DNA of 64,000 nucleotides from positions 12,547 through 76,546 of the forward strand of contig JAPKYK010000003.1 of the NCBI GenBank assembly GCA_026394395.1, in the 5' to 3' direction. Under the pieces are notes generated by a model. That model did not search any database, was not told the DNA's origin, and was given only the letters and a program-made list of their open reading frames with translations. Origin of the DNA: Methanomassiliicoccales archaeon. Lineage in GTDB: Archaea; Thermoplasmatota; Thermoplasmata; Methanomassiliicoccales; UBA472. Each line of letters opens with the position of its first letter. The first letter of the stretch is position 1. Made by a program: the position numbers and the translations under genes. Of the stretch, positions 1 through 64,000 are shown piece by piece.

Positions 1-1152
1 GTTGCCTTGGTTGTCGCCGGTCATCATAGGCCCGTCCCGCTGGTAATTGCCCGTGGTCGTGCCTTTGGCCTGGTTCACCGGTATCAGGTGGTAGTTCGTC
101 CCTAGCCGGTGGCGGTGCGTGTCGTGGTACGAGAACAACCGTCCCTGCAGCAGCTTATCCGGCGACGCTCCGATGCCCGGTACGAAGTTCGCGGGAGAGA
201 ACGCTGACTGCTCCACCTCGGCGAAGTAGTTGGTCGGGTTCCGGTTCAGTACCATCCTCCCGAAGGTCATGGGTGGCACGTCGCCATGCGGCCAGACCTT
301 GGTGATGTCGAACGGATCGAACCGATACTTCTCCGCCTGCTCCGGGGTCATTATCTGCACTTCTACCCTCCAGGACGGGAACTCACCGCGTTCGATGGCG
401 TCGTGCAGATCACGCGTGGCATGGTCCGGGTCCTTGCCCTTCATCACCTCGGCCTCCTCGGCCGTAAGGTTCTTGATTCCCTGTTCGGTCTTGAAGTGCA
501 GTTTAATCCAGTAGTACTCCCCTTTATCGTTGTACCACTTGTAGGTGTGGCTGGTGAATCCGTTCATATTCCTGAACGTAGCGGGTATCCCCCGGTCCGA
601 GAACAATATGGTGACCTGGTGCACGGACTCCGGCGTCAGGGAAAGGAAGTCCCAGAACATGTCCGGGTCCTTCAGGTTGTTGCTGGGGTTCCTCTTCTGG
701 GTGTGGATGAAGTCCGGGAACTTGAGCGGATCTCTGATGAAGAACACCGGGGTGTTGTTTCCCACCATGTCGTAGTTGCCCTCCTCGGTATAGAACTTCA
801 CGGCGAAGCCGCGGGGGTCCCGTTCGGCGTCTGCGGAACCCTTTTCCCCGCCCACGGTGGAGAAACGCACGAAGACCTCCGTCTTCTTCCCAACCTTGCT
901 CAAGAACTTCGCTCTGGTGTACTTCGAGACGTCCTTGGTGACCTCGAAATACCCGAAGGCGCCAGCTCCCTTGGCGTGCACCACACGCTCCGGGATCCGT
1001 TCCCGGTCAAAATGGGCCAATTTCTCTATGAGGTGGATGTCCTGGACCAGCACCGGGCCGTTCCTTCCCGCGGTCAGGGTGTTCTGGTCATCTTCTACAG
1101 GCTTGCCGAAGTTATCGGTCAAAGACTGTTTCTTGGGGGCTGCCTTTCTCAT
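1..1152 (-). CDS. kat: Monofunctional heme catalase, N-terminal 384 codons only (the C-terminus lies beyond the window start)
   Basis: Absent from the ORF track because it has no stop codon inside the window. My translation of the minus strand from the ATG at 1152-1150 gives [71 protein letters not shown]...[46 protein letters not shown]...[15 protein letters not shown]. These include the distal-His and proximal-Tyr signature regions of typical catalases. The frame stays open to position 1. Confidence 0.9.
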
Positions 1153-1356
1153 GTTTTTAAAAGCAAGCAGGGAATAGATATCATTTTCCCGGAGAAAAGG
1201 TCAATGAATGTCATTGATGGTAGATCCGGCACCCGGCCCCTCATTCGTTTATATTTATTCTGTCTTCAAGTGTTTAATATAAATACTAGTAATTGCTTCG
1301 TATAATTTGTTGCAAGGGTCAGCTGATCTTTGCTAACACAAATAGGTAGATTAGTA

Positions 1357-1539
1357 ATGTACGGAAGACAGAGGACGGGCGGATACAACCGCCCCAGAAA
1401 CGACGGGCCCCGCGAGATGAGTGATGTAATTTGTTCCGATTGCGGAGCAAAGACACAAGTTCCTTTCAAGCCGACCGAGGGCAGGCCTGTCTATTGCAGG
1501 GACTGCTTCCAGAAGCACAAGCCGAAGGACAGGTTCTAA
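1357..1539 (+). CDS. Small basic zinc-ribbon protein (60 aa from the ATG at 1357; the track ORF starts at TTG 1330)
   Basis: Contains CSDC-x17-CRDC (VICSDCGAKTQVPFKPTEGRPVYCRDCF) after an Arg/Gly-rich N-terminus. AT-rich promoter-like DNA lies upstream. Confidence 0.55.
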   Translation: MYGRQRTGGYNRPRNDGPREMSDVICSDCGAKTQVPFKPTEGRPVYCRDCFQKHKPKDRF

Positions 1540-1730
1540 ACCATCAAAGCAATTTGCAAACCACTTCCCTTTTACTTATCTCATTTTTCTATATCACCCA
1601 TCTCTAATTTCCATTCGAACGGATCAACCTTTATCGCTTGGATGCTCAGATAGAAATGATTTTATAATCCACTAAAAAATAATTTTCACAAGCAGGTTGG
1701 TGGAAAACCTGTTCTTTAGGAGGATATAAC

Positions 1731-3296
1731 ATGATTTTGCGAACTCGATTAGTTTGTCTCATGCTCGCAGCGCTTTTTCTGCTGTCAGCAGGCGCTGTCA
1801 CTGTGAACAACGCTTCTGCGGCGGTACCCGAACCGGAATGGCAGGAAGCCACACCATTACCTTATCCAATATATCTTGCGGCTTCGGTCCAGGATGGCAA
1901 TTATAATCTCTATATCATAGGTGGGCGCAGCGGCCTTTCCGCAAACCCGACGGACAATGTAACCTTATATGACCTGAGCAACGAACAGATCACGAGCCTG
2001 GCCAATATGCCTGTGGGCGTGGCTGGTGGTTGTGCGGCCATAGGGCTTGATGGTAAAGTGTATGTCTTTGGGGGCAAGAACGCAAGCATCGCTAACATCT
2101 ACATGCCTCAAGTGCAGATATACGATCCATCTACCAACACCTGGTCCTTGGGTGCATCAATGCCGGAGGCCGTGACCATCGCTGATGCGGTTGCCATGCC
2201 TAACGGACTCATCTATGTGATGGGGGGTAACAATGGAAGTGATCCAATACTCATCAAAGATATTATGCAGGTCTACGACCCGGTCGCCAATTCGTGGACC
2301 TTCGGTCCTTCCATGCCGACCGAGATATACTCCGGGTCTGCCGTGGCTATCAATGATAACACGATCATGTACCTGGGCGGGGGGAATTCCGACTCTTCCG
2401 TATCCTACAATACCATCATGTTCTATAACATAAGGGACGGTTACTGGTATACCTCATCATGGACCCTACCGGAGAAGATGGCCGCTACGGACGCGGTCAT
2501 CGGGCCCGACGGACAGATATACCTGATCGGCGGGGGGCGTGGTAATAGTGCGTGGAGCACCAATAGCTATACCAGCTACAACGGGTATTGCTTCAACCCG
2601 TTCAAAGGTGAAACAATCAGCGTGCCCGACATGACCCAGGACCGCAAATATCACTCGGTCGGGTTCGACGAGGAAGGCAATATCTTTGTGATAGGCGGAT
2701 ACTCGTTCGATGCACCGGTCGGGGAGACCACGGCCAACGCCTCGAAGCTGAAGGTCATGGACCTGCAGTTACAGGTGTTCCCGCAAGGCCAGGACATCAT
2801 CACTGGGGAACAGATGCTGGTGATTGCCGACTTCAACTTCGCCTTCGCTGATTATGAATCCGTGACTGCCCAGGTCAACATCCGCAATTCGGATGGCGAT
2901 GTCGTAGCCATGTCGGAGCTTTCCGCCTACGTCGCCGAAGGGAATCCCGGATACTATTGGGTGGACGTCCCACAGGGTTTACCAAGCGGGGATTATTCGG
3001 TAGAGTTCTCCAAGCTCAGGCCATCTTACTACCCGTATGACGACCTGAGCTTCGATGGGTTCGACATAGGGATAGGATTCGTTCACTCTCAGACCATGAA
3101 CGAGCAGCTGGAGGCTCAGAATCAGACCATAAACGACCTGCAAGACCAGGTGGGCGAACTACAGAACAACCTATCTGACGCCAACGACAAACTGGATGCT
3201 GCGGCGACCTACCTATTGATCGTCATGGTCATAGCTATAATCGCCGTGATAGTGGCCGTCGTCGTACTGGTGCTATCTCTTAGGAAAAAAGCCTAG
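1731..3296 (+). CDS. Secreted or membrane-anchored Kelch-repeat beta-propeller protein
   Basis: AGGAGG sits 7 nt upstream of the ATG. The N-terminus has a signal-like hydrophobic stretch (LVCLMLAALFLLSAGAV). Six Kelch-like blades each carry a GG doublet (YIIGGRSG, YVFGGKNA, YVMGGNNG, MYLGGGNS, YLIGGGRG, FVIGGYSF). A Q/N/L-rich coiled-coil-like segment precedes a C-terminal hydrophobic anchor (LLIVMVIAIIAVIVAVVVLVLSLRKKA). Confidence 0.8.
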   Translation: MILRTRLVCLMLAALFLLSAGAVTVNNASAAVPEPEWQEATPLPYPIYLAASVQDGNYNLYIIGGRSGLSANPTDNVTLYDLSNEQITSLANMPVGVAGGCAAIGLDGKVYVFGGKNASIANIYMPQVQIYDPSTNTWSLGASMPEAVTIADAVAMPNGLIYVMGGNNGSDPILIKDIMQVYDPVANSWTFGPSMPTEIYSGSAVAINDNTIMYLGGGNSDSSVSYNTIMFYNIRDGYWYTSSWTLPEKMAATDAVIGPDGQIYLIGGGRGNSAWSTNSYTSYNGYCFNPFKGETISVPDMTQDRKYHSVGFDEEGNIFVIGGYSFDAPVGETTANASKLKVMDLQLQVFPQGQDIITGEQMLVIADFNFAFADYESVTAQVNIRNSDGDVVAMSELSAYVAEGNPGYYWVDVPQGLPSGDYSVEFSKLRPSYYPYDDLSFDGFDIGIGFVHSQTMNEQLEAQNQTINDLQDQVGELQNNLSDANDKLDAAATYLLIVMVIAIIAVIVAVVVLVLSLRKKA

Positions 3297-4128
3297 GTTC
3301 GACCTGAAACCCTTTCTCTTTTCCATTTTTTCCGTTCTCCACTATGTTCAGGCACTTACGGTAAGCATCCTCGCTGACCTTGGTGGAGATGAAGTTCGGC
3401 TCCAGGTCGACCTCTTTGAAATTGAATTCCTGGCTGAACTCCCTCACATGGGCATGGAAGTTATCAGTTTCCCCGAGACCTGTGTTAATGCGCAGCACCC
3501 GGTTGTACCCGGCCATCTCGAACAGCATCTTCAGCATGTCCAGGTTGGTCATGTCCGTTCCTCGGGTGATCTCCATCTTCTTGATGAGGTCCGGCCAGTT
3601 CTCGGCCCAGGCCGGGGTCATGTAGAAGACGCCGGCGTACCGTTTCAGAAGGCGCAAGTAACCGTCCGTACCTCCCAGGGGCACGGCGATGCAGTCGTCG
3701 ACGATCTGCCCCTGCGCGTCGGTCAAGATGACCACCGGCGTCCGCACGTCCTCGAATAATATGTTCATGTTCTGGAAGGCGTTCCCGCAGAGCCCGTAAA
3801 ATAACAGTATGACCGAGCAGCTGCCGTCCAGCAGTTTGACGGTCCGGACCACCTCCGCTCCCAGCTCTTTCGGCTCCTCATGCAGCCCCATAGACTTCAT
3901 CCACACCAGGACGCTTCGGCCCTCGCTCGAAGGCAGGTCGTTCACCTGGGCCTCCTTCACCCTGTGGATATCAGGTCTAGCTTGGCTCAATTTCCTGAGC
4001 AGGTTCCGGGAGTGGTCGTCCTCCACCACGAAAATGTCGTTCAGCTCATGATCGTTGGACAGGAGATAAATTATCTCGTCCTCCAGTATCGGGCAACCGA
4101 CGATGGCCAATCTTCCTTCTCCGTTCAT
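3280..4128 (-). CDS. DUF1638-like protein
   Basis: 282-aa ORF. LAIVGCPILEDEI and ILLFYGLCGN resemble DUF1638 proteins found near methyltransferase/corrinoid genes in methanogens. The family assignment is from memory and needs an HMM check. Confidence 0.5.
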   Translation of the reverse strand: MNGEGRLAIVGCPILEDEIIYLLSNDHELNDIFVVEDDHSRNLLRKLSQARPDIHRVKEAQVNDLPSSEGRSVLVWMKSMGLHEEPKELGAEVVRTVKLLDGSCSVILLFYGLCGNAFQNMNILFEDVRTPVVILTDAQGQIVDDCIAVPLGGTDGYLRLLKRYAGVFYMTPAWAENWPDLIKKMEITRGTDMTNLDMLKMLFEMAGYNRVLRINTGLGETDNFHAHVREFSQEFNFKEVDLEPNFISTKVSEDAYRKCLNIVENGKNGKEKGFQVEPRLFS

Positions 4129-4271
4129 TTGTTCACCTTGGTTGCGTCCGTTATACGGCCGACCGCCTTCTCCAGCTCTTCGAGCCGTTTCCGCATGTCG
4201 AACAGATACTGGCTCTGGACCTTCAATTCGTCCAGGATCTGCTTCAGAAGGATGGTCTCATCAACGCTCAT
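4125..4271 (-). CDS. 48-aa coiled-coil-like small protein, translationally coupled to the DUF1638-like gene
   Basis: Below the ORF-track size cutoff. My translation is MSVDETILLKQILDELKVQSQYLFDMRKRLEELEKAVGRITDATKVNK. Its TGA overlaps the ATG of the downstream gene (ATGA at 4128-4125). Confidence 0.4.
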   Translation of the reverse strand: MSVDETILLKQILDELKVQSQYLFDMRKRLEELEKAVGRITDATKVNK

Positions 4272-4367
4272 TCGGCCGTAAAGGGATGATTCTCCTCTAA
4301 TAACTTACGTGTAAAAGTGCCGAATGGTTATTATGGCACGTAGCGTCATAGCTTACACGGTGGTCAA

Positions 4368-5102
4368 TTGGACGTAGTTTTCATGGGCACCAACGGCTGG
4401 TACGACACCGACACGGGGAACACACTTAGCGTCCTGGTGCGGGCCAAGGAAATGAACGTGGTCCTGGACGCCGGGGGCGGGCTGCACAAGCTGGACCGCT
4501 ACGCCGACCTGTCGAAGCCGACGGTCATCATGCTCTCGCACCATCACCTGGACCATCTCATCGGACTGCACCAGCTGGCCCGCTTCCGTTTCAAGAACAA
4601 GGTGACCATCGTCGGCCTAATCGGCACGTTCAACATCCTGCAAGAGCTGTTGCGGGAACCGTACTCCGTGCCTCTGGGGCTCATCCCCTACAACATTGAG
4701 TTTATGGAAGTAAGGGAGGGCGTGCACGATCGCCCCTTCACCTTCCATTCCCGTCTGCTCTTCCATTCCTCGCCCTGCCTCGGGTACCGTCTGGAGCTGG
4801 ATGGGAGGTCCATCGCCTTCTGTACCGACACCGGTCCGTGCAAGAACACCGTGGAGCTGGCTAGGAACGCCGACCTGCTCATAACCGAGAGCGCCTTCCG
4901 CACCGGGGAGAGCAGCGACCTGTGGCCCCACCTCACCCCGGAGGACGCCATCGCTATAAAGGACGAGTCCAAGGCCAAGCGCCTGGTCCTCACCCACTTC
5001 GACGCCTTCAAGTACCCGACGATGCGGGATAGGGAGGAGATTGAGGAGAGGCATCCGGGCAAACTGACCGTCTCCAAGGACGGCATGATCGTCACCATAT
5101 GA
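4368..5102 (+). CDS. MBL-fold metallo-hydrolase (RNase Z / beta-lactamase-like)
   Basis: HxHxDH motif (LSHHHLDHLIGL) plus downstream Asp/His ligand regions (CTDTG, LTHFD). The track uses a TTG start; the ATG at 4383 is an alternative. Confidence 0.75.
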   Translation: MDVVFMGTNGWYDTDTGNTLSVLVRAKEMNVVLDAGGGLHKLDRYADLSKPTVIMLSHHHLDHLIGLHQLARFRFKNKVTIVGLIGTFNILQELLREPYSVPLGLIPYNIEFMEVREGVHDRPFTFHSRLLFHSSPCLGYRLELDGRSIAFCTDTGPCKNTVELARNADLLITESAFRTGESSDLWPHLTPEDAIAIKDESKAKRLVLTHFDAFKYPTMRDREEIEERHPGKLTVSKDGMIVTI

Positions 5103-5137
5103 GAAAGACATAAAGTCCCAACAGTGATTGCCTTGCC

Positions 5138-6949
5138 ATGCTCCTAAAAGCGGAAGGGGTGGGCAAGGCCTTCGGTCCCAAGCAGGTCCTCAAGGAGGTG
5201 GACCTCCAGATCGAGATGGGGGACCGTATCGGGCTGGTAGGCCGCAACGGCGCCGGCAAGACCACCCTCATCAAGCTGTTCATGGGACACATCAAGCCCG
5301 ACGTGGGCATGCTAACGCTAAAGACCAGCAAGGTCAGCTATCTGTCCCAGTTCGTGGAGGTGGACCATTCCGCCTCGGTGGATTCCACCGTCGGCGTCCT
5401 GAGCGAGGAGGCGGCACCGTTGAAGCGGCGGGCCATGGAGATCGAGGAGGTAATGGCCTCCGGCGGTGATTCCGACACGGACTGGAACGCCCTGTCGCAG
5501 GAGTACGCCTCGGTCCAGGATGAACTGTTGCGCATTTCTCCCTCACAGACCAAAGGGAAGGCCTTGGGCATCCTGGGGGAGTTCGGCCTGGAGCACAAGG
5601 CCCAGGGGAGCATGGGGGAGCTGAGCGGGGGCGAGCGTACCAAGGTCATGCTCTCCCGCGTGCTGGCGCAGGCCGAGCAATCGGACCTCATATTCCTTGA
5701 CGAACCGACGAGCCATCTGGACATCGAGACCGTGGAATGGCTGGAGGACCAGTTGCTGAAGCTCAAGGGGGCGGTGATCATCATCTCCCACGACCGTTAC
5801 TTCCTGGACAACGTGGCCACTCGCATCATCGAGCTGGAGGACGGCAAGCTCACGCATTATTCGGGCAACTACACCGTCTTCATGGAGAAGAAGGCCTTGG
5901 ACCGGGAACGGTTGATGCAGGCGCACGACAAGGCGCTGCGCGAGAAGGAACGGCAGGAACGCATCGCCGAGGAACTTCATGTCAAGTACAAGTTCAAGTC
6001 GATCCACAAGACCCGGGAGAAGATGGCCGAGAGGATCGAGGTCCCGGACCCCCCGATAGAAGAGAAGGACCTACAGGTCCGCATCTACGCCCTGGGAAAA
6101 TCGGGCAAGAACGTCATCACCGGCAAGGATCTGGTCGTAGCTCGAGGGAACCGCAAGGTACTGGACAAACTGGACATAGAGATCGAGAAGGGTGACAAGC
6201 TGGGCATATTCGGTCCGAACGGAAGTGGTAAGACCACCCTGCTCAAGGCCTTACAATCGAAACTGCCGTACCTGGGGGAGCTGCACGTCTCCCCGGGGGT
6301 GAAGATCGGTTATTACGCCCAGGAGCACGATCTGCTAGAGCAGGACCTCACGGCGGAGCAACAGATGAAGAAGACCCTAGGACAGCAGGCCACGGAGTCG
6401 CGGGCCATACTGGCCAGATTGCTGCTCATCGGCAAGGACGTGGAAAGGCCGATAAGCATCCTCTCCGGCGGGGAAAGAGCCAGGGTAGCCCTGGCCATGC
6501 TGCTAGCGCAGCACAAGAACCTGCTCATCCTCGACGAACCGTCCAACTACCTGGATATACCTAGCAAGGAGGCGGTGGAGGCGGCCCTGCGCGAATACAC
6601 TGGTACCATGATCATCGTCACCCATGACCGTTATCTTCTGGACGCGGTGTGCACCAAGGTCGGGGAGCTGCGAGGCGGGAAGCTGACGGTGTTCAACGGA
6701 ACATATTCGGAGATGAAGGGGAGACAGAAGTCCTCCCAGGGAGTAGAGGTCGCCGATGTCTACAAGGCCGTTTCCAGCTTCAAGGACTGGACTAACGGCG
6801 CAACGTACAAGGCCGGGGACAAGGTGATCATCGCCAAGACCGAGCTGGAGAACTTCAAGTGGGCCCTGGAAACGGGGAAGCTGAAGAAGGTCGGAGGCAC
6901 CGAACTGAAAAAGGTGCGCAAGCCCCCTGCCCCGGCTGAGGATGATTGA
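5138..6949 (+). CDS. ABC-F family ATPase (two fused nucleotide-binding domains, no membrane domain)
   Basis: Walker A motifs GRNGAGKT and GPNGSGKT. Signature motifs LSGGERTKV and LSGGERARV. Walker B motifs LIFLDEPTSHLD and LLILDEPSNYLD. The two NBDs are joined by a charged helical linker (KKALDRERLMQAHDKALREKERQERIAEELHVKYKF...). A roughly 85-aa C-terminal extension follows. Confidence 0.85.
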   Translation: MLLKAEGVGKAFGPKQVLKEVDLQIEMGDRIGLVGRNGAGKTTLIKLFMGHIKPDVGMLTLKTSKVSYLSQFVEVDHSASVDSTVGVLSEEAAPLKRRAMEIEEVMASGGDSDTDWNALSQEYASVQDELLRISPSQTKGKALGILGEFGLEHKAQGSMGELSGGERTKVMLSRVLAQAEQSDLIFLDEPTSHLDIETVEWLEDQLLKLKGAVIIISHDRYFLDNVATRIIELEDGKLTHYSGNYTVFMEKKALDRERLMQAHDKALREKERQERIAEELHVKYKFKSIHKTREKMAERIEVPDPPIEEKDLQVRIYALGKSGKNVITGKDLVVARGNRKVLDKLDIEIEKGDKLGIFGPNGSGKTTLLKALQSKLPYLGELHVSPGVKIGYYAQEHDLLEQDLTAEQQMKKTLGQQATESRAILARLLLIGKDVERPISILSGGERARVALAMLLAQHKNLLILDEPSNYLDIPSKEAVEAALREYTGTMIIVTHDRYLLDAVCTKVGELRGGKLTVFNGTYSEMKGRQKSSQGVEVADVYKAVSSFKDWTNGATYKAGDKVIIAKTELENFKWALETGKLKKVGGTELKKVRKPPAPAEDD

Positions 6950-6964
6950 AATACCGCCTGGTAG

Positions 6965-7537
6965 ATGGCAAAGCGCATGAACAAAGAGCCTTCGCAATTC
7001 CCGGCCTCAGAGAAGCACCGCCTGGTGGACGAAGACCGTCGCCGGAGGCAGCCGGTGGAAGCGGTACTGGAACGCATGCGATTGTCTCCCGGTGAGACCG
7101 TGGCCGACCTGGGAGCCGGCGTGGGCTACCTGTCCATACCGCTGGCCGATGCCGGAGCCAAGGTCATCGCCCTGGACTTCCAGCAGGAGATGTTGGACGG
7201 AATCCGGGAAAGGGATAATGGCTCAGAGAGGATTGCGCTGGTCAAGGCCGAGCTGCCGAACATACCGTTGCCGGATGCCTCGCTGGACCGGGCAGTCATG
7301 CTGAACGTCTTTCATGAGGTTAAAGACAAGAAAAGGCTGGCAGCGGAGATCGGGCGCGTCCTGCGAAAGGACGGACGCATCACCATCGTGGACTGGCAGG
7401 CCAGGCAGACGGAGAGGGGTCCGCCGCGGCACGAACGAGTTCCCATCGACGTCGCCCCGTCCTACTTTCCCGATTTCGTTCTGGAAAGGAAATACGACGA
7501 CGAGAACTATTATCATCTGGAGCTTCGCCGGGAATGA
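6965..7537 (+). CDS. Class I SAM-dependent methyltransferase
   Basis: Motif I VADLGAGVGYLSIPLA, an acidic post-I residue (IALDF), and LRKDGRITIVDW. Confidence 0.75.
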   Translation: MAKRMNKEPSQFPASEKHRLVDEDRRRRQPVEAVLERMRLSPGETVADLGAGVGYLSIPLADAGAKVIALDFQQEMLDGIRERDNGSERIALVKAELPNIPLPDASLDRAVMLNVFHEVKDKKRLAAEIGRVLRKDGRITIVDWQARQTERGPPRHERVPIDVAPSYFPDFVLERKYDDENYYHLELRRE

Positions 7538-8130
7538 GCCAAAAGGAGAGCTGGGACCGCCTGTACAAAAGGGACGACCGTCCCTGGAAGGGGGACCCGG
7601 ACGCCACGCTGCCCTTCGAGGGAACGGTCCTGGAGCTGGGCGTGGGGAACGGAAAGGGGTTGGCGGCGCTGTCGACGAACACGCAGCCCATAGGATTGGA
7701 CTTCTCCCGTCAGGCGCTGTGGTCCTGCCGTCGATGGCGCTCATTGCCTCTGTTGCAGGGGGACGTCACCGCCCTGCCCATTCGGGACGCATGCATGCCG
7801 TCGATCGCCACCTCCCACGTCCTCGGTCACCTTCTGCTTCCGGACAGGATAGACGCAGCTATGGAGATAACGAGAGTACTGGCGAACGACGGGCGTCTCT
7901 TTATCAGCGTCTTCGGGGACGGCGATATGCGCTGCGGGAAAGGAACGGAGGTTGAGCAGCGGACCTACGAAAGGGGCAACGGCATAATCTGCCATTACTT
8001 CGCGGAGGGGGAGGTCATTGAACTATTCCCGGACCTGCAACTGGAAGAGGAATGGACCAGATGTGTGTCCAAGCGCTACCACGGCCGGGACGAAGTACGG
8101 CAGGAACGCCGCGCGCTGCTCCGCAAGTGA
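7534..8130 (+). CDS. Class I SAM-dependent methyltransferase
   Basis: Motif I VLELGVGNGKG, followed by IGLDFS and LANDGRLFISVF. The start overlaps the upstream stop by 4 nt (ATGA). Confidence 0.7.
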   Translation: MSQKESWDRLYKRDDRPWKGDPDATLPFEGTVLELGVGNGKGLAALSTNTQPIGLDFSRQALWSCRRWRSLPLLQGDVTALPIRDACMPSIATSHVLGHLLLPDRIDAAMEITRVLANDGRLFISVFGDGDMRCGKGTEVEQRTYERGNGIICHYFAEGEVIELFPDLQLEEEWTRCVSKRYHGRDEVRQERRALLRK

Positions 8131-8171
8131 GTTCGCTCCCTTTATCTATCACTGCGTAAGTTGAGGTCCGG

Positions 8172-8981
8172 ATGCATAGATTCGGAATGCCAGTGCTGAT
8201 AGAGTACCAGGAACTGCGGCCCAACCTTGAGCTGTGCCATGAGCTTGGATTGGACTTCATCGAGCTCAATATGAACCTGCCATACTCCTTTCCCGAGAAC
8301 ATTAATTCCCGGGAGGTGAAGTGGGCGCTGAAAGAGGGGATGCGCTTTAGCATCCACCTGCACGACGAGCTCGATCTGGGCTCGCTACACCGATCCGTCC
8401 GCAAGGGGCATATCGCCCGATGCGAGGACGCCCTGCGCTGGGGGGCGAAGAACGGTGTGTTCCTGCTGAACCTGCACCTGAACCCCGGGGTGTACTTCAC
8501 CCTGCCCGACGGCAAGATCTGGGTGTACGAGCGGTATCAGAACGAGTACATCGAATCCCTGAACGATTCGTTGTCCCAGCTTTCCTCCCTGGCCTCTGGG
8601 CTGGGAGTTAGGATATGCCTGGAAAACACCGGGCACCTCGCCCTGCCGTTCATGCGCCGGGCGGTGGAATCGGTATTGGACCTGGATTCCATCGGCCTTT
8701 GCTGGGACATAGGCCACGATGCCCGCGTCGGCCATCAGGAGGAAGATTTCATGTTGGCCCATGCGGATCGTCTATGGCACATGCACTTTCACGACTACGA
8801 CGGGAAGAGCGACCACCAGCTGCCCTTCACCGGCAACATCGATTGCCCTCACTTCCTGGATATGGCGAGGGAGAAGGACATGTCCGTGCTCATCGAAGTG
8901 AAGACCGAAGCGGCCGTCCGGCAGGCCGTGCTGACCATGCGCCAAAGGGGTTGCCTGCCCGATGCAAAGTCATTAAAATGA
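8172..8981 (+). CDS. Sugar-phosphate isomerase/epimerase (xylose-isomerase-like TIM barrel, AP-endonuclease-2 fold)
   Basis: LGLDFIELNMN, ICLENT, WDIGHD and HMHFHD form the metal-ligand pattern typical of this fold. Confidence 0.65.
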   Translation: MHRFGMPVLIEYQELRPNLELCHELGLDFIELNMNLPYSFPENINSREVKWALKEGMRFSIHLHDELDLGSLHRSVRKGHIARCEDALRWGAKNGVFLLNLHLNPGVYFTLPDGKIWVYERYQNEYIESLNDSLSQLSSLASGLGVRICLENTGHLALPFMRRAVESVLDLDSIGLCWDIGHDARVGHQEEDFMLAHADRLWHMHFHDYDGKSDHQLPFTGNIDCPHFLDMAREKDMSVLIEVKTEAAVRQAVLTMRQRGCLPDAKSLK

Positions 8982-9104
8982 CCCAAATGGTCATACATGT
9001 GCCATTCGTCTGCTGGCCCATTTCTAATGGCCAGATGTGGGGGTCATGGTTCTGTTGCAATGATTTATAACGCCGTAAACTCATTACTTGAGTGGTGAAT
9101 TAAC

Positions 9105-9515
9105 ATGGTAGCGATACCGGATGAAGTAATGAAGGTCCTCAACGACCCAACCTCGGTGAGGGTCATAGCGACAAAATCAGAGAAGGGCGATGTTCATATT
9201 ATCCAGGCAGGAAGCATAAAGGCCCCCGCCCCGGACACCGTCATCATCGGTGCCATCCTCATGAAGCGCACCGGAAAGAACTTGGAGGGCATGAAGGCCA
9301 AGGGCGAGCTGGTCTCTATACTAGCTGGAAGTAAGACCACCTCTTTCGAGATCAGAGCCAAGGTCAAGGAACTGGTCACCTCCGGTCCGATGTTCGACGG
9401 CATGAACGCCGAATTGTCGAAGATGGGGATGAAGGCCAGCGGCGTCTGGGTTTTTGAGGTCAAAGAGGTCTGGAACCAAAGCGCCAACTTCAACGCCGGC
9501 AAGAAGATGGTCTAG
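9105..9515 (+). CDS. Small split-barrel (pyridoxamine-5'-phosphate-oxidase-like) flavoprotein candidate
   Basis: 136-aa ORF with clean coding composition. The N-terminus IPDEVMKVLNDPTSVRVIATKSEKGDVHIIQ resembles PNPOx-like family members. Functional assignment is weak. Confidence 0.45.
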   Translation: MVAIPDEVMKVLNDPTSVRVIATKSEKGDVHIIQAGSIKAPAPDTVIIGAILMKRTGKNLEGMKAKGELVSILAGSKTTSFEIRAKVKELVTSGPMFDGMNAELSKMGMKASGVWVFEVKEVWNQSANFNAGKKMV

Positions 9516-10774
9516 GCCATCTTCCTTTTATTTTTTAACCTTACGCGCACCGAATCGGCGTGCGCGTGCAAACCTTCCGTCTCCGCCAGCTTTATGGTGG
9601 CGGGGGCCAGCTTTTCCAACAACTCCTGGTCCAGGAACTGCACCGAGGAGCGCTTCATGAAGTGCAGCACATCCAGTCCAGAGTGTAGCGCGGCGTTGCC
9701 CGCCGTCGGTAGCACGTGGTCCGTGCCAGTGGTGTAGTCACCGCAGGCTACAGGGGAATCGTGCCCCAGGAAGATGGCCCCGGCGTTCTTGATCGATGAC
9801 AGCAACGAAAGGGGGTCCCGGACCTGCAGAGAAAGGTGTTCTGGGGCCAACTGATTGCTCACCGCCGCACTTTCCTCCACACCCCCGGTGATGATGTAGC
9901 CGCTGTTCTTCAGCGAACTGAGCATGATATCCCGCCGGGGGCTTTGGGCCACATGATCATCGATGATCCTCCACACCTTGTTTGGTAGAGTTCTATCGTC
10001 AGTGATCAGGGCGCACGCCGAGTGCGGGTCGTGCTCCGCCTGCGCCAGTATGTCCGCTGCCACGTTCTCCGGGCGAGCGCTGCTGTCCGCGATAATGGCT
10101 ATCTCGCTCGGCCCGGCGGGGAAGTCCATCTCCACCTCCTGCCTCAGTCTGACCTTGGCGGCGGTGACGTAGATGTTACCGGGTCCCACGATCTTCTGCA
10201 CCTTGGGCACCGTCTTCGTCCCCAGGGCCATGGCCGCTATGGCCTGGGCTCCTCCGCACTTGTAGATGCGGTCGACCCCGGCCAGGTCCAAGGCCACCAG
10301 CGTCAGGGGGTGAACTGGCGGAGGGGTGCAGGCTACGACGCTCGTCACGCCGGCCACCTTGGCCGGCACGGCGCACATAAGAGCGGTGCTGGGATAGGAT
10401 GCCCTCCCGCCGGGGATGTATATGCCTACGGATTCAAGGGGTGAATACTTCCAGCCCAGGGCGCTGTCCCCCTCCTTGATAAGATCGATGTCGTCCGGCC
10501 TCTGTCTCCGGTGGTAGGCTTCGATCCGATCCTTGGCGAACCTCAAAGCGACCAACAGTTCGGCGTCGATCTTTGTGTACGCCTCTTCGATCTCCTCTGC
10601 CGACACCTGCAGCGAGGTCAGCTCCACCTTGTCGAAGCGGGCGGTGAGCTTCTTCACCGCCGCATCGCCGTTCTCCGCCACCTGCTTGATGATGTCGTCG
10701 ACCGCCGGAAGGACCGCGCTCAGATCGGATCGTCCGCGCGCCTTCCAAGACCCGACGGACAGAGGTTCCCACAT
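9512..10774 (-). CDS. hisD: Histidinol dehydrogenase
   Basis: 420 aa containing AQAEHDPHS, CGDYTTGTDHVLPTAG and GLHAHADSVR, which are HisD hallmark regions. Confidence 0.92.
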   Translation of the reverse strand: MWEPLSVGSWKARGRSDLSAVLPAVDDIIKQVAENGDAAVKKLTARFDKVELTSLQVSAEEIEEAYTKIDAELLVALRFAKDRIEAYHRRQRPDDIDLIKEGDSALGWKYSPLESVGIYIPGGRASYPSTALMCAVPAKVAGVTSVVACTPPPVHPLTLVALDLAGVDRIYKCGGAQAIAAMALGTKTVPKVQKIVGPGNIYVTAAKVRLRQEVEMDFPAGPSEIAIIADSSARPENVAADILAQAEHDPHSACALITDDRTLPNKVWRIIDDHVAQSPRRDIMLSSLKNSGYIITGGVEESAAVSNQLAPEHLSLQVRDPLSLLSSIKNAGAIFLGHDSPVACGDYTTGTDHVLPTAGNAALHSGLDVLHFMKRSSVQFLDQELLEKLAPATIKLAETEGLHAHADSVRVRLKNKRKMA

Positions 10775-10807
10775 GATGTGGTGATTAACCCCGTCATAAA
10801 TAAATGC

Positions 10808-11197
10808 TCAGCCGTAGCCGTCCATCTCATACGATGGCCGCTTCCCCGCCGGGCAGTTGGCCGAATGGCGTATGAGGTCCTTCACTGTGTTGCGGAGGAC
10901 GGTGGCGTTGACGTAACCTACGGCGCCGCCTATCTTCTGGCCCTTGCAGAAATAGACGAAGGTGGGGGTACCGGTAACCTGGTATCTGGCAGCCAGGACG
11001 TTGTTGTGGTCGGTGTTGATTTTCATGAAGGTGGCGTCCGCACCCACTTCCTTCTGGGCCTGCAGCACTTCCGGTTCCACCTGCTTGCAGACGGAGCATC
11101 CCGGGGACCAGAACTCCAGGACTATGAACCCCCTCTCCCTCCTCAGCAGGTCCAGGAAGAGCTCGTCGCTGACCTCTCTGATGTCACCCATGGGCAT
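10808..11197 (-). CDS. Thioredoxin-fold protein with an atypical CSVC active site
   Basis: VLEFWSPGCSVCKQVEP, with a cis-Pro region GTPTFVYF. The start was moved to the ATG at 11197 because the track ORF (to 11317) overlaps the upstream gene by more than 100 nt. Confidence 0.75.
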   Translation of the reverse strand: MPMGDIREVSDELFLDLLRRERGFIVLEFWSPGCSVCKQVEPEVLQAQKEVGADATFMKINTDHNNVLAARYQVTGTPTFVYFCKGQKIGGAVGYVNATVLRNTVKDLIRHSANCPAGKRPSYEMDGYG

Positions 11198-11205
11198 CCT
11201 CGGAA

Positions 11206-11904
11206 CTATAGGGGGGTGGAGACCCAATAACCTTTTTCCTTGCGCTTGTCGCAGCCATCCTTGCAGTAGCGGGTCTCCAATCTGAAGTTCAGCTCCAGTT
11301 CGTTGGCGGCGGCCCACTGGTAAGCGAACTCCGCCGCGCCGCGCACGTTCAGTTCCACGGCCATGAATAGCATGTCCAGCTGTTCTTCGTCGGGGATATC
11401 CGATTCATCGTTCCCCTTCTTCCAATCGTAGCGCAGGACCTTCTCCACCATGGGGTATAGGTTGCCGCCAGAGCGACGGAACAGGTCCTTGAACACGGCG
11501 AAGTCTATGGCCGAGGGCTCGCGGCCCAGGTTCTTCTTCACCTTGATGAACAGCAGTTCAGATTTTCCGATCTCGTCCAGCACCCTTTCCACGCCTTCCT
11601 GACGGCGTTCCAGGGAATGGAAGCCTTCGATGTGCACGTGCTCCATATGTTCGGTAATGCCGCGCTGGCACTCGTTCATCAGCTCCATGAGCGAGGCCAG
11701 CTCGTCCAGCATCACCAGTAGGAGGGAGTAGCGCATCCTCTTTCTTCCGAGGTAGTCCGGCAGCTCGGATATGGCCCGGTAGGCGTTCAGGTACCCCAGC
11801 AGATGCACGGACATGTCCAGCATCTTCAGGTGCGCGTCGTTGATCTCCAGGTCCAGGTCGTTGGATGAGTTCCCGTTCGAAGCTTCCATTTGCATTCCTT
11901 CCAT
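11206..11904 (-). CDS. Hypothetical protein (232 aa, helical, acidic)
   Basis: Long ORF with coding-like composition, 8 nt upstream of the thioredoxin gene. I recognise no motif. Confidence 0.6.
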   Translation of the reverse strand: MEGMQMEASNGNSSNDLDLEINDAHLKMLDMSVHLLGYLNAYRAISELPDYLGRKRMRYSLLLVMLDELASLMELMNECQRGITEHMEHVHIEGFHSLERRQEGVERVLDEIGKSELLFIKVKKNLGREPSAIDFAVFKDLFRRSGGNLYPMVEKVLRYDWKKGNDESDIPDEEQLDMLFMAVELNVRGAAEFAYQWAAANELELNFRLETRYCKDGCDKRKEKGYWVSTPL

Positions 11905-11930
11905 TGATCGTGATATTATGTTCAGATGTA

Positions 11931-12191
11931 TCAGCCGAAACGGCGCCCGTATTCCTGCACCTGGGCGAGGAGGTACTCCTTCTCTATGGACGGCGGTACG
12001 TGGTCCCGGCGGTTGACCTCTTCTAGCAGCTCATGGTCCAGCTGCGGTTCTTGCAGTCTGAGGGCGTAGACCTGCTTCATGATGTCATCAAGGTCATTTA
12101 TGCCTACCTCTAGGCCTTTGACCGTGAGCTTTGGCGTTTCGTCAACCTGGATCGCATCAAGGCTGTTGTCGCACTTCTTGCAGTTGGCCAC
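11931..12191 (-). CDS. Hypothetical small protein with an N-terminal CxxC
   Basis: I propose a GTG start at 12191, preceded by GAGGTG. This gives VANCKKCDNSLDAIQVDETPKLTVKGLEVGINDLDDIM... The track start at 12248 abuts the stop of the MarC gene. Confidence 0.45.
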   Translation of the reverse strand: MANCKKCDNSLDAIQVDETPKLTVKGLEVGINDLDDIMKQVYALRLQEPQLDHELLEEVNRRDHVPPSIEKEYLLAQVQEYGRRFG

Positions 12192-12247
12192 ATTTTCACC
12201 TCGGTTGTCGTTTGTGCACGATAAATAAAAAACTTTGCATAATCGCA

Positions 12248-12889
12248 TCAGACCAGGGGAAGCAGGAGAGCCATGTTCAGGCTGGCGAGGACGTAGTCCA
12301 CCGCCCCCCGCATGATGAACTCCACGGCTATGGCCGCCAGCAGCAGCCCGATGATCTTGGAGAAGACCTCCAGAGCGTTGTTGCCAACTTTCTGTGAGAT
12401 GAGCAGGGAGTTCCTCATGATGCCCCAGGTGACCGCCAGGCTGATGATCCCGGCAATGAGCACGGTGAAATAGCCGTACAGGGTGACCAGCAGGATGGCC
12501 GTGGTGATGACTCCCGGTCCGGTCAGCAGCGGGGTGGCGATTATGACCCAGGCCACGCTAGTGTCCTCCTTTTTACTGAGCGTCAAAGAGAATATGATCT
12601 CCATGGCCATGAGCAGCAAAACGATGCCGCCGGCGATACGGAAGGCGCTGGTGGTTATGCTGAAAAAGGCCAACACCTGCGGGCCTATCAGGGCGAAGAT
12701 TACGAACAGCAGGCCGGCAACTAACACGGCCTTGTTCGCGCTGGCCACTTGCTCCTTCTCGCCCTGCCCCTTGGTCAAGGAAATGAACATAGGTACGGTG
12801 GCGAACGGATCGAAGATGAAGAACAGCAACGTGGTTGCGTAGATCAGATCCTCGAATCCGGGCATGGATGAGAGTAAAGGAAAGGTCAA
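12248..12889 (-). CDS. MarC/UPF0056 family integral membrane protein
   Basis: Six hydrophobic segments. The N-terminal motif FFIFDPFATVPMFISLT is typical of the MarC family. Confidence 0.75.
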   Translation of the reverse strand: MTFPLLSSMPGFEDLIYATTLLFFIFDPFATVPMFISLTKGQGEKEQVASANKAVLVAGLLFVIFALIGPQVLAFFSITTSAFRIAGGIVLLLMAMEIIFSLTLSKKEDTSVAWVIIATPLLTGPGVITTAILLVTLYGYFTVLIAGIISLAVTWGIMRNSLLISQKVGNNALEVFSKIIGLLLAAIAVEFIMRGAVDYVLASLNMALLLPLV

Positions 12890-12939
12890 TATCCATTTTT
12901 CGCACCATCTCGATAGTTATATGACCGAGGGGCTCTCTT

Positions 12940-13455
12940 TTGAAAACGATGAGAAAGGACCCCATTCTCAATCGTCGGAGCATCCGGCGCTACACCGCGC
13001 AGGATGTGGAGGAGAAGGATGTCATGAAGGTCCTGGAGGCGGCCATGGCCGCGCCCTCGGCCGGAAACGAACGCCCCTGGCATTTCGTGGTCATCCGGGA
13101 CAAGGAGGTCATGCAGGGGATAATGGGAGTGCATCCGTATGCCCAAATGCTCAAGCGATGCCCGGTGACGGTGCTTGTGTGCGGAGACCCCTCGTTGGAG
13201 AAGTATCCCGGTTTCTGGGTGCAGGACTGTTCCGCGGCCACGGAGAACATGCTGATCATGGCCGTGGAACTGGACCTGGGCGCGGTGTGGCTGGGCATAT
13301 ATCCAATCGAGGACCGGGTACACGGCCTGAGGCGATTGCTGGGATTGCCGGAGGACATCATCCCCTTCGCCCTGGTCCCTTTGGGGCATCCGGACGAGGA
13401 GAAGAAGAAGCTGGACCGCTTCGACGGGGAGAGGGTGCACCGGGACGGCTGGTGA
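12940..13455 (+). CDS. Nitroreductase-family flavoprotein
   Basis: ILNRRSIRRYT, APSAGNERPWHFVV, and a C-terminal region LGHPDEE. Confidence 0.8.
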   Translation: MKTMRKDPILNRRSIRRYTAQDVEEKDVMKVLEAAMAAPSAGNERPWHFVVIRDKEVMQGIMGVHPYAQMLKRCPVTVLVCGDPSLEKYPGFWVQDCSAATENMLIMAVELDLGAVWLGIYPIEDRVHGLRRLLGLPEDIIPFALVPLGHPDEEKKKLDRFDGERVHRDGW

Positions 13456-13501
13456 CCATTAATCTACCACTTATATCATACACGATGGGAGTGCTGATAG
13501 G

Positions 13502-13933
13502 ATGAAGCAACTTTGGAGATGTCACGTCTGTAACGATGTTCATCTGGGGAACAAGCCCCCGGATGTGTGCCCCACCTGCGGGGCCAAGAACGCCTTCGTG
13601 CGCTCGGATCTGAACGAAACGTTGGAGATCATAGGCAAGGAGCATCCGGCCATCGAGGCCCGCACGGACGTCGTCGCGGCCTGGAAGCAGTTCTCCGACC
13701 AGAGCCCCACGGTCAAGCTAACGGATAAAACGGACGAGATCGAGATACTGTCCCAGGGTGTCCTGGAGAACCTGCGGAACCGCGGGCAGCGCTATTGCCC
13801 TTGCCGCATAACCACTGGCGACCGGAAGAAGGACCTGAACCTGATATGCCCCTGCAACTTCCTCAAGCAGCAGACCTACAAGGAAACGGGGGAATGCTGG
13901 TGCGGGCTTTTCGTGAAGAGGGATGAGCAATGA
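13502..13933 (+). CDS. Ferredoxin:thioredoxin/disulfide reductase catalytic-subunit-like protein with an N-terminal rubredoxin-like domain
   Basis: The N-terminus has CHVC-x12-CPTC. The C-terminal half has the FTR catalytic Cys pattern CPC-x14-CPC-x13-CWC (YCPCRITTGDRKKDLNLICPCNFLKQQTYKETGECWCGLF). Confidence 0.8.
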   Translation: MKQLWRCHVCNDVHLGNKPPDVCPTCGAKNAFVRSDLNETLEIIGKEHPAIEARTDVVAAWKQFSDQSPTVKLTDKTDEIEILSQGVLENLRNRGQRYCPCRITTGDRKKDLNLICPCNFLKQQTYKETGECWCGLFVKRDEQ

Positions 13934-14217
13934 GCGATAAGAGATTGATCTGGTTCCACGGAAGGGAATGCCCCCATTGCCGCAAGATGGCCCCGATGGT
14001 GGACCAGTTCGAGGCCGAGAACGGAATCAAGCTAACACGCCTGGAGGTCTGGCACAGCGAAGAGAACGCCAAGCTGATGCGTTCGCTGGCCGAAGTGATC
14101 GCCCCAGCCTGCGGAGGTGACCTGGGCGTCCCGACCTTCTATAACGAAGTGACGGGCAAGGCCATCTGCGGCGGCCGCATCGACATGGACAAGCTCAAGG
14201 CCTGGGCCAAGGGGTGA
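13930..14217 (+). CDS. Small thioredoxin/glutaredoxin-like redox protein (CPHC)
   Basis: WFHGRECPHCRKMAP and the cis-Pro motif GVPTFY. The start overlaps the upstream stop by 4 nt. Confidence 0.8.
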   Translation: MSDKRLIWFHGRECPHCRKMAPMVDQFEAENGIKLTRLEVWHSEENAKLMRSLAEVIAPACGGDLGVPTFYNEVTGKAICGGRIDMDKLKAWAKG

Positions 14218-14498
14218 GTCCTTTGGAAAGAAGGGTCAGGGTCACCGGGGGCAAGACCCTGATCTTGAAGGTGGAATGTCAGGACGGTGCGGTGAAGGGA
14301 TTGCGCCTGCAGGGCGATTTCTTCTTCTTCCCCGAGGAAGGCGTGGCCCAGCTGGAATCGTTCCTGCTTACCTCTTCGATCTGGCAGATGGAGGACGTGG
14401 AATCGTTGATCTCCAAGTTCCTGGACGAGCACGGATACCGGGCGGTAGGGTTCGCCCCGGCCGACCTGGCCTATTTGCTGAGAGGATTGAGATGCTGA
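14214..14498 (+). CDS. lplB: Lipoate-protein ligase C-terminal domain protein (LplB type)
   Basis: 94 aa with ...KGLRLQGDFFFFPEEGVAQLESFL..., the GDFF-containing motif of the LplA C-terminal domain. The domain is encoded separately, as in Thermoplasma. The start overlaps the upstream stop by 4 nt. Confidence 0.75.
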   Translation: MSPLERRVRVTGGKTLILKVECQDGAVKGLRLQGDFFFFPEEGVAQLESFLLTSSIWQMEDVESLISKFLDEHGYRAVGFAPADLAYLLRGLRC

Positions 14499-15247
14499 GG
14501 AACAGGTGGAGGGTGCTGCGCTACGAGCCGAAAGCTGCGGCTTACAACATGGCCCTGGATGAGGCCATCGCCGAGGCGGTGAAGTTTCGCGTCGCCGGTC
14601 CGACCATCAGGTTCTACGGCTGGGAACCGGCGGCGGTGAGCATCGGGCGCTTCCAGGACCTGGAGGAGGTCGTGGACCTCGAGCAATGCCGCAAGCTCGG
14701 CGTCCAAGTGGTTCGCCGCAGCACCGGAGGCGGCGCCGTCTTCCACGACCGCGGAAAGGAGATCACCTACAGCGTCGTATGCCTCGAGGAGATGATGCCC
14801 CGGGACATCAACGAGGCCTACCGGGAGATAGGCGGTTGGCTGGTCAACGCCCTGAAGCTCATCGGCATCGAGGGGACCTTCGAGCCGATAAACGACGTGC
14901 TGGTGAACGGGAAGAAGATAAGCGGGAGCGCGCAATCCCGGCGGCAGGGCATCTTCCTGCAGCACGGCACTCTCATGTACGACCTGGACCGCGTGCGGAT
15001 GTTCTCGGTATTGAAGGTCCCCCCGGACAAGCTGAGGCCCCAGGGGATAGAGGGACCGGCCGAGCGGGTCACCAGCGTGAGGGAGCAGAAGAAGGTGCCT
15101 TGGGAGTTCGCCGTGGCTGCCATGGTCAACGCCTTCATCCTGAACAAGCAGTGGTACATCGGAGATCTGACCCAGGACGAACTGGCCCGGGCCGAACAGA
15201 TATCCCGGGAAAGATATTCCAACGAGGACTGGACCAGCGGTGCCTAA
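14492..15247 (+). CDS. lplA: Lipoate-protein ligase A catalytic (N-terminal) domain protein
   Basis: AYNMALDEAI, RFYGWEPAAVSIGRFQ, RRSTGGGAVFHD and the catalytic-Lys region NGKKISGSAQ. I use the ATG at 14492 (ATGCTGA overlap with the lplB stop). The track's 14276 start is an out-of-context extension. Confidence 0.85.
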   Translation: MLRNRWRVLRYEPKAAAYNMALDEAIAEAVKFRVAGPTIRFYGWEPAAVSIGRFQDLEEVVDLEQCRKLGVQVVRRSTGGGAVFHDRGKEITYSVVCLEEMMPRDINEAYREIGGWLVNALKLIGIEGTFEPINDVLVNGKKISGSAQSRRQGIFLQHGTLMYDLDRVRMFSVLKVPPDKLRPQGIEGPAERVTSVREQKKVPWEFAVAAMVNAFILNKQWYIGDLTQDELARAEQISRERYSNEDWTSGA

Positions 15248-16473
15248 TCCTCCAACAGCAGATGCTCCGGGTTCTCTAGCAGGTTGACCAGGTCCTTCAG
15301 GAACTTGGCGGCCACTGCGCCGTCGTAGGCTCGGTGATCGAACGTAAACGACAACGGCAGCACCTTGCGCACCTGCACTTTGCCGTCAACAACTAGCGGC
15401 GCGTCCATTATACGTCCCAGGCCCAGTATGGCCGTCTCCGGGTAGTTAACGATGGGCGTTCCGTACGTACCGCCGAAGACGCCGTAGTTGGTTATGGTGA
15501 AAGTACCTCCTTTCAGGTCGGCCAGGTCCACCTTCCGCTCCTGGGCGTTCTTGGCCAAAAAAGCAATCTCCTCGGCCAGCTCCCACAGGCTCTTCTGGTC
15601 CGCAGCCTTGATCACCGGGACCATGAGGCCGTCGTCGATGGCCACGGCCACGCCGATGTTGTAATACTTCTTGACCACCAGCTCTTCCCGCTCGTCGTCG
15701 ATCACGGAGTTCAGCAGCGGATGGGCCTTGAGCGCCCGGACCAGGGCGGTGATGATGAACGGTATGTAGGTGAGGCTCACCCCCCTCCGCTCCTTCATGG
15801 GGCCTTTGAGGCGCTCCCTCATCTCCACCAATCGAGTGACGTCCGCCTGCTCCATGCTGGTTACCGCGGCCACCTTCTGCTGCGATTCGAGCATGCGCTT
15901 GGCCGTGGTGCGCCTGATCCCCCGCATGGGGATGCGGTCCACGTAGCCGTAGATGTCGAACTTCGGCACAGTTCTAGGCGCGGCCTTGCGTCCCAGGTCA
16001 GCTTCCAACACCTGACCCTGCGGACCGGAGGGCGTCACCTGAGCTATATCCACGCCCTTCTCCTTGGCCATATACCGCACGGCCGGCGTGGCCAGGATCT
16101 CACGGCTGGAACGTTTGACCGTGGAGGACGACACCACCACCTCCTCGGTGGGCAGCTCGCCGACCACGGACACGGACGGCGGTCTCTCCTCCGGCTCGGT
16201 TTTCGGTAAGGTCGAATGTGCTTCGCCCTCCTCCCCAATTACCGCCAAGACCTCCCCCACCTTGACCAGCTCTCCCTCCTTGTGGTGGAGCTTCAGCACC
16301 TTTCCGGCCACCGGCGAGGGTATCTCCACCACCGCCTTGTCCGTCTCCACCTCGGCCAGGGACTGGTCCTTGTTCACCACGTCCCCTTCCTTGACCAACC
16401 ATTTCTTGACCTCGCCCTCGGCGATCCCCTCTCCCAGGTCCGGGAACTTGAACTGTATGGCCATCATGATCAC
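15244..16473 (-). CDS. 2-oxoacid dehydrogenase E2 (dihydrolipoamide acyltransferase)
   Basis: Lipoyl domain with EVETDKAVVEIPSP. Peripheral-subunit-binding domain ATPAVRYMAKEKGVD. Catalytic FTFDHRAYDG. Confidence 0.92.
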   Translation of the reverse strand: MIMMAIQFKFPDLGEGIAEGEVKKWLVKEGDVVNKDQSLAEVETDKAVVEIPSPVAGKVLKLHHKEGELVKVGEVLAVIGEEGEAHSTLPKTEPEERPPSVSVVGELPTEEVVVSSSTVKRSSREILATPAVRYMAKEKGVDIAQVTPSGPQGQVLEADLGRKAAPRTVPKFDIYGYVDRIPMRGIRRTTAKRMLESQQKVAAVTSMEQADVTRLVEMRERLKGPMKERRGVSLTYIPFIITALVRALKAHPLLNSVIDDEREELVVKKYYNIGVAVAIDDGLMVPVIKAADQKSLWELAEEIAFLAKNAQERKVDLADLKGGTFTITNYGVFGGTYGTPIVNYPETAILGLGRIMDAPLVVDGKVQVRKVLPLSFTFDHRAYDGAVAAKFLKDLVNLLENPEHLLLED

Positions 16474-17439
16474 CTAGAACCTCAACGTGCGCTCTATCCC
16501 TTCGACAATCATCTTCTCGTTCACGTAATAATGGTCCTCGCCCTTGGGCAGGGGGACCGTGATGTCCGGGGCGGTCACCCGTTCCACCGGCGCCTCCAGC
16601 TTCAGTATCGCTCCCTCATAGATGCGGGCGGCGATCTCCGCCCCCGGGCCGAAGGAGCGCGGGGCCTCGTGCACCACCACCGCCCTGCCGGTCCTGCGCA
16701 CCGATTCCAGCACCGTCTCCGAATCCATGGGCGAGATGGTCCTCAGATCGATGACCTCCACCGAGGCCTGCACCTGCGATAGGGCCTTCTGGACCAGGGG
16801 GATCATGGCTCCCCAGCCGACCACGGTCACGTCGTCCCCCTCCTGGACCACCCGGGACCTTCCCAGCGGCACGACGTGCTCACCGTCCAGCACCTCTTCC
16901 TTCAGCATGCGGTACGATCGCGTCGGTTCAAGGAACACCACCGGGTCCGGGTCCCGAATGGCCGAGGTCAGAAGTCCTTTGGCCTCCAGGGGCGTGGATG
17001 GCACCACAACTTTCAGTCCTGGTATCTGGGTGTACAGGGCCTCCGTGCTCTCCGAATGATGCTCTAGAGCTCGGACGCCAGCGCCGTAGGGCATGCGCAG
17101 GACCATGGGCACGGTGATCCGGCCTCGGGTCCGGTTCCGCATACGGGCGGCGTGGTTGATCATCTGGTTGAGGGAAATGTAGGAGAAGCCCATGAACTGC
17201 ATCTCCGCCACCGGCCGCAATCCGTTCATGGCCATGCCGATGGCCACCCCCACGATGCCCGCCTCCGCCAAGGGAGTGTCGATGACCCGTTCCCCGCCGA
17301 ACCTGTCCAAGAGGCCGTCGGTGACGCGGAACACCCCGCCGTCCAGGCCCACGTCCTCGCCTAGCACCACCACCGATGGATCGCGTTCCATCTCCTGCAT
17401 TAGGGCGGCGTTGATGGCCTGCACCATGTTCATCATCAT
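16474..17439 (-). CDS. 2-oxoacid dehydrogenase E1 beta subunit
   Basis: VVLGEDVG..GGVFRVT and RVIDTPLAEAGIVG, a transketolase-like pyrimidine-binding domain. The stop directly abuts the E2 start. Confidence 0.9.
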   Translation of the reverse strand: MMMNMVQAINAALMQEMERDPSVVVLGEDVGLDGGVFRVTDGLLDRFGGERVIDTPLAEAGIVGVAIGMAMNGLRPVAEMQFMGFSYISLNQMINHAARMRNRTRGRITVPMVLRMPYGAGVRALEHHSESTEALYTQIPGLKVVVPSTPLEAKGLLTSAIRDPDPVVFLEPTRSYRMLKEEVLDGEHVVPLGRSRVVQEGDDVTVVGWGAMIPLVQKALSQVQASVEVIDLRTISPMDSETVLESVRRTGRAVVVHEAPRSFGPGAEIAARIYEGAILKLEAPVERVTAPDITVPLPKGEDHYYVNEKMIVEGIERTLRF

Positions 17440-18491
17440 CTACCATCACCCCTCAGCTGCCTTTCGAGGTACGGGGGCATCTCGGCATAGGTGTGCTCGA
17501 AGACCTCGGAACGCGAGGGGACGGGCACGGCCTCCGCCTCGGCGGCGGCCATCTCCACCAATTCGCTCAGCTCTTTCTCGAGGGAACCGTCATCCTTGAT
17601 CAGATTTTGGGAGAGCAGGTAGGCCTTGAACCGCTTCAGCGGGTCCTTCATCTCCCAGGACAGCACCTCCTCCTTGGAGCGATACTTCCTCCAGTCGTCG
17701 GAGGTGGTGTGGTCGCTGAGACGGTAAGTGTACGATTCGATGAGCGTCGGCCCCTGGCCCCGGCGGGCCCGCTCCACCGCCTCCGTCGCCGCGGCGTACA
17801 TGGCCAGGACGTCGTTCCCGTCCACCAGGATGCCTGGGAATCCGTAGGCCACGGCCTTCTGGGCCAGGGTGGGCGAGGCGCTCTGCTTGGCACGCCTGGT
17901 CGATATGGCGAACTGGTTGTTCTGACAGACGAAGACGTTGGGCGTCCGGAAGACCCCGGCGAAGTTGAGCCCCTCGTGGAACTCCCCTTCCGAGGTGGCC
18001 CCGTCGCCGAAGAAGGCCATGGTCACGCTGTCCTCTCGCCTCAGCTTGCTGGCGTAGGCGATGCCCACGGCGTGCGGGATCTGTGATGCCACTGGGACCA
18101 CCGATGGCGTCGCCCTCGCTCCCTCTGGGTAAACGTTGCCCTGCTCGTTGCCCATCCAGTATAGGTAGGCCGTCCTCAGGGGCACGCCCTTCCACAACAG
18201 CCCGCCCATCTCCCGGAAGGCCCAGACCAGCCAATCCTTTTCCTTCAGGGCCATGGCCGGCCCGATCTGGCTGGCCTCCTGGCCTTTGCTCGGGGGATAC
18301 GCGCCCAGGCGCCCCTGCCTCTGCAGCTTGACCGCCTTGTCGTCCGCCAAGCGGGTGAGCACCATGGTGCGGTAGGCTTGGAGCATGATCTCCCTGCTCA
18401 TCTTCGGCTTGAGGGCGGCATCCACGTTCCCCTCCTCGTCCATTATCCGCAGCATCTCCCCCTTTAAAGGATCGAAATCGTCCGTCAGCAT
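17436..18491 (-). CDS. 2-oxoacid dehydrogenase E1 alpha subunit (TPP-binding)
   Basis: TPP motif FFGDGATSEGEFHEGLNFAGV...VCQNN. Overlaps the E1 beta start by 4 nt. Confidence 0.9.
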   Translation of the reverse strand: MLTDDFDPLKGEMLRIMDEEGNVDAALKPKMSREIMLQAYRTMVLTRLADDKAVKLQRQGRLGAYPPSKGQEASQIGPAMALKEKDWLVWAFREMGGLLWKGVPLRTAYLYWMGNEQGNVYPEGARATPSVVPVASQIPHAVGIAYASKLRREDSVTMAFFGDGATSEGEFHEGLNFAGVFRTPNVFVCQNNQFAISTRRAKQSASPTLAQKAVAYGFPGILVDGNDVLAMYAAATEAVERARRGQGPTLIESYTYRLSDHTTSDDWRKYRSKEEVLSWEMKDPLKRFKAYLLSQNLIKDDGSLEKELSELVEMAAAEAEAVPVPSRSEVFEHTYAEMPPYLERQLRGDGR

Positions 18492-19396
18492 CTTCTCGCA
18501 CCTGCCTCATGAATCAGATTGTAAGCGTCATAGGATGACCGCACCAGCGGTCCGGCCCGGACCCCCCTGAAGTCCATCGACAGGGCCGTGCTCCGCAGCT
18601 CGTCGAACTCTGCCGGCAGAACGTACCTTCTCAAGGGCAGGGTCGATCCGGCCGGAGGGAGATATTGACCGAGGGTGAGCAGTTCCACGCCCGCGGTCCG
18701 AAGATCCTTCATCGAAGTGACGACCTCCTCCTTTTCTTCCCCCAGACCCAACATCAGCGAGCTCTTGGTCATGATGCCAGGCTGCATCTCCTTGACCAAG
18801 GACAGCACGCCCAACGAGCGCTCATAGGACGCCCTGGCGTCCCTTATCCACTGCAATGAGCGCACCGTTTCCAGATTGTGCCCTAGCACCTCGGGCGATG
18901 ACATCGCCACCGCTTCCAGGCTGGAACGCCGCCCTTGCAGGTCCGGCACAAGGACCTCGATCGAGGTCCCAGGGTTCATCCAGCGCACTTGGCGTACCGT
19001 TTCCGCGAACATCTCCGCCCCTCCATCCTCCAGGTCGTCACGGGTGACGGAAGTAATGACCACGTGTCGTAAACCCATACATTTGACGGCCTCGGCCACC
19101 CGAGACGGTTCCCCCTCGTCCACGGGACCCGGGTCACCGCAGGGCACGGCGCAGAACCGGCAGTCCCTGGTGCACACGTCGCCCAGCAACATGAACGTGG
19201 CATGACCTTGCCCCCAGCAATCGCCTAGGTTAGGGCAGCGCGAGGAATCGCACACCGTGCGCAATCCTGAGGCGCTAAGGGAACTTCTCATGCCCTGGGA
19301 GCGGGCGGGCGACGCCACCCTGGTCCTCAGCCAGGGCGGTTTCTCCACTACGTCCGGAGGGGCCATGTACTGAGCATATGTCTGCCCATGGTTCAT
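18485..19396 (-). CDS. lipA: Lipoyl synthase
   Basis: Auxiliary cluster CDSSRCPNLGDCW (Cx4Cx5C) and radical-SAM cluster CTRDCRFC (Cx3Cx2C). Overlaps the E1 alpha start by 7 nt (ATGCTGA). Confidence 0.9.
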   Translation of the reverse strand: MNHGQTYAQYMAPPDVVEKPPWLRTRVASPARSQGMRSSLSASGLRTVCDSSRCPNLGDCWGQGHATFMLLGDVCTRDCRFCAVPCGDPGPVDEGEPSRVAEAVKCMGLRHVVITSVTRDDLEDGGAEMFAETVRQVRWMNPGTSIEVLVPDLQGRRSSLEAVAMSSPEVLGHNLETVRSLQWIRDARASYERSLGVLSLVKEMQPGIMTKSSLMLGLGEEKEEVVTSMKDLRTAGVELLTLGQYLPPAGSTLPLRRYVLPAEFDELRSTALSMDFRGVRAGPLVRSSYDAYNLIHEAGARRC

Positions 19397-20448
19397 ATGC
19401 CTTTCTTACCGAACCTACGAACGCAGCGCATGAGCGCGTCCACATGGTCCAAAGGCATTCCCCGGTGCAATGAGCAGGAGCACATGAAGACGTATCCGTC
19501 CCAAGGTTCGAACGTCCTAAGAAAACCTTCCGTCTCGTTAACGATCCTCTGTTCCGGACCCAGCAATAGAGTGGAGAAGGCGTCTATGCCCCCCATGAGG
19601 CACACCTTCCCGGAGAAGGCCTTCTTGAGCAGCTCCGCATCGTTGCCTTCGGCAAATTGGAACCCTTCGATGTCGGTGGCCAGGATGCCGTCCATCAGGG
19701 GCAGGTTGGGGCGCGAGCTCATATCCCCGTGCGGATGGAAGACGGTCGGTAGCCCGAGCTCATGGGCGGCCGATCTCAACCGGGCCAGGTTGGGCAGCGT
19801 GAGCTCACGGAAAGCCTCTTGGCCGAATATGTCCGGGTTGTCCGAGGCGGCGGCGATGAAGGCGCAGTCCAGATCGGCCCTTCCTGCCACAGCCCTCAGG
19901 TACTCCTCCCCCAGTTCCGTGGCGTACCGGACATAGGAGGCGGCAAGATCTGGCTGGAAATGCATGTCCAGGGCCAGGTTCTCCATGCCCCGTAGCAGCG
20001 CCGCCTTGGTGATCGGCCCTTCAAGGTTGCAGATGATGGCGGTATCCGATCTCATTTCCCGGGAAACTTGTTGATAGCAATCCAGTATATGGGGGAAGGG
20101 TGCGGTCCGTTGGAAATCCAATGGTTCGAAGATGGGGTCAACAGCATCTTGAAATGGGTGCCTGACCACGCTGGGGATTCCCCATTCTGGATACTTGACC
20201 AGTCCACCTAGGGCTTCGACCTCCAAGCCCACGAAATGTATGCAACCCACCACCGCATCCTGACCCAGGCGACGATGTAGGGCTATTATGGAACGGTATG
20301 CCTTGGTAGCATCATAAGCTCCGGCGCACACTTCCGGAGTGCTATAGTCCGATTCATCCAGGCCAAGGGTAAGGTCCCTAAGAAAGACCGGAGGGGCGTC
20401 TGGTACGCCCATCTCCAGTGCGCGAAGGAACCTCTCCCTGCCTTTCAT
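19393..20448 (-). CDS. Uroporphyrinogen-decarboxylase (URO-D) family protein, MtaA/MtbA-like
   Basis: 351 aa with a URO-D-like layout. Putative Zn-ligand regions are FHPHGD and FMCSCSL. The stop overlaps the lipA start (ATGA). Confidence 0.65.
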   Translation of the reverse strand: MKGRERFLRALEMGVPDAPPVFLRDLTLGLDESDYSTPEVCAGAYDATKAYRSIIALHRRLGQDAVVGCIHFVGLEVEALGGLVKYPEWGIPSVVRHPFQDAVDPIFEPLDFQRTAPFPHILDCYQQVSREMRSDTAIICNLEGPITKAALLRGMENLALDMHFQPDLAASYVRYATELGEEYLRAVAGRADLDCAFIAAASDNPDIFGQEAFRELTLPNLARLRSAAHELGLPTVFHPHGDMSSRPNLPLMDGILATDIEGFQFAEGNDAELLKKAFSGKVCLMGGIDAFSTLLLGPEQRIVNETEGFLRTFEPWDGYVFMCSCSLHRGMPLDHVDALMRCVRRFGKKGI

Positions 20449-20450
20449 GT

Positions 20451-21416
20451 TCAGTCCTCGGGCAGATAGCTCAGGTCCACGTTGTCCATGATCACCGGCA
20501 TCTCGTTTATCTTTCCAAAGCTCAGTAATGCCATGGCGGTCATGGTGATACTCTGCACGTCGGTGGCGTTGAAGCCGACCTCGTAGAACTGCACTATACT
20601 GCAGTTAGACTGGTCCTCGACGCTAAGACCGGTATGGTTGGCGCAGTCTAGCATGGCCTCATCCCAGTTCTCCACGATGAACTGGTTGGCCTGGTCCAGT
20701 GCTTTAAGGACCTTCTTAATGGCCTCGGCCTTCTCCTGCAAGGCTTTTTCCGAAGCGACCAGTACTATGGGGAATGTACTTCCAAGTTCCGAGGAGTTGC
20801 CCAGCTCGTGGACGTTATCACCACACAGGTTCTCGGTGTTCACTGCCCAGGGTTCGCTGCCGGCCATAGCGTCGATCTGCCTAGTGCTCATGGCCAAGGG
20901 GATATCAATGGGGTTCATGAAAACGAAGGTTATGTTGTCCGCGTTCACGTCATTGGCCTGGCACCATTGCAGGAATGCCCCATGCGTACTGGAGCCTTGC
21001 TGTAGTCCGACCTTCATGCCTTCCAGGTCCGTCGGTTGCACGATATCGTTCCAAGCGATGAAGCGGTGCATGCCGGCGCCACCGATGAAGCGGGCTACGA
21101 TCCTGGCCCCGGTGTCCTTGGTCATTAGCTGCACCGCCGGGGCGTCGCCCATGGCCGCCAGGTCGGTAGACGCTGTAATAAGAGCCTCGGCCGCCTGAAT
21201 GCCACCGGTCACGATCTTAGCGGTGATATTCAGTCCTTGATCTTCGAACATGCCCTCGTCGTTCGCTACCATTATCGTCTCGTAGTTCACCTTCTGTGAA
21301 TAGGCTATGGTGATGTCCGATTCCCCCTCCGACGAAGGTTGGAGCATGATTATTGCCCCAACGGCCGAGACGATCACGATGATCACCACGATTGCTGCCA
21401 ATATCTTACGGTTCAT
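20451..21416 (-). CDS. ABC transporter substrate-binding protein, NMT1/SsuA/ThiY-like (NitT/TauT family)
   Basis: N-terminal membrane anchor (ILAAIVVIIVIVSAVGAIIML). Periplasmic-binding-fold sequence with DLAAMGDAPAV and GSEPWAV. Confidence 0.7.
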   Translation of the reverse strand: MNRKILAAIVVIIVIVSAVGAIIMLQPSSEGESDITIAYSQKVNYETIMVANDEGMFEDQGLNITAKIVTGGIQAAEALITASTDLAAMGDAPAVQLMTKDTGARIVARFIGGAGMHRFIAWNDIVQPTDLEGMKVGLQQGSSTHGAFLQWCQANDVNADNITFVFMNPIDIPLAMSTRQIDAMAGSEPWAVNTENLCGDNVHELGNSSELGSTFPIVLVASEKALQEKAEAIKKVLKALDQANQFIVENWDEAMLDCANHTGLSVEDQSNCSIVQFYEVGFNATDVQSITMTAMALLSFGKINEMPVIMDNVDLSYLPED

Positions 21417-21420
21417 TCTT

Positions 21421-22221
21421 TCAATTCTCCTTCTCTACGCTAATGAAGGACACCCGGGGAGCGCTACTTGCGCAGGAGCAAACCTGCAATCCCCGGATCA
21501 TATCCTCCTTCAACTTCACCATCTGCGGCGAGGAAGGGTCCCTGGGCCAGGGTAGACCGATCCTCCATTCCTTGTTCATGCGTCCAGGTGACGCAGACAT
21601 GAGCACAACCCTCGTCCCCAGGATCAATGCCTCGTCGATGCTATGGGTGACGAAGACCACGGTCTTCCCCTCCTTCTTCCACAGGTCTAACACTTCATTA
21701 TCCAATTTCCTGCGGGTCTGTTCGTCCAGGGAGCCGAACGGCTCGTCCATCAACAACAGGTCGGGATTCATAGCCAGAGTACGCGCAATGGCCACGCGCT
21801 GCTTCATCCCTCCGGATAGCTCGTTGGGGCGGGCCTGAGCGAAGTCGGTCAGGCCGACTAGCTCTAGATATTTCAGGGCTATTCTTTCCCTCCCTTTTTT
21901 CTCCTCCGCACCGCGCAGAGAGAAGGTGACGTTCTGCAGAACGGTCATCCAGGGAAACAGGCTGGGTTCCTGGAACACCACCCCTCGCTCCGGGGAAGGT
22001 CTTTTGATAGGAATGTCCTTGAAGGACACCTTACCGGTGGTGGGGAATTCGAATCCAGCCAGCAAGTTCAATGTAGTGCTCTTGCCGCAGCCGCTCGGTC
22101 CAATAATGCAGAGGAACTCGCCCTCCTCTATATCCAGGGTCACATCGTTCAGCGCGACCAGACCCTTTCCCGTCCGGGGATTGGTGAAGACCTTAGACAC
22201 ATTCTTCAACGAAGCCAGCAT
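21421..22221 (-). CDS. ABC transporter ATP-binding protein (NitT/TauT family)
   Basis: Walker A GPSGCGKST, signature LSGGMKQRVAIAR, Walker B LLLMDEPFGSLD. The start was moved to the ATG at 22221, which lies 2 nt after the permease stop. Confidence 0.85.
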   Translation of the reverse strand: MLASLKNVSKVFTNPRTGKGLVALNDVTLDIEEGEFLCIIGPSGCGKSTTLNLLAGFEFPTTGKVSFKDIPIKRPSPERGVVFQEPSLFPWMTVLQNVTFSLRGAEEKKGRERIALKYLELVGLTDFAQARPNELSGGMKQRVAIARTLAMNPDLLLMDEPFGSLDEQTRRKLDNEVLDLWKKEGKTVVFVTHSIDEALILGTRVVLMSASPGRMNKEWRIGLPWPRDPSSPQMVKLKEDMIRGLQVCSCASSAPRVSFISVEKEN

Positions 22222-22223
22222 GT

Positions 22224-23060
22224 TCAGTCCTCCCTGTCCAGACCGAGACGGTTGCGCAACATGTTCTCTATCCAAACGAAGAACAGCTTCTCTATGATCA
22301 GACCGATGGCACAAATGACGATGATGCAGACGAAGGCGTCAATGAAATTCAGGCTGTACCTGGAATTGAAGATAGATGCTCCCAAACCTACGGATACCCC
22401 GACCACCATCTCCGCAGCGATGAGCACCCTCCATCCATTGGCCAATCCAACCCGCATTCCGTTGATAATGGACAAGGCCGCTCCAGGTAAAAGCACCTTG
22501 AAGAAGAGTGCCCAACTGTCCCTTCCTGACATCTGGGCCACGCGTGTATAGATGGGAGGCACCTGCCGCATGCCTCCGGCGGTGTTGATGACTATGGGCG
22601 GTAAGGCCGTTACCAGGATGATGAAGACGGTCGATGTCTCCCCTAGGCCGAAGATCAGCATGGCAATGGGGACCCAAGCCAGACCAGGTATCATCTGCAT
22701 GATATAGACCGGTATCATACCGGTCTCATGAAGTCTGGGTATGGTGCCGAAAAGGAAACCAATTACAATCCCAAGTACCAAAGCGATGATGTAACCCAGA
22801 CCCCATCGATACAGAGAAGCATTGGTGTGCGTGAAGATGTTCTCTCCATTGATCTTAGATCCATTAAGGGCGTTCCATAAGGCCTCAAAGGTCTCAAATG
22901 GTCTGGGAAAATCAGCACCTTTAACATATATGATGACCTCGGCAATTACCCACCAGGTGGCTATGACAATAAGAATGCCAAGGATAACATTCAATAGATT
23001 ACGAAGAAACAGCCTTCGCTTCTCTGGTGAAAATGTGAAATGGGAGCTCCCATCCTTCAA
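22224..23060 (-). CDS. ABC transporter permease (NitT/TauT family)
   Basis: Six hydrophobic segments and a BPD-transporter EAA-like loop (AQMSGRDSWALFFKVLLPGA). TTG start per the track, so the start is uncertain. Confidence 0.75.
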   Translation of the reverse strand: MKDGSSHFTFSPEKRRLFLRNLLNVILGILIVIATWWVIAEVIIYVKGADFPRPFETFEALWNALNGSKINGENIFTHTNASLYRWGLGYIIALVLGIVIGFLFGTIPRLHETGMIPVYIMQMIPGLAWVPIAMLIFGLGETSTVFIILVTALPPIVINTAGGMRQVPPIYTRVAQMSGRDSWALFFKVLLPGAALSIINGMRVGLANGWRVLIAAEMVVGVSVGLGASIFNSRYSLNFIDAFVCIIVICAIGLIIEKLFFVWIENMLRNRLGLDRED

Positions 23061-23242
23061 CGCCTTTGAAACCGCTTCGCTGCGTTCTAACCGCTCACAT
23101 CTTGTCAGGAATTCAAACCCCTTGATATTGATTTATATTATTTGATAATGAAATCAAATATTGTTTGTAAATTGCAAATAAACTATTTAATAATTTATTG
23201 CTCCGATTGGCCTCGACAACTATTTCGTTTTCCGTTGGAGAA

Positions 23243-23252
23243 TTTTTAAATA
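23243..23252 (+). promoter_or_regulatory. TATA-box-like element for the SRP RNA gene
   Basis: TTTTTAAATA lies about 23 nt upstream of the first base of the 5'/3' terminal helix at 23275. Confidence 0.5.
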
Positions 23253-23274
23253 GGCTGTATGAATAAGACCACCT

Positions 23275-23584
23275 GCTAGGCTTGACCGGGACGTTCGGCG
23301 TGTCCTTGTACACCGTAATCGTCGACATGCGGGGGTGACAGTGGGGGACGTCGTATCCGGAGCGTTAGAGGCCCAGTCATTGGCGCTGAGGCCCTGTCCT
23401 ACGGGGTCGGTGGCAGCATTGCGGTGCAGCTGGAGGGCGGCACTCCTTGCTCTGATCGTGGGGAACGGGTCAGGCCCTGACGGGAACAGCCTTACCACGG
23501 ACTACCTACGCTCGAAGGGGAGCGGGGCTGAGTCAGTGATTGGTCCACCTCTAGCGGTCCGGGCGGCAACCTCCATGGCCTAGC
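23275..23584 (+). ncRNA. 7S: Archaeal signal recognition particle (7S) RNA
   Basis: A GC-rich stretch of about 310 nt with no credible ORF. The 5' GCUAGGCU (23275-23282) pairs with the 3' GGCCUAGC (23577-23584). The 5' Alu-domain sequence GCUAGGCUUGACCGGGACGUUCGGCGUGUCCUUGUACACCGUAAUCGUCGACAUGCGGGGG closely resembles archaeal SRP RNA 5' ends as I remember them. A helix-8-like motif GGGUCAGGCCCUGACGGGAACAGCC is at about 23467-23491. A T5 run follows at 23587-23591. Confidence 0.85.
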
Positions 23585-23589
23585 ACTTT

Positions 23590-24639
23590 TTACTTTCCCA
23601 GTTCCATGGATTCCCAGCCCACGGTGGAGGTCGGCTTGCAGCCGGTTATGATATCCTTGTCAAAATCGAACATGACCGCGGATTCGTCGCCATGCTCTAC
23701 GACCAACTGTTTCTCCTCGGTGATCTTGCCGATTACGTTAGCGGTGATCCCGACCGAGGCGTACATTTCGATGGTGCGCTGTGAGTTGATCGGATCACAG
23801 GTGACCACGTAACCGAATCCCTGATACGATTTAAGCCATTGCAGAAGATCCACCTTGGCTGGACGAGGTATCAAGTCCAGCTCGACCGTGGCCCCCTTCC
23901 CGCTGGTCTCCAGCAGCATTCCCAATGTCCCAAGGGTGCCCGGATTGCTGATGTCCTTTCCAGATCGCACTAGGCCCTGTTTGGCGATCTTGTTCATGAT
24001 GAGCATCTGTCGTCTCAGTGCAGGGGCCTCCTTCCGGGAGGTCGTATCCCAGGCCAGTTGAAGCTCTTCGGGGTAATAGCCATCGAGGTCCATTCCCACG
24101 ATGACATCGTCCCCGACCCGGGCGGTGTGGCTGTAAATGGCTTCACCGATCTCGGCCGTTCCGATGATGGCAACGTCGATGGCGTCATAATCACAATCAG
24201 GGTGCGTATGCCCTCCGACGATGGGCACTCCGAACTTTTTGACCGCCGACTCCATGCCCTTCATGACTTGTGAGCACATCCGATTGTTCTTGACAGATAA
24301 TATGTCGAGCATGGCGATAGGCACTCCACCCATGGCCGCTATATCATGGATGTTGACCAGGACAGCATAATATCCTGCAAAAAAAGGGCTAGCCCTCATG
24401 AGTGATGGCATGATCCCATCCGCCGCAAGGAGCAGGAGCTTTCCATTTTCCTCCACCACTGCGGCATCCTCGCCATATGAAGCTAGGATCTTAGTGTGCG
24501 CCTGTTTAGGAAAGAAGTTGATAACATCTGAGATGCTTTTCTTTCTGGTCACTCCGGGAAAGTTACGCAGAGCATCGACCAGGCCGTTCAGGTCCATGCC
24601 TCCCGAAAAGCCTTCAGGGGATTTATACGTTATTCGCAA
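23590..24639 (-). CDS. AIR-synthase-related protein (PurM/ThiL/HypE superfamily), possibly methanogenesis-marker-2-like
   Basis: GEDAAVVEENGKLLLLAADGI, VNIHDIAAMGGVP, GGHTHPD and GKDISNPGTLGTLGMLLE are typical PurM-fold ATP-binding regions. The subfamily call is tentative. Confidence 0.6.
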   Translation of the reverse strand: MRITYKSPEGFSGGMDLNGLVDALRNFPGVTRKKSISDVINFFPKQAHTKILASYGEDAAVVEENGKLLLLAADGIMPSLMRASPFFAGYYAVLVNIHDIAAMGGVPIAMLDILSVKNNRMCSQVMKGMESAVKKFGVPIVGGHTHPDCDYDAIDVAIIGTAEIGEAIYSHTARVGDDVIVGMDLDGYYPEELQLAWDTTSRKEAPALRRQMLIMNKIAKQGLVRSGKDISNPGTLGTLGMLLETSGKGATVELDLIPRPAKVDLLQWLKSYQGFGYVVTCDPINSQRTIEMYASVGITANVIGKITEEKQLVVEHGDESAVMFDFDKDIITGCKPTSTVGWESMELGK

Positions 24640-24644
24640 ATGCC

Positions 24645-25223
24645 TCAGAGCTCCAGTTTGGTCTGCTTCGTCTCCCGAATAAGATAGGTAGCCTCAGCGT
24701 CGCTAAGGATTATCTGTGTGAGGAGGCTCTGGTATGCTCCTTCTAGCTCGTCATTAATGGGTACGTATGCCTTGCTGCTCGTAGGGATCTTGAATCCTAT
24801 CTTCATCATGAACTTGCGAGCTTCGATTATTTCCTCATCTCGTGCCTGGACACCGGGCGAAGCGTCCATGACCCTCGCCCTCTCCAGCTCTTCCTTGAAT
24901 ATTGGGCGGTGGAACAATTTGAAAAGAGTGTATAATGTCAGCTCTGCGGGCCTATCTCCGACGATTGATCGGGCGTTCTCTGCGATTTTCAAGTAGATAT
25001 CACGTTCTTTTCCCTTGACTGGGGTGTAAATTTTTGCGGGAGGAACATCCTTCTCTTTCAGGATGTTGAGGTCTGACATAGCCCGAAGGTAGCCGGTCAA
25101 AGTAAGCCGGTGCATGTCGAAACCCTGTTTACTCAATTCTCTTGATAGATAGCTGATTGATCTGCCCTCTTCGGCGAGCATTGAGATGATTATTTGTTTT
25201 AAATCCTTGTCTGGATGGAACAT
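24645..25223 (-). CDS. Winged-helix DNA-binding protein candidate (192 aa)
   Basis: N-terminal IIISMLAEEGRSISYLSRELSKQGFDMHRLTLTGYLRAMSDLNIL looks like a wHTH. Transcribed divergently from nrdD. Confidence 0.5.
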   Translation of the reverse strand: MFHPDKDLKQIIISMLAEEGRSISYLSRELSKQGFDMHRLTLTGYLRAMSDLNILKEKDVPPAKIYTPVKGKERDIYLKIAENARSIVGDRPAELTLYTLFKLFHRPIFKEELERARVMDASPGVQARDEEIIEARKFMMKIGFKIPTSSKAYVPINDELEGAYQSLLTQIILSDAEATYLIRETKQTKLEL

Positions 25224-25300
25224 ATGTTAACATATATGGTAACAAATATGGTAATAATATAGGTTTGCAGACCAGTTTTAATAATGTTAATTGTTAACAG
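25224..25300. promoter_or_regulatory. Repeated TGTTAA(C) / ATATGGTAA motifs in the divergent promoter region
   Basis: Palindrome ATGTTAACAT at 25224-25233. ATATGGTAAC and ATATGGTAAT at about 25234-25255. TGTTAATTGTTAACA at about 25285-25299. Confidence 0.3.
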
Positions 25301-25405
25301 ATTGAGTTCAAAAATTCATTTAAACCCTTACAGAGTATGTCATCTTCCCGAGTTGGGATGGATGCAAAAGGACCCTCTAAATAGGTCCTCCTTTCTAATT
25401 CATTA

Positions 25406-27562
25406 ATGTACAAGGGATCATCTGATAGAGAACGTGAGAAAATGAAAAGTGTAGAAGCCCCCCGAGATTCGAGAGCCTCAGAGTCAGGCTCTGGTCTGAA
25501 CAATGATAGAGAGTCAACCGAGATATCCTTATTCGTACGCACTTCTGATGAGGAGATCAAGAAGTGGGACAAGAGCAGGATATTCGACGCCTTGATGAGA
25601 GAGACAGATATCAGCGAAGATGCCGCGGCTATAGTAGCAAGGGAAGTGGAGAAGCTGATTGGGGAGCTACAGCTAGACGTTATCACTGCCCCGTTGATAC
25701 GCGAATTGACCAACGCTAAGCTGGTCGAATACGGATTGGCCAAGATCCGTCGGCAGCACACCCGTCTGGGAGTGCCCCTCTACGATGCCCGGCAGATAAT
25801 CATGAGCCCTAACAAGGAGAACGCCAACGTTCCCCACGGGCCCGAGGCCACCAACCTGACCTTGGCCGAACAGATAAAGAAGGAGTTCGCCCTGCTCGAG
25901 GTGTTCTCGCAGGACCTGGCCGACGCCCATATGCGCGGAGACATTCACCTTCACGATCTCGGTATGATCGACCGTCCCTACTGCAGCGGGCAGTCCATAG
26001 AGTACGTCAAGAAGTTCGGGTTGAACCTGCCTAATTCAATATCGATCGCCAAGCCGGCCAAGCACCCTGAGGTGCTGATCGAGCAGGTGGTCAAGTTCTC
26101 CGCCGCCCTCCAGGGCAACTTCGCCGGAGCCATTGGCTGGGACGCCTTCAACCTCTTCCTGGCCCCTTACCTGGTGGGAGTCGACGACGCCCGCATGAAG
26201 CAGCTGGCCCAGATACTGATATTCGAGTTCGCCCAGCAGGCCGTGGCCCGCGGCGGCCAGTCTATATTCAGCGACCTGAACCTGTACTGGGAAGTACCCG
26301 ACCACTTCCAGAATGTGGACGCCATCGGCCCCAACGGTCAGTTCACTGGCAAGGTCTACGGTGACTATGCTGAGGAGAGCCAGAGGTTCGTGAACGCCCT
26401 GTTCGACGTGTACCTGGAAGGGGACGCCATGGGAAGGCCGTTCTTCTTCCCTAAGCCGAACGTGCACATGACCGAGAAGTTCTTCAAGAGCGAGGGCCAC
26501 GAAGAGTTCCTGAACAAGATCTGCCAAACCGCCACGGAGAAGGGGAACACCTACTTCGTGTTTGACCGCGGTGGAACCGCCAAGATATCCGAGTGCTGCC
26601 GTCTGACCTTCAAATTGGACGACAACGACCTCAACGATGCCAAGACCCCCTGGAAGATGAGGTACTCGGCCATGCAGAACGTCACCATCAACCTGCCGCG
26701 CATCGCCTACGAGGCGCATCAGGACGACGCCAAGCTGTTCAGCTTGCTGGAGGAGAGAATCGAGATGGTGGCCCAGGCGCACCTGCAGAAGCGCGAGTTC
26801 ATCGGTAAGCTGCTGGGCATGGGCAAGTTCGGTCCCCTGGCCCTGTTGACCATGAACCTGGATGGCGAGCCGTACTACCGATTCAACAAGGCCTCGTTCC
26901 TCATAGGCATGGTCGGCCTGAACGAGCTGGTGCAGTACCATACCGGGCAGCAGATGCACGAGAGCAAGGAGGCCACCATGTTCGGCCTCAAGGTCATCTC
27001 GGTCATGAAGAAGAAAGCTGAGGAGGTCGGCAAGAAGTACGGCATCAAGATGCCTCTCGAGCAGACCCCGGCCGAAAGCACTGCCTACCGCTTCGCCAAA
27101 CTGGACATGAAGTACTATCCCCTGCAAGCCCCCACGGTCATACGTGGGAACAAGAGCTCCGGGGAGATCTATTACACCAACTCCACCTACCTGAACGTGG
27201 GAGCGCAGATAAGCGCTATCGAGAGGGTGAAGACCGAAGGCTTGTTCCATCCCCTGATAGAAGCTGGAGCGCTATCGCACGTATGGCTCGGGGAGCACAA
27301 GCCCCCGGCAGAGAATTTGGCGGCGTTCGTGGTGAAGACCTTCCAGAACACCCAGAACTCGCAGATCGCCTTCAGCCCGGAGTTCACCTCCTGCCTGAGC
27401 TGCGGGAAGACCTCCCGCGGCCTGAGCGACACCTGCCCTTATTGTCACTCCCCGAACGTGGAGGGAATAACCAGGGTCACCGGGTTCTTCTCCAAGACCT
27501 CCGGATGGAACAAGGGGAAGCTGGGAGAGCTCAAGGAGAGAACGCGCAACACCATCTCCTGA
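25406..27562 (+). CDS. nrdD: Anaerobic (class III) ribonucleoside-triphosphate reductase
   Basis: ATP-cone (IKKWDKSRIFDALMRETDISEDAAAIVAREVEKLI). C-terminal Zn site CLSCG...CPYC. Glycyl-radical region GITRVTGFFSKTSGWNKGKLGELKER. An alternative start is at 25439. Confidence 0.92.
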   Translation: MYKGSSDREREKMKSVEAPRDSRASESGSGLNNDRESTEISLFVRTSDEEIKKWDKSRIFDALMRETDISEDAAAIVAREVEKLIGELQLDVITAPLIRELTNAKLVEYGLAKIRRQHTRLGVPLYDARQIIMSPNKENANVPHGPEATNLTLAEQIKKEFALLEVFSQDLADAHMRGDIHLHDLGMIDRPYCSGQSIEYVKKFGLNLPNSISIAKPAKHPEVLIEQVVKFSAALQGNFAGAIGWDAFNLFLAPYLVGVDDARMKQLAQILIFEFAQQAVARGGQSIFSDLNLYWEVPDHFQNVDAIGPNGQFTGKVYGDYAEESQRFVNALFDVYLEGDAMGRPFFFPKPNVHMTEKFFKSEGHEEFLNKICQTATEKGNTYFVFDRGGTAKISECCRLTFKLDDNDLNDAKTPWKMRYSAMQNVTINLPRIAYEAHQDDAKLFSLLEERIEMVAQAHLQKREFIGKLLGMGKFGPLALLTMNLDGEPYYRFNKASFLIGMVGLNELVQYHTGQQMHESKEATMFGLKVISVMKKKAEEVGKKYGIKMPLEQTPAESTAYRFAKLDMKYYPLQAPTVIRGNKSSGEIYYTNSTYLNVGAQISAIERVKTEGLFHPLIEAGALSHVWLGEHKPPAENLAAFVVKTFQNTQNSQIAFSPEFTSCLSCGKTSRGLSDTCPYCHSPNVEGITRVTGFFSKTSGWNKGKLGELKERTRNTIS

Positions 27563-27661
27563 ACGGCGTCATAACGGGGGACACCCCCCATTTTTAATAT
27601 TTTCTCATTTCTCATCTATAAGAAAAGGTGGTGATCATCTGTCAATGAGATCAGTAGGTCA

Positions 27662-28024
27662 TTGTCCTTTTTTGTCAAATCTGGAAGGTATCTGAAAAAG
27701 TATTTGTATTCACTGAACAGAAGATGGTTGGCAGAGGTCTATCCTTTGGTGCATCTGCAGGTCTCCGAGCATCGTCTTGTCAACATACGCAGGCGCAGCC
27801 TTTGCGACAATTGCTCGGAACGGGGATGCACATCCTTCGACGGCAGCAGAGTGACCGAATGCCAGGGCTTCAAGCCACTCTTGTTCGTCTTCATGAAATG
27901 CCGGCAATGTGGAGTAATCTACGACCCATATCAGAACATATGCGTCCTTGATTACGAGCTGTGCCCGGAGTGTAACCACGCGGCCAAGGGAAAGGTGGTC
28001 ATCAGCGTGGTCTGCCGGGAATAG
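27662..28024 (+). CDS. Cys-rich small protein (possible zinc ribbon); weak call
   Basis: CDNCSERGC...C...CRQCG-x18-CPEC. TTG start. The region is less GC-rich than its flanks. The true start may be the internal MKCRQCG. Confidence 0.3.
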   Translation: MSFFVKSGRYLKKYLYSLNRRWLAEVYPLVHLQVSEHRLVNIRRRSLCDNCSERGCTSFDGSRVTECQGFKPLLFVFMKCRQCGVIYDPYQNICVLDYELCPECNHAAKGKVVISVVCRE

Positions 28025-28030
28025 GACGTT

Positions 28031-29638
28031 CTAAATCCTTGGTCCGATTATCTGCCAGATGATCAGGAACAGCACGAACAGTGCCAAGGCGTAGGTTATG
28101 GTCCCCACATACCTCATGCGTTCTTCCTCGGTCGCTCCCTTCTTGAAGCGTTTGACCAGTGAGTCCAGTCCATCACGGAACAGGTACCCACCGTCCAGGG
28201 GCACCGCCGGGAGGACGTTGGTCATGCCTACCATCAAGTTGATCCAGAATATCCAGTAGAAGCAGTTGGCCGCGACCCAGAACACCCCGTCGGGCAGACT
28301 GCCCCAGAGCCCGGTGGGCTCGAAGAGGCCGGTAACGGGGCTCTGAATAGGTGCCAGACCGGAGAAGGGCAGGGCGATGTAGGTCAATGAGGCGGATATG
28401 ACGGAGCTTACATCGTCCGCTCCGTCATAGGGCGTGGACAAGAGATCAAGAATGACCTCCGGCGTGTTGACCCCCGCTCCCAGGTAGGCGGAGTTGATGC
28501 CCATGAAACCATAGTCGACGAAGTCTTCGTCGATGGACCCGGGGCTGACGTCCTGGTAATAGTCCAGACGGCTCATCAGGGTGACGCTCGTTACCGACGG
28601 GTCGAGCACGTACTTGTCCAAATCCTTGTCGTAGGCGAGCGCGGTCACGTTGACCACCTGTCCGCCCACGGTCTGTTTGAGGGTGCCGGTGAGATCTTCG
28701 TTGCTGCGGATGACGGTGTCGTTGAGGGAGAAGATGATCATGCCCACCTCTAGACCGGCATCGTCTGCAGGATAACCGCTCGATACGGACGTGAGCATGA
28801 CGCCCGAGGTCACCTGCGTCGTCCGAAGCTCGTCCTTAGAGTAATATGTAACATTCACCACATTACCAGGGTCCGGCGCATTGAAGGAGGAGTAATCCTC
28901 ATAGGTGGATATCGCCTGGCCGTCTATCTCCATTATCTGTGCACCGAAGCTCAGTCCGGCCAGGTCCGCCGGCCCGCCGTCGGCCACGCTAACCACGATG
29001 GGGTTGTCCCGCACCGGTTCCACCGAGGCCATCATGGCCGAGGAGAATATCAGGGCACACATCAGCCCGACGATGATGTTCGTGGCCGGACCAACGGCGT
29101 AGACGTTCATGCGCTTGCGCTTCTCGGTCTTGACCAATGCTTCCTCATCCGGCTCAACGAAGGCGCCCATGGGCACGATGAGCAATAACACCCCCATAGA
29201 ACGGATGGCCATCCCTCCCACTCTGGTCAGGATGCCGTGGGCGAACTCGTGGATGAAGATGGCCACGACCAGCCCTATTATCCCGTACCACAGGGGAATG
29301 ATGGGGTTTATGCCCGGAATCCCCAGCAACATGTCCAGGCCCGGGGCGGACTCCGCCGGTATGCTGGAGACGATGGTTGCCTCCCACAATAGCAAGGCCA
29401 TCATCAGGAACATGACTATTACGCAGACCCATTTGGCCACCATGCCGTAGATTTGCCAGAAACGCTTGGGGCGTGCCAGAACGTCAATGAAGTTCTTGCC
29501 CCTCTGGGTGCTCCACATGAGGAAAGGGCCGTAGGCTTTCATGCCGTACTTCTTGATCCATCCCTTCTTGTCGGCCAATCGCACGATGAATATGAATGCG
29601 AATATGGCCAGCAGGACCAAGAGCAGGTCTTCGTACAT
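28031..29638 (-). CDS. Site-2 protease family (peptidase M50) membrane metalloprotease with PDZ-like insert
   Basis: HEFAHG zinc motif (VAIFIHEFAHGILTRVGG) and a second motif NLMVGMTNVLPAVPLDGG. Two PDZ-like segments (GGPADLAGLSFGAQIMEIDG; YPADDAGLEVGMIIFSLND). The start was moved to the ATG at 29638. Confidence 0.85.
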   Translation of the reverse strand: MYEDLLLVLLAIFAFIFIVRLADKKGWIKKYGMKAYGPFLMWSTQRGKNFIDVLARPKRFWQIYGMVAKWVCVIVMFLMMALLLWEATIVSSIPAESAPGLDMLLGIPGINPIIPLWYGIIGLVVAIFIHEFAHGILTRVGGMAIRSMGVLLLIVPMGAFVEPDEEALVKTEKRKRMNVYAVGPATNIIVGLMCALIFSSAMMASVEPVRDNPIVVSVADGGPADLAGLSFGAQIMEIDGQAISTYEDYSSFNAPDPGNVVNVTYYSKDELRTTQVTSGVMLTSVSSGYPADDAGLEVGMIIFSLNDTVIRSNEDLTGTLKQTVGGQVVNVTALAYDKDLDKYVLDPSVTSVTLMSRLDYYQDVSPGSIDEDFVDYGFMGINSAYLGAGVNTPEVILDLLSTPYDGADDVSSVISASLTYIALPFSGLAPIQSPVTGLFEPTGLWGSLPDGVFWVAANCFYWIFWINLMVGMTNVLPAVPLDGGYLFRDGLDSLVKRFKKGATEEERMRYVGTITYALALFVLFLIIWQIIGPRI

Positions 29639-29672
29639 CAAGGGCCAGGAACGAGGGCTGGGTATAAAATAC

Positions 29673-30056
29673 CTAACGCTCCCGGTCTTTCCACACGTCA
29701 TCGTCCATGGTGGCGTAGACGGCCGAGGGGTCCTCTGGCCCACAGGTCTCATCTTCGCACTTGTGGGCCATCCTCAAGATCTGGTCCTTCTTCAGGATCC
29801 AGTAGTGAATGCGCCAAAGCTTGCCCTTCTTGAGGTGGACCTCCTCCTGAGTGGTGGTGAGGAAACCTTCCTCCTCCAACATGTAGAAGACGTCCCGGTC
29901 CTCGGAAGTGAGACGATTGTCGATGACCTCGTCGGTGTAGCCGAAGAAGGAAAGAATGTATTCCGCCAGTTTTTCCAGGTCTTCATGGGACATGCCTTTC
30001 TTGCCCATGGTATTGGACAACGCTTTTACCACGTCCTCCATGCTCACGACCGTCAT
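29673..30056 (-). CDS. Hypothetical cytoplasmic protein (127 aa)
   Basis: ORF with clean coding composition, co-directional with and between the opp cluster and the M50 protease. I can name no family motif. Confidence 0.55.
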   Translation of the reverse strand: MTVVSMEDVVKALSNTMGKKGMSHEDLEKLAEYILSFFGYTDEVIDNRLTSEDRDVFYMLEEEGFLTTTQEEVHLKKGKLWRIHYWILKKDQILRMAHKCEDETCGPEDPSAVYATMDDDVWKDRER

Positions 30057-30131
30057 GCCCTAACCCCACCCTCCGTGAGTCAACGCGGTTAACGAATATA
30101 ATGATTCTTTAACGGGAATTGCTTTTAAAAC

Positions 30132-30419
30132 TCAATCCTCGCCCCAAATACCGTCCTTTCCCCAAATCTTAAGGTACAATATGACGAAAAGGATCACCAC
30201 GCCGGCAATAAATATAAAAGCGGCCGACCAGCGCAGTCCTCCCCACTCCTCGTGCCTGGTCACGATCTCCAGGGGGACCATGGTGGCCAAGGCCAGGGCC
30301 AGCAGCCAGAACCAGTATTTGGCGTAGACGCGCTTAAGCCATGGCTGGGAGGGGGGCTCCTCCCCTTCCTCCTCGACCGTCTCCGTATTGTGGATGACTA
30401 GCTTCCTCTTCGTTGCCAT
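30132..30419 (-). CDS. Small two-TM membrane protein
   Basis: Two hydrophobic helices (YWFWLLALALATMVPL; AAFIFIAGVVILFVILYL). Lies 9 nt downstream of the ABC ATPase gene. Confidence 0.55.
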   Translation of the reverse strand: MATKRKLVIHNTETVEEEGEEPPSQPWLKRVYAKYWFWLLALALATMVPLEIVTRHEEWGGLRWSAAFIFIAGVVILFVILYLKIWGKDGIWGED

Positions 30420-30428
30420 GTCTTCAGA

Positions 30429-31535
30429 TTAACGGAAATGGCAGGCCACCATATGACCGTTGCCCTTGTCCACCAGCTGCGGCTCCATCTGTTCGCATAT
30501 CTCCTCCCGATAGCGGCACCGGGTATGGAAGCGGCAACCAGACGGAGGGTTGGCCGGGGATGGTATGTCACCGCTCAGGGGGACCCTCTTCCTCTTAAGC
30601 TTTGGATCGGGAACTGGGATGGAATTGAGCAATGCCTCGGTGTAAGGATGTATGGGCTTGGCGAATATCTCGTCCTTGGGGCCCGATTCCACGATCTTGC
30701 CCAGGTACATGATGTTGACGAAGTCGCACATGTACTTGATGGTCGACAGGTCGTGGGAGATGAACATGTAGGTCAGGTCCAGCTCCGCCTGCAGGTCGTT
30801 CAGTAGGTTTAGTATCTGGGATTGCACGGAGACGTCCAGGGCCGAGGTCGGTTCGTCCAGGACGATAAAGTCCGGGTTGAGGGCCAACGCCTTGGCCACG
30901 CCTATCCTCTGTCTCTGGCCTCCACTGAACTCGTGCGGGTAGCGGTAGATGTGCTCCGGTGCCAACCCCACGCGTTCCATCAGCTCCTTCACCCTGCCGG
31001 TGACATTGGTACTGCTAGACATCCCGTGGATCTTGATCGGCTCGGCGATGATGTCCTTGATGAGCATGCGCGGGTTCAAGGAAGAGTAAGGGTCCTGGAA
31101 CACGATTTGCATGTCCTTGCGCAAGCGCCGCAGGTCCTCCGGCTTGCGCCGGTTCAGGGTATAGGTGTTGCGTATGTCCTCCAATTCAGGTATGGTCACC
31201 GGCTTGACGTGCCTTGCCTTCTTGACCATGCCGCCCTTAGGCATATTGAGCTGGACCTCTTCGGCCTCAAGCTGAAGCATCCGGTCATGGACATCGTTGG
31301 GCATCTTGTAGTAGATGTTCCCTCCAGTGGGCGGGGTGAGCATGAGGACGCAGCGCCCCGTGGTGGTCTTGCCGCAGCCGCTTTCGCCTACTAGGCCCAG
31401 GGTCTTTCCGCGTGGTATGCTGAAATCGATGCCGTCTATGGCCCTGACGTTCCCCACGTTCTTCTTAATAAGGCCGCTCCGAATGGGAAAATACTTCTGA
31501 AGCCCGCGGACCTCGAACAGGTTCTCGTCACTCAT
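30429..31535 (-). CDS. Oligopeptide/dipeptide ABC transporter ATP-binding protein (OppF/DppF type) with an internal insertion
   Basis: Walker [10 protein letters not shown], signature [15 protein letters not shown], Walker [14 protein letters not shown]-terminal oligo_HPY-type CRFHTRC. About 45 extra residues lie between Walker A and the Q-loop. Confidence 0.88.
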
Positions 31536-32952
31536 TCCGCTTCACCTTCCCGTATAGATGGCAGGCCACCCTATGGTCCTTAACGATGTCCTGGAGCACA
31601 GGCTTGACCTCACTGCATATCTGCATGGCGAACGGGCAGCGCGGGTGGAAACGGCACCCCGGCGGAGGATGCAGCAGGTTAGGCACGCTTCCCTTGATCA
31701 CTTCCAGGTGGGTGGTGCTCTCCGTCAGCTTGGGTATGGAGTTTATCAGCCCCTGGGTATAGGGATGGAGGGGTTGGGCGAATATCTCCTCGGCCGAACC
31801 GACCTCGACGATGTTCCCGGCGTACATGACGCCGATGCGCTCGCATACCTCAGCAACGACACCAAGGTTGTGCGTGATCATGAGTACCGATGTGCCGGTC
31901 TCTTCCTGCAGCTCCCTCATCAATTTCAGGATCTGGGCCTGTATTGTAACGTCCAACGCGGTGGTCGGCTCATCGGCGATGAGCAGCTTGGGCTTGCAAG
32001 CCAGGGCCATGGCGATCATGACCCTCTGCTGCATCCCTCCGGATAGTTCGTGTGGGTAATTCTTGACTATGCTGCCCGGGTCGGGTATTCGGACCAGTCG
32101 GAGCATCCTTATGGCCCTTCCAGTGGCCTCCGCCTGCAGCGGTTTCCGATAACGGTTGAGGATAGGTATCTTGTTCATGAACCACAGCGTGACATCGTCC
32201 GGGTCCTTCAGCATCATCTTGTATAATTTCTTGTAGTACTTTATCTGCCAAAGGTGGAATCCCTTGAACCCTTTCTTGTTGAAACTTCCACCGCAATAGG
32301 GACATTTATTGGACTTCCCGCTTACTGTTGAGCCGCAGTCCGAGCACTTGATCTCACCGTTCTCCTCGATCCTCTTGATGGTGGTGTGTCCGGTCGTTGA
32401 CAGGGAGGTGTAGTTCTCATCCAGTTTCTGGAGCGTTCCCTTTACCAGGTCCGGAAGTTCGTGAAGGATCAGGATCTCGGTTATCTGATTGCCGACGGTG
32501 AACACCGGGTTAAGGGCCGACATCGGCTCTTGGAAGATCATGGAGATGATCTTTCCGCGTATCTTCCTCAGCCTGTTCGCCGACATCTTCAGTATGTCGT
32601 ACTTGTTGAGCTCGGGAGCGATCTCGTCCATCATTTTCTTGATGTCCTCCGGGCTCCTTCCGTTCGCCTGCTCGGCCTCGATGGCCGACAGCTTCTGCTG
32701 AAGATCAGCAGGAGGGTCTACAAGGATGCGTCCGCCCTCGATCTTGCCTGGTGGTGAGGGAATGATCCTCATCACGCTGTTGGCGGTGACGCTCTTGCCA
32801 CAGCCGCTCTCTCCGACCAGGCCGAAGGTTTCGCCGCGCTTTATTTCCACATCTACGCCGTCAAGGGCCTTCACCACACCCGACTTAGTGTAGAAGTTGA
32901 CGTAGAGGTCCTTTATCTTCAGGAAGTACAGTTCATCGCCCATCTTGGTCAC
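31528..32952 (-). CDS. Oligopeptide/dipeptide ABC transporter ATP-binding protein (OppD/DppD type) with large insertions including a zinc ribbon
   Basis: Walker A GESGCGKSV, signature LSGGMQQRVMIAMAL, Walker B LLIADEPTTALD, C-terminal CRFHPRC. An inserted segment contains CSDCGSTVSGKSNKCPYCGG (nt about 32293-32346). Confidence 0.88.
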   Translation of the reverse strand: MTKMGDELYFLKIKDLYVNFYTKSGVVKALDGVDVEIKRGETFGLVGESGCGKSVTANSVMRIIPSPPGKIEGGRILVDPPADLQQKLSAIEAEQANGRSPEDIKKMMDEIAPELNKYDILKMSANRLRKIRGKIISMIFQEPMSALNPVFTVGNQITEILILHELPDLVKGTLQKLDENYTSLSTTGHTTIKRIEENGEIKCSDCGSTVSGKSNKCPYCGGSFNKKGFKGFHLWQIKYYKKLYKMMLKDPDDVTLWFMNKIPILNRYRKPLQAEATGRAIRMLRLVRIPDPGSIVKNYPHELSGGMQQRVMIAMALACKPKLLIADEPTTALDVTIQAQILKLMRELQEETGTSVLMITHNLGVVAEVCERIGVMYAGNIVEVGSAEEIFAQPLHPYTQGLINSIPKLTESTTHLEVIKGSVPNLLHPPPGCRFHPRCPFAMQICSEVKPVLQDIVKDHRVACHLYGKVKRNE

Positions 32953-33917
32953 CTCTTCGCCCGGGGGTCCATTATGTCCCTCAATCCGTCACCAAGTAAG
33001 CTGAATCCCATCGTGAACAGCAATATTGCCATCCCTGGGAACACAATAGTCCACCAGTACCCCTGAACGAACCATTTCTCCCCATCTGAGACCATGCGTC
33101 CCCACTCGGCGTAACCAGTGCTGACCCCGAAACCAATATAGCTCAGACCGGCGGTGGTCAGGCAAACAGAGCCCACATCCATGGTGACCGCGACGATCAA
33201 GGGGGTAAGCGAGTTCGGTATGACATGCCTGAACAGGATGCGCGGTTTCTTGGCCCCAATGGCCCTGGCCGCCTCTACATAGGTGTTCTCCTTAATGGCC
33301 AGTACCTGACCGCGCACTAGCCTAGCATAGGAAGGCCACCAGACGATGATGAGGGCTAAGATGATGCTGTTCAGGTCCCTGGTCAGAACACTGGTCACGG
33401 CCATGGCCATGATCAGAGCGGGCAGAGAAAGGAACACGTCCGTGATCCTCATGAGGAGGTTGTCCAACTTACCCCCGTAGAAACCGGCAACGGACCCTAG
33501 AACGAGCCCGAGGAAGGTGGCGATCCCGACCACTATGAGCGATGTATATATCGATGTCCGGGCTCCCCAGACCACACCATAGAACACATCCAGTCCCATA
33601 TCCCCAGTACCGAATATCTTGCCGTTGACCCCGGGCGCTCTAGGGGGTTCGATGTAATCCTTCGGTATGCGGTAAGGATCGTTATCATTGATAGGTGGGG
33701 CCAATACTGGGGCAAAAATCGCCACACACACGATTAAAATAATGAAGAAGATGCCCAGCATCACGCTGGGGTTGTGAACGATAAGGTCCATGATATTTTT
33801 GTACTCCCGGAACCTCGGTTTCAGACCGGAAACGAAATCATCCATCTTGGATGCTTTACGATTTTTCTTCCTCTTCGCCCGTTTGGCCGCTTTCTTGTTC
33901 ATTTTTTTCTCGGCCAT
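32949..33917 (-). CDS. Peptide ABC transporter permease (OppC/DppC type)
   Basis: Multi-TM protein with the EAA loop VEAARAIGAKKPRILFRHVIPN. Confidence 0.85.
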   Translation of the reverse strand: MAEKKMNKKAAKRAKRKKNRKASKMDDFVSGLKPRFREYKNIMDLIVHNPSVMLGIFFIILIVCVAIFAPVLAPPINDNDPYRIPKDYIEPPRAPGVNGKIFGTGDMGLDVFYGVVWGARTSIYTSLIVVGIATFLGLVLGSVAGFYGGKLDNLLMRITDVFLSLPALIMAMAVTSVLTRDLNSIILALIIVWWPSYARLVRGQVLAIKENTYVEAARAIGAKKPRILFRHVIPNSLTPLIVAVTMDVGSVCLTTAGLSYIGFGVSTGYAEWGRMVSDGEKWFVQGYWWTIVFPGMAILLFTMGFSLLGDGLRDIMDPRAKR

Positions 33918-33921
33918 GTAA

Positions 33922-34938
33922 TCACTCCAGTTTTACCCTAGGGTCCAGATATGCGTAAAGCACATCGACAACTAGATTTACTATTACATATACGAGTGCG
34001 ATGAAAAGGCAGAAGCCCAGAACCGAAATATTATCATTTCGAGTAATGGAATATGCTGACCACCTCCCTAATCCGGGAAGGGCGAAGATGGATTCGGTCA
34101 AAACTGCTCCGCCCAATGATCCACCGAAGGATAGACCAATGACCGTTGTAGTGGGGATCAGCGCGTTTCGCCTAGCGTGCTTGTTGATAACTATCTTTTC
34201 AGGCAATCCCTTTGCCCTGGCTGTTTTGACATAATCTAAGTTAAGGACCTCCAACATGCTGTTCCTCTGAATGCGTATAAGGACCGCGGTTGTTCCAAAT
34301 GATAGAACGATCGCTGGCATCAGCAAGTGTTCGAGATGATCAAAGAATAATGGAATGTTACCGACGAGCAGGGCATCAATTGATATCAGCCCTGTAATGC
34401 GGTGGACATTCCCTATGAATTCAATACCGTAAAGACCAGATGAAGGTAATATATGCAGCTTAGCATAGAACACATATTGAAAGATCAATGCCAGCCAGAA
34501 AACGGGCAATGATACACCTATTAATGAAATGACCCTAGTGATGTGGTCGAACGGTTTGTCCTTGCGAAGGGCGGTCATCGTTCCGATGGTCACACCCATG
34601 GACACACCGATGAGCATGCTGAACACAGTCAATTCGAACGTTACCGGCAACTTAGTCAGAATGGCCTCGGTCACCGGCATGAGCGCCGTCTTAGACCAAC
34701 CCCAGTCACCTTGGAGTATACCCTCGAGCCAATACCAATATTGGTTGATTATTGGCTCATCGAAATGATATTTTTCATAGACATGCTGGATCTGGATTTC
34801 CGTCATTTTTTCATTGATGTAGGCTGACGCGGGATCTCCACCAGTCGATCTCGAAAGAGTGAATATGATTATCGAGACACCGAGCAAGACGGGAATTATC
34901 AACAACAATCTTTTAAAAATATAGCTGAACAAACGCAT
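33922..34938 (-). CDS. Peptide ABC transporter permease (OppB/DppB type)
   Basis: N-terminal YIFKRLLLIIPVLLGVSIIIF and the EAA loop VKTARAKGLPEKIVINKHARRNALIP. Confidence 0.85.
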   Translation of the reverse strand: MRLFSYIFKRLLLIIPVLLGVSIIIFTLSRSTGGDPASAYINEKMTEIQIQHVYEKYHFDEPIINQYWYWLEGILQGDWGWSKTALMPVTEAILTKLPVTFELTVFSMLIGVSMGVTIGTMTALRKDKPFDHITRVISLIGVSLPVFWLALIFQYVFYAKLHILPSSGLYGIEFIGNVHRITGLISIDALLVGNIPLFFDHLEHLLMPAIVLSFGTTAVLIRIQRNSMLEVLNLDYVKTARAKGLPEKIVINKHARRNALIPTTTVIGLSFGGSLGGAVLTESIFALPGLGRWSAYSITRNDNISVLGFCLFIALVYVIVNLVVDVLYAYLDPRVKLE

Positions 34939-35032
34939 TCCATCGCCTCGTCGTTATCTGGTCAATCTTTTTCCTTGTCAATTATAAAAAATTTAAAGGG
35001 AAAGGGTTTGAACCGTCGTTCCTGCTTCTGGC

Positions 35033-36868
35033 TTATGCCTTATCCATCGGATAATAGTACAGACCGGAGTACATCGGGTTGAACACGTATCCAGTGACCG
35101 TGGTTCGCTCACAGTGGAAGTTGGTCGCCTGTACGGTCCAAACGAACACGCACTCTTTGTACATTTCATAGCTTATGTTGGAGTACATGTTAGCCCGGGC
35201 AGTCGGGTTCTGTTCGGCCGCAGCCGCGGCTATCTCCGCGTTCACGGTGACGTTGTGGTATCCAACCGTGTCAGCGTAGGTACCGACGAAGAACGGTTGC
35301 ATATAGTCGTTCGGGTCAGCGTAGTCCGGAGCCCATCCCAGGAACAAGACCGGCAGCATTCCATGGCGCCTTGCGTTCAGGAAGACAGACCATTCCAGCT
35401 CAGTGGCGTATATATGAATGTTGTCGCTGGCAGCCTCCAGTCCATCCTTGAACAGCTCACATGCAGTTTGCCTTACAGTGTTACCGGAGTTGTAGAAGAT
35501 GTCCAGGCTGAAACCGTGGTCTAACCAGTTCCATGTCTCGTTGGTGTCCGGATCGGTGTAGGTGGCGTTCTCCAAGTAGGATTTGACTAGGGCCAGATCA
35601 AAGTCGTAGGTTGGTGTGCTTGCATCATAGCCGAACATGCCCATCGGGATTGCCCCGTTTTCCTGGATTCCAGCACCGTTATACGCAGTCGCGATCAGCT
35701 TGGAAACGTTCATGGCGTGAGCGAAGGCTAGGCGTACGTTCTTATTAGCGAAGAAATCCAGAGGAACATTGGTGTGGGACATCAGGGTCGAATTGGGGTT
35801 GATGTCCATGTTCAGCCCGATGAAGTCGACAGAGAACGTACCAAGACCCTTGACGATGCGGATGTCGGTGCGGTTGTTAACCGAGGTTTCCATCGTGCGG
35901 GGGATCGCAGCTACATCAGCGTCGCCGCTCTGCAGTTCCAATAGCCTGGTGCTCGCTTCAGGTACCTGCCTGATTAGAACCTGGTCCAGCTTGGCCGGGG
36001 TCATATAATAGTCATTGTTCTTCAGCAGCAAGAAGTGATCATCGGCAATGAACTCGCCCAAGGAGAACGGTCCAGTACCGCACATATGTGTGGCCATGTA
36101 ATCGTATCCGTCCTTGGTGAGACCGCCGTTGGCCTCAACGAAGTCCTTGGAAATGACATCGCCGATGGTATAGGTGATCACGTAGTTCCAGCCGGGGAAG
36201 GGGACGGTCAGGTTGAATTGAACAGTGTAATCGTCCTTCGCCCAAATGTGCTCAGCGATCGTATCCAGCGAAATGGTCCCAGGTGTGATTACTGTCCCAT
36301 TCGCTAGATTAAGGACGGCGGTGTTGTTAATATTCCCGTCGTTACCGAACGTTGCCTCAGTATAGTTGTAGTACCAAGGGATTGCCAGCTCGCCAACCAT
36401 CCAGGTGGCACCGCTTTGGTAGTTATACCTCAAAGCGCGAACGAAGCTGTAGACCACATCATCAGCGGTCATATCAGTTCCGTCATGGAATGTGACATTC
36501 GTGCGCAGGTTGTAGGTGTAGGTGTAGCCATCGTCGGTTATACCGCCGTTAGCAACAGTTGGCACCGAGGTACAGAGCTGCGGAACCAATACGCTTGCAC
36601 TCGCTCCCTCGTAGAACATCATGGTCTCGTAGACGTTTTGCATTATTTCCCCGCCTACGGTTTCATAGCCTACAACCGGGTCTAAACTCTCAGGGTTTCC
36701 AGAGATAGTGTCAACGACGAAGATCTTCTTCTCGCTTTCACCACCTGACATTAACAGTGCAGCACCAAGAGCAGCAATAATCAAGACAGCGACAACCACA
36801 ATAGCGATTATCTTTATCTTGGACTTGCCTTTCCCAGCATCTGCAGAGGTATCAGCACTTCCTTCCAT
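35033..36868 (-). CDS. Peptide ABC transporter substrate-binding protein (family 5 SBP), membrane-anchored
   Basis: Large SBP_bac_5-like protein. I prefer the ATG at 36868, preceded by GGAGGAAGGAGG, which gives MEGSADTS...KIKIIAIVVVAVLIIAALGAALLMSGG. The track start at 37021 adds an implausible leader. Confidence 0.8.
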   Translation of the reverse strand: MEGSADTSADAGKGKSKIKIIAIVVVAVLIIAALGAALLMSGGESEKKIFVVDTISGNPESLDPVVGYETVGGEIMQNVYETMMFYEGASASVLVPQLCTSVPTVANGGITDDGYTYTYNLRTNVTFHDGTDMTADDVVYSFVRALRYNYQSGATWMVGELAIPWYYNYTEATFGNDGNINNTAVLNLANGTVITPGTISLDTIAEHIWAKDDYTVQFNLTVPFPGWNYVITYTIGDVISKDFVEANGGLTKDGYDYMATHMCGTGPFSLGEFIADDHFLLLKNNDYYMTPAKLDQVLIRQVPEASTRLLELQSGDADVAAIPRTMETSVNNRTDIRIVKGLGTFSVDFIGLNMDINPNSTLMSHTNVPLDFFANKNVRLAFAHAMNVSKLIATAYNGAGIQENGAIPMGMFGYDASTPTYDFDLALVKSYLENATYTDPDTNETWNWLDHGFSLDIFYNSGNTVRQTACELFKDGLEAASDNIHIYATELEWSVFLNARRHGMLPVLFLGWAPDYADPNDYMQPFFVGTYADTVGYHNVTVNAEIAAAAAEQNPTARANMYSNISYEMYKECVFVWTVQATNFHCERTTVTGYVFNPMYSGLYYYPMDKA

Positions 36869-37147
36869 TCTCAATCCTCCTTCCTCCCATTTCATAAATG
36901 ACTGGGAGATTAACTTTTGTAAACAATTTGATGCTATATATACCTTTTCCGTTTTACAGTATAAGGGACTACTATCCAGCAATGTGAACGCATGGGCTAC
37001 AAATGTGATTTTTTTATTCAAGGTGTGTCCAACAATATTCCAAATTATTTGTCATTATGATGGATAATCGAGGTGAATTATTGACATAATGATCGTTCGA
37101 AAATCAAATGCAATTGTTGAAAACAGTCCCTGTTCGGTCGGTCGAGT

Positions 37148-37789
37148 TCAATATTCTTTAATTATCCTTTCAGCCCATATCAATTTTTTCCGCTTCAATC
37201 CCCGGTCCTTGCTTTCGTCAAAGAACGGGTTAGCGAGGTCCCAACCGAAAAATCGAATATCGTCGATTCCGAAGTGCTTTGCCATGACATAGCATCGGTC
37301 GCCGTCGGTGAATCCTCCGAAATTGTAGAGGTCATCAAAGGGCTGGCATTGCACCGTAGGGACGATCGGTCCGAGCAATTTCGGAACGACCCGTCGCAGC
37401 ATGGGAATATTGTCCCCGTGGGCGTGGACGAACATGAGAACGCCTTTCGCGCTAGCCTCGATCTCGAACTCAACTTCCCCGTCCAAATCACTTACGATCA
37501 CATCTGGCATGATACCCTTGTGCATCAATCGACCAGTGGCGGACCCGGCCGATATGATCGTTCTATCGGCGGACAAATTGCCAAGTTCATTCTCCAATGA
37601 TGCTGCGGCCCCGCATATCGACACGCTCTTACCCAGTTTATCGACAATCGTACAAAAATTCGGAATTCGTTGGGAATCGATCAATTTCGAAAGGACCAAA
37701 GCGGATTCGATGTCCGCTTGCGGATCGAAATTGAAATCCTTCAAAATCTCGAGGTATAGAGGTCTCCAAAGGGCCCATTCCATCCTCAA
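37148..37789 (-). CDS. mptE: 6-hydroxymethyl-7,8-dihydropterin pyrophosphokinase, archaeal MptE-like (DUF115)
   Basis: VSICGAAASLENEL, PDVIVSDLDG and FVHAHGDN match the DUF115/MptE pattern as I recall it. Confidence 0.6.
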   Translation of the reverse strand: MRMEWALWRPLYLEILKDFNFDPQADIESALVLSKLIDSQRIPNFCTIVDKLGKSVSICGAAASLENELGNLSADRTIISAGSATGRLMHKGIMPDVIVSDLDGEVEFEIEASAKGVLMFVHAHGDNIPMLRRVVPKLLGPIVPTVQCQPFDDLYNFGGFTDGDRCYVMAKHFGIDDIRFFGWDLANPFFDESKDRGLKRKKLIWAERIIKEY

Positions 37790-38943
37790 GCCTCTGGGAA
37801 GTGCTGAGGTTCGCTCTCCTTCTCGGCATCCACCTTGGCCGGACGGGAGTAGCTCTTCATGTTGGCGTTGATCAAACTGCTGAACCCGGCCAGGAGGAAT
37901 CCAACTAGGAACTGCAGGAAGATGATCGCTTCTTCATAATTGGCATAGCCTAAGACCACGGCCGCCAGGTCGAAGGAGCCTTGCAGGATGAAGGCGATGG
38001 CGAACATGCTGGTGCTGACCACCAGACTAGTGCTGTAGATCTTCCCGAAGGAGAAGTAGTGATTGACGAACTTTCCCATCTGGTAACAGAATATGGAGAA
38101 CACCCACATCCACAACAACACGCTGGAAAGCTTCAGCAGCTGCGAGGTCGCGCTGGCCTCGGTGTCCTGTGACAGGACGTCCTGGGCAAAGAATATTCCA
38201 GCCAGGAAGAGGATTACCGACAATATGGCGTAAGGGATCATCTGGCTGCCGTTCTTTATGGCCTTGCCAGTGTTCCGCAGGGAGTTCTCCACCCGCTCTG
38301 CCACCTTATAGGCGAAGAACAGCAGGTAAATTCCCATCACCAAAGCTATCATCCCCCAGCCCATGCTGGCGATCAACTCGATGCTAGCATCCTGCTGCAT
38401 CAATTTGAGTATCGGGGGCAGGATGTTGAACAGGCCCAGGACGGCCAGCACTAGTCCGATGGGGGTGAAGATGCGCTTCCTCATCTTATCATCGGCCAGC
38501 ATCTTCATGATGATGTAGTACGTCCCTTCAACCGTAGGCGCCTGTTTCACCCAGACACGACGGACCGAATCGACCTTCACTCGGGAGAAGACCATAGGGT
38601 AGATGAACTCGTCCTCGGCCCCATCGCTGACCAGGATGACCCGGTCCGGCTTTATCAGCTCGAGCACGTTTTCCAGCTGTGTGGTCAGGACCAGATCGGA
38701 TTCGTAGCCCACCTTCACGTCGCCGCAGATGGTGGCGACCTCCACGTCCTCGCCTTTTTTCAGCATCTCATCGTACATGCTCAGTGCGGCCAGGCAGGTG
38801 TTGACGTCGCTGTCCTCAGGGTCCTTGAGCCCCAGCGCCATGATGGCGTTGGCGTTCTCCTCGCGACCAATGAAAGGGCTGTTCAGCCCGGCCTTCTTGC
38901 CAAAATCATCGTCGCGATCGACGTTGAGGACTAGGACCTTCAT
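37786..38943 (-). CDS. DUF373-family archaeal membrane protein
   Basis: N-terminal soluble domain MKVLVLNVDRDDDFGKKAGLNSPFIGREENANAIMALGLKDPEDSDVN, followed by multiple TM helices. Overlaps the mptE-like start by 4 nt. Confidence 0.65.
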   Translation of the reverse strand: MKVLVLNVDRDDDFGKKAGLNSPFIGREENANAIMALGLKDPEDSDVNTCLAALSMYDEMLKKGEDVEVATICGDVKVGYESDLVLTTQLENVLELIKPDRVILVSDGAEDEFIYPMVFSRVKVDSVRRVWVKQAPTVEGTYYIIMKMLADDKMRKRIFTPIGLVLAVLGLFNILPPILKLMQQDASIELIASMGWGMIALVMGIYLLFFAYKVAERVENSLRNTGKAIKNGSQMIPYAILSVILFLAGIFFAQDVLSQDTEASATSQLLKLSSVLLWMWVFSIFCYQMGKFVNHYFSFGKIYSTSLVVSTSMFAIAFILQGSFDLAAVVLGYANYEEAIIFLQFLVGFLLAGFSSLINANMKSYSRPAKVDAEKESEPQHFPEA

Positions 38944-39067
38944 CTCTATATCAATCCAGTAATCCTCTATATTAAAATTATGCTACGACAGATGAAATGG
39001 GGAACTGGGGCACCGTACAGGTCTTGGTAATATTTCGATACCAGACAGAAAAAAGATATAACTGGGA

Positions 39068-40126
39068 ATGGAGGTATACGGTCCCGCAATGGAACGCAAG
39101 GCCGGTTTTAAAGAGTGCCCAAAATGCGGGCTTCGCAACAAACCAACAGCGGTCCAGTGCGATTTTTGCGGGCAGAGCCTTACCGCGGGCGACGATTGGC
39201 AGTCCCACGTCAAGGACCTGGAATCCTTCACCAAGGCCGATAGCCGAGGGACGGTCGATTATCAGACCTCGCGGCGCATCGAATCGACTATCATTCGCAA
39301 GGAGCCCCCCCATCACAAGCCTGTGGAAGTTAAGGAGGTGGCCAACCTTGAGGACATCCTGAAGGAGTTCGATAAGACACCTCCCGTCAAAGACGAACCT
39401 GCAGTTGAACCGCCGAAGGAAGCTTCCATTTCCGCGGAAGCCCCTTCCGGCACCATAGTAACGGTCGAACCTCCTCTGGCAGTGTCTGAGGAAGCGCCGA
39501 AAATCCATGAGGAACCGACCGAACCTAAGGTCATTACCGAGCCTGTCCCCGGGTCGTCCATAGAAAAGCGGTCTCCGGCCGAAACCGCCACTGAGAAGTC
39601 CGAAAAGATCCCAGAGGAGGAGCGCCCGGTCGAGGTCGCATCTCCGGAACCGGAGGAAGTGGTATCGGCCCCTTCGCCTGAGGCGATGACCACCGCTCCC
39701 GCCGTAAGCGAGGAGGTCAAGCCGCCGGAGACCGTCAGCGTGGTATGGGACGAGGTCGTGGTCGTTGAAGAGACAGGGACCAGGACAAGCGAAGATGAGG
39801 CTCCGCAAACGGCAGAGGTGCATAAAAATTCCAAACTCTTGCATGGTAAGAGAGCGATGGTCGCGGTAGGGATACTGGCTGTGGGCATCTTCCTCTACCT
39901 GATCACCTTGGCCCTGACCGCCATTGGATTCGTCGGCACCGCATTCAGCCTGGGCCTAGGGAGCGTATCGTCATTGATGGTGGTGATAGGAGCGGCCATG
40001 GCCTATCCTTCGTTCAAGCGGAAGGAACTGGACGAGGTTTTTATCTGTCCCAAATGCCATGAGAGCGTTGACAGGGACGGCGACCGCTGCCCCGCCTGTG
40101 GTGCAGCGTTCCTGCCCGAGGATTAG
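39068..40126 (+). CDS. Membrane protein with zinc ribbons at both termini and a long acidic Pro/Glu-rich linker
   Basis: N-terminal CPKCG-x11-CDFCG. About 200 aa of P/E/V/A-rich low complexity. Two or three TM helices (AMVAVGILAVGIFLYLITLALTAIGFVG...). C-terminal CPKCH-x9-CPACG. The ATG at 39089 is an alternative start. Confidence 0.65.
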   Translation: MEVYGPAMERKAGFKECPKCGLRNKPTAVQCDFCGQSLTAGDDWQSHVKDLESFTKADSRGTVDYQTSRRIESTIIRKEPPHHKPVEVKEVANLEDILKEFDKTPPVKDEPAVEPPKEASISAEAPSGTIVTVEPPLAVSEEAPKIHEEPTEPKVITEPVPGSSIEKRSPAETATEKSEKIPEEERPVEVASPEPEEVVSAPSPEAMTTAPAVSEEVKPPETVSVVWDEVVVVEETGTRTSEDEAPQTAEVHKNSKLLHGKRAMVAVGILAVGIFLYLITLALTAIGFVGTAFSLGLGSVSSLMVVIGAAMAYPSFKRKELDEVFICPKCHESVDRDGDRCPACGAAFLPED

Positions 40127-40137
40127 GTGGGTTTGTT

Positions 40138-40773
40138 GTGAAGGTAATCTGGCACATGCACTCCTGTTTCGAGGTGGACGACACCGTCACCGTGGTCACC
40201 GACCCACATGATGGGAGGTCCATAGGGGTCAAACCCCCTTCGTTGAAGGCGGACCTCGTCCTCATCAGCCACGATCATTTCGATCACAACGCTGTCCGCG
40301 TGGTCAAAGGAGAATACATCGTCATAAAGGACGTCGCCCCAAAGGTCATAAAAGGTGTCGAGGTACGGGGCATTCCGGCGTTCCATGACGATGTGCAAGG
40401 AGAGAAACGCGGTCGGATCAACATTTTCCATTTCACCCTTGACGGCGTGAGGTTCTGCCATCTCGGCGATCTGGGCCACATGCTCTCGGAACAACAGCTC
40501 AAGGACCTAGGTCCGGTCGACGTGCTGTTCATACCGGTAGGAGGCGTGTTCACCTTGGACGGCGCTCAGGCCCAAAAATTGGTCAGGGACATCGGACCGA
40601 AGGTGGCCATTCCCATGCATTTCCGTGTCGGCGGGCTTTCCTTATCGATTCACAACGCCAACGATTTCCTTAAGGGGCTTCCCGAGGACAAGGTCGTTCG
40701 CGTAGGGAACGAAGTTGATTTCGAGAAAGAGGACCTGCCCAAGGAGACCGAGTACTGGGTGTTCTCGCAGTGA
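40138..40773 (+). CDS. MBL-fold metal-dependent hydrolase (UPF0173-like)
   Basis: GTG start preceded by AGGTGG. KVIWHMHSCFEV..., LISHDHFDH, and a later PMHF. Confidence 0.75.
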   Translation: MKVIWHMHSCFEVDDTVTVVTDPHDGRSIGVKPPSLKADLVLISHDHFDHNAVRVVKGEYIVIKDVAPKVIKGVEVRGIPAFHDDVQGEKRGRINIFHFTLDGVRFCHLGDLGHMLSEQQLKDLGPVDVLFIPVGGVFTLDGAQAQKLVRDIGPKVAIPMHFRVGGLSLSIHNANDFLKGLPEDKVVRVGNEVDFEKEDLPKETEYWVFSQ

Positions 40774-41433
40774 TCAGCTGATTATGTCGAGGGCGTCCTC
40801 GACCCGGCCCTGCTCGATGGGAGTGCTGCGCATACCCACCACTCCGCCCTTGCTATTGGCCACGATGCTGGCCCCCACGTAAGGGGAGCCGTAGTTGAGG
40901 GTGGTGATCATCGGTTCCAATTTGAAGATGTCCTTGAGGAGCTGGAGGTCGGCCTTGGTGGCCGCCGGGTGGCATATCAGGCCTTTGTTCGTGGCCTTGC
41001 ACACCGAGCCCACAGTGTTCTGTTCGGCGATGGCCCCACGGAGCACTTCCACGTTGAAGACCTTCTCGAGGGCGACGACGGTGCGATCGTCCACTTCGGG
41101 GTTGACGAGGCAACCGCGGTCGTTCACTAGTATGTTGTTGCCGCAGGCGTTCAGACGGTCCTCGAGCCTGACCACGTTCAGTCCGGAAAAGGCCTTCATC
41201 TCCTCGTCGGTAGTGAAATTGGCGACCGCTGCTCCGTAAGAGTTCAGGGCTACCAGGGAACCTATAAGGTTGGTGGCTGCGATGGTTCCCCGGGAACATT
41301 TGACGGTGAGGGCGGTGGAGACGTCCTGCTCGAACCGTTCATCGGAGTCCATCGGCAGCAAGGCCATGAACTCGTTGGCCACCGCGTAGACGCCTACGAA
41401 CTCGATGCCGTTGTAATTGGAGACCCGTAACAT
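40774..41433 (-). CDS. eif6: Translation initiation factor 6
   Basis: 219 aa with the pentameric repeat pattern (GVYAVANEFMALLP, IGSLVALNSYGAAV, CGNNILVNDRGCLVNP, VGSVCKATNKGLICHP, VGASIVANSKGGVVG). Confidence 0.92.
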   Translation of the reverse strand: MLRVSNYNGIEFVGVYAVANEFMALLPMDSDERFEQDVSTALTVKCSRGTIAATNLIGSLVALNSYGAAVANFTTDEEMKAFSGLNVVRLEDRLNACGNNILVNDRGCLVNPEVDDRTVVALEKVFNVEVLRGAIAEQNTVGSVCKATNKGLICHPAATKADLQLLKDIFKLEPMITTLNYGSPYVGASIVANSKGGVVGMRSTPIEQGRVEDALDIIS

Positions 41434-41443
41434 GTCTCAATGC

Positions 41444-41710
41444 TCACTCGGCGGGGAGGGAGACCTCTACCAGGCCGTCCTCGAAGCGCACCGCCTTCAC
41501 GCGCACCTTGCTCGGAGGGGCGGTCTTGCCGCGGGCCCAAATGGACTCGTTCACTTTGGGGTCTATCCATACGTCCTTCTCCTCGGCCTTCATGTGCCGG
41601 GCGACGTAAGCTCGTATCTCCTTGATGGCCCTTCTGGAACGTTCGGTGGTAGGGACCGTCTTGGTCTTGATAAGGGGTATGATGTAAACGGACTCTTGCT
41701 CCTCTGCCAT
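41444..41710 (-). CDS. rpl31e: 50S ribosomal protein L31e
   Basis: YIIPLIKTKTVPTTERSRRAIKEIRAYVARHMK...VWIDPKVNESIWARG. The start was moved to the ATG at 41710; the track's longer ORF runs into the L39e gene. Confidence 0.9.
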   Translation of the reverse strand: MAEEQESVYIIPLIKTKTVPTTERSRRAIKEIRAYVARHMKAEEKDVWIDPKVNESIWARGKTAPPSKVRVKAVRFEDGLVEVSLPAE

Positions 41711-41715
41711 GTTGA

Positions 41716-41871
41716 TCACTCCTTCAGATTGCTGTGGCGCCAGTTCCTTCGCATTGGGTGGCGCAGGAAGGTACGGCTGGTCCTCATCATGACCCATGCC
41801 GGTACGCGCCTGTTCTGTTTGACCTTCTTCATCAATCGCGCCTTCATGGCGGAGTGCTTGTAACGTGCCAT
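41716..41871 (-). CDS. rpl39e: 50S ribosomal protein L39e
   Basis: Below the ORF-track size cutoff. My translation is [51 protein letters not shown] (51 aa). It lies between the PDCD5-like gene (1-nt gap) and L31e. Confidence 0.88.
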
Positions 41872-41872
41872 A

Positions 41873-42211
41873 TTACTTCCTCTCAATGTTAATTTCCCTC
41901 TTCTGAGGGGATACCTTCCTGAGTATCTGTTTCAGGGTAGGTTCGTCTATCTGGGAGTTTATCTGACCGTTCTGGGCCAGCCTGATTAGCTGGTCCTCGA
42001 CGGAGCGGGCTATGTCCGGGTAGGCCATGCGAACGTTGGCCAGGCGGTCCCTGGCCTCCGGGGTCAGCAGTTGGCGCATGATGGCCTGCCTCTGGGCTTC
42101 CATAGCCTGGTTCTGCTGCTCCACGACGGCCTGTTGCTCTCCCTGGCGCTGCATCTCGGCCATCTTCCGCCGTCGCAGTTCAGAGAGTTCAGCATCTTCC
42201 ACGGATATCAC
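41873..42211 (-). CDS. PDCD5/TFAR19-like dsDNA-binding protein
   Basis: [15 protein letters not shown]...[41 protein letters not shown]. It occupies the conserved position between S19e and L39e in archaeal genomes. Confidence 0.85.
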
Positions 42212-42216
42212 CTGAT

Positions 42217-42654
42217 TCAGTTGGACCCGCTGACTTCCTTGGCGGCCCCGTCCAGCAGAGCCTGTCCCTTGGGAGTGACGACGCGCCCGTTGTTCTTGTT
42301 CTTAGCCACCAGACCGGCGGACTCCAGCTGCATCAGGGACTTCCTTATGATGGAGCGGCTGCCCTTGACGGCCTTATTGGGCCTGGATCCGTGGTCCACG
42401 AACCCGCCGTACTCGGCAGCTAGCTTGGAGGTGCCGATAGGCCCCTTTATGTAGACCTTTCTCAGGACCGAGGCTGCGCGAGTGTACCACCAGTCTTTCT
42501 GGATGGGTGCCTTTTCGGTGTGAACACCAGTCTTGGCGAACTCGGCCCACTCCGGGGGATTCACCGCTCCAGAGTCTTTCAACTTCTGGGCCACGTTTTC
42601 GATCAGCTTATCGGAGGGAACATCATAGACCGTAACCATTTTAACCAACCTCAA
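42217..42654 (-). CDS. rps19e: 30S ribosomal protein S19e
   Basis: VYDVPSDKLIENVAQKLK...PEWAEFAKTGVHTEKAP...DWWYTRAASVLRKVY..GPIG. Confidence 0.92.
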   Translation of the reverse strand: MRLVKMVTVYDVPSDKLIENVAQKLKDSGAVNPPEWAEFAKTGVHTEKAPIQKDWWYTRAASVLRKVYIKGPIGTSKLAAEYGGFVDHGSRPNKAVKGSRSIIRKSLMQLESAGLVAKNKNNGRVVTPKGQALLDGAAKEVSGSN

Positions 42655-42875
42655 TGAACTTCAGATATCGACTAGACCAAATGGTATGCTCGGCCTCTAA
42701 TATGGTACTTATATAAAAGGATTTTCGTTTCCAGAACCCCTCCTGGGCTCTGTCTCAGAGAAGAACGCTGCCGTCCGAGCCTGTTGTCGGACTTCGTTGT
42801 TATCAAGAATGACCTGCCCATTTAATAACGATTCGGCGTAAGATTTGAAATAATCGACGGACCTTCTTCGATGAT

Positions 42876-43421
42876 GTGAAGACCGTAGTGGCGATAACCG
42901 GGGCTTCGGGCATAATCTATGGCATTCGCCTATTGGAGGAACTGCAGGGCGAGAAGTCCCTCATCATCACGGAGACGGCCAAACGGATCATGGAGGCGGA
43001 GACCTCATATAAGCTCGAGGACGTGACGGGGTTGGCCGACGCGGTCTATCATGAGGACGAGCTCTTCGCCCCCGTGGCCTCCGGCAGCCACCGCTTTCAG
43101 GCCATGATCATATGCCCTTGCTCCGAGTCCACCCTGGCCAAGGTCTCGTTGGGCATCGCTGACAACCTGGTCACCCGAGCGGCGGCCGTTTGCATGAAGG
43201 AAAGAAGGAAGCTCATCGTAGTCCCCCGGGAGACGCCGCAGAGCGCCATCATGCTGAGGAACTCATTAAGATTGGCCGAGGACGGGGCGATAATAATGCC
43301 TGCCAGCCCTGGTTTCTACCCCAAGCCGCAGAGCGTGGAAGAACTGGTGGACTTCATGGTCGGCAAGATCCTGGACCAGCTGGGGCAGCCGCACGAGCTC
43401 TTCCGCCGTTGGGGTGAGTGA
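42876..43421 (+). CDS. ubiX: Flavin prenyltransferase UbiX
   Basis: GTG start. VAITGASGIIYGIRLLEEL, ICPCSESTLAKVSLGIADNLVTRAA and VVPRETP. Confidence 0.88.
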   Translation: MKTVVAITGASGIIYGIRLLEELQGEKSLIITETAKRIMEAETSYKLEDVTGLADAVYHEDELFAPVASGSHRFQAMIICPCSESTLAKVSLGIADNLVTRAAAVCMKERRKLIVVPRETPQSAIMLRNSLRLAEDGAIIMPASPGFYPKPQSVEELVDFMVGKILDQLGQPHELFRRWGE

Positions 43422-43422
43422 T

Positions 43423-46299
43423 TCACTCCACCAGTATGGCTGGGCGACCAGGCGCGGCCTGGCGCGCCTTGTTATGCGGGTCGGTGACACCAGGTTCTCC
43501 GGCCATGTGCACATCCACGGCACAGCCGTACTCGCGTCCGAGGAAGTCCGCGCAGGACCTTAGGAACTCCAGCTCGTCGAAGGTCATTCCCATCTTCTTG
43601 ACCTCCGACGCGGAACGCTTCATGAGTTCCTCGGCCAGCTTTCTGGCGTAATCGGACGCCTCTTTACCGTGCACGCGGATGTCCTCCCGGGCCATGGCCG
43701 CCTTGGTCAACGTGGGGACCTTCAGCTCGCCTTTGGACGAGAGATCCAGGGCCAAGGCCACCACCGAATGCTTCCAGGGCGCGGAGGTGAACATGGTCAT
43801 CTTTACGGGCTTGATCCCGGTGACCTTGAGGATCTCGTTGGCGTCGTCCATCATCGTCCGCAGGTAATCCTCGGACCTTTCCTTCGCCAGGTCGACCTCT
43901 CCTTCCAGCACCTTCGGGAAGGAAGCCGCCGAGACCAGTCCCTGACGACCGGAAGCCTCCCATATCTCCTCGGCCACGTGGGGGGTGACCGGCATCATCA
44001 GCGGCAGCAGGAAGTCCATCACACGTTTCATGGTGTCGGCGTGGCAACCGCCCCTCCGCTGGTACCAGCGCAGGTCATTGAAGGCCTCGAAGAAGACCTC
44101 GTTGGAAAGGGAACGCACGTCGTAACCTTTCATCAGCTCCCGGACCCGGAACACCCGGCTGGCCATGCGTGAGATCAGCCATCCGTCCACGGAGCTCGCC
44201 GGGCCGTCCATTTGCATGAGGTCCAGCAGGATGCGCTCCATTTTCTCCACCCGGGCGGTGTAGCTCTCCACCGCTTCGTTCTCCCATTCCACGTCGGCGT
44301 GCGGGGAGGCGATGTGCGTGTAATACAGCCGCAGGGCGTCGATGCCGAAGCGCTCAGCCGCCCCTGGAATGGGCTGTGCCCCGCCCTTGGACTTAGATAT
44401 CTTGCCGCCCTTGCCGATTACGTACCAGTTCACGAAGATGCCCTTGGGCAGCATCTCCGGCGGCAGTATCGCCACATGGTTCAGCAGGAAGGCCGGGAAA
44501 TGCACGGTCATGTGCTCCTTGCCCCCGAGATTGAGGTCCAGGGGGTACCAGTAATGGACCTCCTGCCTGATCTTCTTCAGAAGGTCCTTGGGCACACCGA
44601 TTTTTTTGCTTACCGTTTCTATGTCGCCCTGGTCCAGGACCACCAGGTCGAAGAACTCCTCGGTCATCTGCTCCGGCCGGAGCGAGCCGTCGTTGGCGAA
44701 CTTGGATATGGTGTAGTAGAGCGGATAGAGCGTGGAATCGGATATGGCCTCAATTATCCATTTCTCATCGAAGGGGAAGCGCGTTCCTAACCAGTTGCCC
44801 TGGCGTACGCAGGCCCTCTCCCGGAACCAGTCCAGCACGCCGTGGATGTTCTGATAGTACTCCGGCGGCAGGATGTCCATCTTCTTGGCCTGTTCGTGGG
44901 CAGCGGCAGTTATCTCCGGGTTGGCATAATCGATGAACCACTGGTCATCGACCCTCTTGATGAAGACCGGATCGCCGCAGCGACATATGACCTGCTCGGA
45001 AAGGTCGTACATCACGTCCGCCTCCCCGCTGGCCATCATGGTCTGCTTCATCCTGTCCTTCGCCTCCATGACCGGCAGCCCAGCGTAATCGCCAGCGGTA
45101 TCGTTCATCCGTCCGGTGTGAAACCCGTCCTTGTAGACCAGCTTCTTGGCCTCTTCCAGCCGGGGGTCGCCCGGGGTCTCGATGCCCATCTTCTCCGTGA
45201 TCTCCACCGCGGGCAGGGAGGACCATCCCTTCATCTCGATGATGGCTATTGGTCTGATGGCGCGGACCTTCTCCACGTCCAGATGATATTTTTTAAGCGT
45301 AGCCTCGTCCCTCTGCAGGGCGCGTAAGGATATCCAGTCGTCAGGTGAATCGGAAGGCACGGAGGTGACCAGGCCAGTGCCTACCGCCGGGTCGCAGAAA
45401 TCGGCCGGTAAGGTTAGTATCTCTCGGTGCACCATGGGGGCAATGCAGGTAAGGCCGATGAGCTCGGAACCCTTCATCGGCTCGAGCCTCTCAAGGTCGC
45501 TCCTCTGGTATTTTAGCTTCTCGAGGGCGATCTCTGATATCACCCAGACCTCGCTGCCGACCTTGACCTTGACGTAATCGGCCTGCGGGTTGACCCAGAA
45601 GTTGGTCTGCCCGAAGACGGTCTCTGGGCGCAGGGTGGCGGCCACCATGTACATGTCGCCGCATTTCAACTTCAACAGGGTGTATTCCACGGTCTCCGCG
45701 GAGCCGCCGCACTGGATGTCCGTCTCCGAAGCGTCGATGGCCACCGGACCATGGCTAACGCAGGCCGGGGCGAAGTAAGGCTTCTGGATGAGCAGCCCCT
45801 TCTGCATGAGCTTGCGGAACTGCCATTTTATGAACATCTGATAATCTGGATTCACCGTGCAGGTGAACCGCCTCCAATCACTGAGGAAGCCGAAGCGCTT
45901 CCAGTATTGATTGATGTACACGTCGTTGAAGAACTCCACGACCTTTATGGGGTCCTTCAGCGCATCCAGCATGTCGATGGGGCAGGTGTTCCCACAGAGG
46001 TAGTCGATGGTCATCTGGTCCTTGCGGGCGATCCTGGCCGCCAGGCTTATGGCCCCGTTCCCGGTAGCATGGGTGCCCACGGGGAAAAGGACATTGTAGC
46101 CTTCTAGCCTTTTAAAACGGCCGATGGCGTCCACATAGGTGAAGCCGCGCATGTGCCCCACGTGCAGGTACCCGGTAACGCCTGGATAGGCGAATATCAG
46201 CATGAACTTGGGGCGGCCGTTCACCTCCGCCTCATTGATGCGCGCGGAATACCAGCGTTCCTGCCATTTCGCTTCTATCTCGCTAGTTCTCGCCGACAT
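43423..46299 (-). CDS. leuS: Leucyl-tRNA synthetase (archaeal type)
   Basis: 958 aa. HIGH-type motif YLHVGHMRG, KMSKS-type motif KISKSKG, and an editing-domain insertion. Confidence 0.93.
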   Translation of the reverse strand: MSARTSEIEAKWQERWYSARINEAEVNGRPKFMLIFAYPGVTGYLHVGHMRGFTYVDAIGRFKRLEGYNVLFPVGTHATGNGAISLAARIARKDQMTIDYLCGNTCPIDMLDALKDPIKVVEFFNDVYINQYWKRFGFLSDWRRFTCTVNPDYQMFIKWQFRKLMQKGLLIQKPYFAPACVSHGPVAIDASETDIQCGGSAETVEYTLLKLKCGDMYMVAATLRPETVFGQTNFWVNPQADYVKVKVGSEVWVISEIALEKLKYQRSDLERLEPMKGSELIGLTCIAPMVHREILTLPADFCDPAVGTGLVTSVPSDSPDDWISLRALQRDEATLKKYHLDVEKVRAIRPIAIIEMKGWSSLPAVEITEKMGIETPGDPRLEEAKKLVYKDGFHTGRMNDTAGDYAGLPVMEAKDRMKQTMMASGEADVMYDLSEQVICRCGDPVFIKRVDDQWFIDYANPEITAAAHEQAKKMDILPPEYYQNIHGVLDWFRERACVRQGNWLGTRFPFDEKWIIEAISDSTLYPLYYTISKFANDGSLRPEQMTEEFFDLVVLDQGDIETVSKKIGVPKDLLKKIRQEVHYWYPLDLNLGGKEHMTVHFPAFLLNHVAILPPEMLPKGIFVNWYVIGKGGKISKSKGGAQPIPGAAERFGIDALRLYYTHIASPHADVEWENEAVESYTARVEKMERILLDLMQMDGPASSVDGWLISRMASRVFRVRELMKGYDVRSLSNEVFFEAFNDLRWYQRRGGCHADTMKRVMDFLLPLMMPVTPHVAEEIWEASGRQGLVSAASFPKVLEGEVDLAKERSEDYLRTMMDDANEILKVTGIKPVKMTMFTSAPWKHSVVALALDLSSKGELKVPTLTKAAMAREDIRVHGKEASDYARKLAEELMKRSASEVKKMGMTFDELEFLRSCADFLGREYGCAVDVHMAGEPGVTDPHNKARQAAPGRPAILVE

Positions 46300-46380
46300 C
46301 GGTGCACCTGACCTGCGCCTGATTAAATAGTAATTAGTTAAGCTTATTGACAGGCGCGTCCTGACAGATGGGTCGGTCGC

Positions 46381-47145
46381 TCAGAACCTACCTCTGCTTC
46401 CTCCGCCGCCCGAGCGTCCGCCGCCGAATCCGCCTCCTCCTTTGCCACCGGTAAGCAAGAAGATCAGGATGAACCAGATGCGACCCTTAGTGATAACCGT
46501 CAAGGCCACTAATATTATTATAATGATGACCCACTCCGTGGTGGTCAGGGGGATACCGCCTATGGGATAGGCCGGATCGCCTCCCTCGGCTTCCGTGTAA
46601 TCCTTGATTATCTTGATACCTAGATAATAGGTCATGTCAATCATGGCATCGCCATATTCCCCGGCCTGGAGATAGAGGGTTACATTATTCCTAGCCACAT
46701 CGCTGATGTAAGCGGTGGTCAGGACGTACGTCAGCCCGTAGCCGACCTCCACTTTCCACTCCCTGGTACTGATGACCAGTACGATGAGGACGCCATTGTC
46801 CTTTCCTTCCTTGCCTATCCCATTCTTCTGGAGGGTGCGCAGGGCGAAGTCGTTTATGTCCCGATCACCGGTGTCGTTGACGATGAGCACGGCCATCTCG
46901 CACGAGGTCTGCTCGTCTACGTAAACGCAGTTGTTCTCGATGGCACTATATTCTTCATCGCTCAGGACATACTCCTCATCGGTGACATAGTGATCCAGAT
47001 CAGGAATCCCTTTGAAGCGTGCATCCTCTTCCAAAGCCGGGATTATTCCCATGAAAATAATTATAAGAAGGATGGCCGCGACGAATATGACAGCGACCAC
47101 CTTCACTAGCACCTCGCCGATGGTGCCCTTCATCGCCTGGTTCAC
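46381..47145 (-). CDS. TPM-domain (YgcG-like) membrane protein with a Gly-rich tail
   Basis: N-terminal TM helix. TPM-like core (EMAVLIVNDTGDRDINDFALRTLQKNGIGKEGKDNGVLIVLVISTREWKVEVGYGL). A second TM helix. C-terminal GGKGGGGFGGGRSGGGGSRGRF. The start overlaps the LemA stop by 4 nt. Confidence 0.8.
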   Translation of the reverse strand: MNQAMKGTIGEVLVKVVAVIFVAAILLIIIFMGIIPALEEDARFKGIPDLDHYVTDEEYVLSDEEYSAIENNCVYVDEQTSCEMAVLIVNDTGDRDINDFALRTLQKNGIGKEGKDNGVLIVLVISTREWKVEVGYGLTYVLTTAYISDVARNNVTLYLQAGEYGDAMIDMTYYLGIKIIKDYTEAEGGDPAYPIGGIPLTTTEWVIIIIILVALTVITKGRIWFILIFLLTGGKGGGGFGGGRSGGGGSRGRF

Positions 47146-47699
47146 ATCCCTGGATTGTAGTACACCGCCTTCTCGAAGCCGAAGCTGTCAGCGAACAATA
47201 CGTTGGGGAACTTTGTTATGGCGGTATTGTACTCCCTGACCACATCGTTGTAGAACTTACGCTCCGAAGCGATCTGATTGGTCGTGGATTCGAACTGGTC
47301 CATGAAGGTTCTAATGACGTTCGGTGCTACTGACAGGTTCGGGTAAGCCTCAGTGATGGCGGCCACGAATACATTGAAGGATGAGTCGAGCTGCTCGGAC
47401 GCGTTCATCTTTTCCTCTGTATTGCCGGAGAAGGATTGCCAAATATCCCTGGCCTCGGTGACGTTTACATACAGGTTATATTCGTACTCCAAGGACGTGT
47501 TCACGATCTCGTACATTGTTGGGATGAGTTCGATCTTCCTCTGGTACGCGACCTCTACATCGCTCCAGTGGCTCTGCACGCCCTGTTCCTTGGAGACCAT
47601 GTCATTGTACGCCAGGATGACCATCATTACTACGATCAAGATTGCCGCTGTGGCAATGATGCCAGCAATGAGTGGCTTGCTGAGTCGGAGCTCGGCCAT
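47142..47699 (-). CDS. LemA-family membrane protein
   Basis: N-terminal TM helix, then YNDMVSKEQGVQSHWSDVEVAYQRKIELIP...FYNDVVREYNTAITKFPNVLFADSFGFEK. Confidence 0.85.
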   Translation of the reverse strand: MAELRLSKPLIAGIIATAAILIVVMMVILAYNDMVSKEQGVQSHWSDVEVAYQRKIELIPTMYEIVNTSLEYEYNLYVNVTEARDIWQSFSGNTEEKMNASEQLDSSFNVFVAAITEAYPNLSVAPNVIRTFMDQFESTTNQIASERKFYNDVVREYNTAITKFPNVLFADSFGFEKAVYYNPGM

Positions 47700-47747
47700 G
47701 CCTACGTAATAGCTATGCCATATTATTGAATCTTTTTATGATGGCCG

Positions 47748-48335
47748 TCACAACCCAGGCGTCAGCCCAGCCGTGCCGCGGACGAACGGTAGGTATACCA
47801 GTCGAGTGTCGTTCACCTGCAGCGAATAGTCCAGGTACTGCAGTGTACCCGGCTTCTCCGCTTCCATGGTGACCACCACGAAATCGGCCATCTTCGTGGC
47901 CTCCTCCTTGCTGACCGACGTCGCCCCCCTTTCTACGTTGTTGAAGTCCATGCGCAGGGAGTACGTGGGCTGGGCCTCGGTAATGTTGATGGCCCAATGA
48001 CGGAACTCCTCGACCTCGGTCTCCCAGGCGGGGATGTAGATGAATATGTTGCCGCTGTTGGACGCCCCCTTCAGCAGATTGCCGAGCTTGTGCAGGGTGC
48101 CCCCGGCCACCTGCGAACGGTTGATGGTGACGGCTGAGAACAGGCGCCAGAAAGGCATGTAGACCCGGTCCCCGGGCACGCTCATGTTGAACTCGGCAAT
48201 GTCGAACTCCAGGATGTCGATGCCGCCGTCGCGCACGTGCATGGTGCGGCAATGGTTGCAGTAGAACGCCATGTCCTTGACCTTGGAGTAGATGGGCTGC
48301 TGGCACCGAGGGCATTTCACCTGTACGACCTTCAT
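47748..48335 (-). CDS. Zinc-ribbon protein, short soluble paralog of the two upstream genes
   Basis: N-terminal CPRC-x14-CNHC, then RVYMPFWRLF. The equivalent motifs in the paralogs are YPIYLPFWST and YFPVYLFK. No TM segment. The start overlaps the upstream stop by 4 nt. Confidence 0.65.
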   Translation of the reverse strand: MKVVQVKCPRCQQPIYSKVKDMAFYCNHCRTMHVRDGGIDILEFDIAEFNMSVPGDRVYMPFWRLFSAVTINRSQVAGGTLHKLGNLLKGASNSGNIFIYIPAWETEVEEFRHWAINITEAQPTYSLRMDFNNVERGATSVSKEEATKMADFVVVTMEAEKPGTLQYLDYSLQVNDTRLVYLPFVRGTAGLTPGL

Positions 48336-49324
48336 ATGCGGAATCCCTCCATGTTGCCCACTATGTCTTTGAGCGGGTTCGCTTTCTTCCGGTCGTCGAA
48401 GTCCCCTTCTATGATCTCAGAGCCATGCCGGAAGAACATGTAGGTGAACCCGAGGATGACCGCCCCGATTATCACTCCGCCCACCGCGATCGTCCCGTCC
48501 TCTGCACCCAAACCTATTATGAGCCCTCCGGCGGCGATGAGGCCGCCTATGGAGGTGCCTCCGGTCACGGCCAGGCTCTGATACAGAGGATCACCAGGGG
48601 CGCGCCCGGAGATCACCGCACCTGTGACGCCGTCCACGGTCACCGTGTACATGCGCTCGCCGTAACCGTAACGTACCACCCATACCGGATAAAATATCTG
48701 GCTGATGCCCTTGGGAATTACCGTTACTTTCTCGAAGGTTATGTGCGGGACGTTGGCGTCGTTCCTGGCGTCGCTCAGGGCCTGCTCCGCCGATCTCTTA
48801 ACGGCATCATTCTTGCTGCTGGTGCTTTCGAACGTGGGAATGCTCTCGAAGTCGGCGAAGGACGTCTCCCCCACGGTGTTCCGCAGGAACTTGATGCCCA
48901 GGTCGCCGGGGTCGCAGGCGATGTTCGAATAACGGTAGTCGCGCAGGACCATCTCCTCCTTGGGTATCCGCTCGGTGTGCGTGTTCCCGTTGCGGTCCCG
49001 GTGCTCCCTTTCCTCGTATCCACATATCCAGCCGGCCACCCGGGTGGTGGTGCTCCAGAACGGCAGGTAGATTGGATAGCATTCCAGGAGCTTCCCCTTG
49101 ACCTTGAGGTCCCTGGCCTTGAGGCCTTTTCGCCACCATTGCTCGGTGGCCTTCATGACGGTGTCCCGGTTCTGCTTGTTCTTGAAGGCTACGGTGAGAA
49201 CTCCGGCATCCCCTTCCGCCCAAAGGAGCGAGTTGCAATATTGGCAGTTGAGGACCTGGTCTCCTTCGTTCACTTGGATAGCGCCCCCGCAGGAAGGGCA
49301 GTTCAGGCCGACGCTGATGGGCAT
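48332..49324 (-). CDS. Zinc-ribbon membrane protein (paralog B)
   Basis: I prefer the ATG at 49324, preceded by GGAGGA and 1 nt after the upstream stop. CPSCGGAIQVNEGDQVLNCQYCNS. Conserved FYPVWVVRYGYGERMYTVTVDGVTGAVISGRAP. Gly-rich C-terminal TM region. Confidence 0.7.
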   Translation of the reverse strand: MPISVGLNCPSCGGAIQVNEGDQVLNCQYCNSLLWAEGDAGVLTVAFKNKQNRDTVMKATEQWWRKGLKARDLKVKGKLLECYPIYLPFWSTTTRVAGWICGYEEREHRDRNGNTHTERIPKEEMVLRDYRYSNIACDPGDLGIKFLRNTVGETSFADFESIPTFESTSSKNDAVKRSAEQALSDARNDANVPHITFEKVTVIPKGISQIFYPVWVVRYGYGERMYTVTVDGVTGAVISGRAPGDPLYQSLAVTGGTSIGGLIAAGGLIIGLGAEDGTIAVGGVIIGAVILGFTYMFFRHGSEIIEGDFDDRKKANPLKDIVGNMEGFRI

Positions 49325-49325
49325 A

Positions 49326-50072
49326 TTACATCCTCCTGGCCACAAAATTGGCGGCAACGAATATGCCCACCACGGTCACGGCCATCAAGACCACGGCGAT
49401 CAACGGCGAAAACAGGGCGATCAGCCCTTCCACCAAGAAGGCGATGAAGCCCAGGCCGGCCACGGCTATGTAGGCCCCGGAGTTCCTTGGCGGGAACTCA
49501 GCTGAGAAGACCTCCCCAGTGGTGGCGCTTATGACCACCACGTATCCTTTCTGCTCGAACACGTAGTTCAGCTTCCATATAGGGAAGTACACCAGGGCTT
49601 GCTCCTTGGCCGCGCCCGGGAGAGCGCTCAGATAGGTGGCCATCTCGATGTCGGGTTTGGTCATTTCGGCGCCCTTCACATCGAACTTGTCGTCAAAGAT
49701 CTTTAGGTCCCCGCCAGGCACTTTCAGGTTGTGCAGCCCCGGAAGCGTCGTCGACGCCGCCGGTTCCACGTACACCTGCTCCATGCCGTTGACGTCCCGC
49801 TTGAAGAGGTACACCGGGAAGTATTCCTTTTTCAACGATGATATCTGGGCCAGCTTGTCCAGGTCCTTGGCGCGGGTAGAGCCCCCGGCCCAGCGACGGA
49901 AGACGCCCACGGCGTCGTTCTCGCTCAGGGCGAAGGGCAGGGCATAATAGAAACTAGCGCCGGACCGGTCGATGAAGATCTGCGAGGAACAGTAGGAGCA
50001 TTTGACGAACTTGTCGCCAGCGTCGAACTCCACCGGCGCCCCGCATTTGGTGCACTTCATGCTGGCCATCAC
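49326..50072 (-). CDS. Zinc-ribbon membrane protein (paralog A)
   Basis: CTKCGAPVEFDAGDKFVKCSYCSS. Conserved YFPIWKLNYVFEQKGYVVVISATTGEVFSAEFP. Two C-terminal TM helices. GTG at 50072 or ATG at 50069, preceded by AAGGTGA. Confidence 0.7.
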   Translation of the reverse strand: MMASMKCTKCGAPVEFDAGDKFVKCSYCSSQIFIDRSGASFYYALPFALSENDAVGVFRRWAGGSTRAKDLDKLAQISSLKKEYFPVYLFKRDVNGMEQVYVEPAASTTLPGLHNLKVPGGDLKIFDDKFDVKGAEMTKPDIEMATYLSALPGAAKEQALVYFPIWKLNYVFEQKGYVVVISATTGEVFSAEFPPRNSGAYIAVAGLGFIAFLVEGLIALFSPLIAVVLMAVTVVGIFVAANFVARRM

Positions 50073-50078
50073 ATCACC

Positions 50079-51218
50079 TTACAGCCCTGTGCCGCACTCC
50101 GGGCAGAACTTAGTTGTGAGAGGGGACTCCTTGCCGCATTTGGGACAGGGCTTGCTCCCTTTCATCTGCCCTCCGCACTCCGGGCAGAACTTGGCCTCGG
50201 CCGGCACGTCATTGCCGCATTTGGGACAGGGGACCCTGCCGTTGGACATCTTGTTCCCACAGCTGTGGCAGAACTTGGCGTCCGGCGGATTGGGCGTATT
50301 GCATTTCGTGCAGGCCACCGTGGCCACTGCGGCGGGAGCCGCGGCCGGGGCTGGCTGAGCCGTTCCAGCTGCAGGCTGGGTGCCACCCTGGCGCATGGCG
50401 TCCACCATCATGTAGCCGGCACCGAAACCAGCGCCGACCCCCACGCCCGCTGCGGCAGCCCCGCCGGACGGGTTGGAGGCCGCCTCGCGCATGGCCTGAC
50501 CGGCCTGGTAGGTGGCGTAGTTGGTGTTGAGTATCTGCATGGAGGCGCGCATGTCCACGGCCTTCTGCACCTCGTCGGGCATGGAGATGTACATCCCCGA
50601 TACCTTGTCGATTATCACGCCGTAGAGCTCGAAGTGGTCCTTGGCCTTGCTCAGCACCACTTGCTCGATGTTCATGAGCTGGGCGGCCAGATCGGCCACT
50701 CCCATGCCCTTGGCCTTCATCTCGCCGATGGCGTTGTAGATCAGCACCACCATCTGCTCCTTGATGCGCTCCTCCACCTCGGGGGCGGTGGCCAGGTTCA
50801 TGGTCCCCACGAACTGGTTGACAAAGTTCTCCGGAGCGCCCACCTTGTAACGGAACTCCCCGAAGACCCTCAGGTTGACCATACCGAACTCGGCGTCGCG
50901 GAACTGGTAGGGCTGTTTGCTCCCGTATTTTCCGTCGAAGACCTTCTTCTGCAGGTAGATAATCTCGGCCTGCTGCCGCGCTCCCGACAGCGCTTCGATG
51001 ACCTTGCCGATTATCGGTGCGTTCAACGAGGTCAGGGCGTAACGGTCCGGTCGGTCCAGGTAGGCCATGGCCTTGCCGTCGCGATAGAACACCGCGATCT
51101 CGTCCTCGCGCACCACGATGTTGTCGTTGAGCTTTACGTTGCGGTCCATGCGGTACATGATGTTGTTCCGCTTGTCCGCGTCCTCCCATTTGAAAGTCTC
51201 TGCACCTATCAAGCTCAT
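50079..51218 (-). CDS. SPFH/Band-7 domain protein with three C-terminal zinc ribbons (YdjI / COG4260-like)
   Basis: N-terminal IMYRMDRNVKLNDNIVVREDEIAVFYRDGK...FRDAEFGMVNLRVFGEFRYKV is typical of the YdjI-type SPFH family. A Gly/Ala-rich linker follows. Then come CTKC..CHSCG, CPKCG..CPECG and CPKCG..CPECG. Confidence 0.8.
   Translation of the reverse strand: MSLIGAETFKWEDADKRNNIMYRMDRNVKLNDNIVVREDEIAVFYRDGKAMAYLDRPDRYALTSLNAPIIGKVIEALSGARQQAEIIYLQKKVFDGKYGSKQPYQFRDAEFGMVNLRVFGEFRYKVGAPENFVNQFVGTMNLATAPEVEERIKEQMVVLIYNAIGEMKAKGMGVADLAAQLMNIEQVVLSKAKDHFELYGVIIDKVSGMYISMPDEVQKAVDMRASMQILNTNYATYQAGQAMREAASNPSGGAAAAGVGVGAGFGAGYMMVDAMRQGGTQPAAGTAQPAPAAAPAAVATVACTKCNTPNPPDAKFCHSCGNKMSNGRVPCPKCGNDVPAEAKFCPECGGQMKGSKPCPKCGKESPLTTKFCPECGTGL
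50091..50320. repeat. Three tandem 81-84-nt coding repeats (the zinc-ribbon modules of the SPFH gene)
   Basis: The 20-nt cores CCGCACTCCGGGCAGAACTT (50092 and 50173) and TTGCCGCATTTGGGACAGGG (50131 and 50211) are identical between units 1 and 2. A third, degenerate unit retains GCAGAACTTGGC (50268). Confidence 0.8.
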
Positions 51219-51222
51219 GTGA

Positions 51223-51765
51223 TCACAGCCCCGTATCGGTTATAGCGGCCTTGCGCCGCTTGAAGCGGTCCTCAAGTCCTTCCACCCTGGCCCTGACGGT
51301 GTCCACGGCCTGTATCAGGCTTACATTGTCCCCAGAACGAACCATGCCCGGCAATTGGACCAGGGCCTCATCGATGAAGTTGATGCTCTCGATCATCGAG
51401 GCGTCGTACTCATAGAGCTTGTTGAGCTCGTGGTCCTTTATCTTCACGTCCGCAGAGATGCCGGAATACCCTACCTCGGCGTGCAGCATCTCGCCCTCCA
51501 CCCTCTTCATGAGATTGACCAGGGAGCCCACTTCCTCCAGAGCATCGGACGTGGGGTCCTTCCGGACCAGCGCCCTGCGGGCGTCCTCAAGCTGGGCCCT
51601 CTCCTGGGACATTCTCTTGACCAGTTCCGCCCTCAGCATGCGGTCCGAGTCGCGAAGGTCCTCCCTGATGCGGTAGCCCCGGAACCCCGGGATGACCGTT
51701 TGGATTTTTTTCAGCAGGCCCCGGTCGTCCTCGACCTTATCCCTTATGTCTGGCAAAGGAACCAA
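51223..51765 (-). CDS. Hypothetical helical protein (180 aa), first gene of the SPFH operon
   Basis: Charged, heptad-like sequence (RMLRAELVKRMSQERAQLEDARRALV...; VDTVRARVEGLEDRFKRRKAA). No TM segment and no Cys. Lies 4 nt upstream of the SPFH gene. Confidence 0.6.
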   Translation of the reverse strand: MVPLPDIRDKVEDDRGLLKKIQTVIPGFRGYRIREDLRDSDRMLRAELVKRMSQERAQLEDARRALVRKDPTSDALEEVGSLVNLMKRVEGEMLHAEVGYSGISADVKIKDHELNKLYEYDASMIESINFIDEALVQLPGMVRSGDNVSLIQAVDTVRARVEGLEDRFKRRKAAITDTGL

Positions 51766-51809
51766 CTCCCTCGCCCCAGATATCGTAAGGCAATCTTAAA
51801 AACATTGGC

Positions 51810-52010
51810 CTACATCATCTTCCGGGTCATATCTCCAAGGGAACCGTACTTGCGCATGCCTCTCTTACCCAGGTAACGACCTATCAGGGCGCAGGGTATG
51901 ACGATCAAGAAAGCCCACAGAGAATCTGTCAAGTAATAGACCACATCAGCGATCAATATCCCGACGGCTGCGCCCCAAATAGTCCCAAGCCATACCAGAT
52001 TAAGCCCCAA
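51810..52010 (-). CDS. Small two-TM membrane protein; weak call
   Basis: GLNLVWLGTIWGAAVGILIADVVYYL...AFLIVIPCALIGRYLG. Non-ATG start and no clear RBS. Confidence 0.35.
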   Translation of the reverse strand: MGLNLVWLGTIWGAAVGILIADVVYYLTDSLWAFLIVIPCALIGRYLGKRGMRKYGSLGDMTRKMM

Positions 52011-52252
52011 TCAACGCACCGAAGGAGTGATGATGTACCCATAATAATACAATTTTCATCATCGGCAAATGATTTGCATCATCTTTCATAGACAAACAAA
52101 CTATCAGTCGCTCTTTTCAGCTTAAATATTTAGATTTTTGTCTACAGTGTATAAATAATCACTGTCCATTCATCTAATTATTAACGGACAACATTCATAT
52201 AATGACAGTATATCCCATCGTGTCATAGTATAACAAGGAGAGTGAGATCACC

Positions 52253-53866
52253 TTGAACATTATAGAGAACAGTAGGTCCACAACTGGTACGAAGACACGT
52301 GTGCAGGACATCAGCCCGGTGAATGGAATGTGCCCCATTTGCATAGAGGATTGCAATGTCCTTTGTGAAGTGGGGAAGTCCGCCTTCCGCGGACGCGAAG
52401 TCCTCTATCCCATGCCGGAGTACTTCGGAAAGAGCACCGCGGCCTCCAACAAGGATTTCCATATGGACTGGTCGCATTTCCAGATCATGGCCGAGCTGAT
52501 CGGGGCCCAGGGCATCGAGCCCACCCCGGACAAGGCCTTCTTCGAGAACGTCGACATCAACACCAGCGTGGCCACCAGGTCCAAGAAGCCGATAAAGCTC
52601 AAAGTACCGCTGGTAATCGCCGGACTGGGTTCCACCGCCGTGGCCAAGCGTTACTGGGAGGCCATGGCCAAGGGCGCCGCCATCAGCGGCATCATCCAGA
52701 CCGTGGGCGAGAACGTCTGTGGCATGGACCCTGATTCCATCTATAGCAAGGGAAAGGTGACCAAGTCACCTGACCTGGTCTTCCGTGTTTCCTCCTTCAG
52801 GGAATTGTGGGACGGCAAGTACGGTGGCATCGCCGTACAGACCAACGTCGAGGACCAGCGCGGCGGCGTGGACGAGTACGCCCTGTCCAAGCTGGAGGTC
52901 GACATCATCGAGAGAAAGTGGGGCCAGGGCGCCAAGGCCATCGGCGGCGAGGTCCGGCTGACCACTTTGGAAAGGGCATTGGAGCTCAAGAAGAGGGGCT
53001 ACCTGGTGCTGCCTGACCCCGAAGACAAGGACGTCCAGGAGTCGTTCAAGGCCGGGGCTTTCAAAAGCTTCGAGAGGCACTCCCGGGTCGGCTTCCCCGA
53101 GCACAAGTCCTTCGTGGAGGACGTGGAGGACCTGCGGTCCAAGGGCGCCAAGTACGTGTTCCTGAAGACCGGCGCCTACCGCCCGGAGGTCGTAGCGTTC
53201 ACGATGAAGGCCGCTTCCGAGGCCAAGATCGATATGCTGACCTTCGACGGTGCCGGCGGCGGCACTGGCATGTCCCCGGTCCCCATGATGAACGAGATGA
53301 GCACCCCCACCGTGCATCTGCAGGCGCAGGTGCTCATGTGCACCCAGATAATGAAGAAGAAAAAGAAGTTCATACCCGACCTGGTCATGGCCGGCGGTTT
53401 CGTCAACGAGACGCAGATCTTCAAGTCCATGGCCATGAGCAACATGGGCGACGGCCCGCTGGTGAAGGCCATCGCCATGGCCAGGGCCCCGCTGCTGACG
53501 GTCATGAAGAGCCAGAACTTTGTCAAGCTGGCCGAGACGAACGAACTGCCCAGCAGCTTCACCGCCGCATACGGGAACGACCCCAGGCGCTTCTTCATCG
53601 CCGCGCAGGACATCGAGGACCGCTTCCCCGGCAAGAAACTGGGAAAGGACATCCCCTACGGGGCCGTGGGCGAGTACACCTACTTCGTCGATCGCGTTGG
53701 CGAAGGAATGAAGCAGCTCATGGCCGGAAGCCGCAAGTTCACCCTTCAGAACATGGCCCGCTCGGACCTCGCCTCCCTGACCCCCTACGCCGAGAAGGTC
53801 ACCGGGATCGAGACCCTCGAGAACATGGCCCAGAGGGTCATGCTGCCGATGCTGGAGAAATGGTGA
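52253..53866 (+). CDS. Glutamate-synthase-related FMN-binding protein (GltB domain-2-like)
   Basis: AAGGAGA lies upstream of a TTG start. N-terminal Cys cluster CPICIEDCNVLC. FMN-domain motif FDGAGGGTGMSP. Confidence 0.75.
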   Translation: MNIIENSRSTTGTKTRVQDISPVNGMCPICIEDCNVLCEVGKSAFRGREVLYPMPEYFGKSTAASNKDFHMDWSHFQIMAELIGAQGIEPTPDKAFFENVDINTSVATRSKKPIKLKVPLVIAGLGSTAVAKRYWEAMAKGAAISGIIQTVGENVCGMDPDSIYSKGKVTKSPDLVFRVSSFRELWDGKYGGIAVQTNVEDQRGGVDEYALSKLEVDIIERKWGQGAKAIGGEVRLTTLERALELKKRGYLVLPDPEDKDVQESFKAGAFKSFERHSRVGFPEHKSFVEDVEDLRSKGAKYVFLKTGAYRPEVVAFTMKAASEAKIDMLTFDGAGGGTGMSPVPMMNEMSTPTVHLQAQVLMCTQIMKKKKKFIPDLVMAGGFVNETQIFKSMAMSNMGDGPLVKAIAMARAPLLTVMKSQNFVKLAETNELPSSFTAAYGNDPRRFFIAAQDIEDRFPGKKLGKDIPYGAVGEYTYFVDRVGEGMKQLMAGSRKFTLQNMARSDLASLTPYAEKVTGIETLENMAQRVMLPMLEKW

Positions 53867-53903
53867 GCCGTCTTCTTCTAAACCTCAAAAACCCCTTTCC
53901 TCA

Positions 53904-53913
53904 TTTTTTATTT
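53904..53913 (+). terminator. Oligo-T tract between convergent genes
   Basis: TTTTTTATTT lies 38 nt after the stop of the GltB-like gene. Archaeal terminators are typically oligo-T runs. Confidence 0.3.
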
Positions 53914-53957
53914 ACTGCGATCCTCGTGAATGTGCTCATCGTCTCATCCGGCTGGAA

Positions 53958-55169
53958 CTAGTCTTTCTTGGCCCTGAAGAACATGAGCAGCAAGGGCAAT
54001 GAGATGAACTGCAGGATGATGGAGATGGTTATCATCATCGGGATGGAGATGTCGTAAATCACTCCCAGTAGCACCGAGCCAACGAACCAGAACGAACCGA
54101 AAATGGTGTTGTAATACCCGTAGGCGGTGGCGCGGCAGCCCATGGGCGCCAGGTCGGCCACCAACGCCCTCATGATGGATTCCTGCGAGCCCATGCCGAG
54201 TCCGAATAGCACCATACCAAAAGCGATTAGCCAGGTCGAGTCGGAGAAGGTGAACAGGGGGAAGAAGGCCGTGGGAATGATCACCACCAGGAGCACCTTC
54301 GGACCTATCTTGTCGAAATACTTGCCAAGGACCATGGCCGAGATGGCGTCCGCCCCCATGGCCAGAGCGTAAAGCAAGGGGATCATGGCGCTGTCCGTTA
54401 TGGAATGGTTCTCGATGTGGTAGGCGATCAGAGGGTAGTCGACGTACCCGGCGGCCAGGAAGGCGGCCGCCAATGCGTATATCCAGAAACGCCTGGGAAG
54501 GACGGGCTTGACGAACGGCGTGGCCTCTTCCATCTGCTGGGGCTTGGGGTATCTTTTATACGTATAATACAGAAGAACGAGGGTTATCACCGCAGGTATG
54601 CCCATGAACAGGAAGCTTTCGGAATAGGACCCCCCGCACATGAAGACCAGGGCTATCATGACCGGTCCAACCATGGCGCCTACCGAGGAAAGAGCTTCCT
54701 GCACGCCGAAGGCCCATCCCCTCCCGGTCTTGCTGGAGGCGTGGGACAGCATGGCGTCCCGGGCCGGCGACCTCACCGCCTTGCCCATGCGCTCCATCAT
54801 CATCAGTATGGCGACGGAGTACCAGTCCCCGGCGAAGGCCAGCATGGGGATGGCGATAAGGTTCATGGTGTAACCGATCAGAACAATGGTCCAATACTTG
54901 CCCGTGCGGTCGGTCACGTGCCCGGACACCACCCTCCAACCGTACCCGATGAACTCACCGAAACCGGCCACCAGGCTGACCACCGCGGCGCTGGCCCCCA
55001 ACGTCTTGAGGTAGGAACCGCTTATGCTCCTGGCGCCCTCGTAGGACATGTCGGCGAAGAGGCTTACCACGCCGAGCAGGATGATGAAATAGGTGGCGTA
55101 TTTTAGGGAATGGCTTGCGCTGAGGCTACCGCTATCCTCCCTCCCTCCCATCAATTTACGAATATCCAC
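53958..55169 (-). CDS. MFS transporter
   Basis: About 12 hydrophobic segments. MFS-type loop GHVTDRTGKYW between TM2 and TM3. Confidence 0.8.
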   Translation of the reverse strand: MDIRKLMGGREDSGSLSASHSLKYATYFIILLGVVSLFADMSYEGARSISGSYLKTLGASAAVVSLVAGFGEFIGYGWRVVSGHVTDRTGKYWTIVLIGYTMNLIAIPMLAFAGDWYSVAILMMMERMGKAVRSPARDAMLSHASSKTGRGWAFGVQEALSSVGAMVGPVMIALVFMCGGSYSESFLFMGIPAVITLVLLYYTYKRYPKPQQMEEATPFVKPVLPRRFWIYALAAAFLAAGYVDYPLIAYHIENHSITDSAMIPLLYALAMGADAISAMVLGKYFDKIGPKVLLVVIIPTAFFPLFTFSDSTWLIAFGMVLFGLGMGSQESIMRALVADLAPMGCRATAYGYYNTIFGSFWFVGSVLLGVIYDISIPMMITISIILQFISLPLLLMFFRAKKD

Positions 55170-55304
55170 TGGTGCATCCCATCCCTAGGAGCTAACCAAG
55201 TGGCGACATACATTACTGAATGAACATATAATACCTTCATCAATACTAACGGCTGTCTAGAAAATGGTAAGGTAGATTACCAAGCAGCTTCGTTAGCGCT
55301 CTCC

Positions 55305-57311
55305 ATGAACGATGGTCGGAAGGGCAATCGCCTGATCGATGAGAGAAGCCCCTACCTCCTCCAGCATGCGCATAACCCGGTGGATTGGTACCCCTGGGGA
55401 AAGGAGGTCTTTGAGACGGCGAAACGCCTGGACCGCCCCATATTCCTCTCCATAGGCTATTCATCATGCCACTGGTGCCATGTGATGGAAAGGGAATCGT
55501 TCGAGGACCCGGAGATCGCCAAGCTGATGAACCGGGCCTTCATCAACATAAAGGTGGACCGGGAAGAGCGCCCGGACGTGGACAGCCTCTACATGAAGGT
55601 GTGCCAGATGATGACGGGCGGCGGAGGCTGGCCCCTCACCATAATCATGACCCCGGACCGGGTGCCCTTCTGGGCCGGGACCTACCTTCCACGGTTCACA
55701 AGGCAGGGGATGCCTGGCATGCTGGACCTAGTTCCAGCGGTGGAGAGGACCTGGAACGAGAGAAGGGAGGATATAATGGACGTCGCGGTCAACGTCCTGG
55801 AAATGCTCGACTCCATCGTCCGGGAACCGGTCGAAGGGGACGTCTCCTCCTTACCGGAACTGGCATTGGAAAAGATGAAGGAGGACTATGAACCGCGGCA
55901 CGGAGGCTTTGACGGGGAACGCAAGTTCCCCAGTCCCCACAAGCTTCTGTTCCTGTTGCGTCTTTGGAAGGAGAAGCAGGACCAGAGCGCGCTGGACATG
56001 GCCACGTTCACCCTGGACAATATGATCATGGGCGGGATCAGGGACCATGTCGGGGGAGGCTTCCATCGCTATTCCACCGACCCGCGATGGCATGTGCCCC
56101 ATTTCGAGACGATGCTCAACGACCAGGCGCTTATCCTCATAGCCCTCTCCGAGGCTTACGCCGCCACCTCAAAGGAAGCGTACAAGCAAGCGGCGGAGGA
56201 GCTGATGGCCTACGTGGAAGAGCGGCTCACCTCCCCAGAGGGGGCCTTCTATTCGTCGGAGGACGCTGACGCCGCGGGGGAAGAAGGCTCCTATTATCTA
56301 TGGACGTACAGCGAGCTGTCCGCGCTCCTTGGTCCAGAGGACCTGGCGACCTTCAAGGAGCTTTACGACGTCTGGGATTCTGGCAATTACCGGGACGAGG
56401 CCACCCGCATGAGGTCTGGAAAGAACGTCCTGCATCTGACCTCCTTCGTCTCTGAACATGCGGCCAAGAAGGGCAAGGACCCGGAGGCCATGATGGCCTG
56501 GAACGTTCAGATGAGAGGCAGGTTGAAGGAAGCGAGACGAAAACGACCCTCGCCTGCCTTGGACGATAAGGTCCTGGCGGATTGGAACTGCCTTATGATC
56601 GTCGCCCTTTGCTCCGCCCATCGCTATCTAGGAACAGAAAATGCCTTGAAGAAGGCCGAACGGGCCTTGGCCTTTGTCGAGGAGCGTATGGTCGTGGAGG
56701 ACGACCTGCAGCATAGCTGGCGGGAGGGCGCGGCCTCCATACCGGCCTTCCTGGACGATTACGCCTGCCTGACCTGGGCCCACCTGGAGATGTACTATCT
56801 GACATATGCACCTGGTCACCTGGAGAGAGCCCTGGCCTTGGCCGAGAGGATGCTGGTGCTTTTCGTCGATCGGGAGGATGGAGGCTTCTACCTATCGCGG
56901 GAGGACCCCGCTCTGCTGGTCCGGATAAAGGACCTTTACGACGGAGCGCTGCCTTCCGGCAACTCCGTCGCCTACTACACGTTCGCACAACTTGCTACCC
57001 TTTTCGACGATGCCAGGATCGTTAACGCCATGGAGAGCGTGGAGCATCATTTCCTGGACGAGCTGCGGACGTTCCCGGCCGCGCACGCCATGTTCATAAA
57101 CGGTGTCCTGATGAAGAGGGAGGGCAAGATGCTGGAGATGTTCGGGGGGGCGAAGCTGCCGTTGGCCGGTTATCACCCGCACCTGCTGATGATAATGGCT
57201 GAGCACATGGAGGGAGGAGCAGTCAGGAACGAACCTGGCTTCCGCCTTTGCACCAAAGGCCAGTGCCTGCCGGAGACGAACGACCCCTTGGAGATATTGA
57301 AGCTGTTATAA
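55305..57311 (+). CDS. Thioredoxin-domain protein of the DUF255/YyaL family with a C-terminal (alpha/alpha)6-barrel-like domain
   Basis: [54 protein letters not shown]. Confidence 0.85.
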
Positions 57312-57890
57312 TAGGTCAAAGGCCGCGGCCAGTGCCCCGTCCTCCGCCTTGGCTACGGTGGATGCGGTGCCGATGATGATGGCGTCCCCGTCCCGGAGGT
57401 TGAACGCGCTTTGCAGGCATTTCGCAAGGACCGGGTCCTGGTCATCGATGATGAAATCAGGCGGGACGATGAGCTTGCCCCCCCTGACCACAAGGGTGGT
57501 GGCGCCCTCGGCCCCGGCTATGATGGCCGAGTCCCGCTGCTCCACGCCGAGCTTGATCTTGTCGCCGTTATTGCTCATCTGCACGGCCACGCACTCCTGG
57601 CCTAAGGCGATGGAGCCGTGCCCGATGCTGACCATCTTAATCGGAAGGTCGGAAAGGAAGGCGTTCCCGTGGCGGGTGATCTTGACGCCCGTCTGCCGGA
57701 TGTCGATCATGTCCAGTCCACGGAGGTATTCGATTATGGTTCGCATGCTGCCTTCGCCGATGCCTACCGCCTCCGCTATCTGCTTGCGTCCCTTGCGCTT
57801 CTGGTCCGAGAGCACCATCAGCGTGCGGTACACGTGGTGGTTGCCAAAACGGTGCACTGGACCATAGCGGGGCAGATCGACGAGCTTCAT
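57306..57890 (-). CDS. DUF4443-like archaeal protein with an N-terminal winged helix
   Basis: The start was moved to the ATG at 57890, 2 nt after the SAM synthetase stop. [41 protein letters not shown]. The family name is from memory. Confidence 0.55.
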
Positions 57891-57892
57891 GC

Positions 57893-59191
57893 CTAGAATA
57901 CCGTGACCTGTCCTTTTACAACTTTCTCCGTGACCTTGCCTATGTTCTCCAACCACTCGTCGGATATGGCATAGGCCTCCTTCTGCCACTTGTTGAAGTC
58001 GGCACCAGGGGCCAGGAACAGCTGTACGCTGCAGGTCTCCGGGTCGCTGATGGGCCGGCCGATCTGGGAAAGAATGCGTACGTCGGCCTCCAGGACGTTT
58101 CCGTTGCTCTTCTTCACGATGTCGTTGGCGATCCAGTTGGCCAGGATGTTGTACATCTTGCCCACATGGGTGATGGGGTTCTTTCCGGCGGAGGCCTCCA
58201 TGGACATAGGGCGGTACGGCGTTATGAGACCGTTCATACGGTTGCCGCGTCCTACAGATCCGTCGTCGCCGTTCTCCACGCTCAAGCCGGTGACCGTCAG
58301 GTAGAAGTTGCCAGTGGCCGGGTTGTCAGCGTGATTTATCTCTGCCTTAAGGTCGTAATCGGTGAACTTAGTGGCATTGTCCAGCACCCTCTCCTTCATC
58401 TCCTCGATAACGCTGATGTAGTGGTCGGCGTCGGGGATGTAGCGGTCGACCATGGCGCAGGCGATTGTCATGTTTATCTTCTTGTCTTTGCGAGAGCACA
58501 TGACCTTGACGTCCTCCCCGGTCTCCTTGAGCTTCTTCTTCATGGCCCCGTTGATGTACTTCTCGGTCTCCAGGCATACCAGCTCCGTTTCGGAAAAGGG
58601 AGCAAAGGAGCAACCGAAGGATGTGTCATTGGCCAGCAGGCAATGGTTGCCGTGCCCGTCCATCTTGCACTGGTCCTTCAAGGCCTCGAAGTTCTTGATC
58701 AGGTCGAAGGAGCCCTTGCCGATGCGGCAGTCGACGGTGATATGCCTGTAGACGTCCAGGTTGGGGAAGCGCTTCAGGTACTCCTTGGTGGCAGAGATGG
58801 CCGTGGTGCTGTACGGTAAGCGCTCTCCATTCACCTGGGTGATGGCCCTTCCGGAAAGAACGATATGGATGGGCTCCAGTACCTCGCCGCCTCCGAACTT
58901 GGGGTTGCTCTGCCCGCCCACGACCTCGTTCTGGTCGGTGTTGTGGTGCAGTATCTCCCCGAACCTTTCCAGATACATTTTACACAGAGCGAGCGAAACG
59001 GCCTCGGCGATACCGTCGGAAATGCTGTCCGGGTGACCTATGCCTTTTCTTTCGACCAATTCCACGTTCTGTTGGGCCAACGGAGTGGCCAGGATGCTTT
59101 CGACCAGGATGTTCTTGGATGCTTTCTTGGGGGAGCCCTTTCGGGCCACGGGCTTTGCCGTCGCCTTTACCTTCTGACTGACCTTAGCCAT
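57893..59191 (-). CDS. mat: Archaeal-type S-adenosylmethionine synthetase
   Basis: VELVERKGIGHPDSISDGIAE and overall archaeal MAT layout. A Lys-rich stretch of about 25-30 aa precedes the conserved core, so the start is uncertain. Confidence 0.9.
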   Translation of the reverse strand: MAKVSQKVKATAKPVARKGSPKKASKNILVESILATPLAQQNVELVERKGIGHPDSISDGIAEAVSLALCKMYLERFGEILHHNTDQNEVVGGQSNPKFGGGEVLEPIHIVLSGRAITQVNGERLPYSTTAISATKEYLKRFPNLDVYRHITVDCRIGKGSFDLIKNFEALKDQCKMDGHGNHCLLANDTSFGCSFAPFSETELVCLETEKYINGAMKKKLKETGEDVKVMCSRKDKKINMTIACAMVDRYIPDADHYISVIEEMKERVLDNATKFTDYDLKAEINHADNPATGNFYLTVTGLSVENGDDGSVGRGNRMNGLITPYRPMSMEASAGKNPITHVGKMYNILANWIANDIVKKSNGNVLEADVRILSQIGRPISDPETCSVQLFLAPGADFNKWQKEAYAISDEWLENIGKVTEKVVKGQVTVF

Positions 59192-59285
59192 GATAGATTC
59201 ACCTTTAATTTACCAAGTCCGATAGTGCGGACTGGATAAGGCTTGTGAAATTCGTAATTTAATATAAGGCTGATTGCCTCTAATA

Positions 59286-59297
59286 TTCATATATGAA
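59286..59297. promoter_or_regulatory. Perfect 12-bp palindrome TTCATATATGAA overlapping a TATA-like element
   Basis: Lies 18 nt upstream of the ATG of the HTH-CBS gene, in the divergent intergenic region shared with the SAM synthetase gene. Confidence 0.3.
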
Positions 59298-59314
59298 TAA
59301 ACATATCGACCTTC

Positions 59315-59878
59315 ATGAAGTTCCCGCAAGAGGCGGAGATCAAGCGCCTTCGTAAGTCCTTGGACATCACGCAATCGGAGCTGGCCCGGCTCAGCGGAGT
59401 GAGCCAATCCACCATCGCCAAACTGGAAAGGGGCAGCATCCACGGTAGTTACGAGGCGGTAACGAAGATATTCACTTCCCTGCAGGAGGAATCACGCAAG
59501 CGCTCCAAGGTCAGCCGCGCGGTTGACCTATCCACCAAGCAGATCGTGGGGGTTCAGGCCAACGAACTGGTCAGAGCGGCCACCGACCTGATGCGCTCCT
59601 CGGGGATATCTCAAATGCCAGTATTTCTTGGGCGACAGCACGTGGGCAGTATAAGCGAACAACAGATATTGGCCAGATTGCGGGATGGTGAACGCATGGA
59701 GACCATCGTGGAACTAAAGGTGGGTGATGTCATGGACGAGGCCTTCCCCATAGTGAGCGAGGATACCCCCATCGAGGCGGTGACCGCACTGCTGAGCACT
59801 TCGCACGCGGTCATGGTAGCCAGGAAGGGCGACATGAGCGGGATTATCACCTCGGCGGACCTTCTTAAGCTGATGTGA
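59315..59878 (+). CDS. Transcriptional regulator with an XRE-type HTH and a CBS domain pair
   Basis: HTH: LDITQSELARLSGVSQSTIAKLERG. Two CBS motifs (ATDLMRSSGISQMPVF...GSISEQQIL; VGDVMDEAFPIVSEDTPIEAV...GIITSADLLK). Confidence 0.8.
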   Translation: MKFPQEAEIKRLRKSLDITQSELARLSGVSQSTIAKLERGSIHGSYEAVTKIFTSLQEESRKRSKVSRAVDLSTKQIVGVQANELVRAATDLMRSSGISQMPVFLGRQHVGSISEQQILARLRDGERMETIVELKVGDVMDEAFPIVSEDTPIEAVTALLSTSHAVMVARKGDMSGIITSADLLKLM

Positions 59879-59895
59879 CATTATTCGTAAATGAA

Positions 59896-60804
59896 TTACT
59901 TGTCCATCAGCAGAACGAACGTGTCCAGATCATTCGGTATGATGGTATTTGGGAATATTTCCTGCGCTTCTTTTAAAAGCGGTGCGGCGTCCTCGTAGCG
60001 GCCGCTGATATGGACCAGGTACAGCGTTCCCACCCCGGCATCCCTGGCCAGGACGGCCGCGTCCATGGCCGTGCTGTGCCGGTACTCCCTGGCCTTAGCC
60101 TCAAGGTCAGAGGCCACCGTGGCCTCGTGAACCAGCACGTCCGCCTTCCTGCTGGCCAGGGCCAGCTCTGAGCAGGGGGCGGTGTCCCCGCTGTAGACCA
60201 CCTTGAGACCCTTTCGGCTCGGCCCCATGACCATGTCCGGCGTGACGACCGTATTGCCAACCTTCACGTTCTCCCCTCGGACCAGCTTAGAGAAGTTTGG
60301 TCCTTCTTTGACCCCCAATGATAAAGCCTTCTCCGGTTCGAACCGACCGGGTCGCTCATCCTCTTGGAAGACGAAGCCCAGCGAGGGAATGACGTGGTCG
60401 GTGCGGACCGCTTCCACCACATATCCTTCGCCGACCATCGTCTCCTTCGGGTCGAGGTCCTGCCCAGTGACCTCGTATTTGAGGTCGAACTCCCCCAACG
60501 TGAGTATCTTTTCGATAAGGTCGGCCGTCCCTTCCGGACCGTACACCTTCAGCGGTGACATCCGGCCGTAGAAGTTCATGGATTGGATAAGCCCAGGCAG
60601 GCCCAGGAAGTGGTCCCCGTGATGGTGGCTGATGAATATGGTGGTGATGCGCATGAAGGAGACCGAGGAGGACATCAACTGGCGTTGGGTCCCTTCCCCG
60701 CAATCGAACAGCAGCACCTCCGGACCGATGCGCAGTGCGATCGAGACGCAGTTGCGCTTGGTTGTGGGCACGCTGCCGCCGGTCCCCAGGAAGGTCAGGT
60801 CCAT
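59896..60804 (-). CDS. rnz: Ribonuclease Z
   Basis: MDLTFLGTGGSVPTTKRN, FDCGEGTQRQL, ISHHHGDHFLGLPGL and a C-terminal HISGRY. Confidence 0.9.
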   Translation of the reverse strand: MDLTFLGTGGSVPTTKRNCVSIALRIGPEVLLFDCGEGTQRQLMSSSVSFMRITTIFISHHHGDHFLGLPGLIQSMNFYGRMSPLKVYGPEGTADLIEKILTLGEFDLKYEVTGQDLDPKETMVGEGYVVEAVRTDHVIPSLGFVFQEDERPGRFEPEKALSLGVKEGPNFSKLVRGENVKVGNTVVTPDMVMGPSRKGLKVVYSGDTAPCSELALASRKADVLVHEATVASDLEAKAREYRHSTAMDAAVLARDAGVGTLYLVHISGRYEDAAPLLKEAQEIFPNTIIPNDLDTFVLLMDK

Positions 60805-60822
60805 GTCTCCCCCATTCCGTTT

Positions 60823-61956
60823 CTAGGCTATTACGCCTTTCTCCTTTTTGACCATATAACGATTGCCTATGATGAACACAAATAAGCCGATTATGGCCAG
60901 GGCCGTGGCGATGTACATGGAACCATGATACCCGAGGACGTAAACGGTCGCTCCGCCGACCAGGGCACCGATGATGGCCGAGACGCTCAGAGAGGACTGG
61001 AGAAGGCCGGACGCCGTTCCCTTCTCGTCGTTCCTCTCCATCAGATATTTGATAGACCCGACGTACAGGCAGGACCAGGCCGCAGCGATGGACACCTGCA
61101 TGGGGATGATCTCCTCGGGACTGGTGGCCAGGGTGTACGATGGGAAGGTCAGTATGGAGAACAGGAAACCGGCCATGACCAGATGGTAGGTCTGGAAGCG
61201 ATCGATGAAGCGCATGAACACGTACTGGCACACGGCGTTTATACCGTATACGAAGCCGATGAAGAGCGGGCTGGCCCCCAGGTCGTATAGGAAGAGCGGG
61301 TAGACCACCCATATCATGTTCGCTCCGATATGCCGGAACATGATGGATAGGTAGACTGGGAAGTTGTGCTTGATTATGTGCACGGGGAAGAAAGGCACCT
61401 TGTGCATCTTCTCCCCGGTGAAGGTGAGGCGCATGGAGATGAAGTAGGCCGCCAACAGCATCAGCGCGCTCAACAGGAATATCTCATAGTAGACGGCGAT
61501 CAGTCCGGCGATGAAGTTGCCGATACCGAACCCCAGGCTACCGTAGGCGGTGAACTTGCCTATCTTGCCCTCGTTCTCGTACACGTGGGCCAACAGGGCC
61601 GAGGGATATATCCCGGCGCATAGTCCGATAAGTATGCGCACTACAGCGATGGATTCCTTGCTGTCGGCGAACACCAGCAGGAACAGGGCGATGCTGGTGA
61701 GTGCCAGCCCTCCTTGCATGTATAACCTGCGACCATGAATGTCCGAAGCTCGACCGAAGATGTAAGATGAGATGAAAAGCGCCAGGTTGAAGGAGGCTGT
61801 AATGAGGCCGATCTCCATGATGTTGGCGCCCAGATCGTCCCGCAACATGTTGGGGATGAGCAGGGCGGCGCCGGAAAGACCGGCGCTGGAGAGCACCTGG
61901 ATGTAACCTGCCTTCATGTCCGAGGTGATTGGTTTGGGGATTTTATCCTTTGCCAA
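60823..61956 (-). CDS. MFS transporter
   Basis: About 11-12 hydrophobic segments. MFS loop GRASDIHGRR. Confidence 0.8.
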   Translation of the reverse strand: MAKDKIPKPITSDMKAGYIQVLSSAGLSGAALLIPNMLRDDLGANIMEIGLITASFNLALFISSYIFGRASDIHGRRLYMQGGLALTSIALFLLVFADSKESIAVVRILIGLCAGIYPSALLAHVYENEGKIGKFTAYGSLGFGIGNFIAGLIAVYYEIFLLSALMLLAAYFISMRLTFTGEKMHKVPFFPVHIIKHNFPVYLSIMFRHIGANMIWVVYPLFLYDLGASPLFIGFVYGINAVCQYVFMRFIDRFQTYHLVMAGFLFSILTFPSYTLATSPEEIIPMQVSIAAAWSCLYVGSIKYLMERNDEKGTASGLLQSSLSVSAIIGALVGGATVYVLGYHGSMYIATALAIIGLFVFIIGNRYMVKKEKGVIA

Positions 61957-62172
61957 TCAGCGGCCCAAGGTCTCGATCTCGCGGCCGTTCTTAGAGAGCT
62001 TCTTGTATTCCTTGTAATGCTGTTTGCACAGATGCACCCGTTTCAGTCCTTCGGCGACTTTGAGACCGGCGTCGTCCGCCGCATCGCCAGAGATGGACCT
62101 TTCAGCCTCGGCCTCGCATCCCTTTACATCGCAAGGCTTGTTCCCCTTTCTAGCGTGATGTGCTTCCGCCAT
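61957..62172 (-). CDS. Small Cys/His-containing protein (71 aa)
   Basis: PCDVKGCEAEAERS...HLCKQHYKEYKK. Its stop directly abuts the MFS start codon. Confidence 0.5.
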   Translation of the reverse strand: MAEAHHARKGNKPCDVKGCEAEAERSISGDAADDAGLKVAEGLKRVHLCKQHYKEYKKLSKNGREIETLGR

Positions 62173-62252
62173 ACACCTGGAAATCCCATGGCGATATAAT
62201 AGGATTGCCTCTACGGGGATATCATTATGTCCTACTCGAAGAATGAAATTTC

Positions 62253-62669
62253 ATGAGCGAACGCGAGAAGGTATTGATATGTGTCGACGGTTCGGAGAAT
62301 TCATTACGGGCGGTGGAGTTCGCCCGCGACATGCTCCTTTCCGTGGATTCTTACGTAACCCTCTTAGTTGTGGTCACGCCCATGGACTGTGACTACTTCA
62401 TGGAGAAGACTGCGCCAGTATGCGACATCGACGGCATCGCCCAGACCAAGTCCCGGGTGGCCGCCTCCCTGCTTGAAGAGGCCGGGGTGAGCTACTGCCT
62501 AAGCTCTCAGACCGGGAATCCGACCGAGGCGATCCTGAAGGCCTCGTCAAAACATAAGTTGGTGGTCATAGGGCGAAAGGGCTCGGGCTCCTCGAACTCC
62601 ATATCCCTCGGGGGCGTGGCCGGGCAGGTCAGTCAGAACATCAAAGTGCCTTTGCTGCTCGTTCCCTGA
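62253..62669 (+). CDS. Universal stress protein (UspA family)
   Basis: VLICVDGSENSLRAVEFA... and the C-terminal ATP-binding-type motif GRKGSGSSNSISLGGVAGQV. Confidence 0.85.
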   Translation: MSEREKVLICVDGSENSLRAVEFARDMLLSVDSYVTLLVVVTPMDCDYFMEKTAPVCDIDGIAQTKSRVAASLLEEAGVSYCLSSQTGNPTEAILKASSKHKLVVIGRKGSGSSNSISLGGVAGQVSQNIKVPLLLVP

Positions 62670-62747
62670 TAGTCCGGCCGAAAGCCGGCATCCAAAGTAT
62701 TTTTACCCGCACCGCTATCTCCAGATGGTTCAATCGAGGTCATTAAG

Positions 62748-63395
62748 ATGGTCAAGGTAGCCCCGTCGATACTGTCCGCCGACTTCGCCCGACTTGGCGA
62801 GGAGGTCCGCCGAGTTCAGGATGCCGGTGCGGACTGGGTGCATATGGACGTCATGGACGGGGTTTTTGTTCCCAACATAACCGTTGGACCGGAGGTCATC
62901 AAGGCGCTTCGGCCTCATGCTACGATCCCCTTCGACGTCCACCTGATGATCGAGATGCCTGAGAGGTACATCGACCGGTTCGTGGATAGTGGCGCGGATT
63001 ATCTGACCGTGCATGTGGAGTCCACGCATGACATCAAAGGCGCATTGCGCCTGATCCGCCAGGCGGGAAAGAGCCCCGGACTGTCTCTGAACCCCGCTAC
63101 CAGCCTGTCCAAGGTAGAGCCGTTTCTGGACGAGATCGATCTGTTGCTGATCATGACCGTGCAACCCGGTTTCGGCGGACAATCGTTCAAACCGGAAGTG
63201 CTGCCTAAGATCGCTCGGGCAGCTGAGCTGCGAAAGGAATTAGGGCTGGAAATGGACATAGAGGTCGATGGCGGCATCGATCGGGACACCGGAAAGAGGT
63301 GCGCCGAGGTTGGAGCGACGGTGCTGGCAGCCGGTTCCTCGCTGTTCAAGGCCAAGGACATGAAGGCGGAGATTACTCATTGGCACGGCTTTTGA
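62748..63395 (+). CDS. rpe: Ribulose-phosphate 3-epimerase
   Basis: VAPSILSADFARLGEEV, HMDVMDGVFVPNIT, LIMTVQPGFGGQSF and DGGI. Confidence 0.92.
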   Translation: MVKVAPSILSADFARLGEEVRRVQDAGADWVHMDVMDGVFVPNITVGPEVIKALRPHATIPFDVHLMIEMPERYIDRFVDSGADYLTVHVESTHDIKGALRLIRQAGKSPGLSLNPATSLSKVEPFLDEIDLLLIMTVQPGFGGQSFKPEVLPKIARAAELRKELGLEMDIEVDGGIDRDTGKRCAEVGATVLAAGSSLFKAKDMKAEITHWHGF

Positions 63396-63502
63396 TCTGA
63401 TGTACTCCAATAGCAAGTATAATAACGGTGAACTGAAATGTAGGGCGAACCTTGTCGTATTTAAGCGATAGGGTTCATACACCGCGTGGGAATGATTCAT
63501 CC

Positions 63503-63913
63503 ATGGCACGAATAGGCTCTAAGAAATCATTGGTGGCCAAGCTCGGCATCAAAGAAGGACAGAAGATAAGGATAATCAACGCCCCTTCCAAGTACGACGT
63601 GGCCTTGGGTCGCCTGCCGAAGAACGTCGTTGAAGCCGGTGGGAACGATTCAGACCTCGATTTCGTCCAATTGTTCACCTCTTCCGAGGATGAGCTAAAG
63701 CGGGAGTTCCCCCGCCTCATGCGCTCCTTGAAGAGAGAGGGGATCCTGTGGATATCCTATCCGCGCACCTCCTCCAAGATCGATTCCGACCTGACCGGCT
63801 TTATGGTCAGGGAAGTGGGCACCGGTTATGGCATGGCAGAGGTCAAGATATCCTCCCTGGACGAGGATTGGGCCGGCATAAAGTTCGTGAACAAGAAGAA
63901 GGACCTGGATTGA
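63503..63913 (+). CDS. DUF3052-like hypothetical protein
   Basis: I prefer the ATG at 63503 (MARIGSKKSLVAKLGIKEGQKIRIINAP...LDFVQLF...GILWISYPR). The family name is from memory. Confidence 0.45.
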   Translation: MARIGSKKSLVAKLGIKEGQKIRIINAPSKYDVALGRLPKNVVEAGGNDSDLDFVQLFTSSEDELKREFPRLMRSLKREGILWISYPRTSSKIDSDLTGFMVREVGTGYGMAEVKISSLDEDWAGIKFVNKKKDLD

Positions 63914-64000
63914 GCTCAGTTAAGTTCATATCGAAAGCCTGTCATGGCGGGGTGCTATGTTCATGAACGTTACCGGTCGGCACATGGTCATTTTCATCAC

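What the first reader, a model, noticed from the sequence alone, without database searches (positions are those of the whole stretch)
13502..15247. Rubredoxin-fused FTR-like disulfide reductase and a CPHC thioredoxin are translationally coupled to the split lipoate ligase LplB/LplA
Seen in sequence: four plus-strand genes have start/stop overlaps of 4, 4 and 7 nt (13930-13933, 14214-14217, 14492-14498). This is a single, tightly coupled unit. Established knowledge: FTR-catalytic-subunit-like enzymes carrying a rubredoxin domain occur in methanogens and act as ferredoxin-dependent disulfide reductases with thioredoxin-type partners. Separately encoded LplA catalytic and C-terminal domains are known from Thermoplasma. 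Inference: I know of no described operonic link between a ferredoxin:disulfide reductase/thioredoxin pair and lipoate attachment. I see three possible roles. (i) Ferredoxin-driven control of the dithiolane/dithiol state of lipoate or lipoyl-E2. (ii) Reductive support or repair for lipoyl synthase, which is encoded in the convergent operon. (iii) Together with the missing E3, a thioredoxin-mediated route for recycling dihydrolipoyl-E2. The Mycobacterium Lpd-SucB-AhpD-AhpC system shows that lipoyl domains can exchange electrons with thioredoxin-fold proteins. One caveat applies: electron flow from dihydrolipoamide up to ferredoxin is thermodynamically unfavourable, so a straight replacement of E3 is not the default expectation.
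Basis: partly seen in the sequence, partly recalled or inferred. Interest (0 to 1): 0.75.

Follow-up and report, generated by a model that had tools for sequence, protein, structure and literature searches.

The report
Iron-sulfur thiol relay replacing missing E3
A methanogen-related archaeon that has no E3 enzyme keeps a rubredoxin-fused iron-sulfur disulfide reductase and a special thioredoxin-like protein next to its 2-oxoacid dehydrogenase and lipoate genes. These two proteins probably do E3's job of recycling the lipoyl arm, which would be a flavin-free, NAD-free version of a textbook enzyme complex.

Summary
Four plus-strand genes overlap by 4, 4 and 7 nt: Rd-FTR-like reductase, a CPHC thioredoxin-fold protein, LplB and LplA. 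They abut a convergent LipA-E1alpha-E1beta-E2 operon that has no E3.

The arrangement is conserved, not unique. Among 47 Methanomassiliicoccales-type species loci with enough flank, 44 keep LplA behind the pair. About 40 have the convergent E2 operon, including cultured M. luminyensis.

Comparison moves the emphasis away from the ligase. The reductase/Trx-like pair is the invariant unit (79 of 80 loci). Its recurring neighbour across three phyla and three gene orders is E1alpha-E1beta-E2.

In 34 metagenomic E1-E2 loci with both flanks, 14 carry E3 and no Trx-like gene, 13 carry the Trx-like gene and no E3, and 7 carry neither. Published work reports lpdA absent from the whole order.

No conserved Cys pair exists in E1, E2, LplA or LplB, so the lipoyl dithiolane is the only conserved dithiol substrate nearby.

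Best reading (about 0.5): a dedicated dithiol/disulfide relay that stands in for E3. Direction and final acceptor are inferred, not shown. Some genomes keep the pair without an adjacent dehydrogenase. I found no prior description. It is a new variant of known kinds and is testable in culture.

The parts
13457..13479 (+). A/T-rich TATA-like elements (ATTAAT and TTATATCA) 24-45 nt upstream of the reductase start codon. Probable archaeal promoter of the four-gene unit.
   Evidence: Sequence read. Relatives carry ATTTTAT or TATATA boxes at the aligned position. This is inference only. The bacterial-type promoter scan does not apply to archaea.
13502..13933 (+). Rd-FTR: an N-terminal rubredoxin-like domain (CxxC...CxxC at C7, C10, C23, C26) fused to an FTR-catalytic-subunit-like domain (C99-P-C101, C116-P-C118, C132-W-C134).
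   Evidence: Pfam RUBY_RBDX and FeThRed_B. In the 21-sequence alignment the six FTR-domain Cys are invariant and the four Rd-domain Cys are conserved in at least 90% of sequences; one aligned member lacks the Rd domain. The six FTR Cys align to M. acetivorans FDR 4TPU, to 7PWE and to Synechocystis FTR 2PVD/1DJ7. 461 homologues found, mostly Methanomassiliicoccales.
13930..14217 (+). Trx-like protein, 95 aa. Active site E-C14-P-H-C17, EVWH motif, cis-Pro V67-P68, and two further invariant Cys (C61, C80).
   Evidence: Weak Pfam Thioredoxin match. AlphaFold2 Trx fold, pLDDT 86.8. Foldseek best hits are thioredoxins with TM 0.65-0.73. Invariant residues. Adjacent to Rd-FTR in 79 of 80 loci.
14214..14498 (+). 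LplB-like small subunit of the split lipoate-protein ligase (GTG start).
   Evidence: NCBIfam LplB, E 1.6e-8, 34.6 bits, below cut-off. Position conserved upstream of LplA; detected in 36 of 47 Methanomassiliicoccales-type loci.
14492..15247 (+). LplA catalytic (large) subunit of lipoate-protein ligase.
   Evidence: Pfam LplA-B_cat 165 bits; NCBIfam LplA_large 207 bits. Co-directional behind the pair in 44 of 47 loci.
15244..16473 (-). E2 dihydrolipoyl acyltransferase with lipoyl domain, peripheral-subunit-binding domain and catalytic domain. Its stop codon interlocks with that of LplA (CTAA, 15244-15247).
   Evidence: Pfam Biotin_lipoyl, E3_binding and 2-oxoacid_dh. No conserved Cys in the E2 alignment.
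16474..17439 (-). E1 beta subunit.
   Evidence: NCBIfam PDH E1 beta, 300 bits. Conserved in the loci.
17436..18491 (-). E1 alpha subunit (ThDP-dependent).
   Evidence: NCBIfam TIGR03181, 447 bits, above the cut-off of 411.
18485..19396 (-). Lipoyl synthase LipA.
   Evidence: NCBIfam lipoyl synthase, 372 bits. Only the six cluster-binding Cys are conserved.

Best explanation
The Rd-FTR-like protein and the CPHC Trx-like protein form an obligate two-protein dithiol/disulfide relay. Its substrate is the lipoyl arm of an E3-less E1alpha/E1beta/E2 2-oxoacid dehydrogenase complex.

Proposed cycle:
1. E1 and E2 oxidise a 2-oxoacid to acyl-CoA, leaving dihydrolipoyl-E2.
2. The Trx-like protein, in its disulfide form, re-oxidises dihydrolipoyl-E2 by thiol-disulfide exchange.
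3. The reduced Trx-like protein is re-oxidised at the active-site disulfide of the FTR-like domain.
4. The [4Fe-4S] cluster splits the electron pair into single electrons. These leave through the fused rubredoxin centre to ferredoxin or another one-electron acceptor.

The pair thus does the job that the FAD/NAD enzyme E3 does elsewhere. The lipoate ligase (LplB/LplA) and LipA genes are co-located because they build the same cofactor, not because they are the redox substrate.

Shown here: gene identities, motif conservation, conserved linkage, absence of E3, and mutual exclusivity with E3.
Inferred: that lipoyl-E2 is the substrate, the direction of electron flow, and the final acceptor.
For: 1. 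The pair is the invariant unit. The Trx-like gene follows Rd-FTR in 79 of 80 species loci, with a gap of -8 to +7 nt in 72 of 79.

2. E1alpha-E1beta-E2 recurs next to the pair in three gene orders and three phyla.
- Methanomassiliicoccales: convergent, with LplB-LplA in between. 39-40 of 47 loci, including M. luminyensis B10.
- Bathyarchaeia: directly convergent, 4 of 4 loci.
- Aminicenantes-type bacteria: co-directional pair-E1alpha-E1beta-E2. Seen in L060, L069 and L080, plus metagenome loci L083, L085, L086, L088, L089, L092 and L140.

3. Searches that started from E2 found the pair in all three further Methanomassiliicoccales-type contigs examined.

4. No Lpd homologue occurs in the window or in any of the 80 loci. 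lpdA is reported absent from Methanomassiliicoccales in a study of 243 genomes (PMC10804542).

5. Of 34 metagenomic E1-E2 loci with both flanks, 14 have Lpd and no Trx-like gene, 13 have the Trx-like gene and no Lpd, and 7 have neither. Fisher p = 1.6e-4, uncorrected for phylogeny.

6. Six of the 13 have the Trx-like gene alone, directly upstream of E1alpha. The Trx-like protein is therefore the component most tightly tied to the complex.

7. E1alpha, E1beta, E2, LplA and LplB contain no conserved Cys pair. The lipoyl dithiolane is the only conserved dithiol/disulfide in the neighbourhood.

8. All six FTR Cys are invariant and align with those of solved FTR and FDR structures.

9. The active-site dipeptide is Pro-His, as in DsbA (own knowledge). 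The same family includes members with signal or membrane segments. This fits an oxidising Trx fold.

10. There is a precedent. E. acidaminophilum lacks dihydrolipoamide dehydrogenase and is thought to pass electrons from glycine decarboxylase through a small CxxU protein and the thioredoxin system (PMC4056300).
Against: - No biochemical data exist for any member. Direction and acceptor are inferred.
- Characterised FTR and FDR enzymes run from ferredoxin to disulfide. Dihydrolipoamide (about -290 mV) to ferredoxin (about -400 mV) is uphill (own knowledge). The potentials of the Rd and CPHC centres are unknown.
- The pair persists without an adjacent dehydrogenase in several close relatives (L008, L013; L006 and L012 keep only the ligase) and in 12 of 15 bacterial loci. 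It may therefore have other or broader substrates.
- The Trx-linked E2 sequences form essentially one clade in an NJ tree. The exclusivity statistic therefore reflects few independent events.
- Genome-wide absence of E3 was checked only through the literature, only for Methanomassiliicoccales, and not for Bathyarchaeia or Aminicenantes.
- Seven E1-E2 loci have neither E3 nor the Trx-like gene nearby, so adjacency is not obligatory.
Confidence: 0.5

Rival explanations
1. The same substrate but the opposite direction. Reduced ferredoxin drives Rd-FTR, which reduces the Trx-like protein. That protein keeps lipoate or lipoyl-E2 in the dithiol state. The purpose would be cofactor handling after ligation or LipA action, or use of dihydrolipoyl-E2 as a thiol reductant or antioxidant hub, as in the Mycobacterium Lpd-DlaT-AhpD-AhpC chain.
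For: - Characterised FDR and FTR enzymes work in this direction (citing Kumar 2015 and Wei 2015; own knowledge).
- It is thermodynamically downhill.
- In Methanomassiliicoccales the pair overlaps LplB/LplA.
- A rubrerythrin gene lies next to the pair in the Iainarchaeum locus L073.
Against: - It leaves the E3-less complex with no way to re-oxidise its lipoyl arm, although lpdA is absent.
- It does not explain the mutual exclusivity with E3.
- The ligase is not linked to the pair outside one order.
- E1 needs oxidised lipoyl, so reducing lipoyl-E2 would inhibit forward catalysis (own knowledge).
Confidence: 0.2
2. The pair is a general-purpose ferredoxin-dependent thioredoxin system of these anaerobes. 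Its position next to lipoate and dehydrogenase genes is inherited synteny without a specific functional link.
For: - The pair is retained where the dehydrogenase cluster is missing (L008, L013) and in 12 of 15 bacterial loci. There it sits between secA-guaB and panDCB.
- The Trx-linked E2 sequences form one clade, so linkage could be largely inherited.
Against: - Proximity is kept through at least three different gene orders in three phyla, and in a Trx-like-only form directly upstream of E1alpha.
- A separate canonical-type thioredoxin is encoded 2.5 kb away (10808-11317).
- The Trx-like family is small: 186 clusters at E<=1e-10 out of 1.84 billion representatives. Its motif is atypical.
Confidence: 0.15
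3. The pair supports lipoyl synthase LipA, by supplying electrons or by repairing or reducing it.
For: - LipA is in the convergent operon: 38 of 43 Methanomassiliicoccales-type loci with enough flank.
- In L121 the Trx-like gene lies 42 nt upstream of LipA.
Against: - LipA is absent from the Bathyarchaeia and bacterial loci that carry the pair beside E1-E2.
- In LipA only the six cluster-binding Cys are conserved, so there is no extra disulfide.
- Radical-SAM enzymes take single electrons directly from ferredoxin or flavodoxin and have no known need for a Trx (own knowledge).
Confidence: 0.05
4. Classical FTR/Trx-type redox regulation. The pair switches the dehydrogenase or the ligase on or off by reducing a regulatory protein disulfide.
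For: This is the textbook role of FTR-Trx in plastids and cyanobacteria (own knowledge).
Against: - No Cys column is conserved in E2.
- Only one partly conserved Cys exists in E1alpha, and it is shared with E3-linked relatives.
- There is no conserved Cys pair in E1beta, LplA or LplB.
- It does not address the missing E3.
Confidence: 0.04

Closest known systems
Methanosarcina ferredoxin:disulfide reductase (FDR; M. acetivorans MA1659, PDB 4TPU; M. barkeri FDR with NrdH-like redoxin and class III ribonucleotide reductase)
   Same: - An FTR-catalytic-type domain with the six Cys, fused to a rubredoxin-like centre in place of the FTR variable subunit.
- It is the second-best match among solved structures for the FTR domain queried alone (E 2e-10, after 7PWE at 1.2e-12) and the best for the family profile.
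- It works with a dedicated atypical redoxin encoded beside the client enzyme (own knowledge).
   Different: - Here the Rd domain is N-terminal; in 4TPU it is C-terminal.
- The residue between the last two Cys is Trp, not Tyr or His.
- The partner is a distinct CxHC Trx-like family with two extra invariant Cys.
- The client is a lipoyl-dependent dehydrogenase that lacks E3, so electrons may flow in reverse.
Plant/cyanobacterial ferredoxin:thioredoxin reductase with thioredoxins f/m
   Same: The CPC...CPC...CxC motif aligns. Pfam FeThRed_B scores above threshold. Chemistry is based on a [4Fe-4S] cluster and a disulfide.
   Different: - There is no variable subunit.
- The catalytic His is replaced by Trp.
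- Sequence similarity is only marginal (E about 0.05-0.1).
- The partner is not a WCGPC thioredoxin.
- The role is probably catalytic, not regulatory.
Glycine decarboxylase of Eubacterium (Peptoclostridium) acidaminophilum, which lacks the L-protein (E3)
   Same: - An anaerobe with a lipoyl-protein system and no dihydrolipoamide dehydrogenase gene.
- A small CxxU/CxxC redox protein is encoded in the operon.
- The thioredoxin system is thought to take the electrons (PMC4056300).
- This is the closest functional precedent for a Trx-type oxidant of a dihydrolipoyl protein.
   Different: - The lipoyl carrier is the H-protein, not E2.
- The redox protein is the selenoprotein PrpU.
- The downstream partner is a flavoprotein thioredoxin reductase and glycine reductase, not an Fe-S FTR-like enzyme.
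Thermoplasma acidophilum 2-oxoacid dehydrogenase complex and split LplA/LplB ligase
   Same: Same class-level lineage. E1alpha, E1beta, E2 with lipoyl and PSBD domains, and separately encoded LplB and LplA (own knowledge).
   Different: The Thermoplasma operon ends with E3 (own knowledge). Here E3 is absent, and the Rd-FTR/Trx-like pair is present instead.
Mycobacterium tuberculosis Lpd-DlaT(SucB)-AhpD-AhpC
   Same: The lipoyl domain of an E2 exchanges electrons with a CxxC redox protein.
   Different: Electrons come from NADH via E3. AhpD does not have a Trx fold. The purpose is peroxide reduction. No Fe-S reductase is involved.
sHdr-LbpA sulfur oxidation systems with sLpl(AB) ligases
   Same: Fe-S disulfide-reductase-type enzymes are genomically tied to lipoate-binding proteins and to dedicated lipoate ligases (PMC6067878 and PMC10332631, listed).
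   Different: Different protein families (Hdr-like, LbpA) and a different pathway. No E1/E2 dehydrogenase is involved.

Membership tests
FTR catalytic subunit / FDR family (PF02943) | Profile match above the curated threshold | tested here: met
   FeThRed_B 58.5 bits against a cut-off of 22.
FTR catalytic subunit / FDR family (PF02943) | Six Cys in CPC...CPC...CxC that ligate the [4Fe-4S] cluster and form the active disulfide | tested here: met
   C99, C101, C116, C118, C132 and C134 are invariant in 21 sequences. They align to 4TPU, 7PWE, 2PVD and 1DJ7.
FTR catalytic subunit / FDR family (PF02943) | His between the last two Cys (CHC of plant-type FTR) | tested here: not met
   The motif is CWC here. 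It is CYC in 4TPU and 7PWE. The protein is therefore FDR-like, not a plant-type FTR.
FTR catalytic subunit / FDR family (PF02943) | Binds a [4Fe-4S] cluster and reduces disulfides with ferredoxin | not testable with these tools
   Needs protein chemistry.
Rubredoxin-fused FDR (M. acetivorans type) | Rubredoxin-like Cys4 centre fused to the FTR domain | tested here: met
   RUBY_RBDX 36.5 bits. C7, C10, C23 and C26 are conserved in at least 90% of the aligned sequences. The domain order is reversed relative to 4TPU.
Thioredoxin-fold redox proteins | Trx fold with CxxC at the N-terminus of helix 1 and a cis-Pro loop before strand 3 | tested here: met
   AlphaFold2 model with pLDDT 86.8. Strand 6-10, helix 15-31, with C14 and C17 at its start, and V67-P68 before strand 69-72. 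Foldseek hits are thioredoxins and glutaredoxins.
Canonical thioredoxin (PF00085 / TIGR01068) | Profile score above threshold and a WCGPC active site | tested here: not met
   19.7 bits against a cut-off of 23.5. TIGR01068 gives 16 bits against 96.8. The motif is ECPHC.
Split lipoate-protein ligase LplA/LplB | Catalytic LplA-B_cat domain protein | tested here: met
   165 bits; NCBIfam LplA_large E 2e-61.
Split lipoate-protein ligase LplA/LplB | Separate small subunit homologous to LplB, encoded next to LplA | tested here: inconclusive
   NCBIfam LplB E 1.6e-8 but 34.6 bits, below the cut-off of 65. Position and size are conserved.
2-oxoacid dehydrogenase complex (E1-E2-E3) | E1alpha, E1beta and an E2 with lipoyl, PSBD and catalytic domains | tested here: met
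2-oxoacid dehydrogenase complex (E1-E2-E3) | E3 dihydrolipoamide dehydrogenase (FAD/NAD flavoprotein) | tested here: not met
   No Lpd homologue in the window or in the 80 loci. lpdA is reported absent from the order.
Dihydrolipoamide dehydrogenase (E3) family | Pyridine-nucleotide-disulfide oxidoreductase fold with FAD and NAD sites | tested here: not met
   Neither protein has such a domain. The claim is 'works in place of E3', not 'is an E3'.

The most novel reading that the evidence does not exclude
A flavin-free and NAD-independent 2-oxoacid dehydrogenase complex. E3 is replaced by a dedicated CxHC thioredoxin-fold protein, and in most lineages also by a rubredoxin-fused [4Fe-4S] FTR-like enzyme running in the dithiol-oxidising direction. 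This would link lipoyl-dependent 2-oxoacid oxidation to one-electron carriers in strict anaerobes, namely methanogen relatives, Bathyarchaeia and Aminicenantes. The module appears to have spread between archaea and bacteria together with its E2.
Probability: 0.4. Interest if true: 0.9.

Novelty: new variant of a known kind. Interest (0 to 1): 0.78.

Why it matters
2-oxoacid dehydrogenase complexes are taught as E1-E2-E3 machines of aerobic metabolism. Why strict anaerobes, including methanogens, carry E1/E2 and lipoate genes but no E3 has had no explanation.

If the reading is right:
- A conserved Fe-S/thiol relay in the E3 position would define a new way to close the lipoyl cycle.
- It would give FTR-like enzymes a role in the oxidising direction.
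- It would connect lipoyl chemistry to ferredoxin or rubredoxin pools in anaerobes.
- It would change how metabolic models of Methanomassiliicoccales, Bathyarchaeia and Aminicenantes treat these genes.

The hypothesis is directly testable, because cultured M. luminyensis B10 carries the full cluster.

Tried and rejected
- **Regulatory disulfide in the dehydrogenase or ligase.** Rejected. E2 has no conserved Cys, and there is no conserved Cys pair in E1alpha, E1beta, LplA or LplB.
- **Ligase as the primary partner.** Rejected as the general case. LplB/LplA follow the pair only in Methanomassiliicoccales.
- **Hidden E3 nearby.** tblastn with E. coli Lpd at E 1e-2 found nothing in the window or in the 80 loci. 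Pfam scans of ten window ORFs of 377-603 aa found no pyridine-nucleotide-disulfide oxidoreductase.
- **Hidden Trx-like or FTR genes in the 'neither' and E3-linked loci.** HMM searches of all ORFs found none.
- **Upstream conserved genes in bacteria.** The recurring 868-aa and 487-aa genes upstream of the pair turned out to be SecA and IMP dehydrogenase, not lipoyl enzymes. The downstream genes are panD, panC and panB.
- **Literature.** The key FDR papers (Kumar 2015, Wei 2015) and Meyer 1991 could not be retrieved. What I say about them rests on citing papers and on my own knowledge.
- **Promoter and terminator scan.** The scan is a bacterial-type consensus and is not informative for an archaeon.
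- **Rd-FTR structure.** The AlphaFold2 model was only moderate (pLDDT 73, low across the Cys-rich segment) and was not used for fold search.
- **Not possible with these tools.** Complex prediction (Trx-like with lipoyl domain or with Rd-FTR) and whole-genome E3 surveys for Bathyarchaeia and Aminicenantes.
Full report
**1. Observation**

The window comes from a Methanomassiliicoccales MAG. Its gene 1 is 100% identical to NCBI protein NT131_03785. Searches confirm four co-directional genes:
- gene 1, 13502-13933;
- gene 2, 13930-14217;
- gene 3, 14214-14498 (GTG start);
- gene 4, 14492-15247.

The junctions are ATGA, GTGA and ATGCTGA, exactly as reported. A TATA-like A/T-rich stretch (13457-13479) precedes gene 1. 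Relatives carry similar boxes at the aligned position. The unit therefore probably starts at gene 1, but this is inference.

On the other strand, LipA (18485-19396), E1alpha (17436-18491), E1beta (16474-17439) and E2 (15244-16473) are equally tightly packed. The stop codons of LplA and E2 interlock (CTAA, 15244-15247), so there is no intergenic space between the two convergent units.

**2. Identities**

- Gene 1 has an N-terminal rubredoxin-like domain and an FTR-catalytic-subunit domain. The six FTR Cys (C99-P-C101, C116-P-C118, C132-W-C134) are invariant, and the four Rd Cys are conserved in at least 90% of the 21 aligned sequences. The six FTR Cys align with those of M. acetivorans FDR (4TPU), of 7PWE and, marginally, of Synechocystis FTR. 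The FTR His is replaced by Trp. The Rd domain is N-terminal, whereas in 4TPU it is C-terminal.
- Gene 2 falls below the Pfam Thioredoxin threshold but folds as a thioredoxin (pLDDT 86.8; Foldseek TM 0.65-0.73 to thioredoxins). Its family is strongly conserved. Features are ECPHC, EVWH, ACGG-x-LGVP and a fourth invariant Cys.
- The family is small: 186 clusters at E<=1e-10 among 1.84 billion representatives.
- About a third of the best 149 members carry N-terminal extensions, and 29 of those have a hydrophobic, signal-like segment. Together with the DsbA-type Pro-His dipeptide (own knowledge), this hints at an oxidising Trx fold.
- Genes 3 and 4 are LplB-like (below cut-off) and LplA.
- E1alpha passes the NCBIfam PDH E1alpha cut-off.
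- E2 has lipoyl, PSBD and catalytic domains.

**3. Conservation, searching from the reductase**

A scan of one genome per GTDB species with an Rd-FTR alignment gave 298 relatives, of which the best 80 were kept. The Trx-like gene follows Rd-FTR in 79 of 80 loci; the exception ends at a contig edge. The gap is -8 to +7 nt in 72 of 79.

| Group | Loci with at least 3 kb downstream | Finding |
|---|---|---|
| Methanomassiliicoccales-type (56 loci) | 47 | 44 have LplA co-directional; 39 have E2 convergent, plus one frameshifted; 38 of 43 longer loci have LipA |
| Bathyarchaeia | 4 | 4 of 4 have the pair facing E2-E1beta-E1alpha directly; LplA is at the far end of that operon |
| Aminicenantes-type bacteria | 15 | 3 of 15 have E1alpha-E1beta-E2 directly downstream on the same strand |

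In the bacterial loci the pair lies between secA-guaB and panDCB.

The cultured type strain M. luminyensis B10 has the full arrangement.

However, the ligase is a lineage-specific neighbour, whereas E1/E2 is the recurring one.

**4. The missing E3**

E. coli Lpd used as a tblastn probe found no homologue in the window or in any of the 80 loci. A comparative study of 243 Methanomassiliicoccales genomes states that lpdA is absent from the order but common in other orders (PMC10804542). These organisms therefore make E1, E2, LipA and a ligase but have no known enzyme to re-oxidise dihydrolipoyl-E2.

**5. Conservation, searching from E2**

A metagenome scan with an E2 alignment returned 80 loci. 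Among the 34 that have flanks on both sides of E1alpha-E1beta-E2:
- 14 carry Lpd right after E2 and no Trx-like gene;
- 13 carry the Trx-like gene upstream of E1alpha and no Lpd;
- 7 carry neither.

Of the 13 with the Trx-like gene, 7 also have Rd-FTR. The other 6 have the Trx-like gene alone, with motifs EC[HVAED][FH]C.

Fisher's test for exclusivity gives p = 1.6e-4. It is not phylogenetically corrected. An NJ tree of E2 shows the Lpd-linked E2 sequences at the base and the Trx-linked ones in one derived clade that mixes archaea and bacteria. The number of independent events is therefore small, and the module seems to have moved together with its E2. The persistence of proximity through several gene orders is the stronger argument.

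Three further E2-first look-ups in Methanomassiliicoccales-type contigs all showed Rd-FTR, the Trx-like gene, LplB and LplA next to E2.

**6. What the relay acts on**

- Alignments of E1alpha, E1beta and E2 show no Cys pair conserved in the Trx-linked group. E2 has no conserved Cys at all.
- LplA has a single invariant Cys and LplB has none. LipA has only its six cluster ligands.

The only conserved dithiol/disulfide in the neighbourhood is therefore the lipoyl group. This argues against classical Trx-type regulation and against the ligase or LipA as protein substrates.

**7. Mechanism proposed**

1. Dihydrolipoyl-E2 is oxidised by the Trx-like disulfide.
2. The Trx-like dithiol is oxidised at the FTR-like active site.
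3. The [4Fe-4S] cluster and the fused Rd centre pass single electrons to ferredoxin or another acceptor.

The genes, motifs, linkage and absence of E3 are shown. Substrate, direction and acceptor are inferred.

Known FTR and FDR enzymes run the other way, and lipoamide to ferredoxin is uphill. A high-potential Rd centre and an oxidising CPHC site would ease the problem, but their potentials are unknown.

A further difficulty is that the pair is retained in some genomes whose neighbouring dehydrogenase cluster is gone (L008, L013; partly L006 and L012) and in most bacterial loci without an adjacent E1/E2. It may therefore serve other substrates as well.

**8. Comparison with what is known**

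- The closest family is the Methanosarcina FDR, which works with dedicated atypical redoxins.
- The closest functional precedent is E. acidaminophilum. It lacks dihydrolipoamide dehydrogenase. It is thought to couple glycine decarboxylase to the thioredoxin system through an operon-encoded CxxU protein (PMC4056300).
- Thermoplasma has the same dehydrogenase and split ligase, but with E3 (own knowledge).
- Full-text searches found no paper that links FTR-like genes with lipoyl or 2-oxoacid dehydrogenase genes. The library lacks most subscription journals, so this is not proof of novelty.

**9. Verdict**

The finding is a new variant of known kinds, of high interest, and testable in a cultured organism.

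Noticed in passing
window 15244-15247: The convergent LplA and E2 genes end on interlocking stop codons (CTAA: TAA on the plus strand, TAG on the minus strand). There is no intergenic terminator, so transcripts of the two operons must overlap as antisense at their 3' ends.
   Followed up: partly
window 12940-13455 (+): A nitroreductase-family gene lies 46 nt upstream of Rd-FTR on the same strand. It is conserved there only in the closest relatives (12 of the 14 loci L001-L014; no hit in L007 or L011) and is absent in more distant ones.
   Followed up: partly
window 10808-11317 (-): A second, more canonical thioredoxin (Pfam 64.8 bits), with an N-terminal extension and a WSPGCSVC site. It is syntenic in many relatives, together with a MarC/NAAT transporter gene (12248-12889).
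   Followed up: partly
window 19393-20448 (-): A URO-D/MtaA-CmuA-like methyltransferase gene overlaps the LipA start by 4 nt, and ABC-transporter-like genes lie upstream. In L013 this gene directly follows the Trx-like gene, as if the whole LplB-to-LipA block (about 5.2 kb in the window) had been cleanly deleted.
   Followed up: partly
L045 2763-3332, L051 8001-8561, L056 290-850; proteins P0021, P0028, P0049, P0064: Some Methanomassiliicoccales relatives have a 190-aa reductase with two tandem rubredoxin-like domains in front of the FTR domain.
   Followed up: no
proteins P0175, P0179, P0184, P0200, P0202, P0203: The same CxHC Trx-like family includes members with lipoprotein-type signal peptides, transmembrane segments or large N-terminal domains. 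They look like exported DsbA-like thiol oxidases of archaea.
   Followed up: partly
L162-L164 14020-16426 (M. luminyensis): In M. luminyensis the LipA-E1-E2 operon is preceded on the same strand by fumarase and SdhA/SdhB-like genes. A fumarase also lies next to E2 in bacterial locus L060. This may be a link to a partial TCA branch or to a fumarate sink.
   Followed up: no
L093 5244-7284, L109 3298-4662, L118 2821-8623: E3-less E1-E2 operons of other anaerobes sit beside ADP-forming acyl-CoA synthetase genes. In L118 there is also an amino-acid dehydrogenase gene. This suggests 2-oxoacid or amino-acid fermentation with substrate-level phosphorylation.
   Followed up: no
L006 9780-10055, L037 9866-10312: Short E2 and LipA remnants remain where the dehydrogenase operon would be. 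This indicates recent loss of the cluster in some lineages, while the Rd-FTR/Trx-like pair (and LplA) stay intact.
   Followed up: partly
L073 3903-4487 (Iainarchaeum MAG): A rubrerythrin gene lies immediately downstream of the Rd-FTR/Trx-like pair, in a DPANN genome that has no adjacent dehydrogenase.
   Followed up: no

What the first reader, a model, noticed from the sequence alone, without database searches (positions are those of the whole stretch)
15244..19396. lipA-E1alpha-E1beta-E2 operon with no E3 anywhere in 64 kb, and LipA without LipB/LipM
Seen in sequence: lipA, E1alpha, E1beta and E2 are chained by 7-nt, 4-nt and 0-nt junctions, and the operon ends at E2, convergent with lplA. 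No ORF in the window has pyridine-nucleotide-disulfide-oxidoreductase hallmarks (a GxGxxG FAD fold plus a CxxxxC redox disulfide). Established knowledge: characterised archaeal 2-oxoacid dehydrogenase operons, such as that of Thermoplasma acidophilum, run E1alpha-E1beta-E2-E3, and E3 is required for catalytic turnover. Having lipoyl synthase as the first gene of the dehydrogenase operon is also unusual. No octanoyltransferase is present, which implies that LplA/LplB load octanoate or lipoate for LipA. The substrate specificity of the complex (pyruvate, branched-chain or other) cannot be read from the sequence.
Basis: partly seen in the sequence, partly recalled or inferred. Interest (0 to 1): 0.6.

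Follow-up and report, generated by a model that had tools for sequence, protein, structure and literature searches.

The report
E3-less dehydrogenase paired with thioredoxin system
A strictly anaerobic methanogen-order archaeon carries a complete lipoic-acid-dependent, pyruvate-dehydrogenase-type enzyme set that lacks its usual third (flavin) enzyme and sits, as in other archaea and in bacteria, beside an iron-sulfur thioredoxin reductase and a small thioredoxin, which suggests an undescribed way of recycling the lipoic-acid arm.

Summary
On the minus strand lipA, E1alpha, E1beta and E2 are joined by 7-nt overlap, 4-nt overlap and a 0-nt gap. No E3 is in the 64 kb. The window comes from a Methanomassiliicoccales MAG. 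One detail is wrong: lipA is not the first gene here, because its start overlaps an upstream MtaA/CmuA-family gene and an ABC transporter lies further upstream. LipA with LplA/LplB and no LipB/LipM is a known route. The more interesting point lies just outside the finding. The convergent operon is rubredoxin-fused FTR-type disulfide reductase, then a CxHC thioredoxin-like protein, then LplB and LplA. All 17 E2-centred loci with usable flanks carry the thioredoxin gene beside this E1/E2 type, and the reductase too wherever the contig extends. Three gene orders occur in three phyla, including a single RdFTR-Trx-E1alpha-E1beta-E2 operon in Aminicenantes bacteria. None of 56 E2-bearing loci (611 kb) holds an E3-like gene. 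A 2024 survey reports lpdA absent from Methanomassiliicoccales. My best reading is that the thioredoxin re-oxidises dihydrolipoyl-E2 in place of E3 and the Fe-S reductase links it to a rubredoxin/ferredoxin pool. This rests on gene order only. The MAG's full genome could not be scanned.

The parts
18485..19396 (-). Lipoyl synthase LipA (303 aa)
   Evidence: Passes the TIGR00510 equivalog at 336 bits (cutoff 310), and Radical_SAM at 7e-15. Motifs CDSSRCPNLGDC, CTRDCRFC and RSSY are present. dN/dS is 0.12-0.28.
17436..18491 (-). 2-oxoacid dehydrogenase E1 alpha, PDH type (351 aa)
   Evidence: E1_dh 8e-87. Passes TIGR03181 PDH_E1_alph_x at 447 bits (cutoff 411). ThDP motif GDG-X26-NN present. Best solved relative is G. 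stearothermophilus PDH E1alpha, 1w85, 1.5e-81.
16474..17439 (-). E1 beta (321 aa)
   Evidence: Transket_pyr 1e-48 and Transketolase_C 1e-31. dN/dS is 0.07-0.10.
15244..16473 (-). E2 dihydrolipoyl acyltransferase: one lipoyl domain, peripheral-subunit-binding domain, catalytic domain (409 aa from GTG, 407 from ATG)
   Evidence: Biotin_lipoyl 1e-24, E3_binding 2e-15, 2-oxoacid_dh 6e-87. ETDKA and DHRAYDG present. Best solved relative is G. stearothermophilus E2p, 3duf_I, 1.8e-96. It is 100% identical to an NCBI Methanomassiliicoccales MAG protein.
14492..15247 (+). Lipoate-protein ligase catalytic subunit LplA (251 aa)
   Evidence: LplA-B_cat 2e-48. NCBIfam LplA_large 2e-61, below its cutoff. 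It overlaps LplB by 7 nt and the E2 stop by 4 nt.
14214..14498 (+). Small ligase subunit LplB (94 aa)
   Evidence: NCBIfam LplB 1.6e-8, below its cutoff. The ortholog in L005 hits Pfam Lip_prot_lig_C. Selection is weaker than on the other genes, dN/dS 0.16-0.70.
13930..14217 (+). Thioredoxin-like protein, CPHC active site plus a second invariant Cys pair (95 aa)
   Evidence: Pfam Thioredoxin 8.7e-4, below the gathering score. A profile of orthologs hits PDI, DsbA and Trx domains, best 1.2e-9. C14, H16, C17, C61, P68 and C80 are invariant across archaea and bacteria. It directly follows RdFTR in 73 of 74 metagenome loci. dN/dS is 0.08-0.16.
13502..13933 (+). Rubredoxin-fused FTR-type [4Fe-4S] disulfide reductase (RdFTR/FDR-like, 143 aa)
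   Evidence: FeThRed_B 7.6e-16 and RUBY_RBDX 3e-9. Best solved relatives are M. acetivorans FDR 4tpu (5.7e-14) and 7pwe. Rd motifs CxxC...CPxC and FTR motifs CPC...CPC...CWC are invariant.
12940..13455 (+). Nitroreductase-family flavoprotein, 46 nt upstream of RdFTR. It is conserved there only in the window's own clade.
   Evidence: Nitroreductase 1.4e-26. Present in L010-L016 and L020-L027, absent in L004, L005, L019 and L100.
19393..20448 (-). URO-D fold, MtaA/CmuA-family methyltransferase-like gene whose stop overlaps the lipA start by 4 nt. It is a co-transcribed neighbour, not shown to belong functionally.
   Evidence: URO-D 2e-37. TIGR01463 6e-30, below its cutoff.
20451..23060 (-). SsuA/NMT1-type ABC transporter (binding protein, ATPase, permease), co-directional and upstream. 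It is a probable part of the same transcription unit.
   Evidence: NMT1 2e-16 and SsuA_fam 9e-33, ABC_tran 9e-35, BPD_transp_1 3e-16. Gaps between genes are 2-4 nt.
23061..23270 (-). AT-rich intergenic stretch with TATA-like boxes. It is the likely promoter region of the eight-gene minus-strand array.
   Evidence: Read directly in the sequence. It is bounded upstream by the SRP RNA gene at 23274-23585. This is inference, not tested.

Best explanation
The locus encodes a self-contained, lipoyl-dependent 2-oxoacid (most likely pyruvate) decarboxylating and acyl-transferring complex of the Gram-positive PDH type, together with its own cofactor supply.

Shown by sequence:
- E1alpha2beta2 plus E2.
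- LplA/LplB to attach octanoate or lipoate.
- LipA to insert the sulfurs.
- No flavoprotein E3.

Inferred:
- After acyl transfer to CoA, the dihydrolipoyl arm of E2 is re-oxidised by dithiol-disulfide exchange with the co-clustered CxHC thioredoxin-like protein.
- That protein is kept oxidised in one of three ways: by thiol-dependent acceptors, by the rubredoxin-fused FTR-type Fe-S disulfide reductase passing single electrons to its rubredoxin centre and on to a rubredoxin/ferredoxin-type pool, or by the order's core NADPH thioredoxin reductase.
- Trx plus RdFTR would thus occupy the place of E3, giving a flavin- and NAD-independent outlet.
- A plausible physiological role is an O2-insensitive supply of thiol reducing power from 2-oxoacids in a strict anaerobe.
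For: 1. Gene identities and intact catalytic motifs. All module genes are under purifying selection, dN/dS 0.07-0.2.

2. E3 absence:
- None in the 64 kb.
- None in any of 56 E2-bearing loci totalling 611 kb. The same query does detect E3-like genes elsewhere.
- PMC10804542 states that lpdA is absent in Methanomassiliicoccales. Its Table S5 lists pdhA, pdhB, pdhC and lipA in 6-7 of 22 genera but has no K00382 row.

3. Linkage of Trx-RdFTR to this E1/E2 type:
- All 17 E2-centred loci with usable flanks carry the Trx gene beside E1/E2, and RdFTR too wherever the contig extends; in L018 the contig ends within Trx.
- Of 43 evaluable RdFTR-centred metagenome loci, 36 hold E2.

4. Three independent gene orders in three phyla:
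- Methanomassiliicoccales: RdFTR-Trx-LplB-LplA converging on E2-E1b-E1a-LipA.
- Bathyarchaeota MAGs: Lpl-E1a-E1b-E2 converging on Trx-RdFTR, within unrelated flanks.
- Aminicenantes bacteria: one tight co-directional operon RdFTR-Trx-E1a-E1b-E2 with no lipA or lpl in it.
The link is therefore to E1/E2, not to LipA or Lpl.

5. The N-terminal-Rd FTR architecture is rare, with 6 representatives at E<=1e-30 among 1.84 billion. The repeated adjacency is unlikely to be chance.

6. The Trx has an invariant His in CxHC, and its profile hits PDI and DsbA domains first. From established knowledge, that motif marks the more oxidising members of the thioredoxin superfamily.

7. Precedent: Eubacterium acidaminophilum lacks dihydrolipoamide dehydrogenase, and the thioredoxin system is proposed to take the electrons of its lipoyl-dependent glycine decarboxylase (PMC4056300).
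Against: - No biochemical data exist. Everything about electron flow is inferred from gene order.
- The MAG's whole genome, and the complete genomes CP058896.1 and OW818644.1, could not be scanned for E3 with these tools. The published absence rests on annotation-level comparison.
- RdFTR-Trx persists where the OADH block is gone (L025 and L059 in close relatives; L083, L089 and L091 in Aminicenantes). The pair therefore has a role independent of E1/E2.
- The characterised relative, M. acetivorans FDR, works in the reducing direction, from ferredoxin to Trx (my own knowledge of the FDR literature; PMC7278568, only lists FDR as a ferredoxin-dependent, [4Fe-4S] disulfide reductase class). Transfer from dihydrolipoamide (about -290 mV) to ferredoxin would be uphill (own knowledge).
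- E2 keeps a canonical peripheral-subunit-binding domain. This is compatible with E3 binding, although E1 needs it too.
- At least one archaeal Trx with CPHC is reported to have a low potential (own recollection), so the motif does not fix the direction.
Confidence: 0.45

Rival explanations
1. Simple operon split. A canonical E3 (lpdA or a glycine-cleavage L-protein) is encoded elsewhere in the genome and serves this E1/E2. The thioredoxin genes are only neighbours.
For: - E3 genes are often unlinked in bacteria (established knowledge).
- E2 retains an E3_binding/PSBD domain (2e-15) with canonical residues in most relatives.
- The MAG's remaining sequence could not be searched.
Against: - PMC10804542 reports lpdA absent from Methanomassiliicoccales even under a broad annotation that finds 1-3 copies in other methanogen orders. 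Its Table S5 has no K00382 row beside pdhABC and lipA.
- There are zero E3-like ORFs in 611 kb around 56 related E2 genes.
- Chance neighbourhood does not explain three different gene orders that keep Trx-RdFTR with E1/E2 in three phyla, including one operon.
Confidence: 0.15
2. The Trx/RdFTR pair serves or regulates the complex rather than replacing E3. It might keep lipoyl or E1/E2 cysteines reduced, or repaired, using ferredoxin electrons (chloroplast-style redox control). The dihydrolipoyl arm would then be re-oxidised by some other enzyme, such as an Hdr-like protein, the NADPH thioredoxin reductase acting directly, or the adjacent nitroreductase-family flavoprotein.
For: - Known FTR/FDR enzymes reduce thioredoxins with ferredoxin (own knowledge of the FTR/FDR literature; PMC7278568, classes FTR and FDR as ferredoxin-dependent reductases).
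- RdFTR-Trx exists without E1/E2 in 7 of 43 loci.
- trxB is a core gene of the order.
- A nitroreductase gene sits 46 nt upstream of RdFTR in the window's clade.
Against: - It still leaves turnover without an identified oxidant.
- The nitroreductase is missing from L004, L005, the Bathyarchaeota loci and the Aminicenantes loci.
- In Aminicenantes the five genes form one operon in which RdFTR-Trx are the only non-E1/E2 members.
Confidence: 0.25
3. The module is a decaying or non-cycling remnant of a horizontally acquired PDH operon that lost E3. It performs at most single-turnover or side reactions.
For: - E1alpha is frameshifted in OW818644.1.
- The whole block is deleted in L025 and L059, and partly deleted in L058.
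- pdhABC and lipA are 'flexible' genes, found in only 6-7 of 22 genera.
Against: - dN/dS is 0.07-0.2 for LipA, E1a, E1b, E2 and LplA across comparisons near synonymous saturation.
- All catalytic motifs are intact.
- A dedicated three-gene lipoylation system is maintained alongside.
- The module is conserved down to about 57% E2 identity.
- The frameshifted contigs come from assemblies with many split genes.
Confidence: 0.07
4. RdFTR-Trx supplies electrons or sulfur-cluster repair to the lipoylation enzymes (radical-SAM LipA), not to E2.
For: - In this window the pair is translationally coupled to LplB-LplA through 4-nt overlaps.
- LipA needs a low-potential reductant (established knowledge).
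Against: - The Aminicenantes operon holds RdFTR-Trx-E1a-E1b-E2 with no lipA or lpl.
- The Bathyarchaeota loci have no lipA nearby.
- The pair survives deletion of lipA and lplAB (L025, L059).
Confidence: 0.05

Closest known systems
Geobacillus stearothermophilus (Gram-positive type) pyruvate dehydrogenase complex, pdhABCD
   Same: - Heterotetrameric E1alpha/E1beta, and an E2 with one lipoyl domain, a PSBD and a catalytic domain.
- These are the best solved relatives of both E1alpha (1w85, 1.5e-81) and E2 (3duf_I, 1.8e-96).
- E1alpha passes the PDH-type equivalog TIGR03181.
   Different: - There is no pdhD/E3 in the operon, the window or any related locus.
- The host is a strict anaerobe.
- The genes are flanked by lipoylation genes and an Fe-S thioredoxin system.
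Thermoplasma acidophilum 2-oxoacid dehydrogenase operon (E1alpha-E1beta-E2-E3) with the bipartite LplA/LplB ligase
   Same: - The host belongs to the same archaeal class.
- The same E1/E2 domain plan.
- A two-subunit lipoate ligase.
   Different:
- Its E2 is a more distant match (3rqc, 2.8e-45, against 3.6e-64 for the G. stearothermophilus catalytic domain).
Eubacterium acidaminophilum glycine decarboxylase coupled to the thioredoxin system
   Same: - A lipoyl-protein enzyme system in a strict anaerobe whose genome lacks dihydrolipoamide dehydrogenase.
- The thioredoxin system, with a small CxxU redox protein in the operon, is proposed to carry the electrons away (PMC4056300).
   Different: - That system is a glycine cleavage H-protein, not an E2.
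- Its reductase is a flavoprotein NADPH thioredoxin reductase, not an FTR-type Fe-S enzyme with rubredoxin.
Methanosarcina acetivorans ferredoxin:disulfide reductase (FDR, PDB 4tpu) and plant-type FTR catalytic subunit
   Same: - The FeThRed_B fold, with CPC...CPC...CxC cysteines for the active-site [4Fe-4S] cluster and disulfide.
- A fused rubredoxin-type centre.
   Different: - The rubredoxin domain is N-terminal here and C-terminal in 4tpu.
- The residue between the last two cysteines is Trp. In FDR it is Tyr (4tpu alignment); in plant FTR it is His (own knowledge).
- No link to lipoyl enzymes has been reported for FDR, as far as the searchable literature shows.
Mycobacterium tuberculosis Lpd-DlaT-AhpD-AhpC peroxidase relay (own knowledge)
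   Same: The dihydrolipoyl arm of an E2 passes electrons by disulfide exchange to a small redox protein that feeds antioxidant enzymes.
   Different: - There, E3 (Lpd) is present and reduces the lipoyl arm with NADH.
- The adaptor AhpD does not have a thioredoxin fold.
Lpl/LipA octanoate-salvage route of lipoate assembly
   Same: A ligase plus LipA without LipB or LipM. This is found in about 8% of archaeal genomes, usually as gene clusters (PMC10332631). NCBIfam has a model for an LplA-LipA fusion.
   Different: Nothing essential. This part of the finding is ordinary.

Membership tests
2-oxoacid dehydrogenase multienzyme complex (E1+E2+E3) | ThDP-dependent E1 (alpha and beta subunits) | tested here: met
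   E1_dh 8e-87. Transket_pyr and Transketolase_C present. GDG-X26-NN present. TIGR03181 passed.
2-oxoacid dehydrogenase multienzyme complex (E1+E2+E3) | E2 with lipoyl-lysine domain, peripheral-subunit-binding domain and DHRxxDG acyltransferase core | tested here: met
   Pfam Biotin_lipoyl, E3_binding and 2-oxoacid_dh all match. ETDKA and DHRAYDG present.
2-oxoacid dehydrogenase multienzyme complex (E1+E2+E3) | FAD/NAD-dependent dihydrolipoyl dehydrogenase E3 encoded with or for the complex | tested here: not met
   Absent from the 64-kb window and from 56 related E2 loci. Reported absent from the order (PMC10804542). The whole genome of this MAG could not be scanned.
PDH-type (as opposed to branched-chain, 2-oxoglutarate or acetoin) specificity | E1alpha scores above the curated cutoff of the PDH equivalog, and the nearest characterised enzymes are PDH | tested here: met
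   TIGR03181 at 447 bits against a cutoff of 411. 1w85 and 3duf are the best solved hits. This is sequence-level only; substrate range is untested.
Lipoyl synthase LipA | Radical-SAM CX3CX2C, auxiliary CX4CX5C, C-terminal RSSY, equivalog score | tested here: met
   TIGR00510 at 336 bits against a cutoff of 310. All three motifs present.
Bipartite lipoate-protein ligase LplA/LplB | Catalytic LplA-B_cat domain plus a separate small C-terminal-domain subunit | tested here: inconclusive
   LplA-B_cat at 2e-48 passes Pfam. The NCBIfam LplA_large (207 against 480) and LplB (34.6 against 65) models are hit but below cutoff. The L005 ortholog of LplB hits Lip_prot_lig_C.
FTR/FDR-type [4Fe-4S] disulfide reductase | FeThRed_B domain with CPC-Xn-CPC-Xn-CxC cysteines | tested here: met
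   FeThRed_B at 58.5 bits against a cutoff of 22. CPC99-101, CPC116-118 and CWC132-134 are invariant in orthologs.
FTR/FDR-type [4Fe-4S] disulfide reductase | Ferredoxin-dependent reduction of a thioredoxin | not testable with these tools
   A biochemical property. Only gene adjacency to a Trx-like gene was shown (73 of 74 loci).
Thioredoxin superfamily | Trx fold with N-terminal CxxC and a cis-Pro loop | tested here: inconclusive
   Pfam Thioredoxin at 19.7 bits, below the 23.5 cutoff. The ortholog profile hits PDI, DsbA and Trx chains, best 1.2e-9. CxHC and P68 are invariant. The single-sequence AlphaFold model was too poor to use, pLDDT 51.
Thermoplasma-type archaeal OADH operon (E1alpha-E1beta-E2-E3) | E3 as the fourth gene of the operon | tested here: not met
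   The operon ends at E2, which converges on lplA.

The most novel reading that the evidence does not exclude
E1alpha/E1beta/E2 plus the CxHC thioredoxin plus the rubredoxin-FTR form a previously unrecognised class of 2-oxoacid dehydrogenase complex. In it an iron-sulfur thioredoxin system replaces the flavoprotein E3, so pyruvate oxidation is coupled to thioredoxin and a rubredoxin/ferredoxin-type pool instead of NAD+. The class is spread by gene transfer among strict anaerobes (Methanomassiliicoccales, Bathyarchaeota, Aminicenantes). It may serve as an oxygen-insensitive source of reducing power for thiol-based defence.
Probability: 0.4. Interest if true: 0.85.

Novelty: new variant of a known kind. 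Interest (0 to 1): 0.7.

Why it matters
- E1-E2-E3 is textbook. E3 is regarded as indispensable, and the complex as a marker of aerobic metabolism in archaea (PMC3904984).
- Here a full, selectively maintained E1/E2 set with its own lipoylation machinery sits in an order of strictly anaerobic methanogens reported to have no lpdA.
- The same E3-less E1/E2 type travels with an Fe-S thioredoxin reductase and a thioredoxin in archaea and bacteria.
- If the pair does replace E3, three things follow. It adds a new electron outlet to a classic enzyme family. It weakens the use of E2 and lipoylation genes as aerobiosis markers in metagenomes. It gives the widespread but functionally obscure FDR family a concrete partner.
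- The idea is directly testable with five small soluble proteins. A cultured genus, Methanomassiliicoccus, appears to carry the module.

Tried and rejected
- **Whole-genome E3 check.** The look-up of encoding contigs could not find the NCBI MAG protein P0001. The collection scans return only flanks. The E3 question therefore rests on the window, 56 loci and the literature.
- **Search with an E3-like protein found next to RdFTR-Trx** (L078, NF004947-type). The top 120 hits were all 74% identical or more, from Bathyarchaeota, Nitrososphaerales and Asgard archaea. This says nothing about Methanomassiliicoccales. That flavoprotein family is not consistently next to RdFTR-Trx (L103, L105), so I dropped it as the 'missing E3'.
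- **PSBD as evidence of lost E3 binding.** The Arg equivalent to G. stearothermophilus R156 is Gln only in the window's own clade and is kept elsewhere. There is no consistent signal.
- **Structure of the Trx-like protein.** The single-sequence model had pLDDT 51, so no fold search was run.
- **Sigma-70 promoter and terminator scan.** Not used, because the host is archaeal.
- **Literature searches** (one search failed on a term-syntax error). No paper links Methanomassiliicoccales, Aminicenantes or FTR/FDR with 2-oxoacid dehydrogenases or lipoylation. The library covers open-access papers only.
- **NTR in the window.** None found.

Full report
**Source of the window.** The E2 protein is 100% identical to an NCBI protein named 'MAG: dihydrolipoamide acetyltransferase family protein [Methanomassiliicoccales archaeon]' on a 422.5-kb contig. 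Exact copies of E1alpha occur only in three Logan assemblies of one study. Archaeal AdoMet synthetase, DUF373, an archaeal SRP RNA and an anaerobic ribonucleotide reductase fit a strictly anaerobic archaeon.

**Observation.** The four genes lie on the minus strand:
- lipA, 18485-19396
- E1alpha, 17436-18491
- E1beta, 16474-17439
- E2, 15244-16473

Their junctions are a 7-nt overlap, a 4-nt overlap and a 0-nt gap (6 nt if E2 starts at the ATG used by NCBI). E2 converges on lplA with a 4-nt overlap.

Family assignments are firm:
- LipA passes the TIGR00510 equivalog and has all three signature motifs.
- E1alpha passes TIGR03181 and carries the ThDP motif.

**No E3 in the window.** The same query detects 28-30% identical E3-like genes in other loci, so it is sensitive enough. 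Motif scanning and Pfam scans of all large ORFs find no pyridine-nucleotide-disulfide oxidoreductase.

- lipA is not the first gene. Its start overlaps by 4 nt the stop of an MtaA/CmuA-family URO-D gene. That gene follows an SsuA/NMT1-type ABC transporter with gaps of 2-4 nt. An AT-rich, TATA-like stretch (23061-23270) lies between the permease and the SRP RNA gene. In more distant relatives these four extra genes are absent and lipA does come first.
- LipA with LplA/LplB but no octanoyltransferase is an established configuration. Lpl/LipA combinations that use free octanoate occur in about 8% of archaeal genomes, typically as gene clusters (PMC10332631).
- The enzymes are PDH-like. E1alpha and E2 are closest to the Geobacillus stearothermophilus PDH components (1.5e-81 and 1.8e-96). 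They match the Thermus, human and Pseudomonas branched-chain enzymes and the Thermoplasma E2 less well.

**What lies next to it.** The convergent plus-strand genes form a translationally coupled operon with overlaps of 4, 4 and 7 nt.
- *Rubredoxin-fused FTR-type disulfide reductase, 13502-13933.* It has the FeThRed_B and rubredoxin-like domains. All Rd and CPC...CPC...CWC cysteines are present. Its best solved relative is the M. acetivorans ferredoxin:disulfide reductase 4tpu, in which the rubredoxin domain is C-terminal rather than N-terminal.
- *A 95-aa thioredoxin-like protein, 13930-14217.* It has a CPHC site and a second invariant cysteine pair. An ortholog profile hits PDI, DsbA and Trx domains.
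- *LplB and LplA.*

**Comparative evidence, E2-centred.** Seventeen loci with usable flanks were retrieved through E2:
- the window itself;
- two complete genomes, OW818644.1 (2.55 Mb) and CP058896.1 (1.82 Mb);
- metagenome contigs;
- seven Methanomassiliicoccales MAGs;
- three 'Candidatus Bathyarchaeota' MAGs;
- two Aminicenantes contigs.

All 17 carry the Trx-like gene beside E1/E2, and RdFTR too wherever the contig extends; in L018 the contig ends within Trx.

**Comparative evidence, RdFTR-centred.** I scanned metagenomes with an RdFTR alignment and obtained 80 loci at 40-79% identity.
- The Trx gene directly follows RdFTR in 73 of 74 evaluable loci.
- Of 43 loci where E2 could be seen or excluded, 36 have it.

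**Three gene orders occur.**
1. RdFTR-Trx-LplB-LplA converging on E2-E1b-E1a-LipA (28 metagenome loci).
2. Lpl-E1a-E1b-E2 converging on Trx-RdFTR, with no lipA and unrelated flanks, in the Bathyarchaeota MAGs (4 metagenome loci plus the three MAGs).
3. One co-directional operon RdFTR-Trx-E1a-E1b-E2 in bacteria. SecA and IMPDH lie upstream, and the E2 hits are named Candidatus Aminicenantes. Opposite-strand genes follow immediately after E2.

None of the 56 loci with an E2 hit (611 kb) holds an E3-like ORF. The N-terminal-Rd FTR architecture is rare, with 6 representatives at E<=1e-30 and 92 at E<=1e-10 among 1.84 billion. All module genes are under purifying selection, dN/dS 0.07-0.2, with LplB looser.

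**Counter-observations.**
- RdFTR-Trx persists without E1/E2 in 7 of 43 loci. In two close relatives (L025, L059) the six genes LplB to LipA are missing as a block. Three Aminicenantes contigs share the SecA-IMPDH synteny but lack E1/E2. The dependence therefore looks one-sided: this E1/E2 type is never seen without the pair, but the pair can stand alone.
- E2's PSBD stays canonical in most relatives. This cannot separate E1 binding from E3 binding.
- In three Bathyarchaeota-like loci an NF004947-type 'dihydrolipoyl dehydrogenase' precedes RdFTR-Trx. The same flavoprotein family sits in unrelated contexts elsewhere.

**Literature.**
- Borziak et al. (PMC3904984) found that obligately anaerobic archaea, including the methanogen orders then sequenced, lack OADHC and lipoylation genes. 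They proposed these genes as aerobiosis markers. Methanomassiliicoccales were not sampled.
[quoted passage not shown] Its Table S5 lists pdhA, pdhB, pdhC and lipA in 6-7 of 22 genera, trxB as core, and no K00382 row. The authors do not comment on the mismatch.
- No searchable paper links the order, Aminicenantes or FTR/FDR with 2-oxoacid dehydrogenases.
- A precedent exists. Eubacterium acidaminophilum lacks dihydrolipoamide dehydrogenase, and its glycine decarboxylase is thought to hand electrons to the thioredoxin system (PMC4056300).

**Interpretation.**
- *Shown:* a complete, conserved, PDH-type E1/E2 with a dedicated octanoate/lipoate ligase and a lipoyl synthase, without E3. It is linked across three phyla to an Fe-S disulfide reductase and a CxHC thioredoxin.
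- *Inferred:* the thioredoxin re-oxidises dihydrolipoyl-E2. The reduced thioredoxin is then drained to thiol-dependent acceptors, to the RdFTR's rubredoxin centre and beyond, or to the NADPH thioredoxin reductase.
- *Thermodynamics (own knowledge):* exchange between lipoamide and thioredoxin is near equilibrium. Transfer on to ferredoxin would be uphill, whereas transfer to a rubredoxin-type centre would be downhill. An invariant His in CxHC is typical of the more oxidising superfamily members, though not decisive.

I put this model at about 0.45. The main rivals are an unlinked E3 (0.15) and a regulatory or protective role for the pair with another, unknown oxidant (0.25).

**Verdict.** The finding is real and more interesting than an operon split, but for a reason just outside its coordinates. 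It is best filed as a new variant of a known kind of system. The lipA/lplAB part is ordinary.

Noticed in passing
window 23274-23585 (+): Archaeal signal recognition particle RNA (RF01857, 171 bits, full length). It lies between the AIRS-like gene and the promoter-like AT-rich stretch that precedes the ABC permease.
   Followed up: yes
window 19393-23060 (-): An MtaA/CmuA-family URO-D gene and an SsuA/NMT1-type (sulfonate-like) ABC transporter are co-directional with lipA and tightly packed against it. The pair is conserved in the window's clade only. A methylcobamide:CoM-methyltransferase-like protein beside a sulfonate-type transporter might concern coenzyme M or a methylated sulfonate. This is untested.
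   Followed up: partly
L025, L059, L058 (metagenome loci): In L025 and L059 the six genes LplB-LplA-E2-E1b-E1a-LipA are missing as one block, and RdFTR-Trx then abuts the AIRS and NrdD genes. L058 keeps E2 but has lost E1 and LipA. The lipoylation genes seem to exist only for this E2.
   Followed up: partly
L004 7927-9011 (OW818644.1); L106 2928-4991: E1alpha is split by a frameshift in the 2.55-Mb genome OW818644.1. E1alpha and E1beta are called as one 687-aa product in a 2.56-Mb ENA contig. Whether this is sequencing error or decay is unresolved.
   Followed up: no
L078 4468-5904, L082 484-1929, L085 4438-5907: A flavoprotein lies directly upstream of RdFTR-Trx in Bathyarchaeota-like contigs. 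It passes NCBIfam NF004947 'dihydrolipoyl dehydrogenase' (770 against 592) but not TIGR01350. The same highly conserved family sits in unrelated contexts in L103 and L105.
   Followed up: partly
window 13930-14217 (+): Besides CxHC, the Trx-like protein has a second cysteine pair (C61, C80) that is invariant from archaea to Aminicenantes. Its role is unknown; it could be a second disulfide or a metal site.
   Followed up: no
window 15244-16473 (-), E2 residues about 126-160: In the window's own clade the PSBD carries Gln where G. stearothermophilus has Arg156, and PSG where other sequences have GTG. All other Trx-linked E2s keep the canonical residues.
   Followed up: partly
window 12940-13455 (+), 10808-11191 (-), 55305-57311 (+): The neighbourhood has a redox theme. 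A nitroreductase-family gene sits 46 nt upstream of RdFTR and is conserved only in the close clade. There is also a canonical thioredoxin and a DUF255/Thioredox_DsbH protein.
   Followed up: partly
window 1731-3296 (+): A 521-aa Kelch-repeat beta-propeller protein (Kelch_1, 4e-27).
   Followed up: no
L017, L018, L019 (GTDB genomes labelled Candidatus Bathyarchaeota): Their E1/E2 and Trx-RdFTR are 50-63% identical to the Methanomassiliicoccales proteins but lie in unrelated flanks. This suggests lateral transfer of the five- or six-gene unit between archaeal phyla. Mis-binning was not excluded, except that L019 is a 498-kb contig.
   Followed up: partly

What the first reader, a model, noticed from the sequence alone, without database searches (positions are those of the whole stretch)
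46381..51765. Seven-gene operon: helical protein, SPFH protein with 3x zinc ribbon, three paralogous zinc-ribbon proteins, LemA and TPM; a PspA-less archaeal counterpart of the bacterial PspA-YdjGHI module?
Seen in sequence: seven minus-strand genes have junctions of 4, 6, 1, -4, 48 and -4 nt. Established knowledge: SPFH proteins with C-terminal zinc ribbons form the YdjI/COG4260 type. In Bacillus subtilis the pspA-ydjGHI operon encodes PspA, a zinc-ribbon protein, a membrane protein and YdjI, and YdjI helps tether PspA to the membrane. LemA-TPM pairs are a widespread membrane module of unresolved function. Inference: here the two modules are joined in one archaeal locus. The zinc-ribbon component is triplicated. 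The position where a PspA/ESCRT-III-like protein would be expected is taken by a 180-aa charged helical protein that I cannot assign. The locus looks like a membrane-integrity or membrane-remodelling system whose effector may be a divergent or novel helical polymer. The 48-nt spacer before LemA contains AT-rich sequence, so LemA-TPM may also have its own promoter.
Basis: partly seen in the sequence, partly recalled or inferred. Interest (0 to 1): 0.7.

Follow-up and report, generated by a model that had tools for sequence, protein, structure and literature searches.

The report
Archaeal SPFH membrane module lacking PspA
This archaeal gene cluster is a relative of the Bacillus PspA-YdjGHI membrane-stress system in which PspA's place is taken by an unrelated, uncharacterised helical protein that always sits next to this type of SPFH gene in archaea and bacteria.

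Summary
Seven minus-strand genes have junctions of 4, 6, 1, -4, 48 and -4 nt in a Methanomassiliicoccales genome. g2 is a soluble Band_7_1 SPFH protein with three C-terminal zinc ribbons, homologous to a Bacillus-type YdjI (hhalign 99%). g3, g4 and the more divergent g5 are paralogous zinc-ribbon proteins. g3 and g4 are homologous to YdjG (96-97%). g7 is a TPM protein like YdjH, so TPM belongs to the Ydj set and is not a foreign module. g6 is LemA. g1 (177 aa; true start 51756) is not PspA or ESCRT-III by any test run: Pfam, hhalign (0.1%), PDB profiles and Foldseek. Its model is all-helical (six predicted helices); its best, weak fold matches are four-helix bundles. g1 belongs to a large unnamed family (1351 clusters). 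The g1-g5 core is kept in the same order in 58 of 59 Thermoplasmatota loci. In 9 of 9 contexts from outside that set, g1 lies next to a Band_7_1 gene. LemA-TPM joins the core in only 11 of 51 loci. No PspA was found near any g1 gene. Best reading: a YdjGHI/SamGHI-type membrane-associated SPFH complex with a new obligate partner. Whether that partner is a PspA-like effector is untested.

The parts
51810..52010 (-). g0: 66-aa small membrane protein upstream on the same strand. It is probably a separate transcription unit, and its membership of the system is uncertain.
   Evidence: ORF. A hydrophobic segment was found. Only weak Pfam hits. It is present only in the closest clade (L004-L016). A 61-aa ORF lies at the same place in L003. 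The g1 promoter-like element lies downstream of it.
51779..51802 (-). Promoter-like element in front of g1: TATA-like TTTTTAAG, then 11 nt, then GATATC. A GAGGGAG ribosome-binding site follows.
   Evidence: The equivalent TTTATTA/TTTTAAG ... GATAT(T/C) element lies 45-50 nt upstream of the g1 start in nearly all 80 related loci. Only 2 such sites occur in the 64-kb window, with about 1 expected by chance. It also holds the only T5 run on this strand between 46200 and 52300.
51223..51756 (-). g1: 177-aa soluble all-helical protein of an unnamed family. Invariant motifs are PGFRGYRxREDxRxxDxxLR and GYSG. It is the obligate neighbour of Band_7_1 SPFH genes and sits in the PspA position.
   Evidence: No Pfam family. 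NCBIfam NF047596 LIMLP_15305_fam at E 1.5e-13, below its cutoff. The family has 1351 clusters at E<=1e-3. AF2 gives pLDDT 83 and pTM 0.78, with six predicted helices. No PspA or ESCRT-III similarity. Synteny.
50079..51218 (-). g2: 379-aa soluble SPFH protein (Band_7_1), then an Ala/Gly/Pro-rich linker and three CxxC-N-CxxC zinc ribbons. YdjI/SamI type.
   Evidence: Pfam Band_7_1 1.6e-31, DZR 2.5e-23, Zn_Ribbon_1 x3. BLASTP to Bacillus-type YdjI 2e-11 over the full length. hhalign 99.0% over 271 columns. No hydrophobic segment.
49326..50072 (-). g3: 248-aa YdjG-like protein with an N-terminal zinc ribbon, a cytoplasmic domain and a C-terminal membrane anchor (residues 198-247).
   Evidence: BLASTP to YdjG 1e-7, plus 5e-5 at the C-terminus. 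hhalign to YdjG 96.4% over 206 columns, and hmmsearch 9.9e-15. Hydrophobic segment.
48332..49324 (-). g4: 330-aa YdjG-like paralogue with a zinc ribbon, a helix-plus-sheet domain (weak PepSY/YpeB signal) and membrane helices around residues 246-300. It is the best conserved component (59-66% identity across lineages).
   Evidence: BLASTP to YdjG 3e-9 over 267 columns. hhalign 97.1%. Pfam PepSY E 0.02 at residues 178-239. AF2 pLDDT 70. Conservation.
47748..48335 (-). g5: 195-aa soluble, divergent paralogue of g4 with a zinc ribbon and part of the following domain. It has no membrane segment.
   Evidence: hhalign g4~g5 97.1% over 128 columns. g3~g5 matches over the zinc ribbon only. Only weak similarity to YdjG. 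No hydrophobic segment.
47700..47747 (-). 48-nt AT-rich spacer before LemA; a possible internal promoter.
   Evidence: The spacer sequence (AAAGATTGAATAT ... GGATATTAT) is conserved in six of the eight close relatives printed (L004, L005, L007, L010, L011, L012), although the proteins are only 75-80% identical. Function not tested.
47142..47699 (-). g6: LemA family protein with an N-terminal membrane helix.
   Evidence: Pfam LemA 1.1e-31. Hydrophobic segment at residues 4-37. Linked to the core in 11 of 51 loci.
46381..47145 (-). g7: TPM-domain membrane protein with the layout TM, TPM, TM, Gly-rich tail. It is the YdjH/SamH-type component.
   Evidence: Pfam TPM 1.7e-30. Bacillus-type YdjH is also TPM (3.1e-23). 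BLASTP between the two 2e-4. Both are 254 aa and share the two-TM layout. hhalign was inconclusive.

Best explanation
The locus encodes a YdjGHI/SamGHI-type SPFH complex that sits on the cytoplasmic face of the membrane, in a form that has no PspA gene.

Proposed working, with the basis for each step:
1. The tail-anchored zinc-ribbon proteins g3 and g4, with soluble g5, recruit the soluble SPFH protein g2 to the membrane. YdjG/YdjH do this for YdjI in Bacillus subtilis. Homology is shown here; recruitment is inferred.
2. g2 oligomerises there as a scaffold. This is inferred from what is known of SPFH proteins.
3. g1 is made from the gene directly upstream of g2 and is probably translationally coupled to it. 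It binds g2 as its dedicated partner. The obligate gene pairing is shown; binding is inferred.
4. g1 is the client or output of the complex, in the operon position that PspA holds in Firmicutes. This is inferred.
5. In the window's clade, a TPM protein (the YdjH equivalent) and LemA are appended, possibly from their own promoter. They would add the membrane-spanning part.

The likely role is sensing or maintaining membrane integrity. This rests only on the Bacillus system.

g1 is a new family. It is not a PspA/ESCRT-III homologue.
For: Homology to the Bacillus-type proteins in L091:
- g2~YdjI: hhalign 99.0%, same SPFH-linker-ZnR layout.
- g3 and g4~YdjG: 96.4% and 97.1%, hmmsearch 1e-14 and 4.5e-11.
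- g7 and YdjH are both Pfam TPM with the same two-TM layout.

Solubility and anchoring: g1, g2 and g5 lack hydrophobic segments, while g3 and g4 have C-terminal anchors.

Synteny:
- g1-g5 in the same order in 58 of 59 Thermoplasmatota loci.
- g1 next to Band_7_1 in 9 of 9 contexts outside that set. Directly upstream in 7; in the two acidobacterial loci one ZnR-Toastrack gene lies between them. Source-named taxa are Acidobacteriota and Coatesbacteria; the rest are unnamed metagenome contigs.
- A YdjG-like gene lies directly upstream of g1 in L086, L094 and L095.
- g1-g2 gaps are 0-4 nt in several lineages.

Other partners of the g1 family belong to the known PSP partner network:
- Toastrack/DUF4097 neighbour.
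- DUF4178 fusions.
- DUF2089/SHOCT neighbours.
- Ravi et al. 2024 list these as PSP partners.

Literature: YdjG/H anchor YdjI, and YdjI recruits PspA (PMC8581546; bioRxiv 2026.02.06.704340).

Transcription: a conserved promoter-like element lies before g1, and no oligo-T run occurs between g1 and g7.
Against: - No experiment or complex prediction shows that g1 binds g2, or that g3/g4 anchor g2.
- The g7-YdjH link rests on a shared Pfam family and layout. The pairwise E-value is only 2e-4 and hhalign was inconclusive.
- TPM and LemA are absent from the neighbourhood in 40 of 51 loci, so the core works without an adjacent YdjH equivalent.
- Band_7_1 genes also occur without g1, for example on Nocardia and Gemmatirosa plasmids.
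- A PspA gene elsewhere in this genome could not be excluded.
- The biological role is extrapolated from one bacterium.
Confidence: 0.6

Rival explanations
1. g1 is a functional analogue of PspA. It would be a new helical membrane-binding or polymerising effector that the SPFH scaffold delivers to damaged membrane. It would replace ESCRT-III-type repair in lineages whose operon lacks PspA.
For: - g1 occupies the PspA slot of a YdjG/YdjI-type operon.
- No PspA was found within 5-8 kb of any of about 90 g1 loci.
- The g1 family shares partner domains with PspA systems: Toastrack, DUF4178 and Band-7.
- The best, weak fold match is the membrane-fusion four-helix bundle IncA (E 0.05, TM 0.46).
Against: - g1 has no sequence, profile or fold similarity to PspA, Vipp1 or ESCRT-III.
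- The AF2 model shows six separate helices of at most 36 residues and found no ESCRT-III-type fold match.
- The N-terminal helix is highly charged and not an obvious membrane-inserting helix.
- The invariant residues are polar (R, D, Y, G), which suits a binding interface or pocket better.
Confidence: 0.2
2. g1 is a regulatory or adaptor subunit of the SPFH assembly, comparable in logic to NfeD partners of stomatin/flotillin operons. It would control oligomerisation or signalling of the sensor complex and would not itself act on the membrane. The output would be signalling, as proposed for SamGHI.
For: - The dependence is one-sided: g1 always comes with Band_7_1, but Band_7_1 occurs without g1.
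- The genes are tightly coupled.
- The model has no predicted membrane segment, and conserved polar motifs suit a protein-protein interface.
- The Bacillus SamGHI phenotypes are independent of PspA.
Against: - g1 has no DNA-binding or enzymatic domain to carry a signal.
- It shows no similarity to NfeD or to any known regulator.
- No interaction data exist.
Confidence: 0.3
3. The cluster is an anti-phage defence or mobile island, or the seven genes are adjacent without forming a functional unit.
For: Zinc-ribbon proteins and SPFH proteins do occur in some defence contexts. PADLOC gave three marginal hits: PbeC 5e-4, HEC-08 4e-4 and PDC-S06 8e-3.
Against: - No PADLOC hit is convincing.
- The core is syntenic across 58 of 59 species-level loci, with housekeeping neighbours such as leuS and EF-1alpha.
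- GC content is like that of the surroundings.
- There are no integrase or repeat signs.
- The components are homologous to an experimentally linked operon.
Confidence: 0.04

Closest known systems
Bacillus subtilis pspA-ydjGHI (renamed pspA-samGHI) operon
   Same: - A soluble Band_7_1 SPFH protein with a low-complexity linker and a C-terminal zinc ribbon (g2~YdjI, 99%).
- Tail-anchored zinc-ribbon proteins with a YpeB/PepSY-like region (g3 and g4~YdjG, 96-97%).
- A TPM membrane protein with a TM-TPM-TM-Gly tail (g7, like YdjH).
- All are encoded together on one strand.
   Different: - There is no PspA gene. An unrelated 177-aa helical protein heads the operon instead.
- The YdjG-type gene is present three times, and one copy is soluble.
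- The SPFH protein has three zinc ribbons, not one.
- The gene order differs: SPFH is second here but last in Bacillus.
- TPM is optional (11 of 51 loci) and comes with LemA.
- Regulation uses an archaeal TATA-type promoter, not sigma-W.
LemA-TPM gene pairs (widespread membrane module; MamQ is a LemA-family member)
   Same: g6 is a LemA protein with an N-terminal TM. g7 is a TPM protein. The two genes overlap by 4 nt, as in the common pair.
   Different: Here the pair is attached to an SPFH/YdjG-type core in some Methanomassiliicoccales only. In one clade a 1021-aa Ig-like protein gene separates it from the core.
PspA/IM30/Vipp1/ESCRT-III effectors
   Same: g1 holds the same operon position relative to YdjG/YdjI-type genes. 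It is helical and of small size. The g1 family shares neighbours with PSP systems (Toastrack, DUF4178, Band-7).
   Different: There is no detectable homology: Pfam none in 52 members, hhalign 0.1%, and no PDB or Foldseek match. The model has six separate helices of at most 36 residues, not the long hairpin. g1 has no evident membrane-inserting N-terminal helix.
SPFH-NfeD operon pairs (stomatin/flotillin with NfeD partners such as YuaF or YqeZ)
   Same: The logic is the same: a small dedicated partner gene is tightly linked to an SPFH gene.
   Different: The comparison with NfeD rests on general knowledge and was not tested here. By that knowledge, NfeD proteins are membrane proteins with a beta-barrel domain. 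g1 is soluble and all-helical, and it shows no sequence similarity to any Pfam family.

Membership tests
YdjI/SamI-type SPFH (g2) | Pfam Band_7_1 (PF13421) SPFH domain | tested here: met
   E 1.6e-31, 110 bits against a cutoff of 24. Bacillus-type YdjI hits the same model at 8.3e-43.
YdjI/SamI-type SPFH (g2) | Low-complexity linker followed by C-terminal zinc ribbon(s); no membrane anchor | tested here: met
   Three CxxC...CxxC ribbons at residues 303-379. The alignment with YdjI includes the ribbon. No hydrophobic segment.
YdjI/SamI-type SPFH (g2) | Detectable homology to YdjI over the full length | tested here: met
   BLASTP 2e-11. hhalign 99.0%, E 2.4e-18, 271 columns.
YdjI/SamI-type SPFH (g2) | Membrane recruitment depends on YdjG/YdjH-type proteins | not testable with these tools
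   Known for B. subtilis only (PMC8581546).
YdjG/SamG (g3, g4, g5) | N-terminal zinc ribbon(s) | tested here: met
   One CxxC-N-CxxC ribbon in each protein. YdjG has two.
YdjG/SamG (g3, g4, g5) | Homology to YdjG beyond the ribbon | tested here: met
   - g3: hhalign 96.4% over 206 columns.
- g4: BLASTP 3e-9 over 267 columns and hhalign 97.1%; hmmsearch 1e-14 (g3) and 4.5e-11 (g4).
- g5: linked to YdjG only through g4 (97.1%). Directly against YdjG it gives 77% over the ribbon only.
YdjG/SamG (g3, g4, g5) | YpeB/PepSY (NTF2-like) domain, as described by Ravi et al. 2024 | tested here: inconclusive
   Pfam PepSY E 0.02 in g4 at residues 178-239. The AF2 model shows helix-plus-sheet units but only pLDDT 70, and Foldseek gives no meaningful match.
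YdjG/SamG (g3, g4, g5) | C-terminal membrane segment | tested here: met
   g3 residues 198-247 and g4 residues 252-299 are hydrophobic. g5 has no such segment, so g5 fails this feature.
YdjH/SamH TPM protein (g7) | TPM domain flanked by an N-terminal TM and a second TM, with a Gly-rich tail | tested here: met
   Pfam TPM 1.7e-30 for g7 and 3.1e-23 for YdjH. Both have the same two-TM layout and 254 aa. BLASTP 2e-4. hhalign with a thin profile was inconclusive.
YdjH/SamH TPM protein (g7) | Conserved membership of the operon | tested here: not met
   LemA+TPM lie within the flank in only 11 of 51 Thermoplasmatota loci. No TPM was seen in the nine other contexts.
PspA/IM30/ESCRT-III (g1) | Match to PspA_IM30 or Snf7 profiles | tested here: not met
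   There was no Pfam hit for g1, and none to these families among 52 family members at E<=10. hhalign against Bacillus-type PspA gave 0.1%. No PspA, Vipp1 or CHMP chain appeared in PDB profile searches at E<=10.
PspA/IM30/ESCRT-III (g1) | ESCRT-III fold (long alpha1-alpha2/3 hairpin) | tested here: not met
PspA/IM30/ESCRT-III (g1) | Membrane binding and polymerisation | not testable with these tools
   This needs purified protein.
pspA-ydjGHI system as a whole | PspA encoded in the operon | tested here: not met
   phmmer with PspA found nothing in the window or in any g1 locus. It found only the Bacillus-type loci L089-L091. Whether PspA lies elsewhere in the genome could not be tested.
LemA (g6) | Pfam LemA domain after an N-terminal TM | tested here: met
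   E 1.1e-31. Hydrophobic segment at residues 4-37.

The most novel reading that the evidence does not exclude
The g1 family is a previously unrecognised class of membrane-stress effector. It has at least 1351 sequence clusters across archaea and bacteria, no name and no literature. It would work with YdjI-type SPFH scaffolds as a non-homologous replacement for PspA/ESCRT-III. Membrane repair by SPFH-recruited helical proteins would then have evolved at least twice.
Probability: 0.2. Interest if true: 0.8.

Novelty: new variant of a known kind. Interest (0 to 1): 0.58.

Why it matters
The Bacillus PspA-YdjGHI (SamGHI) system is the only studied case of an SPFH protein that links a membrane sensor to an ESCRT-III-type protein. 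Recent work suggests that the SamGHI part also has functions independent of PspA.

This locus shows that the SamG/SamI-type core is widespread in archaea and in several bacterial phyla, and that there it pairs with a different, uncharacterised partner. That gives three things:
- a natural PspA-free version of the system in which to study the core function;
- a large unnamed protein family with a clear, testable partner;
- a specific hypothesis about how archaea without an operonic PspA maintain or monitor their membrane.

Tried and rejected
- **Diverse g1 alignment as a locus query.** The search for related loci with the 52-sequence alignment failed because no conserved stretch was found. The narrower alignment returned only Thermoplasmatota among its best 80 of 310 loci. 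Bacterial contexts therefore had to come from nine single look-ups.
- **Plasmid searches.** tblastn of g1 against plasmids gave no match. g2 against plasmids found SPFH genes without g1, PspA or YdjG-like neighbours, in Nocardia and Gemmatirosa. These said nothing about the PspA/g1 alternation.
- **PADLOC.** Only marginal hits, so the defence reading was rejected.
- **g4 structure.** The model has moderate confidence and Foldseek gave only meaningless beta-toxin matches (TM about 0.1). The NTF2/PepSY question stays open.
- **g1 against LemA and g2 profiles.** No relation.
- **Literature.** Searches for the g1 family (LIMLP_15305) and for Band_7_1/COG4260 found nothing functional.
- **Sigma-70 promoter/terminator scan.** Not used, because the organism is archaeal.
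- **Shared promoter motif.** A TATA-N-GATAT motif shared between the g1 and LemA promoters was considered. In the window itself the LemA spacer lacks GATAT, so no claim is made.

Full report
**Observation.** The window comes from a Methanomassiliicoccales genome. The best database match to g1 is 99% identical and named 'Methanomassiliicoccales archaeon'. ORF listing and reading of the minus strand confirm seven consecutive genes:

| Gene | Coordinates |
|---|---|
| g1 | 51223-51756 |
| g2 | 50079-51218 |
| g3 | 49326-50072 |
| g4 | 48332-49324 |
| g5 | 47748-48335 |
| g6 | 47142-47699 |
| g7 | 46381-47145 |

The junctions are 4, 6, 1, -4, 48 and -4 nt, exactly as reported. One correction applies. 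All homologues of g1 begin with MPDIR, so the start is the second TTG at 51756 and the protein is 177 aa. GC content is like that of the surroundings.

**Component identities.** Pfam assigns g2 to Band_7_1 (E 1.6e-31) with three C-terminal zinc ribbons, g6 to LemA (1.1e-31) and g7 to TPM (1.7e-30). g1 has no Pfam family. g3-g5 show only marginal zinc-ribbon hits, and g4 has a weak PepSY hit (E 0.02).
- g3 and g4 are clear paralogues: BLASTP 2e-12, and hhalign 99.3% over 191 columns on alignments of 59-65 orthologues.
- g5 is a more divergent relative of g4: 97.1% over 128 columns.
- A simple hydropathy scan finds no membrane segment in g1, g2 or g5. It finds C-terminal anchors in g3 and g4, an N-terminal helix in LemA, and two segments in TPM.

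**Direct comparison with the Bacillus system.** I fetched a Bacillus-type pspA-ydjGHI locus from a metagenome. The search pattern was the published ydjG primer sequence, made degenerate at wobble positions. Pfam confirmed its proteins as PspA_IM30, a zinc-ribbon protein, TPM, and Band_7_1 plus a zinc ribbon. The comparisons gave:
- g2 aligns with YdjI over the full length, ribbon included (BLASTP 2e-11; hhalign 99.0% over 271 columns).
- g4 and g3 are homologous to YdjG (BLASTP 3e-9 and 1e-7; hhalign 97.1% and 96.4%; hmmsearch 4.5e-11 and 1e-14).
- g7 and YdjH are both TPM proteins of 254 aa with the same TM-TPM-TM-Gly-rich-tail layout. The direct hhalign with a thin profile was inconclusive.

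Ravi et al. 2024 describe the same architectures: YdjG as zinc ribbons plus a YpeB/NTF2-like domain plus a TM, YdjH as TPM, and the Band-7 protein with a ZnR. TPM is the YdjH-type component, and only LemA is extra.

**The protein in the PspA position.** g1 is not PspA or ESCRT-III by any test I could run:
- No Pfam hit for g1. None of 52 diverse family members hits PspA_IM30 or Snf7, even at E<=10.
- hhalign of the family profile against Bacillus-type PspA gives 0.1%.
- Profile searches of all PDB sequences find only designed helical bundles.
- The AlphaFold model (pLDDT 83, pTM 0.78) has helices at residues 4-21, 31-66, 71-91, 108-133, 135-141 and 144-173.
- Foldseek against PDB gives nothing at E<=1e-3. 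The best hit is the IncA four-helix bundle (E 0.05, TM 0.46), and no PspA, Vipp1 or ESCRT-III chain is among the top 50.

The family is large. There are 1351 clusters (50% identity) at E<=1e-3 and 707 at E<=1e-10. It carries invariant polar motifs, PGFRGYRxREDxRxxDxxLR and GYSG. Its only database label is a sub-threshold match to NCBIfam 'LIMLP_15305 family protein'. I found no functional literature on it.

**Conservation of the arrangement.** A scan of one genome per species returned 310 confirmed g1 relatives. The best 80 are all Thermoplasmatota.
- In 58 of 59 loci with enough sequence, g1-g2-g3-g4-g5 follow each other in the same order.
- LemA plus TPM lie within the flank in only 11 of 51 loci. 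Six are directly adjacent, in the window's clade. Five lie about 3 kb away, behind a 1021-aa Ig-like protein gene.
- Relatives from outside that set were found with a profile of distant members. Source-named hits include Acidobacteriota, Anaerolineae and Coatesbacteria. In all nine contexts examined, g1 lies next to a Band_7_1 gene. It is directly upstream in seven. In the two acidobacterial loci, one ZnR-Toastrack gene lies between them.
- In three of the nine, a YdjG-like gene lies immediately upstream of g1.
- Some family members are fused to DUF4178 or to a zinc ribbon.

Toastrack, DUF4178 and DUF2089/SHOCT are all listed by Ravi et al. as partners of PSP systems. No PspA was detected in the window or near any g1 gene (and the Pfam columns). 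Conversely, Band_7_1 genes exist without g1. The dependence is therefore one-sided.

**Transcription signals.** About 45-50 nt upstream of g1, nearly all 80 loci carry a TATA-like TTTATTA/TTTTAAG, a spacer of about 11 nt, GATAT(T/C), and then a GGAGG-type ribosome-binding site.
- In the window this element is at 51802-51779. It is one of only two such sites in 64 kb.
- It lies downstream of the small membrane-protein ORF g0, so g0 is probably a separate unit.
- That T5 run is the only oligo-T on the coding strand between 46200 and 52300. This fits read-through from g1 to g7.
- The 48-nt spacer before LemA is conserved in close relatives, so an additional internal promoter is plausible but unproven.

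**Interpretation.** What is shown:
- homology of g2, g3/g4 and g7 to the YdjI, YdjG and YdjH types;
- strict synteny of g1-g5;
- obligate pairing of g1 with Band_7_1 genes across domains;
- absence of any detectable relation of g1 to PspA.

What is inferred from the Bacillus work:
- g3 and g4 anchor the soluble SPFH protein at the membrane;
- g1 binds the SPFH protein;
- the complex senses or protects the membrane.

The role of g1 is open. It could be the effector (a PspA analogue), or an adaptor or regulator of the SPFH assembly. The lack of a predicted membrane segment and the polar invariant residues lean slightly towards a binding partner, not a polymer. The g4 structure prediction (pLDDT 70) and its fold search did not settle the nature of the YdjG-like domain. 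A defence-island reading is unlikely.

**Verdict.** This is a new variant of a known kind of system: a PspA-less, YdjG-multiplied archaeal and bacterial form of the YdjGHI/SamGHI module. It carries a new, widespread and uncharacterised partner family.

Noticed in passing
window 51810-52010 (-): A 66-aa hydrophobic ORF (g0) lies 44 nt upstream of g1 on the same strand. It is conserved only in the closest clade, and a 61-aa ORF lies at the same place in L003. The conserved g1 promoter-like element lies between g0 and g1.
   Followed up: partly
window 51779-51802 (-); 45-50 nt upstream of g1 in L004-L083: A TATA-like box, about 11 nt, then GATAT(T/C) is conserved upstream of g1 across Thermoplasmatota. 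It is not a general feature of the window's promoters (2 sites in 64 kb). The GATAT element could be a regulator site or an initiator element.
   Followed up: partly
window 39062-40123 (+): Another 354-aa ORF has zinc ribbons at both ends (Pfam DZR, Zn_Ribbon_1). It was picked up weakly by the g2 profile through the ribbons.
   Followed up: no
L003/L017 12046-15108; the same position in L021-L024: A gene for a 1021-aa protein with weak Ig-like domain hits (Big_13, He_PIG) is inserted between g5 and LemA-TPM in one Methanomassiliicoccales clade.
   Followed up: partly
L084 170-6768 and L092 1-5699: In two Acidobacteriota contigs, the g1 - ZnR-Toastrack - Band_7_1-ZnR operon lies divergently next to a gas-vesicle (gvp) gene cluster.
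   Followed up: no
P0199, P0242, P0134, P0146, P0185, P0221, P0234, P0262: Some g1-family members are fused to DUF4178, some to an N-terminal zinc ribbon, and some to 200-250-residue Gly/Pro/Ser/Gln-rich tails.
   Followed up: partly
L048 13271-13825; L050 5807-6373: A second g1-family ORF lies about 1.2 kb downstream of g5 in two Thermoplasmata loci.
   Followed up: no
L055 (g1 8001-8501, g2 8535-9650): This is the only locus with enough sequence where g3-g5 were not detected after g1-g2.
   Followed up: no
L085, L093, L096: Coatesbacteria-type loci share upstream synteny (dihydroorotate dehydrogenase, Fpg, a Big_5 protein). Downstream of g1-SPFH they carry unrelated unknown genes in place of YdjG-like ones. 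L085 has an NHL-repeat protein, and L093 has DUF2089/SHOCT-like genes.
   Followed up: partly
g4 orthologues (A5) versus g1 orthologues (A1): g4 is markedly better conserved than g1 (about 45-50% identity to the window protein among the loci); g4's best 120 database hits are 59-66% identical or more.
   Followed up: no
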